A stretch of DNA of 64,000 nt, from contig OZ024740.1 in assembly GCA_964016885.1 (NCBI GenBank), positions 254,758,001 through 254,822,000 of the forward strand, read 5' to 3'. The translations under genes were made by a program, and so were the position numbers. The notes beneath the pieces are model-generated. The model did no database searches, was not told the DNA's origin, and saw only the letters and a program-made list of their open reading frames with translations. The DNA comes from Eledone cirrhosa. Lineage: Eukaryota. Shown piece after piece: positions 1-64,000 of this stretch (position 1 is the stretch's first letter; the number at the start of each line of letters is the position of its first letter).

Positions 1-559
1 ACTGCAAAGTATAAATGAATTGAGAGAGAGACTGTGCATCAGAGGAATCAAATGCTGTGCGCAGGAGAGGAGGTTACGTTGGTATGGACTTGTGATGCGT
101 ATGAAGGATGACAGCTGCATTAAAAAGGTGCAGAGCACTAGAAGTCGATGGAAGCTGGGGGAGACCCAAGAAGACCTTTGATGAGGTGATAAAGGCCGAC
201 CTTACCCAATTGCACCTCTCAAGAGCAATGACACATGACCGTGACCTCTGGCGTCACACAGTAATACAGAAGACCCGACTCCCCACAGGAACAAGCCGAA
301 GCTGAAGCATATAGACAATGTGCCCCCACACCCTCCCACTGCAAAAAAGCACCCAGCCCACACTGTAAAGTGTAGGTGCCACGGAAAAAAGCACCCAGCA
401 CTCACTGTAAATGAGGTTGGTGTTAGGAAGAGCATTCAGCTGTAGAAATCAAGCCAGAATCAGTTCCTGTATGACCAAGACAAGGTCAGCCGACTGGACA
501 ACCCATCTAACCCATGCTAGTGTGGAAGAACGGACGTAAAACGATGATGATGATGATGA
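1..559 (+). mobile_element. RTE-clade LINE 3' fragment with 3' UTR and (GAT)n tail
   Basis: Degenerate C-terminal RTE motifs (RRLRWYG..MRM, GRPKKTFDEVIKADL); ends in gatgatgat at ~543-559; same family as 46428-48670 and 61142-61848. Confidence 0.9.
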
Positions 560-599
560 TTGTAGAGGCATGACCATCTATAATTAATTTGCTGTGGTG

Positions 600-912
600 C
601 TAACACAGTGTGATTTACAATAAAAATTGGTCGTGTTGGTGACATGAAAAAAAAAGCACCCAGTCTATTCTGTAAGGTGGTTGTGCTGGTGACAATACAA
701 AAAGTAAGGTAAACATGCTGGTGACATGACAAAAAAGCACCCAGTTCTCACTATAATGTGGTTCTTGTTAGGAAAGGCATCCAGCTGTAGAAATCAGGCC
801 AGTATACAGATCCATATGAGCAAGACATGCTCACCTGACCTGAATTGTCTCTGTGACAACCTGTCCAACCCATGCAAGTGTGGAAAAATAGGTGTTAAAT
901 AATCATGATGAT
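600..912 (+). mobile_element. Old SINE or LINE remnant sharing the RTE 3' tail
   Basis: aaaaagcacccag blocks, gttaggaaaggcatccagctgtagaaa, aacccatgcaagtgtggaaaa and a tgatgatga tail, all similar to 340-559. Confidence 0.7.
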
Positions 913-1210
913 GAAGACATGTGCTGTGTGTTGGGCCTCCAATGGTTCTAACAGAACTACAGAACAACTTATTTGTGAAATTAACATGCAATTAGTTGAG
1001 TACAGTTCTCAGGAAGATTCAACATAATACAGTGAGTAACAAGTCTTTTTTTTTTTGCAATTGAGTAGACTGGAGCAACATGAAATAAGGAACACAACAT
1101 GCTACTGGGAAACAAACTCATACCCTTGCTATCATAAGTTGAACACCCTCACCACTAAGTTACACACCTATACAATGAACCATGATACAATATATTTATA
1201 TATAATGAAC

Positions 1211-1318
1211 ATTGATGATGATGGTGATAATGATGGTAGTGGTGGTGATGAGGATAGCGATAGTGATGATTATAGTTGTGATGATGGTCATGATGATGAT
1301 AATGATGATGGTGGTAAT
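1211..1318. repeat. Degenerate (GAT/GGT)n trinucleotide repeat
   Basis: Direct reading. Confidence 0.85.
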
Positions 1319-1346
1319 TAGTATTTACACCTGTAGATAATCTTAC

Positions 1347-1406
1347 CTGGAGACCAGAAGTTATCATCTGCACAAGGAAGATAAGGTAAAGACCAACCAC
1401 ATCAAG
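1347..1406 (-). CDS. PHKB: Phosphorylase kinase regulatory subunit beta, internal exon (4th of 4 seen): LDVVGLYLIFLVQMITSGLQ
   Basis: ttttcag acceptor, gtaaga donor, 60 nt, phase 0/0; peptide matches the PHKB segment I recall as [20 protein letters not shown]. Confidence 0.9.
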
Positions 1407-2214
1407 CTGAAAAGATGAAAAGATATATAAACATTTCATCTAGATTCTATTTAATAATTTAACAATAAAAAGGTCTTTTTTTTAATGTACACATTTATTT
1501 TAGAATATACAAGTTATTTTAATTCAATGTATACAAGTTATTTTATTTTAATGTATTATGTTATATTATTTGACAAAGCTAATTATACCAAAACAAAACA
1601 CATTATTAAAGGGAACAAAAATTAAAAAACGAAATGAAAAAAAAAGAAAAAAGAAGCAACAAAAAAAGGGAGAGGTGGAGGGAGAGATACTACACCCTAG
1701 TCTGAGCAGTACCTCAGCCATGCATGCCTCATGGACAAAATGGCAAAGGCATTACCGTGAAGATCCAGTCTAGATGAGATATGTACATGCTATTATTAAT
1801 TTTTGAGAAACCACCAGCAATTTAACTTTCATATATTTATTTACAGACTGCTCTAATATGCTAGAAATAACAGCCAAATATCCACCTAATTGCACCTTAC
1901 GTTCTTACAAAAAGGAAGGACATATTGGATAATGCAGTCATAGATTTACTGTCTGAATAAAAACTGGATGGTCAAAGCTAGAACGTCTGTGATCCTATGT
2001 CTTCTGGAACAGGGATGCTCTAGGTTAAACAACAACCTAAGACAATAAGAGAACCTCAGTATAGTTTTTCAATCTACAAGAATTAGTATATATACTTGTA
2101 TATACACTGAGAAATAAGTGACAAAAAAAAAAAAAATCAATGGTAAAATGGTCAATATTTTGCCAATTTTCACAAACTTCAAAATTCTACTTAAATGAGG
2201 TGTTAAAATATTTT

Positions 2215-2380
2215 CTACATGGTTCTTAATTTGACCTGACCAGTCTCAGGGTTTGGGACAAACTTTAACTGTCTACATGGTTGTTAACTTGACCTGATGA
2301 GGCTTGGAGGTTGGAGTAAACTTTAACTGTCTACAGGGTCGTTAACTTGACCTGATAAGCCTCAGGAGTTGGGACAAACC
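2215..2380. repeat. ~3 copies of a 58-bp tandem repeat
   Basis: ctaca recurs at 2215, 2273, 2331 with shared ttaacttgacctga and aaactttaactgt. Confidence 0.85.
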
Positions 2381-2419
2381 CTAGAGTCTCCTATAAAATC
2401 AATAGCTAAACTTACTGAC

Positions 2420-2527
2420 CTGTAGGTGTCCTGATTCTTCTTTTTTAAAGACAGGGTCACCAGTGACAATATCAAACACACTGTGGAGAGCATTGATTGG
2501 ATTCTGGTCATCTTTGAATTTCTCAAT
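2420..2527 (-). CDS. PHKB: PHKB internal exon (3rd seen): IEKFKDDQNPINALHSVFDIVTGDPVFKKEESGHLQ
   Basis: aaacag acceptor, gtcagt donor, 108 nt, phase 0/0; LHSVF..TGD and GHLQ motifs of phosphorylase kinase alpha/beta subunits. Confidence 0.92.
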
Positions 2528-2767
2528 CTGTTTGGAATAGAAAGCAATAATGATAATTGAGAAATATAATTAACAGATTAGAAAACATATCAATTAGTGA
2601 ATTTTGTTCGACTTTCTCAGATGAGAAATTATTATTATTCTAAACTGACTTATCCACACAAGTGTTTTTATTTTGTTAAGCATCACATTTCAGCTGTTGT
2701 ACCCTTCCTCTAACTTCTCCCACATTCATCACCATCACTCATCTCCCCCAGTCACATTCAAATTTTC

Positions 2768-3010
2768 TCAACACCATTTTAGTCCATTTCTTTTGACAAC
2801 ATTCATCATTGGCTCTATTCTTCTCACCCAGTCATTTTCATCTTTCTTCAACACACAACCCAACCATCTCATTCCATTTCTCTTCACAACATTTATCACT
2901 ATCTCTATTCCTATCACTCCTCTCATCAAGTCACTTTCATTCTTCCTCAACATATGACCCAACCATCTCATTCTATTCCTCTTCACAATACTCCTTATTG
3001 GCTCCGATCC
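2768..3010 (-). repeat. Degenerate ~90-99 bp tandem repeat derived from an RTE C-terminal segment
   Basis: Minus strand repeats VKRNRMRWLGHMLRK / VKRNGMRWLGCVLKK / VKRNGLKW. Confidence 0.6.
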
Positions 3011-3409
3011 CATCATCTACTCATTTCCATTCTTTCCAGCCTTCTTTACTACTTCACATTCATTACCCATAACTCACTCTTATAAATCATGACACTTCTC
3101 AGACATGGAGCATATACCTTTTCCTTCTGTTCTCTCCAGCCTTCTCTGTTGTTTCACATTCATCACCTCTGTCTAGCTCCTATAAATCATCACACATACT
3201 ACAAAGACCTTTCCCTTCAGTTTCAGTGAAACTCCCCTTATTAGTACACTTCTTAGCTTCCCTGGAATTCTTTCCATGCCCATCTCCCTCTGAGTCTGAT
3301 CTACCTTCTCTATTCAATGTCTCCATCGTAACAAAACATTTATTCATACCATTCCCAAGGTTCAGTTCAAAAGGACATCATAACAACAACAATAACTGAC
3401 TTTACTTAC

Positions 3410-3518
3410 ATTTTGTGTTATGGTATTTTGGTGCATCCAACAGTAAAGTACACCGCGCATGGTCTTGATGGCATTATGGGCCAATTCCTGGCATCGGCCT
3501 TGGTCATCATCAATGTGT
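3410..3518 (-). CDS. PHKB: PHKB internal exon (2nd seen): (R)[36 protein letters not shown]
   Basis: tttttcttcccag acceptor, gtaagt donor, 109 nt, phase 2/0; IDDDxGR..EL...AIKxMRG.LYC is the beta-subunit pattern. Confidence 0.92.
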
Positions 3519-3589
3519 CTGGGAAGAAAAATTTAAATATTTACTAAATGAATCAACAGCTACAAATATAAAAGGAAGAATCAAGTCCA

Positions 3590-3740
3590 AGGTGTAGCTG
3601 TGTGATTAAGAATTTCACATTTCAAAACCATGTAGTTTAGGGTTCAATTCCACTGCATGGCAGCCTTGAGCTGAATAATACATTGGGACTGAAACTAGTC
3701 GATGGAAATTGTGCTAGGGCCTAGCATGTGTGTGTATGTG
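3590..3740 (+). mobile_element. Degraded tRNA-derived SINE
   Basis: A-box-like tagctgtgtga, B-box-like ggttcaattcc, (TG)n tail. Confidence 0.55.
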
Positions 3741-3751
3741 TATATATATTT

Positions 3752-3903
3752 CATGATCTGAGAGAGAGAAACTAGGCATAAGAGGGGTCAGCTGCAGTGT
3801 ACAGGAGAGATTGTGGAGGTTTGGAGGTTGACAGCTGGAGGTTGGAGACTATGAAAGAAGAAGATCTAGGAAAGCTTGGGGTGAAGTGATAAAAGCTGAC
3901 CTG
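3752..3903 (+). mobile_element. Degraded RTE C-terminal fragment
   Basis: Resembles 20-200 (agagagaaactaggcataagagg...gtgataaaagctgacct). Confidence 0.6.
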
Positions 3904-3918
3904 ATATAGAGGACCTAC

Positions 3919-4069
3919 CTGTATGCTTGAGAGAGACACCAAGTTGCTGCTGCACAATATATACTGTCCCGGACATGACCATGGTTAGATGCTTTGTATG
4001 TGTCAGGTGTACCACATTCTGGGTAGAGCCCAAGAGAGAGGCTTTGGTACCTGGAAATCTCAGATTTTA
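3919..4069 (-). CDS. PHKB: PHKB internal exon (1st seen): KSEISRYQSLSLGLYPECGTPDTYKASNHGHVRDSIYCAAATWCLSQAY(R)
   Basis: Long polypyrimidine tract + tgcag acceptor, gtaggt donor, 151 nt, phase 1/2; joins the next three exons in frame; YQS...GLxP and RDSIYCAAA.W.L..AYR motifs. Confidence 0.92.
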
Positions 4070-4787
4070 CTGCAAACAGAAAGAAACAGACAGAGAGGCA
4101 AACATTAGAGAGTTAAAAGCAGGGAAAAAAAAAAAAGATATTGACTTATCAGGCATTGGTTTTACTATTGCTTCAGGGTGACCCATACAAGCATGGAAAA
4201 ATAAACGTTAAAATGGTCTAGGAGGGAAGTTGGTAAATATATAGATGGGTGATAAAGTAGGGGTACAGTGACAGGGATAATAGATAAGAGGGATGGAGTT
4301 AGGACTGGTAGCCACACCTAGCTACATGGACTAGAAGGTGAGTTTATATCAGTGGGCATGTCTTTTTGTGATAATGGGGTGTTACACCTGTTAGTATATC
4401 TGCACGAACGAAGGTAAAACCCAAGTATTCACCAGACACAATTTTGAACTACTAATGAGATCACTACAATGAGACTGTATACTGACAGTTCAATGATTTC
4501 TTTGGGGGTTAGTACATTGAAAATATCATGTAACACTTCCATTGGTTCTTCATTTCTCATGACCCTTTCGCCTGCTTCCTAACTAGCCTAATTTCATACA
4601 CACTCCTTAAATTTGCTGTATAGAATACACTTTCAACGATTGACCGGCTCCACCAACTCCCTCATTGTTCTACAGGCAAGTTCAGCCACCCCTACCCCCA
4701 CACCCACTGCCATGAAAGATTTAATTGTGTTTACAAGAAATTTTAACCAATCCTTTCGACAACTATAATCTTCACAGATAAGGAATT

Positions 4788-4975
4788 ACCCCTTGAAAAG
4801 TTCGGCTATTTATTACCATGCTAAAAATTCTACTTTAGTCCAGAAATAGCCGTCAAAACGGCTTGAGCTCTGCCGTCAGGGTTAAACATTTTCCTATTAC
4901 ACATTCTACAACCCTAAGTATTGAGTACTCTGGTGCGTTATGATGCATCTGTTCCTTACCACACTTCCTTCGTTA
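4788..4975 (+). mobile_element. Old PLE-type terminal fragment with decayed hammerhead (4788-4883) and bulged hairpin (4903-4926)
   Basis: Core decayed to TTGAAAA/AAAAC, but stem II cggctattt/aaatagccg, stem III acggc/gccgt and GTC remain; same family as 18623-18817; ends in (TA)n. Confidence 0.65.
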
Positions 4976-4982
4976 TATATAC

Positions 4983-5031
<49 letters not shown>

Positions 5032-5231
5032 CATATACACATATACATATACACGGGTGTGTATGATTGTGTCTATATTAATAAAAGGAATTCCAACTTT
5101 GTCTGATTTACTCGTTTTATTTACAATCCCTTAAAATGTATAATGGTATTAGAATGAAATAGTATGGTAGAATATTAAATGTTAAGTGTTAATTGAATAA
5201 TTACTTTCATGCTTTCGCAATCTTCAGGTTG

Positions 5232-5285
<54 letters not shown>

Positions 5286-5304
5286 AATGAGATGATAGGG
5301 ACCC

Positions 5305-6445
5305 CAGTTTAGCGGCGCTTATTATAACGTCGCTTTGTTCGTTTGTAAACAAACTGAACAGCCTGAATTTATGCCATACGGTGTTAAGGCAACCACGTCA
5401 CCTTTTTGTTCAACACTGACACAGGAACGATGTACTAGTTTCAAGCTTGTTAGCTATCATCAGCACCGTTTACCCATCTGCCAGATAGTTGAACGTTCGA
5501 AAGTATATACTTTCCTTATGAAAATTAACGGCCGAGCAGCCTAATTTGCATATTGAGTGAGTTAAATCGGTCAGGCATACCGAAAACGATAAATTGAAAC
5601 AAAATGAAAACGAAATTTCATTTCTCACTCTTAGTATGGCACTTACTTAAATGTAAGTATGCATGTATACGTACATACATATATGTATACAGACGTACAG
5701 TAGCATGCACATATATATATATATATACATATATACATACATGTTGAACAAAAAGGTGACGTGGTTGCCTTAACACCGTATGGCATAAATTCAGGCTGTT
5801 CAGTTTGTTTACAAACGAACAAAGCGACGTTATAATAAGCGCCGCTAAACTGATACGTGCATATATGTATGTGTACCTGTATGCATATGTATGTATATAT
5901 GTATATATATATATATGTGCATGCTACTGTACGTTTGTATACATATATGTATGTACGTATACATGCATACTTACATTTAAGTAAGTGCCATACTAAGAGT
6001 GAGAAATGAAATTTCGTTTTCATTTTGTTTCAATTTATCGTTTTCGGTATGCCTGACCGATTTAACTCACTCAATATGCAAATTAGGCTGCTCAGCCGTT
6101 AATTTTCATAAGGAAAGTATATACTTTCGAACGTTCAACTATCTGGCAGATGGGTAAACGGTGCGATGATAGCTAACAAGCTTGAAACTAGTACATCGTT
6201 CCTGTGTCAGTGTTGAACAAAAAGGTGACGTGGTTGCCTTAACACTGTATGGCATAAATTCAGGCTGTTCAGTTTGTTTACAAACGAACAAAGCGACGTT
6301 ATAATAAGCGCCGCTAAACTGATACGTGCATATATGTATGTGTACCTGTATGCATATGTATGTATATATGTATATATATATATATATGTGCATGCTACTG
6401 TACGTCTGTATACATATATGTATGTACGTATACATGCATACTTAC

Positions 6446-6450
<5 letters not shown>
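5305..6450. mobile_element. Non-coding hammerhead-bearing element, ~469-nt unit: one minus copy (5305-5741) followed by ~1.5 tandem plus copies (5742-6450)
   Basis: tgttgaacaaaaaggtgacg at 5742 and 6211; reverse complement at ~5392-5411; no credible ORF. Confidence 0.85.
5427..5469 (-). ncRNA. Minimal type I hammerhead ribozyme
   Basis: acggtg-CUGAUGA-u-agcu-aaca-agcu-u-GAAAC-ua-GUA-caucgu; the plus-strand copy at 6158-6199 lacks U4. Confidence 0.85.
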
Positions 6451-6493
<43 letters not shown>

Positions 6494-6640
6494 ATTAGAA
6501 TACTGGAGCGTGTTTGAGTCAAACACCCTCTTCGTATTATAGAAATGACAGTAAAAGGTATAGCTCAATGCAGTTAAACAGAGCCGAAAAATTAAGAGAG
6601 TAAAACAAAGAATCCTTTAATACATCAAAAGTTTTTATTA

Positions 6641-6678
6641 GCCGACAATGTTTCGTCCTATTAAGGACTCGTCAGGGC
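6641..6678 (-). ncRNA. Minimal hammerhead ribozyme (CUGACGA core)
   Basis: gcc-CUGACGA-gucc-uuaaua-ggac-GAAAC-auu-GUC-ggc. Confidence 0.88.
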
Positions 6679-6690
6679 AATCAATTGATT

Positions 6691-6728
6691 GCCCTGATGA
6701 GTCCTTAATAGGACGAAACATTGTCGGC
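6691..6728 (+). ncRNA. Minimal hammerhead ribozyme (CUGAUGA core)
   Basis: gcc-CUGAUGA-gucc-uuaaua-ggac-GAAAC-auu-GUC-ggc; predicted cut after 6725. Confidence 0.9.
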
Positions 6729-6778
6729 TAATAAAAACTTTTGATGTATTAAAGGATTCTTTGTTTTACTCTCTTAAT

Positions 6779-7100
6779 ATATATATATATACATATATAT
6801 ATACATATATATATGTATATACATATATATATACATATATATATATGTATATACATATATATATGTATATACATATATATATATACATATATATATGTAT
6901 ATACATATATATATGTATATACATATGTATATACATATATATATATACATATATATATGTATATACATATATATATATATATATACATATATATATGTAT
7001 ATACATATATATATATACATATATATATGTATATACATATATATATATATATACATATATATACATATATATATATATATACATATATATATGTATATAC

Positions 7101-7133
<33 letters not shown>

Positions 7134-7280
7134 CATATATATATGTATATACATATATATGTATATACATATATATATATATATACATATATATATGTAT
7201 ATATACATATATATATGTATATATACATATATATATGTATATACATATATATATGTATATACATATATATATGTATATAC

Positions 7281-7329
<49 letters not shown>

Positions 7330-7514
7330 CATATATATATGTATATACATATATATATATGTATATACATATATATATGTATATACATATATATATATGT
7401 ATATACATATATATATGTATATACATATATATATATATACATATATATATATGTATATACATATATATATATATATGTATATACATATATATATACATAT
7501 ATATATGTATATAC

Positions 7515-7549
<35 letters not shown>

Positions 7550-7586
7550 CATATATATATGTATATACATATATATATGTATATAC
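6779..7586. repeat. (TA)n/TACA/TGTA compound microsatellite
   Basis: Direct reading. Confidence 0.95.
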
Positions 7587-7646
7587 ATAAAATATTAAAC
7601 AAATAATGAATAAACAATGAAACTTCCTTATATTAAACAAAAAAAG

Positions 7647-7800
7647 TTCATTATTTAACGATCGTTTCTAGGATATATATGTGTTAGAATTGGCATGCAT
7701 ATTCAACAGATCTATGTACAAAATTATACAAAATTATACAAACTATCAAGATTAAATATACATACCAACACATATATAAGCCGTCTTCAGAAATAATGAA
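7647..7800 (-). ncRNA. Hammerhead with long stem II (Naiad-type family 1)
   Basis: Near-exact reverse complement of 32048-32201. Confidence 0.8.
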
Positions 7801-8427
7801 ATATATTTATTGATAATAACAACAATTCAAAATTTCAGGTCCGTTTGGGAACAAAATTGACCAATGAAAATACAAAAGGTTTAATGCAGTTCGGTGTGTG
7901 TATATACATGTAACTACCCTTACACATATTTTACAAAAATGTATGCACAACTTGTATACGCATACCAAAAGGATGGATGCAAATACAAAATTTCAAGGTT
8001 AATGTCTCTGTAAGTTTATAATGCACAGATAAGATGCGTATAGACACATAAATATGAAATAAGTGTATACACATATTTTCATACTCACACATATCCGTAC
8101 AATCACACACACACGCGCGTATATGCATAAACATACACATAACTACGAACATACAAACACACACACACCCCCACTCACATATATATATGTGGATATAAAA
8201 TCCTAAGCACATGGATATTAATTCACTCACATAAACACTGGCACACACATTTAGATCAAGATACAGAAATTAGGTGGGAGGGGGGGAGAGGTCAGTATTC
8301 AACGGTTTGGGCAGACTGCTTAATATAGATGTATCTATAAACTAAGAAAATAAAAAATAATAAATAATAAATAAACATTAAAAAGGAAAGAAAAGAAAAA
8401 GAAAAAAGAAAAAAGAAATATATCAAG

Positions 8428-8485
<58 letters not shown>

Positions 8486-8635
8486 CATACACATATATAC
8501 ACATATATATATATATACACATATACAAACACATACATACATATACACACATCCACACTTAGAACATACATACACACACATATATAAACATATACATATA
8601 CACACATACATACATATACACACATACATATAAAT

Positions 8636-8690
<55 letters not shown>

Positions 8691-8994
8691 TACATACACA
8701 TATAATCACACATACTATATAGACACACATATATATACACACATACACGCACATATACATACACTTCCATACTTATATACATACAGATATACATATACAT
8801 ACCTATATATACACACAAATACATACAGACATACATACATACATACAGACAAATACTTACGCATCTATATATCGGTATATACATACAAACACCACTACAC
8901 TCTCACACAACTCAGACATACAAAGAAAAAGGTATATACCTATACACATATACATATACAAATAGAGAAACATATACATATATATATATATATA

Positions 8995-9028
<34 letters not shown>

Positions 9029-9220
9029 CACATATACACACATACACATACATACACATACATACATGTACACACACATAGATATATATACACACATACA
9101 CACATACACACATACATATATAGTCATACACACACATACACCTACACGAACATACACATACACATATATATATACACACACACACACACATACACACACA
9201 CACATATATATAAAAAATAA

Positions 9221-9265
<45 letters not shown>

Positions 9266-9594
9266 TGTCTATGTATGTGTGTATGTATATGTATGTACAT
9301 ACATACACATACATAGATACATACACACACATACATACATATATATATACACACATAGACATATACATACATACACACACAACATACATACACACATATA
9401 TACTCATACATAGAATTAGATATATAATCATACATACATACGCACTTACATATACTCATATATACAAATACATACGCATCCATATATGCGTATATACATA
9501 GAAACACCACTACAACCTCACCCAACTCAGACATACAAAGAAAAAGGCATATACATATACATATATACACGCATTAATAGAGATATATATACAC

Positions 9595-9628
<34 letters not shown>

Positions 9629-9842
9629 ACTTATATATATATACCCACACACACATACAACCATAAATACACATACAAACACCCACATATACATATATAT
9701 ACACATATATATATATATACACACACATAAAAAACAGACATGCACATATATATTTTTTTACACATATATATACACATATATATACATATACACACCCTCA
9801 CATATACACACATACACATAAGTTATATTATAATAATAAATA

Positions 9843-9905
<63 letters not shown>

Positions 9906-10156
9906 CGAATATAGACATATATACACACATAGATATAAATATATATATATATATACACATACATATACACACACACATATACACACTCACATATATATGT
10001 GTGCACACACACATATATACACATACACACATATACACATAAACACATATATGTGTATACATGCACACACACACATATATCCACATAGATACGAAGATAG
10101 ACATATAAATAGAGAGACATACATATATATACACACACACATATACATACATACAT

Positions 10157-10211
<55 letters not shown>

Positions 10212-12054
10212 CACATACACACATACACATACACATATATATACACATGCATATATACACATATACACATACATACACACACATATATATACACACACAA
10301 TCTTACATTCTTATTTGCATGCGCATATATGTATTTTTATATTCAGATATAAATACCCAAACATATATACACCTACCTACATATATATTCATACATACAC
10401 GCTTACAAACACAGATGATAATAGTATGGGGGAAAGGGGGGGGGGGTTGGAGAAGGGGATTATAGTAAATATATGTTTCAAGAAACATAGAATATTATCC
10501 AATGTATGTTTTTACATAGTTTCAGTGTTAGGAAATACAATAAACAAGAAATAAGGCAAAATTTATGCATTTCAAAATAAATAAGTATACCATTAATTAT
10601 ATGTTAACTAAACTAAAGATAGTTAACATATTGATTTCTAAGGTGTAAATTAGTTAGGTTTATAATATTTGAAGCAGAATTTTGAAGTTAAATAGTAGTA
10701 GAGTATTAATTATAGTATAACTAAATTAAAGTTAATAACGTTATGGTATCAATATTAGGAAATGAATTTAGTAATAGGGAAAAAACAAATAAAGTATTAC
10801 ATCGGTAGTAGAATATAAATTATAGGTTAACTAAATTAAAAATTATATATTTATTTCTATAGTATATGTTAATTAGGTATATAATAAATAAAACAGATAT
10901 TGTATTTTATCAATAGCAGAATATAATTATATGCAAATAGAAATCAAAATTAATACATATACATATACATACACATATATATATACATATATATACATAT
11001 ATATATACATATATATACATATATATACACAGATATATACCTAGTTAATATATTCTTTGCATACACATATATATATACATACACATATATATATACATAT
11101 ATATACACATATATATATACATATATATACATATATATACACAGATATATACCTAGTTAATATATTCTTTGCAATTTTTGAAAAAATATGTATATGTATA
11201 TGTGTATGTGTATGTGTGTGTGTGTGTATATGTGTATATATGTATATATATGTGTATATATATGTATATATATATGTGTATGTATATGTATATGTATATG
11301 TATTAATTTTGATTTCTATTTGCATATAATTATATTCTGCTATTGATAAAATACAATATCTGTTTTATTTATTATATACCTAATTAACATATACTATAGA
11401 AATAAATATATAATTTTTAATTTAGTTAACCTATAATTTATATTCTACTACCGATGTAATACTTTATTTGTTTTTTCCCTATTACTAAATTCATTTCCTA
11501 ATATTGATACCATAACGTTATTAACTTTAATTTAGTTATACTATAATTAATACTCTACTACTATTTAACTTCAAAATTCTGCTTCAAATATTATAAACCT
11601 AACTAATTTACACCTTAGAAATCAATATGTTAACTATCTTTAGTTTAGTTAACATATAATTAATGGTATACTTATTTATTTTGAAATGCATAAATTTTGC
11701 CTTATTTCTTGTTTATTGTATTTCCTAACACTGAAACTATGTAAAAACATACATTGGATCCAGATACGGATAATATTCTATGTTTCTTGAAACATATATT
11801 TACTATAATCCCCTTCTCCAACCCCCCCCCCCTTTCCCCCATACTATTATCATCTGTGTTTGTAAGCGTGTATGTATGAATATATATGTAGGTAGGTGTA
11901 TATATGTTTGGGTATTTATATCTGAATATAAAAATACATATATGCGCATGCAAATAAGAATGTAAGATTGTGTGTGTATATATATGTGTGTATGTATGTG
12001 TATATGTGTATATATGCATGTGTATATATATGTGTATGTGTATGTGTGTATGTG

Positions 12055-12115
<61 letters not shown>

Positions 12116-12366
12116 ATGTATGTATGTATATGTGTGTGTGTATATATATGTATGTCTCTCTATTTATATGTCTATCTTCGTATCTATGTGGATATATGTG
12201 TGTGTGTGCATGTATACACATATATGTGTTTATGTGTATATGTGTGTATGTGTATATATGTGTGTGTGCACACACATATATATGTGAGTGTGTATATGTG
12301 TGTGTGTATATGTATGTGTATATATATATATATTTATATCTATGTGTGTATATATGTCTATACTCG

Positions 12367-12416
<50 letters not shown>

Positions 12417-12750
12417 GTATTAGTTATACTATTTATGGTTATGTAAACACAAAACCTTAAGCAGTTGTAAGTATTTTACACACACCCTAAATAGTGGTAG
12501 GCAGTAATGTATTACTACCTTATTACCAGTAAGTTAAGTAGCTCAATGTAAAAACATCAGATGATTTACAGAGCAGTTATATGAAATATAAGAATCAAAG
12601 AACTGTTCAAAACATTATTGTGCTTACAGCTGTTTCCTCCAAACCGAGGTTTGGATTCTTCGGAGCAATTTATTAATGCATGGACAGTTATATGACCTCC
12701 TTTTCAGCCGAGAGACATACCAATACATTATATTTCATATATTTCATATA
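12417..12750 (-). mobile_element. Nested PLE terminal fragment with hammerhead (12621-12667) and bulged hairpin (12541-12574)
   Basis: ugcu-CCGAAGA-a-uccaaac-cucg-guuugga-g-GAAAC-agcu-GUA-agca (U4C variant); interrupts a (TA)n run of the host repeat. Confidence 0.75.
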
Positions 12751-12979
12751 TGTATATATATATATTATTTATTATTATAATATAACTTATGTGTATGTGT
12801 GTATATGTGAGGGTGTGTATATGTATATATATGTGTATATATATGTGTAAAAAAATATATATGTGCATGTCTGTTTTTTATGTGTGTGTATATATATATA
12901 TATGTGTATATATATGTATATGTGGGTGCTTGTATGTGTATTTATGGTTGTATGTGTGTGTGGGTATATATATATAAGT

Positions 12980-13011
<32 letters not shown>

Positions 13012-13342
13012 GTGTATATATATCTCTATTAATGCGTGTATATATGTATATGTATATGCCTTTTTCTTTGTATGTCTGAGTTGGGTGAGGTTGTAGTGGT
13101 GTTTCTATGTATATACGCATATATGGATGCGTATGTATTTGTATATATGAGTATATGTAAGTGCGTATGTATGTATGATTATATATCTAATTCTATGTAT
13201 GAGTATATATGTGTGTATGTATGTTGTGTGTGTATGTATGTATATGTCTATGTGTGTATATATATATGTATGTATGTGTGTGTATGTATCTATGTATGTG
13301 TATGTATGTACATATATGACGATGTATGTGTGTATGTATATG

Positions 13343-13387
<45 letters not shown>

Positions 13388-13587
13388 TTATTTTTTATAT
13401 ATATGTGTGTGTGTGTATGTGTGTGTGTGTGTGTATATATATCTTTATATATGTGTATGTGTATGTTCGTGTAGGTGTATGTGTGTGTATGCCTATATAT
13501 GTATGTGTGTATGTGTGTATGTGTGTATATATATCTATGTGTGTGTACATGTATGTATGTGTATGTATGTGTATGTGTGTATATGTG

Positions 13588-13640
<53 letters not shown>

Positions 13641-13933
13641 ATATATATATATATATGTATATGTTTCTCTATTTGTATATGTATATGTGTATAGGTATAT
13701 ACCTTTTTCTTTGTATGTCTGAGTTGTGTGAGAGTGTAGTGGTGTTTGTATGTATATACCGATATATAGATGCGTAAGTATTTGTCTGTATGTATGTATG
13801 TATGTCTGTATGTATTTGTGTGTATATATAGGTATGTATATGTATATCTGTATGTATATAAGTATGTAAGTGTATGTATATGTGTGTATATATATGTGTG
13901 TCTATATAGTATGTGTGATTATATGTGTATGTA

Positions 13934-14006
<73 letters not shown>

Positions 14007-14156
14007 ATTTATATGTATGTGTGTATATGTATGTATGTGTGTATATGTATATGTTTATATATGTGTGTGTATGTATGTTCTAAGTGTGGATGTGTGTATA
14101 TGTATGTATGTGTTTGTATATGTGTATATATATATATGTGTGTATATATGTGTATG

Positions 14157-14210
<54 letters not shown>

Positions 14211-14675
14211 CTTGATATATTTCTTTTTTCTTTTTTCTTTTTCTTTTCTTTCCTTTTTAATGTTTATTTATTATTTATTATTTTTTATTTTCTTAGTTTA
14301 TAGATACATCTATATTAAGCAGTCTGCCCAAACCGCTGAATACTGACCTCTCCCCCCCTCCCACCTAATTTCTGTATCTTGATCTAAATGTGTGTGCCAG
14401 TGTTTATGTGAGTGAATTAATATCCATGTGCTTAGGATTTTATATCCATATATATATATGTGAGTGGGGGTGAACTTTTTTTGTTTAATATAAGGAACTG
14501 TTTCATTGTTTATTCATTATTTGTTTAATATTTTATCTTGACTCTGTATACCGTTTATCTTTCACCGAAAGTGATTTTTCATTACATCTCTTCTTTCCAT
14601 GATATCCGGAATACATTGAGTTCTTCATACGGATTGGACACTACCGTAAACTCTTGGTAGATTTATCTACATAAT

Positions 14676-17291
<2,616 letters not shown>

Positions 17292-17292
17292 T

Positions 17293-17897
17293 GGTGGCTG
17301 CCAACTCGTTTTCGAGTACGGCCACTACTTTATATCCATGTAGGAGAACCCCTACCGATGCGCTGAACGACTGTGACTTTTTAGTCCAGCCAGCGACTTG
17401 AAAACTCTGGTACAAACACTACACTTGTGACAATGATTGACACATAGTGCAGGGCCCATGGTACCATGTGAGGACAAGTGCAGAGAGATCTCCAGATATA
17501 AAGCAATGCCTGTGCCGTGAAGCTTTTATAGTGAGCAAAGGCACTGCACAAAGCCAGTCCCACTCTCTTAACCAAGATGATATTTACCAAAAAGAAGAAC
17601 AAGTCAACATCATTGGATACCATCAGGGTTGCAGGTGTTATATCAGAGTTTTCCTTCTCCTAGAATTCTGCCTTGACAAAGGCTAAGGGGTCATCTCTCC
17701 CGGTGATTTTGGATGGCCATTGACTCTTAAGAGCTCCTTTGCCCTTTGACAGGTTTTGTTTTTAGTCCTGCAGGATGTCCAAAGTCACCCTCCTCACCAA
17801 GAAACCTTGGTGGGGTTGCCAGTTTAGTCGCCAACGACCCGACCATGAGACAGGTTGTACTGGGATACATGTTACCAGTAGCACCAACTGGTGACCT

Positions 17898-17900
<3 letters not shown>
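17293..17900 (-). mobile_element. Probable 5' UTR-type fragment of an RTE-like element
   Basis: GC-richer island between TA tracts; ttttccttctcctag...gccttgacaaaggctaa resembles antisense RTE 5' UTRs as I recall them; no convincing ORF. Confidence 0.45.
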
Positions 17901-17941
<41 letters not shown>

Positions 17942-17999
17942 TACATATATATATGTATATACATATATATATATATACATATATATATGTATATACATA

Positions 18000-18060
<61 letters not shown>

Positions 18061-18068
18061 GTATATAC

Positions 18069-18103
<35 letters not shown>

Positions 18104-18247
18104 CATACATATATATATACATACATATATATATATATATATACATATATATATGTATATACATATATATATATATATACATATATATATACATACATAT
18201 ATATATACATATACATATATATATACATACATATATATATACATACA

Positions 18248-18279
<32 letters not shown>

Positions 18280-18308
18280 CATACATATATATATACATAC
18301 ATATATAT

Positions 18309-18339
<31 letters not shown>

Positions 18340-18468
18340 CATATATATATACATACATATATATATACATACATATATATATATATATATACATATATAT
18401 ATACATACATATATATATACATACATATATATATATATATATACATATATATATACATACATATATAT

Positions 18469-18499
<31 letters not shown>

Positions 18500-18594
18500 C
18501 ATATATATATACATATATATATACATATATATATACATATATATACATATATATATACATATATATATACATATATATATACATATATATATAC

Positions 18595-18622
<28 letters not shown>

Positions 18623-18625
<3 letters not shown>

Positions 18626-18817
18626 GGAACCAGTAAGACCCCGACAGCTGAGCTCAAGCCGTTTCGACGGCTAATTCAGTCCAGAATTAGCCGTCGAAAC
18701 GGCTTGAGCTCAGCTGTCGGGGTCCTACTGGTTCCTATTACCCACTCTACTACTTCAAGTATTGAGTACTTTGGTGCGTTATGGTCCACCTGGTTCCTTA
18801 CCACATTTCCTTTGTTA
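18623..18817. mobile_element. PLE terminal fragment with 5' inversion (55-bp arms 18623-18677 / 18684-18738), holding the 3' half of a hammerhead and the bulged hairpin (18744-18767)
   Basis: Arms complementary except one base; GAAACggcu...agcuGUC; homologous to 4835-4975. Confidence 0.8.
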
Positions 18818-18844
18818 TATATATATATATACATATATATATAC

Positions 18845-18914
<70 letters not shown>

Positions 18915-18927
18915 GTATATATATATG

Positions 18928-18958
<31 letters not shown>

Positions 18959-18974
18959 GTATATATATATATGT

Positions 18975-21001
18975 AGAAAAAATTATAAAAAATCTAATAA
19001 TGCGTCACTCACCAACATCAACAACAAAACACACAACATAGTAAAAAAACTAAACATTGAAGATAGAACTGAACCTTTGGCATTGAAAAGACCACACTTC
19101 AACCTGAAGGATCACAAATCTAACTTTAACTCAAATCCTTCTATTAGACTTATATGTCCCTCCAAATCAGATATTGGAATAATTAGCAAAAAAATTTTAG
19201 ATAGAGTCATCCCACAAATAAGAAAACACGTTATTTTACCACTCTGGGAAAACACCTCCCAGGTAATTAACTGGTTTAAAAATATTAGGTGTAAATCTTC
19301 TGCTTCATTCCTACAATTTGATATAGATAATTACTATTCTTCTATATCACCTATACTCCTGAACAAAGCATTGATATTTGCTAAAAATAGATCTAACTTA
19401 ACTTTGGATGACATTAATATTATTACACATGCTAGACTAACACTTATTGAATTTCAGAATGAATACTGGACCAGAAACACATATAGTAATCTTTTTGATA
19501 TTACTATGGGTTCAAGCGATTCCGCCCAAATTACTGATCTTGTGGGCCTCTTTCTCCTTTTCAACATAAATGCCTCTTTTCCCCACCTCAAAGGTGGTTT
19601 ATATCGTGATGACTGTCTTCTTCTTTCTAACAACCTTAGCCTTTCAGAAATTGAAAAAACAAAAAACATATTAGAACTTTCCTAAAGACTATTATAATCT
19701 TAATATTACTTTTGAAAAAACAAGTAAAGTAGTAAATTTCCTAGATATAACTTTAGATTTAGCTACGGTATCTACCAACCTTACCATAAACCTAACCAAA
19801 CTTACATTACATACACTCACAATCTAATCACCTAAATCTATCCTTAAAAACCTTGCATATAATATATCACTTAGAATTTCTAACCTTTCTTCTAACCAAG
19901 ATGTATTTGATAAAAATGCGACCTTCTATAACGAAGCTCTAGATAGAAGTGGCCACAAAAATAGATTAGAGTATATACCTTCTACTAAAAATACTGAAAG
20001 CATACAACATAATATTACCAACAAACACCAAATGAAAAGTACACACCTAAATGCCACCCACACTATACCCCAAAATACCAAATCTTCTAATATAAAGTAT
20101 AGTAACTCTCAAAAAACTACTCATCATACAACTCTAATAAATATTAATAATAAAACTCCTAATAAAAAGGATAAAACACCTAAATCTACAAATATAACTA
20201 AAAATGGTTGTGGTGAGATCATTAACATTAATCCTCCTAGTAAAAATCACGATACAACCTATAAAAATAATAAAAATAATAAACAACATAGAAACCGTAA
20301 TAGACGGGTTACTTGGTATAATGCTCCTTTTAATTTACAAGTTAAGGATAATATTGCTAAAAAATTTTTTATATCCTTGAGAAAAACTTCCGCCAAACCA
20401 CAAATACCATCAAATCTTAAATAGGTCTACAGTTAAATTCTCATACTCTACAACAAATAACATAAAACAAAATATAAGTGCCTATAATGCATATAAATGT
20501 AAGAAAACCATAAGTATACCACCAGTACATCAAATTAACCATAATATCTCCTCAAATACAGAATTAACGAAAGGATGTAACTGTAGAAACAAAGCAAACT
20601 GCCCATTAAAAGGGAATTGTCTTGTTAACAACATAGTCTATAAATGTAATGTTAAAACTAAAGATTCTATTTGCTCATATATAGGAGCTACCTCTAACAA
20701 TTTTAAGACAAGGTTTAATACCCACAAGCATAGTTTTAAAAATGCCGCACTGGCTAATACAACATCTCTAGCAGAAAAAATCAATAGTTATAAAAATAAG
20801 AATATAGAATATGATTTGACCTGGAGTGTGCTCAAAAGAGCCACCCCTTATCAAAATAATAGAAATGAATGTAGATTATGTTCCCAAGAACTATTTGAAA
20901 TAATGAAGTCTAAGGATATCTTATTAAATAAACGACAGGAATTAATTATATCGTGTAATCATAAACTAAAAAAAACATTTAAATATTATAAACCTAATTA
21001 A
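18975..21001 (+). pseudogene. Truncated, frameshifted PLE RT/GIY-YIG ORF
   Basis: Same peptide as 25952-27985, broken by seven 1-nt homopolymer deletions. Confidence 0.9.
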
Positions 21002-22642
21002 TAACATTATTTTAGAAATTAATTTAATTTAAATGTTAGTTAACCTATAAATTTAATTTAATTAAAATTTTATTACAGATGAGAATATAAAATATTATGT
21101 AATCATAAATTGTGAAAAACCTTTAAATATTACTAATATATACTTAGTAATTTAATTTATAGATTAATTTTAATTTATTTAAACCTTTTATTATAATTCT
21201 TTTACAGATAAAATATAACAAAATAATATCGTGTATCCAATGACAGAGAAATAATTTTTAGTATTATAGACCTAATTAATATACATTTTAGAAATATATT
21301 TATAATTTGGTTTTAATTTTAATCAACCTAAAAATTTAATTTTAATTTGCTTAAAATTAGTATCCTTATACAGACGAATTGCAGAATGTCATGTAATCAT
21401 AGAATGGGATGTGTTTTGGATATATACCTAGTTAATATATTCTATGCAATTTTTTGAAAAAAATATGTATATGTATATGTGTATGTGTATGTGTGTGTGT
21501 ATGTATATGTGTATATATGTATATATGTATATATGTGTATGTATATGTATATATGTATGTGTATGTATATGTATATGTATATGTATTAATTTTGATTTCT
21601 ATTTGCATATAATTATATTCTGCTATTGATAAAATACAATATCTGTTTTATGTATTATATACCTAATTAACATATACTATAGAAATAAATATATAATTTT
21701 TAATTTAGTTAACCTATAATTTATATTCTACTACCGATGTAATACTTTATTTTATTTGTTTTTTCCCTATTACTAAATTCATTTCCTAATATTGATACCA
21801 TAACGTTATTAACTTTAATTTAGTTATACTATAATTAATACTCTACTACTATTTAACTTCAAAATTCTGCTTCAAATATTATAAACCTAACTAATTTACA
21901 CCTTAGAAATCAATATGTTAACTATCTTTGGTTTAGTTAACATATAATTAATGGTATACTTGTTTATTTTGAGATGCATAGATTTTGCCTTAGTTCTTGT
22001 TTATTGTATTTCCTAACACTGAAACTATGTAAAAACATACATTGGATCAAGATACGGAAAATATTCTATGTTTCTTGAAACATATATTTACTATGATCCC
22101 CTTCTCCAAACCCCCCCTTTCCCCCATACTATTATCATCTGTATTTGTAAGCGTGTATGTATGAATATATATGTAGGTAGGTGTCTATATAGGTTTGGGT
22201 ATTTATATCTGAATATAAAAATACATATATGCGCATGCAAATATGAATGTAAGATTGTGTGTGTATATATGAGTGTGTGTATGTATGTATATATGTGTAT
22301 ATATGCATGTATATATGTGTATGTGAATGTGTGTATGTGTATGTGTATGTATATATATATATGTATATATATATATGTATGTATATATGTATATATAGAA
22401 ATATATATATATATATATATGTATATGTATATGTGTGTGTATGTATGTGTGTGTATGTGTGTTGTATATATATGTATGTCTCTCTATTTATATGTCTATC
22501 TTCGTATCTATGTGGATATATGTGTGTGTGTGTGCATGTATGCACATATATGTGTTTATGTGTATATGTGTGTATGTGTGTATATATGTGTGTGTGCACA
22601 CACATATATATGTGAGTGTGTATATGTGTCTGTGTATATGTA

Positions 22643-22684
<42 letters not shown>

Positions 22685-22770
22685 TGTCTATGTGTGAATA
22701 TATGTCTATATTCGTATGTGTGTATATATGTATGTATATGTTTATGTGTATATATATATATATATATATG

Positions 22771-22813
<43 letters not shown>

Positions 22814-23050
22814 TATTATTATAATATAACTTATGTGTATGTGTGTATATGTGAGGTTGTGTATGTGTATATAATATGTGTATATATAAGTGTAAAAAAA
22901 TATATATATATGTGCATGTCTGTTTTTTATGTGTGTGTATATATATATATATATATATACGTGTGTATATATATGTATATGTGGGTGTTTGTATGTGTAT
23001 TTATGGTGGTATGTGTGTGTGGGTATCTATCTATATATATATATATGAAT

Positions 23051-23106
<56 letters not shown>

Positions 23107-23453
23107 ATATATATCTCTATTAATGCGTGTATATATGTATATACATATGCCTTTTTATTTTTATTTGTATGTCTGAGTTAGGTGAGGTTGTAGTGGTGTT
23201 TTTATGTATATACGCATATATGGATGCGTATGTATTTGTATATATGAGTATAAGTAAGTACATATGTATGTATGATTATATATCTAATTCTATGTATGAA
23301 TATACATCTATATATATGTGTGTATGTAAGTTGTGTATGTATGTATGTATATGTCTATGTGTGTATATATATATGTATGTATATCGATGTACGTGTATGT
23401 ATGTACATGTATGTCTATGTATGTGTGTATGTATGTGTGTGTATATATATATG

Positions 23454-23508
<55 letters not shown>

Positions 23509-23748
23509 GTATATATCTTTATTATTTATTTTTTTTATATATATGTGTGTGTGTGTATGTGTTGTGTGTGTGTGTGTGTGTATATATATCTTTATATATG
23601 TGTATGTGTATGTTCGTGTAGGTGTATGTGTGTGTATGACTTTATATGTATGTGTGTATGTGTGTATGCGTATATATTTCTATGTGTGTGTACATGTATG
23701 TATGTGTGTGTATGTGTATGTGTGTGTATGTGTATATGTATGTGTATG

Positions 23749-23805
<57 letters not shown>

Positions 23806-24141
23806 ATATATATATATATATATATCTATATGTTTTTCTATTTGTATATGTATGTGTGTATAGGTATATACCTTTCTCTTTGTATGTCTAAGTTGTGTGA
23901 TAGTGTAGTGGTGTTTGTATGTATATACCGATATATAGATGCGTAAGTATTTGTCTGTATGTATATATGTAAGTCTGTATATATTTGTGTGTATATATAG
24001 CTATGTATGTGTATATCTGTATGTATATTAGTATGTAAGTGTTGTATATGTGCATGTATGTGTGTGGTTATATATATGTGTGTCTATATAGTATGTGTGA
24101 TTATATGTATATGTGTGTGTATATGTACGTGTATATACATA

Positions 24142-24190
<49 letters not shown>

Positions 24191-25056
24191 ATTTGTATGT
24201 ATATGTGTATATGTATGTATGTGTGTATATGTATATGTTTATATATGTGTGTGTATGTATGTTCTTAGTGTGGATGTGTGTATATGTATATATGTGTTTG
24301 TATATGTGTGTATATATATGTATGTGTGTGTGTGTGTCTATGTGTATATATATGTATATTATATATATATGTGTGTGTATATATATATATATATATGTAT
24401 GTGTATATATATTTTCTTGATATATTTCTTTTTTCTTTTTTCTTTTTTCTTTTTTCTTTCTATTTTTTCCTCTTTAATGTTTATTTATTATTTATTTTTT
24501 ATTTTCTTAGTTTATAGATACATCTATATTAGGCAGTCTGCTCAGACCGTTGAATACTGACCTCTCCCCCCCCTCCCACCTAATTTCTGTATCTTGATCT
24601 AAAAATGTGTGTGCCAGTGTTTATGTGAGTGAATTAATATCCATGTGCTTATGATTTTATATCCACATATATAAATGTGAGTGGGTGTGTGTGTGTGTTT
24701 GTATGTTCGTGGTTATGTGTATATTTATGCATATACGCGCGTGTATGTGTGATTGTACGGATATGTGTGAGTATGAAAAAATATATTTATATACTTAATT
24801 TCATATTTGTGTGTCAATACGCATCTTATCTGTACATTATAAACTTACAGAGACATTAACCTTGAAATTTTGTATTTGCATCCATCCTTTTAGTATGCGT
24901 ATACAAATTATACATACATTTTTGTAAAATATGTGTAAGGGTTTTACATGTATATACACACACCGAACTGCATTTAACCCTTTGTGTTTTCATTGGTCAA
25001 TTTTGTTCCCAAACGGACCTGAATTTTTGAATTGTTGTTATTATCAATAAATATAC

Positions 25057-25200
25057 TTCATTATTTCTGAAGACGGCGTATATATGTGTTGGTATGTATA
25101 TTTAATCTTGATAGTTTGTATAATTTTGTACATAGATCTGTTGAATATGCATGCCAATTCTAACACATATATATCCTAGAAACGATCGTTAAATAATGAA
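25057..25200 (+). ncRNA. Hammerhead with 10-bp stem I, 105-nt stem II and palindromic stem III
   Basis: uucauuauuu-CUGAAGA-[long hairpin]-GAAAC-gauc-GUU-aaauaaugaa; predicted cut after 25190. Confidence 0.82.
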
Positions 25201-25543
25201 CTTTTTTTGTTTAATATAAGGAATTGTTTATTCATTATTTGTTTAATATTTTATCTTGACTCTGTATACCGTTTATCTTTCACCGAAATTGATTTTTCAT
25301 TACATCTCTTCTTTCCATGATATCCGGAATACATTGAGTTCTTCATACGGATTGGACACTACCGTAAACTCTTGGTAGATTTATCTACATAATTTTGCTC
25401 CTATTTTCACGGAAATATTCGTATTTTTGTACTGTATGTGTGTATTAATTTTATATTTATGTATATACATATATACATGTATGATTTTGTAAACCCATAT
25501 ACATTTAGTTGAGCTCTTTCAATTGTCCATCATCCATATCACA

Positions 25544-27985
25544 ATGGAAAAACAATATTTAGGAACCTCCTTAAAAAACATACCAATACCTTCTAAGGAT
25601 GACTTCTTACTCCTTATGATTCAGAAAACTAATAATTTTATCAGAAGGGTTAGATGGAGAGCCTACCACTTCGATAGAAAATCTAAACAAGCAGATCGGA
25701 AATATATGTATGATTTCAATACTTACAAGAATCCACCACACAACTTTTTACTTGAAGACTTCGAGAAAGACCTTTTTAATTTAATTAAACACCTCAAATT
25801 TAAAAAGTATAAATCCGTCTTTCAAAAGGACCTTGATTCTACCCTATTGGACCTAAAAAAGTCTAAAAAAATCCATGTCCACTCGGACAAAACTGGTAAC
25901 TTGTATCATATGGATATTGAACATTATAACGAGTTCATATATAAAGAACTCAGAAAAAATTATAAAAAATCTAATAATGCGTCACTCACCAACATCAACA
26001 ACAAAACACACAACATAGTAAAAAAACTAAACATTGAAGATAGAACTGAACCTTTGGCATTGAAAAGACCACACTTCAACCTGAAGGATCACAAATCTAA
26101 CTTTAACTCAAATCCTTCTATTAGACTTATATGTCCCTCCAAATCAGATATTGGAATAATTAGCAAAAAAATTTTAGATAGAGTCATCCCACAAATAAGA
26201 AAACACGTTATTTTACCACTCTGGGAAAACACCTCCCAGGTAATTAACTGGTTTAAAAATATTAGGTGTAAATCTTCTGCTTCATTCCTACAATTTGATA
26301 TAGATAATTACTATTCTTCTATATCACCTATACTCCTGAACAAAGCATTGATATTTGCTAAAAATAGATCTAACTTAACTTTGGATGACATTAATATTAT
26401 TACACATGCTAGACTAACACTTATTGAATTTCAGAATGAATACTGGACCAGAAACACATATAGTAATCTTTTTGATATTACTATGGGTTCAAGCGATTCC
26501 GCCCAAATTACTGATCTTGTGGGCCTCTTTCTCCTTTTCAACATAAATGCCTCTTTTCCCCACCTCAAAGGTGGTTTATATCGTGATGACTGTCTTCTTC
26601 TTTCTAACAACCTTAGCCTTTCAGAAATTGAAAAAAACAAAAAACATATTAGAACTTTCCTTAAAGACTATTATAATCTTAATATTACTTTTGAAAAAAC
26701 AAGTAAAGTAGTAAATTTCCTAGATATAACTTTAGATTTAGCTACGGGTATCTACCAACCTTACCATAAACCTAACCAAAACTTACATTACATACACTCA
26801 CAATCTAATCACCCTAAATCTATCCTTAAAAACCTTGCATATAATATATCACTTAGAATTTCTAACCTTTCTTCTAACCAAGATGTATTTGATAAAAATG
26901 CGACCTTCTATAACGAAGCTCTAGATAGAAGTGGCCACAAAAATAGATTAGAGTATATACCTTCTACTAAAAATACTGAAAGCATACAACATAATATTAC
27001 CAACAAACACCAAATGAAAAGTACACACCTAAATGCCACCCACACTATACCCCAAAATACCAAATCTTCTAATATAAAGTATAGTAACTCTCAAAAAACT
27101 ACTCATCATACAACTCTAATAAATATTAATAATAAAACTCCTAATAAAAAGGATAAAACACCTAAATCTACAAATATAACTAAAAATGGTTGTGGTGAGA
27201 TCATTAACATTAATCCTCCTAGTAAAAATCACGATACAACCTATAAAAATAATAAAAATAATAAACAACATAGAAACCGTAATAGACGGGTTACTTGGTA
27301 TAATGCTCCTTTTAATTTACAAGTTAAGGATAATATTGCTAAAAAATTTTTTTATATCCTTGAGAAAAACTTCCCGCCAAACCACAAATACCATCAAATC
27401 TTAAATAGGTCTACAGTTAAATTCTCATACTCTACAACAAATAACATAAAACAAAATATAAGTGCCTATAATGCATATAAATGTAAGAAAACCATAAGTA
27501 TACCACCAGTACATCAAATTAACCATAATATCTCCTCAAATACAGAATTAACGAAAGGATGTAACTGTAGAAACAAAGCAAACTGCCCATTAAAAGGGAA
27601 TTGTCTTGTTAACAACATAGTCTATAAATGTAATGTTAAAACTAAAGATTCTATTTGCTCATATATAGGAGCTACCTCTAACAATTTTAAGACAAGGTTT
27701 AATACCCACAAGCATAGTTTTAAAAATGCCGCACTGGCTAATACAACATCTCTAGCAGAAAAAATCAATAGTTATAAAAATAAGAATATAGAATATGATT
27801 TGACCTGGAGTGTGCTCAAAAGAGCCACCCCTTATCAAAATAATAGAAATGAATGTAGATTATGTTCCCAAGAACTATTTGAAATAATGAAGTCTAAGGA
27901 TATCTTATTAAATAAACGACAGGAATTAATTATATCGTGTAATCATAAACTAAAAAAAACATTTAAATATTATAAACCTAATTAA
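25544..27985 (+). CDS. Penelope-like reverse transcriptase + GIY-YIG endonuclease, 813 aa from first ATG
   Basis: [34 protein letters not shown]; CxCx5C linker (CNCRNKANC); IVYKC...SYIGAT; CRLC. Confidence 0.95.
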   Translation: MEKQYLGTSLKNIPIPSKDDFLLLMIQKTNNFIRRVRWRAYHFDRKSKQADRKYMYDFNTYKNPPHNFLLEDFEKDLFNLIKHLKFKKYKSVFQKDLDSTLLDLKKSKKIHVHSDKTGNLYHMDIEHYNEFIYKELRKNYKKSNNASLTNINNKTHNIVKKLNIEDRTEPLALKRPHFNLKDHKSNFNSNPSIRLICPSKSDIGIISKKILDRVIPQIRKHVILPLWENTSQVINWFKNIRCKSSASFLQFDIDNYYSSISPILLNKALIFAKNRSNLTLDDINIITHARLTLIEFQNEYWTRNTYSNLFDITMGSSDSAQITDLVGLFLLFNINASFPHLKGGLYRDDCLLLSNNLSLSEIEKNKKHIRTFLKDYYNLNITFEKTSKVVNFLDITLDLATGIYQPYHKPNQNLHYIHSQSNHPKSILKNLAYNISLRISNLSSNQDVFDKNATFYNEALDRSGHKNRLEYIPSTKNTESIQHNITNKHQMKSTHLNATHTIPQNTKSSNIKYSNSQKTTHHTTLININNKTPNKKDKTPKSTNITKNGCGEIININPPSKNHDTTYKNNKNNKQHRNRNRRVTWYNAPFNLQVKDNIAKKFFYILEKNFPPNHKYHQILNRSTVKFSYSTTNNIKQNISAYNAYKCKKTISIPPVHQINHNISSNTELTKGCNCRNKANCPLKGNCLVNNIVYKCNVKTKDSICSYIGATSNNFKTRFNTHKHSFKNAALANTTSLAEKINSYKNKNIEYDLTWSVLKRATPYQNNRNECRLCSQELFEIMKSKDILLNKRQELIISCNHKLKKTFKYYKPN

Positions 27986-29626
27986 TAACATTATTTTAGA
28001 AATTAATTTAATTTAAATGTTAGTTAACCTATAAATTTAATTTAATTAAAATTTTATTACAGATGAGAATATAAAATATTATGTAATCATAAATTGTGAA
28101 AAACCTTTAAATATTACTAATATATACTTAGTAATTTAATTTATAGATTAATTTTAATTTATTTAAACCTTTTATTATAATTCTTTTACAGATAAAATAT
28201 AACAAAATAATATCGTGTATCCAATGACAGAGAAATAATTTTTAGTATTATAGACCTAATTAATATACATTTTAGAAATATATTTATAATTTGGTTTTAA
28301 TTTTAATCAACCTAAAAATTTAATTTTAATTTGCTTAAAATTAGTATCCTTATACAGACGAATTGCAGAATGTCATGTAATCATAGAATGGGATGTGTTT
28401 TGGATATATACCTAGTTAATATATTCTATGCAATTTTTTGAAAAAAATATGTATATGTATATGTGTATGTGTATGTGTGTGTGTATGTATATGTGTATAT
28501 ATGTATATATGTATATATGTGTATGTATATGTATATATGTATGTGTATGTATATGTATATGTATATGTATTAATTTTGATTTCTATTTGCATATAATTAT
28601 ATTCTGCTATTGATAAAATACAATATCTGTTTTATGTATTATATACCTAATTAACATATACTATAGAAATAAATATATAATTTTTAATTTAGTTAACCTA
28701 TAATTTATATTCTACTACCGATGTAATACTTTATTTTATTTGTTTTTTCCCTATTACTAAATTCATTTCCTAATATTGATACCATAACGTTATTAACTTT
28801 AATTTAGTTATACTATAATTAATACTCTACTACTATTTAACTTCAAAATTCTGCTTCAAATATTATAAACCTAACTAATTTACACCTTAGAAATCAATAT
28901 GTTAACTATCTTTGGTTTAGTTAACATATAATTAATGGTATACTTGTTTATTTTGAGATGCATAGATTTTGCCTTAGTTCTTGTTTATTGTATTTCCTAA
29001 CACTGAAACTATGTAAAAACATACATTGGATCAAGATACGGAAAATATTCTATGTTTCTTGAAACATATATTTACTATGATCCCCTTCTCCAAACCCCCC
29101 CTTTCCCCCATACTATTATCATCTGTATTTGTAAGCGTGTATGTATGAATATATATGTAGGTAGGTGTCTATATAGGTTTGGGTATTTATATCTGAATAT
29201 AAAAATACATATATGCGCATGCAAATATGAATGTAAGATTGTGTGTGTATATATGAGTGTGTGTATGTATGTATATATGTGTATATATGCATGTATATAT
29301 GTGTATGTGAATGTGTGTATGTGTATGTGTATGTATATATATATATGTATATATATATATGTATGTATATATGTATATATAGAAATATATATATATATAT
29401 ATATGTATATGTATATGTGTGTGTATGTATGTGTGTGTATGTGTGTTGTATATATATGTATGTCTCTCTATTTATATGTCTATCTTCGTATCTATGTGGA
29501 TATATGTGTGTGTGTGTGCATGTATGCACATATATGTGTTTATGTGTATATGTGTGTATGTGTGTATATATGTGTGTGTGCACACACATATATATGTGAG
29601 TGTGTATATGTGTCTGTGTATATGTA

Positions 29627-29668
<42 letters not shown>

Positions 29669-29754
29669 TGTCTATGTGTGAATATATGTCTATATTCGTA
29701 TGTGTGTATATATGTATGTATATGTTTATGTGTATATATATATATATATATATG

Positions 29755-29799
<45 letters not shown>

Positions 29800-30034
29800 T
29801 ATTATTATAATATAACTTATGTGTATGTGTGTATATGTGAGGTTGTGTATGTGTATATAATATGTGTATATATAAGTGTAAAAAAATATATATATATGTG
29901 CATGTCTGTTTCTTATGTGTGTGTATATATATATATATATATACGTGTGTATATATATGTATATGTGGGTGTTTGTATGTGTATTTATGGTGGTATGTGT
30001 GTGTGGGTATCTATCTATATATATATATATGAAT

Positions 30035-30094
<60 letters not shown>

Positions 30095-30441
30095 ATATAT
30101 ATCTCTATTAATGCGTGTATATATGTATATACATATGCCTTTTTATTTTTATTTGTATGTCTGAGTTAGGTGAGGTTGTAGTGGTGTTTTTATGTATATA
30201 CGCATATATGGATGCGTATGTATTTGTATATATGAGTATAAGTAAGTACATATGTATGTATGATTATATATCTAATTCTATGTATGAATATACATCTATA
30301 TATATGTGTGTATGTAAGTTGTGTATGTATGTATGTATATGTCTATGTGTGTATATATATATGTATGTATATCGATGTACGTGTATGTATGTACATGTAT
30401 GTCTATGTATGTGTGTATGTATGTGTGTGTATATATATATG

Positions 30442-30496
<55 letters not shown>

Positions 30497-30736
30497 GTAT
30501 ATATCTTTATTATTTATTTTTTTTATATATATGTGTGTGTGTGTATGTGTTGTGTGTGTGTGTGTGTGTATATATATCTTTATATATGTGTATGTGTATG
30601 TTCGTGTAGGTGTATGTGTGTGTATGACTTTATATGTATGTGTGTATGTGTGTATGCGTATATATTTCTATGTGTGTGTACATGTATGTATGTGTGTGTA
30701 TGTGTATGTGTGTGTATGTGTATATGTATGTGTATG

Positions 30737-30791
<55 letters not shown>

Positions 30792-31127
30792 ATATATATA
30801 TATATATATATCTATATGTTTTTCTATTTGTATATGTATGTGTGTATAGGTATATACCTTTCTCTTTGTATGTCTAAGTTGTGTGATAGTGTAGTGGTGT
30901 TTGTATGTATATACCGATATATAGATGCGTAAGTATTTGTCTGTATGTATATATGTAAGTCTGTATATATTTGTGTGTATATATAGCTATGTATGTGTAT
31001 ATCTGTATGTATATTAGTATGTAAGTGTTGTATATGTGCATGTATGTGTGTGGTTATATATATGTGTGTCTATATAGTATGTGTGATTATATGTATATGT
31101 GTGTGTATATGTACGTGTATATACATA

Positions 31128-31180
<53 letters not shown>

Positions 31181-32047
31181 ATTTGTATGTATATGTGTAT
31201 ATGTATGTATGTGTGTATATGTATATGTTTATATATGTGTGTGTATGTATGTTCTTAGTGTGGATGTGTGTATATGTATATATGTGTTTGTATATGTGTG
31301 TATATATATGTATGTGTGTGTGTGTGTCTATGTGTATATATATGTATATTATATATATATGTGTGTGTATATATATATATATATATGTATGTGTATATAT
31401 ATTTTCTTGATATATTTCTTTTTTCTTTTTTCTTTTTTCTTTTTTCTTTCTATTCTTTCCTCTTTAATGTTTATTTATTATTTATTTTTTATTTTCTTAG
31501 TTTATAGATACATCTATATTAGGCAGTCTGCTCAGACCGTTGAATACTGACCTCTCCCCCCCCCTCCCACCTAATTTCTGTATCTTGATCTAAAAATGTG
31601 TGTGCCAGTGTTTATGTGAGTGAATTAATATCCATGTGCTTATGATTTTATATCCACATATATAAATGTGAGTGGGTGTGTGTGTGTGTTTGTATGTTCG
31701 TGGTTATGTGTATATTTATGCATATACGCGCGTGTATGTGTGATTGTACGGATATGTGTGAGTATGAAAAAATATATTTATATACTTAATTTCATATTTG
31801 TGTGTCAATACGCATCTTATCTGTACATTATAAACTTACAGAGACATTAACCTTGAAATTTTGTATTTGCATCCATCCTTTTAGTATGCGTATACAAATT
31901 ATACATACATTTTTGTAAAATATGTGTAAGGGTTTTACATGTATATACACACACCGAACTGCATTTAACCCTTTGTGTTTTCATTGGTCAATTTTGTTCC
32001 CAAACGGACCTGAATTTTTGAATTGTTGTTATTATCAATAAATATAC

Positions 32048-32201
32048 TTCATTATTTCTGAAGACGGCGTATATATGTGTTGGTATGTATATTTAATCTT
32101 GATAGTTTGTATAATTTTGTATAATTTTGTACATAGATCTGTTGAATATGCATGCCAATTCTAACACATATATATCCTAGAAACGATCGTTAAATAATGA
32201 A
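32048..32201 (+). ncRNA. Hammerhead with 115-nt stem II
   Basis: As 25057-25200 plus a 10-nt duplication at the apex of stem II; predicted cut after 32191. Confidence 0.82.
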
Positions 32202-32255
32202 CTTTTTTTGTTTAATATAAGGAATTGTTTATTCATTATTTGTTTAATATTTTAT

Positions 32256-33385
<1,130 letters not shown>

Positions 33386-33925
33386 GTAAACACACATGTT
33401 CTATGGTGCAACACAAATATACACAAATTTGCATACCTTTTGATGTCTATAGATATAAACGTGCCGACACACGCACATACATATACGCACACATGCATTG
33501 CACACTGATGGGCACATACATATTTGTACACAAGTATTCCAATACGGCAAGGCCTAATGGATTCCCCTTGCAGTACGTACAATCTGGACACTCACACACA
33601 CCTTGGTATTATGCCAATACTATATATCACTTCACACCTTTTATTATTAAGGGTTTTGATGTTCTATTGAGAGAATCGTTTTTACTGAAAATATCGAATA
33701 ATGTACACCATTTTTACCAGTATCACAAAAATACTGGTCCACCCACACACACACACATATACACACACACATACACACGCGTACACTAACATACAAAGAG
33801 ACATATACACACACTTCTCCATATAAGAGAAGAGCTGAAAAATATCTTTTAACATGTTAAAATATCCCCCCACACACGTACAGACACATTCCTACTGACC
33901 GATCCCTCTATCACGAATTACTCAG

Positions 33926-33956
<31 letters not shown>

Positions 33957-34057
33957 TCTTAATAGGCATCTGAACTGTTGACCTGTGAACAGGCTGCGGT
34001 TCGCACACACATCCCTGCTGACCATTATCACAACAATGAACCTCTTTACTACTACTA

Positions 34058-34093
<36 letters not shown>

Positions 34094-34117
34094 TTGTCTT
34101 AAAAAACTTATTTTTCA

Positions 34118-36209
34118 GTGACTTCTCAATCAGCCAAGACAAACCGATCTAGGGACTTAACAAACTGTATAATAGGAAGTATGGATGTTGTGTCCCTATA
34201 TCCATCTATTGACGTGGATTTTGCTGTGGAGAAATGCGCAGAAATGATCAGTGAGAGCAATGTTGAATTCCGTGGGATTGATACCAGTGAGCTGGGACTC
34301 CTACTTAAACTTACCTATAGTAATAATTATCTAGACACATATGACCTTAGCAACCTGTGCCTTACAAGACCAGCAAGAGGCAGACCACCTACCATTACCT
34401 CAATGGCCAAGAAAACCCACACAGATATATGGAACGGGTGGACCAGAGCCATACGGACCCCTGAAAACCACGATGAACTAAAAAAAATGATTGCACATGG
34501 GGTGGGGGCCAGCATAAAATTAACCCTTAAGGAACATATGTTCAAATTTAATGGAAAAACATATGCCCAAGAGGAGGGAGCAGCCATTGGTGTTAGCATT
34601 GCAGGCGACATAGCTAACTTATTCATGGTATGGTGGGGCAGTAAACTTAAACTTAAAGAACCTGATAATGTACTCCCGCTACGTTGATGATGTAAACATC
34701 GTAGTTAACACACCCCCACTAGAGAACAGTCAGGAATTAGAGAAAAACACAATGGAAAGCATCCAGCAAATAGCTAACTCCATCCACCAGAGTATTAGAG
34801 TTACTATAGACTACCCAAGCAAACACCCCAACCATCGATTACCTGTACTAGACACAGAGCTCTGGTTAGATACCATTAATAACAAAAAACAAATCCTCCA
34901 TTCCCATTATGCCAAACCCATGACTTCCAAATGTCTGATCCACCGAAACTCAGCTGTTTTGGACCATACCAAAATCAACATACTGATTGCGGATTTGGTA
35001 CGGGTGATGAGAAACGTGTCCCACATGTGCAACCCCGAAGAACTAGAGAGACACATACAACACTTCATCCACCATATGCAGTTCTCTGGTTACAATCAGA
35101 GAGATATAAAATCAGAGTGTATAGAGGAGCCAGAACCAAATGGGAAAAAATGGTAAATAATGACACAAATGGGACCTGCCCCTTGTATAGGAGCAAATTT
35201 TGAAATAGAATAGAAAAAACTAGGAATAAGGCTAATAGAATAAACACATGGTATAATAGCAATAAATACCAGAGTGTAATGTTCATCGATACAACCCCTA
35301 GAGGTGAATTAGCTTACACATTTAGAAGGGCCCTAGATAAACATAAACTCAATATTAAGATAGTAGAAAAACCAGGTACCTCCATAAAAACACTTATTAG
35401 CAAGACACCCTTTTCAAAGACCTCCCTGTATAGATAAGAAATGTATAATCTGTAAATTAAGCCCCCATATTAACTGTAAAACTAGAAATATAGTATATAG
35501 CATAAGATGTACTGAAGGACAATGTAGAGATAAAAATATAGTGTACATAGGTGAGACAGCTCGTAGTATAGGGGAACGGATAAATGAACACTGGCGAGAC
35601 CTTCAAGATAGTAAAGAATCATCTGTACTCTACCAACATGCTAAAATAGAACATAAGGGTAAATTAGAGAACATAGAAATAAAAATAGAATCTACACACA
35701 GAAAAGACGCAATGTTTAGACAAATCACAGAGGCAATAAACATAAATGAATTACAACCAAAATTAAATAGAAAACATGAGTGGAACAGCAACATCAGAAC
35801 TTACAATTAAGGTCAAAATGAAAACACACACGCACATAGAACAAACAACCAACCAGTAACATGTAAATAAACAAATAAATAAACGAATATAAACACACAC
35901 AGACACCCGGATGTAACACATGCGCAAACTAAGCACACAACACACACACGAAAACAAGATGGTGTAGGACAGAACAAAGGACTGGCACAAAAAACAAAGA
36001 AAAGAACCCCCATTCACTGAAGAGGTCACAGAATATGTGACGAAAGAACTTTGACAATATATAAACAACCATCTGGTTGTGGAACCAACCAACCAACGGG
36101 AAATTTATAAATTCCTAAATTTATAAATTTATTATAATAAATTGAAGTGAAAGCAACTGGTGCGTGTGTTTCTTATTTGCAACATGACCCTCCCAAAGTA
36201 TAACAATAT
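34118..36209 (+). mobile_element. Decayed Penelope-like element of a different (non-Naiad) lineage; coding remnant 34118-35810 plus 3' pLTR
   Basis: SMDVVSLYPSI, QEEGAAIG, SRYVDD, LPVLD, YIGETARSIGERINEH across frameshifts and stops; 33386-34117 may be its 5' region. Confidence 0.88.
36013..36055 (+). ncRNA. Hammerhead-like motif in pLTR
   Basis: uca-CUGAAGA-g-gucaca...ugugac-GAAAG-aa-CUU-uga; better-paired copy at 51631-51673. Confidence 0.6.
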
Positions 36210-36300
36210 ATATATATATATATATATATGTGTATATATATATATATGTATATATATACGTATATATATATATATATAGGTAATATGTATATATGTATAT

Positions 36301-37470
36301 GTGGCTATAACAGTGGAGTTCAAGACCGGCTGCCCATGGGAACTCCTATACGCAGATGATCTAACACTCATAGCTGAATCAATGGCTGAACTAGAGAAGA
36401 AATTCCAAACATGGAAGCATGGCCTAGAATCAAAAGGCCTTAAAATTAACCTGTCTAAGACTAAAGTTCTAGTTTGTAGGAAGGAAAATAGGGCACCTGT
36501 CCCATCCGGGAAATGGCCTTGCTCAGTGTGTAGGAAAGGAGTAGGTAGAAACTCCATTTTATGTCCCAAATGCAAAGTATGGGTGCATAAAAGATGTAGT
36601 GGGATCACAGGTAAGCTAACTAAAAATATAGATTTTATATGTGGCCGGTGCTCTGGTGCAATAAGTAGCAGCAAGTGCCCAACAATACTAGCTCATTCCA
36701 TTGCACAGATGGTTCTATAGAATTAGTTGACACCTTCCGTTACTTGGGTGACAAAATCATCAGTGGGGGAGGGTGCTCTGAAAGTACAGTAGCTAGAGTC
36801 AGAACTGGATGGAAAAAGTTCAGAGAGCTTATACCACTATTAGCCGCTAAAGGGTTCTCTCTAAAAATGAAAGGCAGGCTGTATGATGACTGCACACGAA
36901 CAGCAATGTTACATGGCAGTGAGACCTGGGCATTGTGTGCAGAGGATATACACAGACTGGAGAGGAACAAAGCTTGCATGCTCCGCTGGATGTGTAATAG
37001 TAATATACTTGAATGGCAAAGCATAAACGAACTAAGGGAAAAATTAGAAATAAGAGGGATCAGATGTTGTTTACTCGAGAGAAGACTACGTTGGTATGGT
37101 CACGTGATGCGCATGAAAGACGACAGATGTATAAAAAAGTGCAGGGCAATAAAAATAGACGGTAGCCACAGAGTAGGCAGACCCAGAAAAACCTGGGACG
37201 ACTTGATAAATTCCACACTTACAACTCTCCAAGACAATGTCACTGGACCGAGATCTTTGGCGCTACACAGTAATACAGAAGACCCGCCTTACCTAAGTAC
37301 AAAGTGAAACCTACTACAGTCAGTAGGCACCTCTAACAAAAATACAACCCCGTCCCACTACCCCCACCCCTTTCAATGTAAAGTTATGTTGGTACCACAA
37401 CATCCAGTCCGAAACAAATGAGGTCGTGTAGGTGTCACAACAAAAAAACACACAGTCCACGCTGTAATGT
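36301..37470 (+). mobile_element. 5'-truncated RTE LINE (second subfamily), frameshifted, running into the gap
   Basis: PWELLYADDL, C4HC3 finger, [24 protein letters not shown]. Confidence 0.92.
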
Positions 37471-37670
37471 NNNNNNNNNNNNNNNNNNNNNNNNNNNNNN
37501 NNNNNNNNNNNNNNNNNNNNNNNNNNNNNNNNNNNNNNNNNNNNNNNNNNNNNNNNNNNNNNNNNNNNNNNNNNNNNNNNNNNNNNNNNNNNNNNNNNNN
37601 NNNNNNNNNNNNNNNNNNNNNNNNNNNNNNNNNNNNNNNNNNNNNNNNNNNNNNNNNNNNNNNNNNNNNN
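37471..37670. other. Assembly gap (200 N)
   Basis: Run of n. Confidence 1.
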
Positions 37671-39068
<1,398 letters not shown>

Positions 39069-39648
39069 AGAAAAGATGAATATAAGATGAAAGTGCTTTT
39101 ATAAAGGAATTTATTAGGTATTGACATATGTTTCTGTAACAGACAGAATACCTATGTATCGCTGCTTGCGTAATCATATAATGTTAGCAAGTATTCGATA
39201 GCAAATGTATAATCAGTTGTCACTTCTTCAGAGATATTGGATAAATTGGAAAAAAATCAGAAAAATTGAAGTATTTATATTAGTTGTAAGAAAGGAAGAA
39301 GAGAGGGGTTAATATATGACAGATGGCAATTCAATTTACTGGTAAACAAGTATATAGAGGTTTCTAATGAGAATACAATGAGTATATGGTCTAATTTATC
39401 TAAATAAGAATTTTTGGGAGTGCCTATTTTAATCTATACTTGACCAATTGAACAATGGACAGGGCTGGTCGTTTGGTGTAGTAGTATTAATAGATATAAA
39501 GTGTCAATTAAGTAAGAGGGAGCTTTTCACTGCTTCTGTATAACAACAATGCTGGTAGCCTGCTGGTATATGCATTAGGGAATTAAATTAAGAAATCTCA
39601 TTATATCTATAGCAGTTTATATTAAATGGTAAAGAATATACTTTACCA
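39069..39648 (-). mobile_element. PLE-type terminal fragment with long-stem-II hammerhead (39119-39236)
   Basis: CUGAAGA-a-gugaca...uaucg..cuugc..gcaag..cgaua...uguuac-a-GAAAC-auau-GUC; flanked by TA tracts. Confidence 0.72.
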
Positions 39649-39898
39649 TATACATATATATATACATATATATATACATATATATATACATATATATATA
39701 CATATATATAAACATATATATAAACATATATATACATATATATAAACATATATATACATATATATAAACATATATATACATATATATAAACATATATAAA
39801 CATATATATATAAACATATATAAACATATATATATATACATATACATATATATATATACATATATATATACATATATATATATATACATATATATAAT

Positions 39899-42800
39899 AT
39901 AAAAATAACCACTACCACAGTCATCAACAGTCTTCTAAACAGGAAACTTCTTCCTCTTTTTTAGCCATAATGAATCTGGCAAAAGAACTGGAAAAAAACA
40001 TTCGAGCTATCACCCAGCACCACCCTCCACTATCACCCCACTGCACAAACTCCCATTGCTGCCATTAACAAACAAACAAATTAACAACACACCAAAACAA
40101 TTAAAACCATCCACTCTCGCCTCTACATTTTTGCTTAACGCCCAAGGCATCAGCCCTTCCACCAATACTCAAAAATGGAAGATCAAATTCCTGGAGGACT
40201 GGATTGATGTCCATCCAAACCACATCCCTTTCTTCGTCCTCACTGAAACCCATCTCAGTAACCTCCACTTGGATGCCGAGGTGAAAGTGAAAAATTTCAA
40301 AGCCATCCGTGCTGATCGCGCTGGCAGAAGAAAGGGCGGAACTACCATTTATGTCCATAATTCTTTCTCAACAGAGGCTATGAACATATTCACTAATGGA
40401 TACTGTGAAGCAGTCACTGTATTCAGTCAAACCAACAACCTATTAGTAGTTGGGCTCTATAGGCCACCCCAAACGCCTGTACCATGCTTCAAGGAATGCC
40501 TCAACAGCATAAAGTGTTTCATCCAAGAGTGTCACCCTGACAACATCTTAATGATGGGGGACTTCAACCTCCCCGGAGTTGACTGGTCCACAAACAGCCT
40601 GCCACCAGGTTCTTCTGCCTCAACCTCTGACAGGGAAGCTGTGGAATCGCTTCTTGACTTCATGGATGATTTCTTCCTATCCCAACTGGTGCTCGAACCA
40701 ACGAGGTGCCACAAAAACGTCCTAGACTTAATTTTCAGCAATCACACTGACAATATCCACAATATTGCAGTGGAGAAAACTCTACTCTCTGATCATGACA
40801 TGGTTCTCTGTGATCTGAGATTCCACCGTCCAATATACAAACCCAATGTCATCTCTCCTGTCCATCCGTTTGACGCTATGGATTTCCACAATGCAAACTG
40901 GGAAGCGATCAGTCATGATCTTGCACATGTCGACTGGTCCTTCACGCACACTCATACACCCACTAACATCAAAAAGTCCTGGCAGACATTTGTGGACACT
41001 GTTACAAACATATGTGCTAAACACACCCCATTAAGAACTATAAACAAATCTAAGAGCAGAATCCCTAGAAATAGAAAAACGCTCATCAGAAAAATTAAGA
41101 GAACGAACAAAAAAATCAACAAGCTGAAATACTGTCAGCAGCAACACATCAACTTGACTGCCATTTCATCACTAGAGATTAAAAAACATAACCTCCAAAA
41201 CAACATAATGTCCCTCATCAACAATCAGAGAAGAGCTGAAGAGGCCTGGGCCATTGAGAAGATCAAACTCAATCCCAAAGTGTTCTTTTCATTTGCAAAA
41301 AAACACAAAATCACTGGCTCTACTGTTGGCCCTCTAATTGATGAAAATGGCACTCTTCAAGACAATGCTAAAACCATGGGTGAGATACTGCAGAAACAAT
41401 ACTGCTGTTTTCAGCAATCCTGATATGGCCGATCTGGGCTGTATCGGCGATGTTACTCCCCATTACACCTTATCGGACATAACGTTTGGCGCCCCTGATG
41501 TCTTGGCGGCAATAAAGGAAATCAAGCATAATTCAGCAGTAGGTCCCGATAGGTTCCCTGCTTGTGTCTTGAAGGCGTGTCAACACCAACTTGCATCTCC
41601 TCTTGCCAATCTGTGGCGGAACTCACTGGATGCTGGATATGTGCCAGAAAACCTTCTATCCCAGTCTGTTATCCCAGTTTTCAAAAAGGGAAACAAATCC
41701 CTTGCCGTGAATTACCGTCCAATCTCACTCACCTCTCATATCATTAAGGTATTTGAGCGAGTGGTGAGATCGCGAATGACCCACTTCCTTGAGAGTAACA
41801 ATATGCTGAACTCCAACCAGCATGGATTCCGTAATGGAAGGGATTGCCTGACGCAGCTACTGCATCACTTTGATGACATTTTGAGAGCCTTGGGAGAGGG
41901 TTCCAACACTGATGTTATCTACCTTGATTTCAGCAAGGCCTTTGACAGGGTTGATCATAACATTCTACTGAGAAAGCTGTCCAATATTGGTGTCACTGGA
42001 AAGCTGCTGCAGTGGATCAAGAGCTTCCTGTCAAACAGAACCCAACATGTTGTAGTTGAGGGAGTCAAATCAAGCCCAGCCAAAGTCAGTAGTGGGGTCC
42101 CACAAGGCACTGTGTTGGGCCCACTTCTCTTCATCATCTATATTAATGACATCACTGACATCATCAAACACAGCAACATTAAAATTTTCGCTGATGATTC
42201 CAAGCTCCAAAAGGTCATCAATGGCGTGGATGACCGGATAAGCCTTCAGTCAGACCTACTGGCTGTTACCCAATGGGCGGAAAAGAACAACATGTTACTG
42301 AACGAAGACAAATTCGAACTGATCCACTTTGGAAAAGAGGATGCTCTGAAACTCCCGTACTCCCTTCCCTCCGGGGAAACTCTCGTGGCATCTAACAACA
42401 TCAGAGACTTGGGAGTAACCGTGGACAGCAACATAAGCTGGACCACGCATATAAGCAGCAAAGTTGACATGGCCCGCAGAATGTGTTCCTGGATCCTCAG
42501 AACCTTCCAGTCGAGAGATTCCCGCACCATTATCCTTCTCTTCTCTACTTTTGCCCGACCACACCTTGAATACTGTTGTCCACTGTGGTCTCCCCACACG
42601 AAACAAAGTATCATGAAACTTGAAGCTCCTCAAAGGGCAATCACGAAAAAGATAGATGGCATGTCAGACCTTGACTACTGGGGTCGATTAGAAAACCTGA
42701 AACTTTACTCACTCCAACGTCGCCGTGAGCGTTATATTATCTGCATGATGTGGAAAATGTTCCATCATCACTGCCCAAATGATGTTGGCATCGCCTTCAA

Positions 42801-43150
42801 GATACACCCAAGGCTTGGGCCCCGTGCTATCCGTCCCATTCAAAAATCTAAATCGCAACTCATAACAACAATACGGCACAATTATTTCACCTCAATCGGC
42901 CCTGCTCTCTTCAACATTACACCAGGACACGTCAAAACAGAAACTGACCACACAAAATTCAAGAAGTCTTTGGACAAATTCCTCCAAGTAATCCCGGACA
43001 AACCACCCGCACCCGGATATGTCTCCGCAAACAGTAATTCTCTTCTCGAATGGGCCATGGTGCCCAAATCCTGAATTGAAAGACTTCGCCAGGTGGTGCT
43101 ATCAAGTTAGACATGGCCTGGGCCAATACTGGCCAAAACATTTCAAAGTT
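39899..43150 (+). mobile_element. CR1/L2-group LINE, 5'-truncated
   Basis: APE + RT ORF2 and a short 3' UTR ending in (TA)n. Confidence 0.92.
40056..43074 (+). pseudogene. LINE ORF2 (AP endonuclease + RT) with one frameshift near 41400
   Basis: LTETH, YRPP, GDFNLP, LDL, SDH; NYRPISLTS, YLDFSKAFD, GVPQGTVLGP, FADD, EYCCPLWSPH, SLQRRR. Confidence 0.9.
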
Positions 43151-43158
43151 ATATATAT

Positions 43159-43443
<285 letters not shown>

Positions 43444-43471
43444 CATACATATATATATATATACATATATA

Positions 43472-43749
43472 TGGAAAGTTATATTTAAATTGTTGGGTTA
43501 CAACTAGTAAATATTTATAACTGATATAAAAGCACTCGACAAGTATTTGGAGTATATTTACGATATTAAATAAATGGAAACTATATTTATAAAACCATAT
43601 TTATTTCATTATATATATTTCAGGGATATCATATTAACAATATGCTATGCCTTCCTCAGACAAAATACAATATAAACAGTTTTATAGATAAATAGATTTG
43701 ACATACCGTACAACATCGACTTGTATTTGAAAAGTTGAATTGGCAGTTA
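43472..43749 (-). mobile_element. PLE-type terminal fragment with hammerhead (43602-43667) and bulged hairpin (43534-43553)
   Basis: uauuuugu-CUGAGGA-aggcauagcauauu-guu-aauaugauaucccu-GAAAU-auau-AUA-augaaaua. Confidence 0.75.
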
Positions 43750-43768
43750 TACATATATATACATATAT

Positions 43769-43799
<31 letters not shown>

Positions 43800-43812
43800 T
43801 ACATATATATAC

Positions 43813-43873
<61 letters not shown>

Positions 43874-43886
43874 TACATATATATAC

Positions 43887-43919
<33 letters not shown>

Positions 43920-43940
43920 CATATATACATATATATATAC

Positions 43941-44005
<65 letters not shown>

Positions 44006-44064
44006 TATATACATATATATAAACATATATATATATATACATATATATAAACATATATATATAT

Positions 44065-44107
<43 letters not shown>

Positions 44108-44448
44108 TATATACATATATATAAACATATATATATATATATATACATATAAACATATATATATATATACATATAAACATATATATATATATACATATAA
44201 ACATATATATATATATACATATAAACATATATATATATATACATATAAACATATATATATATATACATATAAACATATATATATATATACATATAAACAT
44301 ATATATATATATACATATAAACATATATATATATATACATATAAACATATATATATATACATATAAACATATATATATATACATATATATAAACATATAT
44401 ATATATATAAACATATATATATATATAAACATATATATATATACATAT

Positions 44449-44521
<73 letters not shown>

Positions 44522-44792
44522 TATATACATATATATATATATATACATATATATATACATATATATACATATATACATATATATATACATATATACATAT
44601 ATATATACATATATATACATATACATATATATATACATATATATATATATATACATATATACATATATATATACATATATACATACATATACATATATAT
44701 ACATATATATATACATATACATATATATACATATATATATACATATACATATATATACATATATATATACATATACATATACATATATATAC

Positions 44793-44828
<36 letters not shown>

Positions 44829-44836
44829 TTATATAC

Positions 44837-44891
<55 letters not shown>

Positions 44892-45113
44892 CATATATAC
44901 ATATATATATACATATATACATATATATATACATATATATATACATATATATATACATATATATATACATATATATATACATATATATACTATATATAAA
45001 AATATATATATACATATATATATAAATATATATATACATATATATATAAATATATATATACATATATATATACATATATATATACATATATACATACATA
45101 TATATATACATAT
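43750..45113. repeat. TA-based microsatellite with a 20-bp higher-order unit at ~44130-44350
   Basis: atatatatatacatataaac repeated. Confidence 0.93.
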
Positions 45114-45892
45114 ATCATCATCATCATCAGGTTTAGCGTCCGTGTTCCACGCTTGCATGGGTTTGGACGGGGGTTTTCCCACTTGAGGCAAGAGTGGTTG
45201 TCTTGCTCGCATAGGACTGTCTGGCGGGTTTTCTACAGTTGGATGCCCTTCCTAACACCAACCACATTTACAGTGTGGGGCTGGGAGGTTTTTACCGTGT
45301 TGCCTACACGGCCACATTACAGCGTGGACTGTCTGGCGGGTTTTCTACAGCTGGATGCCCTTCCTAACACCAACCACATTTACAGTGTGGGGCTGGGAGG
45401 TTTTTACCGTGTTGCCTACACGACCACATTTACAGCGTGGACTGCGTGTTTTTTGTCGTGACACCTACACGATCTCATTTGTTTCGGCCTGGATGTTGTG
45501 GGACCAACATAACTTTACATTGAAAGGGGCGGTGTGGGTGGGGTGGAGGTGGTGGGACGGGGGTGTGTTTTGATAGAGATGCCTACTGACTGTAGTAGGT
45601 TTTTACTTTGTATTTAGGTAAGGCGGGTCTTTTCTATTACTGAGTACCGCCAAAGGTCTCGGTCCAGTGACATTGTCTTGGAGAGGTGTAAGCGTGTGAG
45701 GTCGGAATTTATCAGCTCGTCCCATGTTTTTCTGGGTCTGCCTACTCCGTGGCTACCGTCTATCTTTATTGCCCTGCACTTTGTTATACAGCTGTCGTCT
45801 TTCATGCGCATCACGTGACCGTACCAACGTAGCCTTCTCTCGAGTAAACAACATCTTATCCCTCTTATTTCTAATTTTTTCCTGAGTTCATT
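45114..45892 (-). mobile_element. RTE 3' fragment (subfamily of 36301-37470) with ~112-bp tandem duplication in the 3' UTR
   Basis: [12 protein letters not shown]...GRPRKTW; (GAT)n tail; ggactgtctggcggg at 45214 and 45326. Confidence 0.9.
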
Positions 45893-46320
45893 TATATATA
45901 TATATATACATACATATATATATACATATATATACATATATATATACATATATATATACATATATATATATACATATATATATATAAATATATACATATA
46001 TATATACATATATATATATACATATATATATATAAATATACAGAGATATACATATATGTATACATATTTATATACATATATATACATATATATATACATA
46101 TATATACATATATATACATATATATATACATATTTATACATATATATACATATATATATACATATTTATATACATATATATATACATATATATACATATA
46201 TATATACATATTTATACATATATATACATATATATATACATATTTATATACATATATAAACATATATATATATATATACATATATATACATATAACATAT
46301 ATATATACATATATACAAAC

Positions 46321-46354
<34 letters not shown>

Positions 46355-46427
46355 GTTTATATATATATATATATATATACATATATATAAACATATATAT
46401 ATATATATATATAAACATATATATATA

Positions 46428-48670
46428 TCATCATCATCATCACCGTTTTACGTCCGTTCTTCCACGCTAGCATGGGTTAGACGGGTTGTCCTGTTGTGTG
46501 CAGTGTCTGGTCGGCTGACCATGCCTTGCCCATACAGGAACTGATCTGGCTTGATTTCTACAGCTGGATGCCCTTCCTAACACCAACCTCATTTACAGTG
46601 AGTGCTGGGTGCTTTTTCGTGGCGCCTACACGTCCACTTTACAGTGTGGGCTGGGTGCTTTTTTGCCGTGGCACCTCCACGACCACCTTGCGTTGGCGGG
46701 TGTGGGGGCATATTGTTTATATGCTTCAGCATGTACCCATGGGAGGGCGGGTACTCCGTATTACTGCGTGACGCCAGAAGTCATTGTCTTTGAGAGCTGT
46801 AGTTGGGTAAGGTCGGCTTTTATCACCTCATCCAGGTCATCTTGGGTCTCCCCACTCCGCGGTTTCCATCAACTTCTAGTGCTCTGCACCTTTTTATGCA
46901 GCTGTCATGCTTCATACGCATCACATGTCCATACCAGCGCAACCGACTCTCCTGCACACAGCATTTGATTCCTCTTATGCTCAGTCTCTCTCTCAATTCA
47001 TTTATGCTTTGTCGTTCACGTATATTACTGTTGCACATCCATCGGAGCATGCAGGCTTCGTTTCTCTCTAATCTACGTAAGTCTTCCACCTTCAGCGCCC
47101 AGGTCTCACTACCATGCAACATCGCTGTTCGGATACACGCATCATACAGTCTGCCTTTCATTCTGAGGGAGAAGCCTTTTGCAGCTAGCAGTGGTAGTAG
47201 TTCCCAAAACTTCTTCCATCCCGTTCTTACCCTAGTTATTGTACTTTCTGAACACCCGCCCCCGTTACTAATTCGGTCACCTAGGTAGCAGAAGCTGTCT
47301 ACTGTTTCTACAGGGCCCTCCCAGAGATTGATGGTACTTGTTTCCTGTGGCTGTTTGCTGCTTGCTGTTTCAGCACAGCTGCTGCATGTGAATCCTACAT
47401 TCTTAATTAAGTTTCCTGAGATCCCGCTACATCTCTTGTGTACCTATTGTTTGCATTTGGGGCAGAGAATGGAGTTCCTACCTACACCTTTCCTACATAC
47501 TGAGCAAGGCCTGAGGGGATCTGGGTTCTGTTTTCTCGTCTACTTACAAGGACCTTAGTCTTTGTCATTTTGACTTTGAGACCCTTTCTTTCTAGTCCCT
47601 GCTTCCAGGTTTGGAATTTATTCTCTAGTTCTACCATAGATTCAGCTATGAGAGCGAGGTCATCAGCATACAGGAGTTCCCATGGGCGTCCGGTCTTAAA
47701 CTCCTCCGTTATTGCCTGCAGGACTATGATGAACAGGAGAGGGCTAAGAACAGAGCCCTGGTGGACCCCAACCTGTACGCTAAATTCCTCGCTATACTCA
47801 TTGCTAATCCTAACTTTGCTGACTGCTCCCCTATACATGGCTTGTACCGCTTTCACAAGCCATTCATCTACTCCTAGTTTTCTAAGAGCCCACCAGATTA
47901 CAGCGCGTGGAACTCTGTCAAAGGCTTTCTCAAGGTCGACAAATGCCAAGTAGAGTGGCTTACTTTTAGCTAGGTACTTTTCCTGTAATTGCCTCACAAG
48001 GAAGAGGGCATCAGTGGTGCCTCTTCCTGGTACAAACCCAAATTGCATCTCGTCTATTTTCACCCGGTCCCTAATCAGCTGTGCTATAACTCTTTCTGTT
48101 ACTTTCATGACCTGGTCCATCAACTTTATACCTCTATAGTTTCCTCTATCTAGTGCATCGCCTTTACCTTTGTAGCAGTTGACAATGATGCTACTGCACC
48201 AATCTTTTGGTATGGCCCCTTCTAGTATTACCTGGTTAACGATACGTGTGGTTATAGTGTGACCTACAGACCCAGATGCCTTCAGCATCTCGGCAGCTAT
48301 ACCCGATGGACCGGTTGCCTTCCCCATCTTCATATCTCTGATTGCCTTACTTACTACGCTGCCGCTGATTTGTACTGCTGGTCCCTCTATAGGGTCTACT
48401 TGGGGTAGGGTCTCTTCTTCCCATGCATTCTCCTCATTTAGTAATCTATCATAATGACTCTTCCATGCATCTTTCTTCTCAGCACTTGTGAGGGCAAGCT
48501 CCCCTTCATCATTCCGGATACACTTCTCTCCAATGACATCACAACTATCTCTGACACACTGCCTCGCAATCTTGAATACCTCCTGTTTCTGGTCCTCACG
48601 TTGTAAAACATGCTTGAATTTTCTATCCTCGGCTTCCCTCCTAGCTAAGTATACTTGTCGCCTAGCTTCC
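46428..48670 (-). mobile_element. RTE LINE, RT region plus 3' UTR, 5' side ends at a PLE terminus
   Basis: NYRGIKL, QFGFVPG, FVDLEKAFD, GVHQGSVLSP, LYADDL; deletion/frameshift near 47510; (GAT)n tail. Confidence 0.93.
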
Positions 48671-51219
48671 ATAAACATAATATATAAGAACAAAAGATGG
48701 TTAAAAGAGTTCCATGTATTTTATTATGCGCATTTCAAAAACAAATATCATGCAATAATATTTGTGTTTTCATCAGATAAAACAGGGAGACATGATATGA
48801 AGGTTAAAAAACACTTGTGGATAGTTTAGTTTTAAATCAACGTATGAGAAGTAGTTTTAGATTGATGTGTGATATTGGGAAAAATATTTTATTTAGAGGG
48901 GGGGGGGTTGGAAAGGATGAAAAAGAGGAGGAGATGAGAGTAAAAAGTGGAGAGGGAGGAGTATAATGAGGAAGGATGAGATAGGAGGAGAGATGGGTGA
49001 TAGAGAGAGAGAGATAGCTTTTACATAGAGAGGTTGAAAACCGTTGGAAGATAATGTATAAATTAAAAGAATTTGAAAATTAACGAAGAGAAAAAAATAA
49101 TGTAAAGTTAAGGTTTGTATATTGAGGGGTTTGATAATATGTGCGATGAAAAAGAAAATGTTAATATGTATTGAGAATAATATTTAGGGTTTAATAATAT
49201 GTGCGATGTTAAGAAAATGTTGATATGTATTATTAAAAGGAACAACAGGTTATTTAAGTAAGGAAATATTGTGAGATGAATGAGTTAGATGAAAGGGAGA
49301 AAAGAATAATGAATTGAGGATGAATAATCTAACGTCAAAAAAATGTATATGTTTACGAAGGATTTTTACAAGGTGATATAGAGTAAGAATGTATTGTATT
49401 ATGTAATAATTGATTCTATGTTAGGCAACAGTGAGAAAAGGTACAGATTGGGGGTTAGATATTAAAAGAAGAAGAAAAGAAAGGGAAGTGATAAATAGGA
49501 GCGATGTAGAATGAGTAACAATTATTATAGAATGTATAATAACCTTTGAAATAAGGTGGGTATATTTTTAAAAGAAGTGTATATATATATATGTGCCTTT
49601 GAGAAAAAGATTCTAAATTGATAAAGAATTGAATATTAGCTGTATACTTTGTGAAATGTTTTATGGAATTTATGCAAGCAGATAGAAAACAAGTCAGTGC
49701 GTCTATTTATTATAGAATCTAAATTAGAAATAATGGTAAATTTTTCATTTAGACAGAGATTGCAAATTTTGGATAGAGAACTGTTCAAGTATGAAGACGC
49801 AGAAGAAACCTTCTTCCAAAAGATGCTATATTTAATATTTTTGTCTTTCAAGGACCATATGAGTTCTGAGAGAGCCGTGTTGGTTCTTTTAAGTTTGTAT
49901 TTAAAAGACGAATGATGGTTATAAAGACGAGCTTTAAAAGAGGTGGAAGTGGAGCCAAAATAGGTGAAGGAATTGGTGTCAGTTATAACTTTACATTCGT
50001 AAATTAAGTTTTTATCAAGACAATGGTTGTTGAGAGGACATTTATTTTTAATAGGGCAATTGCAATTGCGATTAGAGAGATTATTAATGAGTGACCTAGT
50101 GTTATCTATAGAAGGAATTGGATTGGAGAAGTTATTTGCGATAGGAATAATAGTTTCTTGATTTAGAATGGGATTAAGAACATTTAGCGAAGTTGTGTTT
50201 GACGTTGTATTTGGGTTTGTAGAAATTAGCCTAGGGTTTACAATGACGTCGGGAGTACTATTATTATGATATTCAGTGTTGGAAGGAAGAGATTTAGTAT
50301 TTAGTATTTTATTGTTGTGTTTAGAGATAATGTTGGAAATGTTGGAGGATGTAGAATAGGAAAATTTTATAGTGTGTTTGTTAAATATTTTACTATTGAT
50401 ATGTGAGGGAGGGAAGCATTTATTTAAGGCACTAAAGAATAATTTAGGAATATTGTTATTAATAGAGATGGAGAAAGGAGCATTATACCAGATTATGTTT
50501 TTGTATCTAGGTCTTTTATTAAAGTTATTGGAATGATCATGATTAATTATTCTACTGTAATTTCTTCTAGAATTTGTTTCTTTACTATATTTGATTTTAT
50601 CAGGATAGCCGGCTTTAGAAAGCGCGTTATTATAGTAATTGGCGTTAGCATCAAAGATGTTTTTATTAGAAGATAGGTTAGATATTCTTTTTCCAATATT
50701 ACTAACTATAGCATTCTTGATATTAGTAGGATGGTTAGATTTAAAGTTAACATAATTTAGGTTCTCATTGTTTTTATGGTAAGGGTAATATAGGCTAGTG
50801 TCAAGATTAAGAGATACATCCAAGAAATTAGCTAGTTTGATACTGTTATCAAATTCAATTTTTAGGTTATGTTGGTTAAAGAGATTACGTATATTGTTCT
50901 TAATAATATTAAGGTTAACTATGTTGCAATTTAAGATAGTAAAGAGTCCATCGTCACGATAAATTCCACCGCGAAGTTGAGGAATTTTCCGACTCAAAGA
51001 GTTCAAAATAAAGATACTAATTAAATCAGTCAATTGGGATGAATCGGATGCTCCCATTGTGATGTCGAAGTTGTTAGAGGTATCGGCTCGGGTCCAATAT
51101 TCGTTGTTGAACTCTAGGATAGTTTTATGTGCGGTGAGAATGATGTGAAGTTCATCCGTGGTGATGTCAGAGTATTTAAGTGCGAAAGATAGAGCATTAT
51201 TGAGAAGTGAAAGCGAAAT
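48671..51219 (-). mobile_element. Naiad-type PLE family 2, 5'-truncated; open coding part 49636-51219
   Basis: FDITMGASD, IYRDD, NFLDV, WYNAPF, CNCPIKNKC, LIYEC...YFGST, CNLC. Confidence 0.92.
48719..48782 (-). ncRNA. Hammerhead of family 2
   Basis: uuuuau-CUGAUGA-14 bp stem II-GAAAU-gcgc-AUA-auaaaa; further copies at 52963-53033 (-) and 54363-54432 (+). Confidence 0.82.
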
Positions 51220-51880
51220 CTCTAATTTACCCTTGTGTTCTAAATAGAACATAAAAATAGAAAAATAGAACACGAGGGTAAATTAGAGAACATGGAAATA
51301 AAAATAGAATCTCCACACAGAAAAGACGCAATGTTTAGACAAATCACAGAGGCAATAAACATAAAAGAATTACAACCAAAATTAAATAGAAAATATGAGT
51401 GGAACAACAACATCACAACTTACAATTAAGGACAAAATGAAAACACACACACACATAGAACAAACAACCAACCAGTAACATGTAAATAAACAAATAAATA
51501 AATGAACATAAACACACACAGACACCCGGATGTGGCGCATGCGCAGACTGAGCACACAACACACACACAGAAACAAAATGGCGTAGGACAGAACAAAGGA
51601 GAGGCACAAAAACAAAGAAAGGAATCCCCAGTCACTGAAGAGGTCACAGAGTGTGTGACGAAAGAACTATGACAATATATAAACAACTATCTAGTTGTGG
51701 AACCAACCAACCAACCAGAAATTTATAAATTTATTATAAATTTATTATAATAAATTGAAGTGAAAGCAACTGGTGCGTGTGTTTCTTATTGGCAACATGA
51801 CGCTCCCAAAGTATAACAATATCGGTTTCAACACACGATTTCAGATAAAGAATCTTGCTAAACAAATTCAGAAACGAAAT
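51220..51880 (+). mobile_element. 3' fragment of the 34118-36209 PLE family with short 5' inversion, hammerhead-like motif (51631-51673) and ~58-nt tail extension
   Basis: Homologous to 35645-36209; tctctaatttacccttgtgttcta is inverted to tagaacacgagggtaaattagaga. Confidence 0.85.
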
Positions 51881-51940
51881 ATATATACATATATATATAT
51901 ACATATACATATATATACATATATATACATATACATATAC

Positions 51941-52035
<95 letters not shown>

Positions 52036-52096
52036 CATATATACATATACATATATACATATATATATATACATATATATATATATACATATATAC

Positions 52097-52129
<33 letters not shown>

Positions 52130-52138
52130 CATATATAC

Positions 52139-52171
<33 letters not shown>

Positions 52172-52578
52172 CATATATACATATATATATATACATATAT
52201 ATATATATACATATATATACATATATATATATACACATATATATACATATATATATATACACATATATATACATATATATATATACATATATATACATAT
52301 ATATATATACATATATATACATATATATATATACATATATATATATACATATATATACATATATATATATATACATATACATATATATATATATACATAT
52401 ACATATATATATATACATATATATACATATATATATATATACATATACATATATATACATATATATATATATACATATACATATATATACATATATATAT
52501 ATACATATACATATACATATATATATACATATACATATACATATACATATATATACATATACATATATATACATATAC

Positions 52579-52611
<33 letters not shown>

Positions 52612-52769
52612 TATATACATACATATATATATACATACATATATATATACATACATATATATATATACACATATATATATATACATATATACACACATAT
52701 ATATATACATATATACACATATATATATATACATATATACACATATATATATATATATATATACACATA

Positions 52770-52805
<36 letters not shown>

Positions 52806-52817
52806 CATATACACATA

Positions 52818-52853
<36 letters not shown>

Positions 52854-52865
52854 CATATATACACA

Positions 52866-52899
<34 letters not shown>

Positions 52900-52923
52900 C
52901 ATATATATATATACATATATATA
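51881..52923. repeat. TA/TACA microsatellite
   Basis: Direct reading. Confidence 0.95.
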
Positions 52924-54553
52924 TAATATATAAGATCAAAAGATGGTTAAATGAGTTCCATGTATTTTATTATGCGCATTTCAAAAACAAATATCATCAT
53001 GCAATAACATTTGTGTTTTCATCAGATAAAATAGGAGGACATGATATGAAGGTTAAACACACTTGTGGATAGTGCAGTTTTAAATCAACATATGAAAAGT
53101 AGTTTTAGATTGATGCGTGATATTGGGGAAAACATTTTTTTGAGGGGGGGGGGGTTGGAAAGGATGAAAAAGAGGAGGAGATGAGAGTAAAAGTGGAGGG
53201 GGAGGAGTATAATGAGGAAGGATGAGATAGGAGGAGAGATGGGTGATAGAGAGAGAGAGAGAGATAGCTTTTATAACTGAGAAAAATATATTGTTTTACA
53301 TAGAGAGGTTGAAAAACCGTTGGAAGATAATTTATAAATTAAAAGAATTTGAAAATTAACGAAGAGAAAAATAATGTAAAGTTAAGGTTTGTATATTGAA
53401 GGGTTTAATAATATGTGCGATGAAAAGAAATTGTTAATATGTATTAAGAATAATATTTAAGGGTTTAATAATATGTGCGATGGAAAGAAAATGTTAATAT
53501 GTATTAAGAATAATATTTAAGAGTTTAATAATATGTGCGATGGAAAGAAAATGTTGATATGTATGATTAAAAAAACAGAAGTAATGTAAGTAAGGATATA
53601 TTGTGAGATGAGCATGAATAAGTTAGATGAAAGTGAGAAAAAAATAATGAATAGAGGATGAATAATCTAACGTCAAAAAAAATGTTTATGTTTACGAAGG
53701 ATTTTTTCAAGGTGATATAAAGTAAGAATATAGTGTATTGTGTAATAATTGTTTCTATGTTAGGCACAGTGAGAAAAGGTACAGATTAGGGGTTAGAAAT
53801 TAAAAGAAAAAGAAAAGAAAAGGAAAAAAGAGAAGTGATGAATAGGAGTGATATAGAATATAATAAATAACTTTGAAATAAGGTAGAAAGATGGGTATAT
53901 TTTTAAAGAAGTATATATATATATATATATATATATGTGCCTTTGAGAAGAGGATTCTGAATTGATAAAGTTTAGGATATTAGCTGTATACTTTATGGAA
54001 AGTTCTGTGGAATTTATGCAAGCAGATAGAAAACAAGTGAGTGCGTCTATTTATTATAGAATCTAAATTAGATATAATGGAGAATTTTTCATTTAGACAG
54101 AGATTGCAAGTCTTGGATAGAGAACTGTTCAAGTATAAAGAAGCAGAGGAAACCTTTTTCCAAGAGATGTTATATTTAATATTTTTGTCTTTCAAGGACC
54201 ATATGAGTTCTGAGAGAGCCGTGTTGGTTCTTTTAAGTTTATATTTAAAAGACGAATGATGATTATGAAGACGAGCTTTAAAGGAGGTGGAAGTGGAGCC
54301 AAAATAGGTGAAGGAATTGGTGTCTATCCACAAGTGTTTTTAACCTTCATATCATGTCCTCCTATTTTATCTGATGAAAACACAAATGTTATTGCATGAT
54401 GATATTTGTTTTTGAAATGGCATAATAAAATACATGGAACTCATTTAACCATCTTTTGATCTTATATATTATGTATACTCCAGTCCTACAAACTGTAGAG
54501 TGCTTCTTATCCGATATCTGCATTACTTTATTGTACTACAATAAAACTCACCT
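52924..54553 (-). mobile_element. Second family-2 Naiad-type copy (minus, 52924-54324) with inverted pLTR at its 5' junction (plus, 54324-54553)
   Basis: GIY-YIG C-terminus 53980-54324; 54324-54472 is close to the reverse complement of 52924-53072. Confidence 0.9.
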
Positions 54554-54570
54554 CATACACATATATATAT

Positions 54571-54620
<50 letters not shown>

Positions 54621-54631
54621 ATACACACATA

Positions 54632-54671
<40 letters not shown>

Positions 54672-54706
54672 CATATACACACATATATATATATATATAT
54701 ACACAT

Positions 54707-54740
<34 letters not shown>

Positions 54741-54748
54741 ATATATAC

Positions 54749-54810
<62 letters not shown>

Positions 54811-54830
54811 ACATATACATATACATATAC

Positions 54831-54864
<34 letters not shown>

Positions 54865-55004
54865 ACATATACATATACATATACATATATATATATACAT
54901 ATACATATATATACATATACATATACATATACATATATATATACACACATATATATATATATATATATATACATATAAATATATATATACATATACATAT
55001 ATAC

Positions 55005-55051
<47 letters not shown>

Positions 55052-55086
55052 TATATATATATACACATATATATATATATATACAC

Positions 55087-55117
<31 letters not shown>

Positions 55118-55280
55118 TATATATATATATATACACATATATATATATATACATATACATATATATATACATATACATATATATATACATATATACACAT
55201 ATATACATATATATATATACATATATATACATATATATACATATATACACATATATATATATATATATACATATATATAC

Positions 55281-55357
<77 letters not shown>

Positions 55358-55358
55358 C

Positions 55359-55403
<45 letters not shown>

Positions 55404-55584
55404 CATATATATATACATATATATATATACATATATATATACATATATATATATACATATATATATACATATATATATATACATATATATATACATATAT
55501 ATATATACATATATATATACATATATATATACATATATATATATACATATATATATACATATATATATACATATATATATATAC

Positions 55585-55615
<31 letters not shown>

Positions 55616-55726
55616 CATATATATACATACATATATATATATATACATATATACATATATATATATACATATATATATATACATATATATACATATATAT
55701 ACATACATATATATACATATATCCAT

Positions 55727-55759
<33 letters not shown>

Positions 55760-55784
55760 CATATATATATACATATATATATAC

Positions 55785-55832
<48 letters not shown>

Positions 55833-55928
55833 ATACATATATATATACATATATACATATATATATACATATATATATACATATATATATACATATATAT
55901 ATACATATATATATACATATATATATAC

Positions 55929-56023
<95 letters not shown>

Positions 56024-56208
56024 TATATACATATATATATACATATACATATATATATACATATATACATACATATATACATATACATATATATATACAT
56101 ATATATATACATATATATATACATATATATATACATATATATATACATATATATATATATGTACATATATACATATATATACATATATATATATACATAT
56201 ATATATAC

Positions 56209-56241
<33 letters not shown>

Positions 56242-56270
56242 CATATACATATATATACATATACATATAC

Positions 56271-56305
<35 letters not shown>

Positions 56306-56746
56306 CATACATACATATATATATACATACATATATATATATATATACATATATATACATACATATATATATATATACATACATATATATATACATACAT
56401 ATATATATATATATACATATATATACATACATATATATATATATACATACATATATATATATATACATACATATATATATATATACATACATATATATAT
56501 ATATACATACATATATATATATATATACATATATATACATATATATACACATATATATATATACATATATATACATATATACATATATATATATATACAT
56601 ATACATATATATATACATATATACATATATATATACATATATATATAAATATATATATACATATATATACATATACATATATATACATATACATATATAT
56701 ACATATACATATATATACATATACATATATATACATATACATATAC

Positions 56747-56790
<44 letters not shown>
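54554..56790. repeat. ~2.2 kb TA/TACA microsatellite
   Basis: Direct reading. Confidence 0.95.
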
Positions 56791-56792
<2 letters not shown>

Positions 56793-57588
56793 GTGAATAT
56801 AGACATAGAATATTCGAAAATATTCTGTATGTTTATAATAAACATTTTGAAGACCTAATCGCTATAGAATAGAATACGTCACGTATTACAATTAGATTCT
56901 CGATAAAAGCAAGGGAAGTAATCTACGCGTTTCATTCTTGTTAGAAATCATCAGGACTACATATCCAGTGCTTTTATCGAGAATGACACAGCTAGAGACT
57001 TATAGAATACTTAGCTGTGTACAGGAACTGGTTTGAAAGAGCGGTTGCCGGTCCGGCAGAAATTAGAAATTGGAATAAATGCTCTGAAATAGCGATATAT
57101 ATGTGAATATAGACATAGAATATTCGAAAATATTCTGTATGTTTATAATAAACATTTTGAAGACCTAATCGCTATAGAATAGAATACGTCACGTATTACA
57201 ATTAGATTCTCGATAAAAGCAAGGGAAGTAATCTACGCGTTTCATTCTTGTTAGAAATCATCAGGACTACATATCCAGTGCTTTTATCGAGAATGACACA
57301 GCTAGAGACTTATAGAATACTTAGCTGTGTACAGGAACTGGTTTGAAAGAGCGGTTGCCGGTCCGGCAGAAATTAGAAATTGGAATAAATGCTCTGAAAT
57401 AGCGATATATATGTGAATATAGACATAGAATATTCGAAAATATTCTGTATGTTTATAATAAACATTTTGAAGACCTAATCGCTATAGAATAGAATACGTC
57501 ACGTATTACAATTAGATTCTCGATAAAAGCAAGGGAAGTAATCTACGCGTTTCATTCTTGTTAGAAATCATCAGGACTACATATCCAG
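56791..57588 (-). mobile_element. Retrozyme-like tandem array: 2.6 identical 310-bp units, each with a hammerhead
   Basis: atgtgaatatagacatag at 56791, 57101, 57411; HHRs at 56918-56960, 57228-57270, 57538-57580. Confidence 0.88.
56918..56960 (-). ncRNA. Minimal type I hammerhead (one of three)
   Basis: guaguc-CUGAUGA-u-uucu-aaca-agaa-u-GAAAC-gc-GUA-gauuac. Confidence 0.88.
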
Positions 57589-59907
<2,319 letters not shown>

Positions 59908-60029
59908 GGTGAAGGCGTGTGGCTGAGTGGTTAGAGAATTGGATTCGCAATCGTAAGGTCGTGAGTTCGATTCCTGGACCAGGCGATGCGTTATGTCCTT
60001 GAGCAAGACACTTTATTTCACGTTGCTCC
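59908..60029 (+). mobile_element. tRNA-derived SINE 5' part (3'-truncated)
   Basis: A box tggctgagtgg, B box gttcgattcc, then CORE-like gtccttgagcaagacacttt. Confidence 0.8.
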
Positions 60030-60129
60030 TTCTACCTGGAGTTGCGACCGATAGATAGTATTAGCAATTGGAAAGACCAACGGAAACATTGTTCCCTCGG
60101 TCCGATTTAACGAAAGTCGATCGTTCCTT

Positions 60130-60162
60130 TATATATACATATATATATATATATATACATAC

Positions 60163-60197
<35 letters not shown>

Positions 60198-60262
60198 CAT
60201 ATATATACATATATACATATATATACATATATACATATATATACATACATATATATATATAC

Positions 60263-60296
<34 letters not shown>

Positions 60297-60354
60297 GTAT
60301 ATACATATATATACATACATATATATATATATACATATATATACATACATATAC

Positions 60355-60408
<54 letters not shown>

Positions 60409-60494
60409 ATACATACATATATATATATACATATATATATATACATACATATATATATATACATATATATATATACATACATATATATATATAC

Positions 60495-60531
<37 letters not shown>

Positions 60532-60536
60532 CATAC

Positions 60537-60569
<33 letters not shown>

Positions 60570-60574
60570 CATAC

Positions 60575-60605
<31 letters not shown>

Positions 60606-60804
60606 CATATATATATACATACATATATATATATATATATACATATATATATACATACATATATATATATATATATACATATATATATACATACATATAT
60701 ATATATATACATATATATATACATACATATATATATATATACATATATATATACATACATATATACATACATATATATATACATATATATATATATATAC
60801 ATAC

Positions 60805-60871
<67 letters not shown>

Positions 60872-61141
60872 CATATATATATACATATATATACATACAT
60901 ATATATATATATATACATATATATATACATATATATACATACATATATATACATATATATACATACATATATACATAGATATATATACATACATATATTT
61001 ACATACATATATATACATATATACATACATATACATATACATATATATATACATATATACATATATATATACATATATACATATATATATACATATATAC
61101 ATATACATATGTATACATATACATATATATATATATATATA
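60130..61141. repeat. TA/TACA microsatellite
   Basis: Direct reading. Confidence 0.95.
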
Positions 61142-61848
61142 CATCATCATCATCACGGTTTTACGTCCGTTCTTCCACGCTAGCATGGGTTAGACGGGTT
61201 GTCCTGTTGTGGGCAGTGTCTGGTCGGCTGACCATGCCTTGCTCATACAGGAACTGATTTGGCTTGATTTCTACAGCTGGATGCCCTTCCTAACACCAAC
61301 CTCATTTACAGTGAGTGCTGGGTGCTTTTTCGTGGCGCCTACACGTCCACTTTACAGTGTGGGCTGGGTGCTTTTTTGATGTGGCACCTCCACGACCACC
61401 TTGCGGTGGGGGGCGTGGGGGCATATTGTCTATATGCTTCAGCTTGTACCTATGGGAGGTTGGGTACTCTGTACTACTTCGTGACACCAGAGGTCACGGT
61501 CGTGTGTCATCGCCTTTGAGAGGTGTAATTGGGTAAGGTCGGCTTTTATCACTTCATCCCAGGTCATCTTGGGTCTCCCCACTCCGCGGTTTCCATCGAT
61601 TTCTAGTGCTCAGCACCTTTTTATGCAGCTGTCATCCTTCATACGCATCACATGTCCATACCAGCACAACCGCCTCTCCTGCACACAGCATTTGATTCCT
61701 CTTATGCTCAGTCTCTCTCTCAATTCATTTATGCTTTGTCGTTCACGTATATTACTCTTACAGATCCATCGGAGCATGCAGGCTTTGTCTGTTTCTAATC
61801 TACGTAAGTCTTCCACCTTCAGCGCCCAGGTCTCACTACCATGCAACA
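61142..61848 (-). mobile_element. RTE 3' fragment
   Basis: [18 protein letters not shown]; closely similar to 46435-47120. Confidence 0.92.
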
Positions 61849-63570
61849 TATAAATACATATACAACGCACTAACATATATATACATATATATATATATAC
61901 ATATATATATATACATACATATACATATATATATATATATATATATACATACATATACATGTATATATATACATACATATACATATATACATATACATAT
62001 ATATACATACATATACATATATATACATACATATACATATATATATATACATACATATATACATATACATATACATACATACACATATATATACATATAT
62101 ACATACATACACATATATATACATACATATATATACATACGTATACATATATATATATACATACATATACATATATATATATACATACGTATACATATAT
62201 ATATATACATACGTATACATATATATATATACATACGTATACATATATATATATACATACATATACATATATATATATACATACATATACATATATATAT
62301 ATACATACATATACATATATATATATACATACATATACATATATATATATACATACATATACATATATATATATACATACATATACATATATATATATAT
62401 ACATACATATACATATATATATATACATACATATACATATATATATATATACATACATATACATATATATATATACATACACATATATATATATACATAC
62501 ATATACATATATATATATACATACATATACATATATATATATACATACATATACATATATATATATACATACATATACATATATATACATACATATACAT
62601 ATATATACATACATATATACATACATATACATATACATATATACATACATATACATATACATATATACATACATATACATATATATATATACATACATAT
62701 ACATATATATATATACATACACATATATATATATACATACATATACACATATACATACATATATATATATACATATACATATATATATATATACATACAT
62801 ATACACATATACATACATATACATATATATATATACATATACATATATATATATACATACATATACATATATATATATACATACATATACATATATACAT
62901 ACATATACATATATATATATACATACACATATATATATACATACATATACATATATATATACATACATATACATATATATATATATACATACATATACAT
63001 ATATATACATACATATACATATATATATACATACATATATATATACATATACATATATATATATATACATACATATATATATATATACATATACATATAT
63101 ATATATACATACATATATATATACATATATATATACATACATATATATACATATACATACATACATATATATACATATACATACATACATATATATACAT
63201 ATACATATATATATATACATATATATATATACATATACATATATATATATATACATATATATACATATACATATATATATATACATATACATATATATAC
63301 ATATATATATATACATATATATACATATACATATATATATATACATACATATACATATATACATACATATACATACATACATATACATATATATATATAC
63401 ATACATACATATACATATATACATACATATACATACATACATATACATACATATACATATATACATACATATACATATATATATATACATACATATACAT
63501 ATATATATATATACATACATATACATATATATATATACATACATATATATATATATACATACATATATAT
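61849..63570. repeat. TA/TACA microsatellite
   Basis: Direct reading. Confidence 0.95.
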
Positions 63571-64000
63571 TTGACCTTTCTATACCACGATGGATCTTAC
63601 TGGATCAACAAGAAATCTCAGACCCCATTTGACGTTAGCATGGGGGCGAGTGACTCGGCTGAAATTAGCGACCTTGTGGGCCTGTACATCCTACATAACC
63701 TGAAGAACCTCTTTACCGGCCTAACTGGAGGTTTATACCGAGACGACGGCCTCTTCGCCCTGCATAAGGTTAGCCCCAGAACCACCGATGGGTTTCGGAA
63801 AAACTTAAGCTCTTTCTTCTCTAATCTAGGATTTAGTATAACTATAGATTCTAATTTGACTAGGGCCAACTTCTTAGATGTCACTCTCGACCTAGATACT
63901 TCCCTCTATTACCCGTACCACAAACCTAACGAGTCCCTTAAATATATTAATGTTAATTCAAACCACCCCCAAAACATTACTGATAACCTAGTAAAAAGCG
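63571..64000 (+). mobile_element. Third Naiad-type PLE, 5'-truncated RT running off the window
   Basis: Frame from 63571 reads ...YW...[22 protein letters not shown]...[10 protein letters not shown]...NFLDVTLDL...YPYHKPN. Confidence 0.9.

Follow-up and report, generated by a model that had tools for sequence, protein, structure and literature searches.

The DNA analysed here (the window) comprises 64,000 nucleotides of the Eledone cirrhosa genome (GenBank assembly GCA_964016885.1, contig OZ024740.1, positions 254,758,001 to 254,822,000 of the forward strand), and positions are counted from its first letter. Embedded in a TA tract that extends for at least 2.2 kb on each side lies a tandem array of 804 bases (56785-57588). 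Comparison of the window with itself gives a perfect period of 310 bases over 2.59 units, without any mismatch, each base from 56785 to 57278 being identical to the base 310 positions further on. A preliminary description had reported about 2.6 identical non-coding units of this length. This is confirmed, and only the start is moved to 56785, as the former start (56791) falls within the 8 bases ATATATAT which are common to the unit and its flank. A coding role for the unit is ruled out: its longest ATG-started frame has 30 codons and none is longer, the concatemer included. The flanks contain no transposon ORF, and neither LTR, PBS and PPT nor an attached reverse transcriptase (RT) ORF is present at the array, which has TA tracts on both sides. 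Tandem Repeats Finder does not call the array separately from the surrounding tract, and Rfam microRNA matches in the flanks were discarded as TA-repeat noise. The array and its borders comprise the following features:

56785..57588, minus strand: candidate retrozyme array, 2.59 identical 310-base units, non-coding, 34% GC
57234..57543, minus strand: cut-to-cut monomer 1, 310 nt, predicted circular RNA
56924..57233, minus strand: cut-to-cut monomer 2, 310 nt, between predicted cuts
57538..57580, minus strand: type I hammerhead copy 1, predicted cut 57544/57543, without the 5′ arm of the 16-bp extension
57228..57270, minus strand: type I hammerhead copy 2, predicted cut 57234/57233
56918..56960, minus strand: type I hammerhead copy 3, predicted cut 56924/56923
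56896..56984, minus strand: perfect 16-bp helix (arms 56896-56911 and 56969-56984), again at 57206-57221 / 57279-57294
57117..57136, minus strand: 8-bp hairpin in the computed fold, UUCG loop on the ribozyme strand
56755..56792, plus strand: left copy of the target-site duplication, 38 bp, whose last 8 bases (56785-56792) are also in the unit (putative priming overlap)
57589..57626, plus strand: right copy of the target-site duplication, 38 bp, flush with the 5′ end of the array

Three CUGAUGA cores are found on the minus strand, starting at 57574, 57264 and 56954, and behind each come helix II, GAAA, the ACGCGU palindrome and the cut triplet GUA. The motif is of type I: helix I has 6 bp, a U.U precedes the 4-bp helix II with its AACA loop, and helix III has 1-2 bp. 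Copy 1 lacks the 5′ arm of the 16-bp helix because the array begins at 57588. The window has three occurrences of the 31-base core, and 100 shuffles have none. No Rfam match in the window reaches its gathering score; Hammerhead_HH9 matches all three motifs weakly (19-20 bits, best 20.2, with a cut-off of 52; E 0.04-0.08). On the plus strand of the unit no hammerhead or Rfam ribozyme is found. The palindrome-bearing minus-strand hammerhead in each unit, the cut positions and the two exact 310-nt monomers agree with the preliminary description. The same description had called the motif ‘minimal’, which does not stand. As defined in PMC4209133, the canonical animal hammerhead has a helix I of 6 bp, a helix II of 4 bp and a helix III of 1-2 bp with a palindromic loop, whereas the minimal form of Penelope-like elements (PLEs) is described there as having no helix III, a helix II of 7-8 bp with an extra 5′ base and a helix I of 4-5 bp. 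With predicted helices of 6, 4 and 1-2 bp the unit hammerhead is canonical in size. The conserved G10.1-C11.1 pair is absent from it, with U.U in place. Related, apparently solitary hammerheads of the U.U/AACA design lie at 292-322 and 253-283 of two sequences (L008 and L013) from one metagenome assembly, one of them adjoining a TTTA repeat; the design occurs beyond this genome.

For the cut-to-cut monomer the computed fold has -72.5 kcal/mol (z -4.4), a value equalled by none of 100 shuffles, and 57-60% of the monomer's bases are paired in it. The 16-bp helix, an exact reverse complement as the preliminary description had it, extends helix I and closes the monomer, with a pair probability of 0.97-1.0 for 14 of its 16 pairs. 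The three shorter stems and the hairpin of that description are also in place. Two ribozyme regions folded together form a double hammerhead in which a 6-bp helix III joins the two molecules; its energy is -31.3 kcal/mol compared with 2 x -12.6 for the monomers, and the computed probability of helix II in the monomeric circle is 0.13-0.16. These two results predict cutting in multimers and a quiet circle, and the co-folding energy lends computational support to the dimer-type ribozyme proposed earlier. In the minimum-energy fold of the full 789-nt tandem the double hammerhead, which is the active shape, is absent.

The borders of the array are informative about its origin. An exact second copy of the 38 bases that end at 56792 begins at 57589, and both copies are flush with the junctions. 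This 38-mer occurs once among the 2195 positions of the left tract and once among the 2275 of the right tract, flush in both cases, and six times in the window. Among 20000 random junction pairs drawn from the same tracts, an overlap of at least 38 is found in 0.2-0.4%, and one of at least 30, the 8 unit-shared bases being left out, in about 0.8-1.8%. We read the repeat as a target-site duplication of 30-38 bp. Together with the identity of the units it supports the young insertion that had been proposed. On the ribozyme strand, the 3′ end of the insertion lies 131-139 bases past the cut site, at AUAUAUAU, which overlaps the target; the earlier observation that this end is internal to the unit and merges with the TA flank is borne out. 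An end at this place indicates that reverse transcription began inside the unit. Since the copy crosses three cut sites and a cut linear monomer would give about 135 bases, the template was either circular or an uncleaved multimer (or the insertion was a shorter tandem, later expanded).

Internal priming has a precedent. One Penelope-like enzyme, studied in purified form, nicks DNA rich in AT and begins to reverse-transcribe at a point inside the RNA, about 85-92 nt beyond the hammerhead cut (PMC11167929). According to the same account, its priming site is not homologous to the cut DNA, its main substrate is uncleaved RNA, and ribozyme mutants of the tested element inserted normally. Such nonhomologous priming and preference for uncleaved RNA weaken two steps which we infer for the present unit, namely priming by overlap and a circular template.

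To identify candidate helpers, 13 of the 124 long frames of the window were translated, leaving out those in TA tracts and short antisense frames. The Penelope-like copies that resemble the Hydra clade are these:

[quoted passage not shown]
48690..51282, minus strand: 5′-truncated Hydra-clade element, ORF 49636-51282, with its own hammerhead at 48776
18708-21001: RT ORF, broken near-copy of the 813-aa ORF, C-terminal endonuclease after CxCx5C

The 813-aa ORF has 118 relatives at 31-48% identity. It carries both DKT and CxCx5C, and the truncated ORF at 49636 retains only CxCx5C of the clade motifs. A second copy of the 3′ end of the truncated element, with a hammerhead at 53025, enters the TA tract 39 bases past the cut. 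Pfam reports nothing in any of the five transposon ORFs. Craig et al. (2021, PMC8557442) characterize the Hydra clade by DKT, CxCX5C, a C-terminal endonuclease and hammerheads, with all families inserting into (TA)n. Naiads are described in the same source as preferring (TA)n too, with a GIY-YIG endonuclease at the N-terminus, a DKA motif and no hammerheads. Judged by their motifs, the neighbouring ORFs would fit the Hydra clade. The preliminary description had suggested co-located Naiad machinery; this has to be replaced by the Hydra clade, as the ORFs carry a C-terminal endonuclease, DKT, CxCx5C and downstream hammerheads. No Naiad was identified among the 13 translated ORFs. As a helper it is not supported, because the N-terminal endonuclease of Naiads and their lack of hammerheads disagree with the C-terminal YIG and the DKT seen here. 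The Hydra clade is most likely the best candidate helper. Target and co-occurrence are the sole grounds for this helper, since the unit has no sequence similarity to any PLE or Hydra terminal repeat in the window and since a second family with a C-terminal endonuclease also ends in TA.

This second PLE family (34103-36250 and 51262-51880) retains a remnant of the endonuclease and has minimal-type hammerheads at 36017 and 51635 on the plus strand. Two blocks of about 7 kb (19059-25030 and 26036-32021) are 99.6-100% identical, each starting with a Hydra-type ORF and containing long microsatellites; they reflect either a tandem insertion of very recent date, its 3′ flank included, or a duplication made in assembly. 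A solitary hammerhead with a long helix II and a palindromic helix III (43659, minus strand) lies in 43150-43700, and the 3′ end there enters TA 136 bases past the cut; the spacing in the 310-base unit is similar. A nearly intact LINE at 39939-43074 encodes an apurinic endonuclease and an RT in two overlapping frames and ends in a TA tract. At 5305-6470 there is a second, unrelated hammerhead tandem with a period of about 469, a U.U, an AACA loop and the palindrome ACUAGU. Its intact core is at 5463 (minus strand), and a copy near 6160 (plus strand) has lost one base of the core. It consists of a partial tandem and an inverted copy between TA tracts, shares the ribozyme design of the 310-base unit and represents a second retrozyme-like family. 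The adjacent 178-base inverted repeat (6596-6773, 98.9%) has two head-to-head hammerhead-like ends and enters the TA tract. It looks like a typical inverted Penelope-type insertion and would be a ready source of double-stranded RNA. Finally, four exons of phosphorylase kinase beta lie on the minus strand at 1340-4112, of which 3918-4070 matched human residues 56-102 and the others were recognised by eye. The SINE, RTE and TA-repeat content has an octopus-like appearance.

Sequence near-identical to the unit also turns up outside this assembly. It is found in 20 of the 24 sequencing runs listed, at 76-100% of 25 sampled words, in 16 studies and under 17 coded organism labels (2020-2025); in 14 runs under 12 labels at least 92% of the words are found. 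Among the 24 runs listed, no holder of the unit is recorded as RNA. Four runs (X1, X18, X20 and X24) were compared with one monomer. X1 yields a single contig of 340 bases, that is 310 plus an overlap of 30, which forms a closed cycle without branch and without any difference, at a depth of 11.9. X18 yields one contig of 280 bases that spans the joint with one difference, at a depth of 5.1. In X20, 282 records lie on the monomer with a summed depth of 300-1600; 1% of the aligned sequence continues into unlike letters, and a contig of depth 145 crosses the cut site with no extra letters. X24, raw Hi-C data (1938 million letters, 12.8 million reads) with the label and study of X11, one of the runs that contain the unit, has no reads on the monomer and counts as no test. 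A cycle in a contig is compatible with a circle and with a tandem alike, but shows that there is no branch into an ORF. The table of molecule ends on the monomer is empty, as contigs do not display such ends. The near-identity across labels could mean that close relatives have a young family in common, that the element has spread horizontally, or that traces from an abundant source contaminate the runs, the last having about an even chance. Among the viral contigs a loose core pattern has one hit, which lies in coding-like sequence and lacks the helices. The metagenome contigs gave no match to the specific pattern and 12 to the loose one, none resembling the unit; L008 and L013 are two of these 12. 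In these scanned collections, no relative beyond the ribozyme core is found. The openly accessible papers covered contain no account of the family, its editing or its spread.

The records of X20 reveal a distinctive pattern of changes. The kind of this run is not on record and it may come from another species than the window; editing counts derive from five contigs and three loose-end rows compared by eye. (Four of the six loose-end rows of X20 were used; a low-agreement diverged variant and an 8-base stub were left out.) Read on the plus strand, the ten variant sites listed comprise three A>G and seven T>C changes and no other kind. One contig has A>G at 10 of the 12 A in 57075-57104 and no change at the 18 other bases, another stretch (57111-57132, one contig) has A>G at 6 of 12 A, and three contigs have T>C at all six T of 57339-57360, which corresponds to A to G on the ribozyme strand. 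These three strand-pure clusters hold 22 changes and cover both polarities. No G precedes any of the 22 changed A, compared with five of eight unchanged A that have one (Fisher p 0.0004), nor does a G precede any of the ten variant-table sites. Depletion of an upstream G is reported for ADAR across animals (PMC5625713). RNA of both polarities thus appears to be heavily A-to-I edited by ADAR, as far as the pattern of changes indicates. X20 is taken to be an RNA run because of this pattern and its small size (88 million letters, where three runs under the same label have about 1400 million).

Four of the table sites lie within the ribozyme: core A14 (57241, about 5%), helix II (57245 and 57248, about 28-30%) and loop 2 (57251, 18%), these percentages being shares of summed contig depth and not of reads. 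Several changed positions are predicted to be unpaired in single-strand folds, which suggests long sense/antisense duplexes. Editing on two strands is most simply explained by inverted or antisense genomic copies in pre-mRNA; RNA-to-RNA copying is the bolder option. A further X20 contig, behind 57118, shows by eye eight differences, which amount to two compensated pairs and a change of the hairpin loop; on the ribozyme strand the loop reads GCAA instead of UUCG. Both UUCG and GCAA are extra-stable tetraloops.

We consider it probable that the array is a recent non-coding hammerhead tandem of the non-LTR retrozyme type, copied into TA by a PLE enzyme, most likely of the Hydra clade. The sequence of the unit shows what would be expected of such an animal element: two or more successive units carrying a complete type I hammerhead (three cores, two monomers), a unit length within 170-400 nt (310), a GC content below 45-50% (34%), a non-coding and self-paired unit, and a target-site duplication of more than 4 bp (30-38). 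Cleavage and circles are predictions. The candidate retrozyme of the preliminary description gains support, at the level of sequence, from the array, the three motifs, the duplication and the lack of an attached RT ORF.

The proposed life cycle would begin with transcription of a tandem copy by read-through. Two ribozymes would pair their ACGCGU palindromes into the 6-bp helix III and cut; a lone monomer would mostly misfold helix II and survive as a circle, which a host ligase of the RtcB type could close. The helper would then nick (TA)n, the nicked end would prime inside the unit, and reverse transcription would cross three cut sites. A staggered cut of the second strand would produce the duplication of 30-38 bp. 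RNA of both polarities would form long duplexes and be hyper-edited by ADAR, also in helix II and at core A14, and the ribozyme would be weakened or switched off in the edited molecules. As the template for insertion we lean slightly towards the circle, and we assign the uncleaved multimer a smaller but substantial chance. Rolling around a circular template is plausible; an uncleaved multimeric transcript leaves an identical footprint.

Doubt about the circle can be carried further. It is possible, albeit distinctly less probable than the retrozyme reading, that no circle takes part at all and that the template was read-through RNA from a longer master array, left uncleaved, as with ordinary Penelope insertions of partial-tandem type, the ribozyme being slow or idle. 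The substrate preference and the normally inserting ribozyme mutants of the tested Penelope-like enzyme (PMC11167929) point this way, as do frog retrozymes, for which a preprint reports eight of nine predicted dimers without cleavage in vitro (10.64898/2026.07.22.740005), the depth-145 contig of X20 which reads through the cut site, and the lack of a private change common to all units of the window (0 differences from X1). However, each of the three copies has an intact core, and the compared runs share one identical dominant form. The 16-bp helix is also predicted to juxtapose both cut ends of the monomer, and northern blots are reported to have detected circles for all three animal retrozymes tested (PMC7229834). 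The more radical view that the RNA also replicates from RNA to RNA in the manner of a viroid or satellite and passes from host to host, with genomic copies as occasional footprints, is quite unlikely. It would account for the hyper-edited pieces of both polarities, whose changes at several unpaired positions imply sense/antisense duplexes, and for the occurrence in 20 runs, 16 studies and under 17 labels, with X1 and X18, from two other labels, differing by 0 and 1 letter; RNA-to-RNA copying of retrozymes has also been suggested in a review (PMC7761336). Yet the plus strand has no ribozyme motif, and inverted or antisense copies in pre-mRNAs give equal editing, inverted Penelope-type insertions being usual (5305-6470). 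The clean single contigs at depths of 5-12 also fit trace contamination, and the labels may belong to close relatives. A reading that combines everything, in which a 310-nt circular retrozyme is also a viroid-like traveller, almost unchanged through recent spread across species, copied from RNA to RNA by host or helper polymerases, disarmed by ADAR as a defence and now and then written into TA by Hydra machinery through rolling, seems to us improbable as a whole.

Two further explanations concern the DNA itself. The unit might be the pLTR of an autonomous PLE located outside the window (a truncated tandem), or a satellite which arose at the DNA level from such a remnant. In the frog preprint (10.64898/2026.07.22.740005), 24 of 57 retrozyme families resemble known elements at the termini, 21 of them Penelope-like, and Penelope-type 3′ ends and TA targeting are both seen in the window. 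We regard this as unlikely, since the unit is unlike the pLTRs of the window, its ribozyme is canonical and not minimal, no ORF flanks it, the X1 cycle is unbranched and only 1% of X20 leads into unlike letters. The ORF-free TA flanks, the dissimilarity to pLTRs and the closed cycle of X1 thereby disfavour a ‘mere pLTR’, the objection which the preliminary description had raised against its own reading. Ancestry from a pLTR would be compatible with a retrozyme; only present-day attachment would contradict it. A mistake of assembly, by which the unit was repeated or a contaminant was joined into the TA tract, is very improbable. In its favour, the units show no differences among them, TA tracts pose difficulties for assembly, near-identical 7-kb blocks occur in the window, and the runs compared come from samples other than the window's own. 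Against this stand the end-to-start junction in three independent runs and a flush duplication whose 38-mer occurs only once in each flanking tract, which a chance join would not be expected to produce.

For the class as a whole the mobilising element, the circle as template and the source of RNA heterogeneity are open in the papers covered, and this locus would make the first and the last of these testable. A review notes that retrozyme repeats carry no motif that tells which autonomous element mobilises them (PMC7761336), and for the heterogeneity of cloned retrozyme RNA either editing or RNA-to-RNA copying has been offered as the cause (PMC7229834). Mobilisation is open to reconstitution here because the footprint points to a helper clade with an open ORF 30 kb away. 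The locus also provides a concrete two-polarity ADAR signature with changes inside the ribozyme. Should the near-identity across labels stem from genuine spread instead of contamination, a small catalytic RNA element would be crossing animal species.

How does the unit relate to known systems? As described by Cervera and de la Pena (2020, PMC7229834) and by Li, Clavereau and Pollet (2026, 10.64898/2026.07.22.740005), animal non-LTR retrozymes are non-coding tandems of 170-400 nt with one type I hammerhead per unit, a GC content under 45-50% and a self-paired fold. They have no LTR, PBS or PPT, show duplications of more than 4 bp if any, and occur in genomes which contain Penelope-like elements. 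All of this is shared by the array. It differs from the known members in that it represents a new sequence family, with no relative beyond the ribozyme core in the collections scanned, and by its insertion into (TA)n, the defined 38-bp duplication and the internal 3′ end. The two-polarity A-to-I pattern and the near-identity across labels were not found among the features of retrozymes reported in the accessible text of these sources.

At the level of the ribozyme, the closest parallels are in axolotl (PMC7229834). The unit motif has in common with HHR_Amex1 a 1-bp helix III under a palindromic tetraloop, and with HHR_Amex2 a U.U mismatch at the base of helix II. Both axolotl ribozymes are reported there to cleave better as dimers, and the one with the U.U mismatch to reach 22% cleavage as a monomer. 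In contrast to axolotl and newt hammerheads, the unit joins both weakening features in one motif and sits in an invertebrate-type genome; most of the invertebrate ribozymes tested in that study cleave well as monomers.

With regard to mobilisation, Hydra-clade PLEs are described as inserting into (TA)n, carrying hammerheads and having 3′ ends that merge with TA soon after the ribozyme (PMC8557442; bioRxiv 2021.04.23.441226), as does the unit. They are autonomous, with RT and C-terminal GIY-YIG, whereas the unit is not coding, and the copies in the window have a long helix II and no sequence common to the unit. Naiads share the (TA)n preference, but their endonuclease is N-terminal and hammerheads are absent according to Craig et al. 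(2021). The Poseidon element of Anolis (Frangieh et al. 2024, PMC11167929) resembles the unit in its AT-rich nick and its internal start past the hammerhead; its start is an AC-rich stem-loop not homologous to the target, whereas the 3′ end of the unit has the 8-base target overlap. The class is already known, the family is new, and its footprints are unusually informative.
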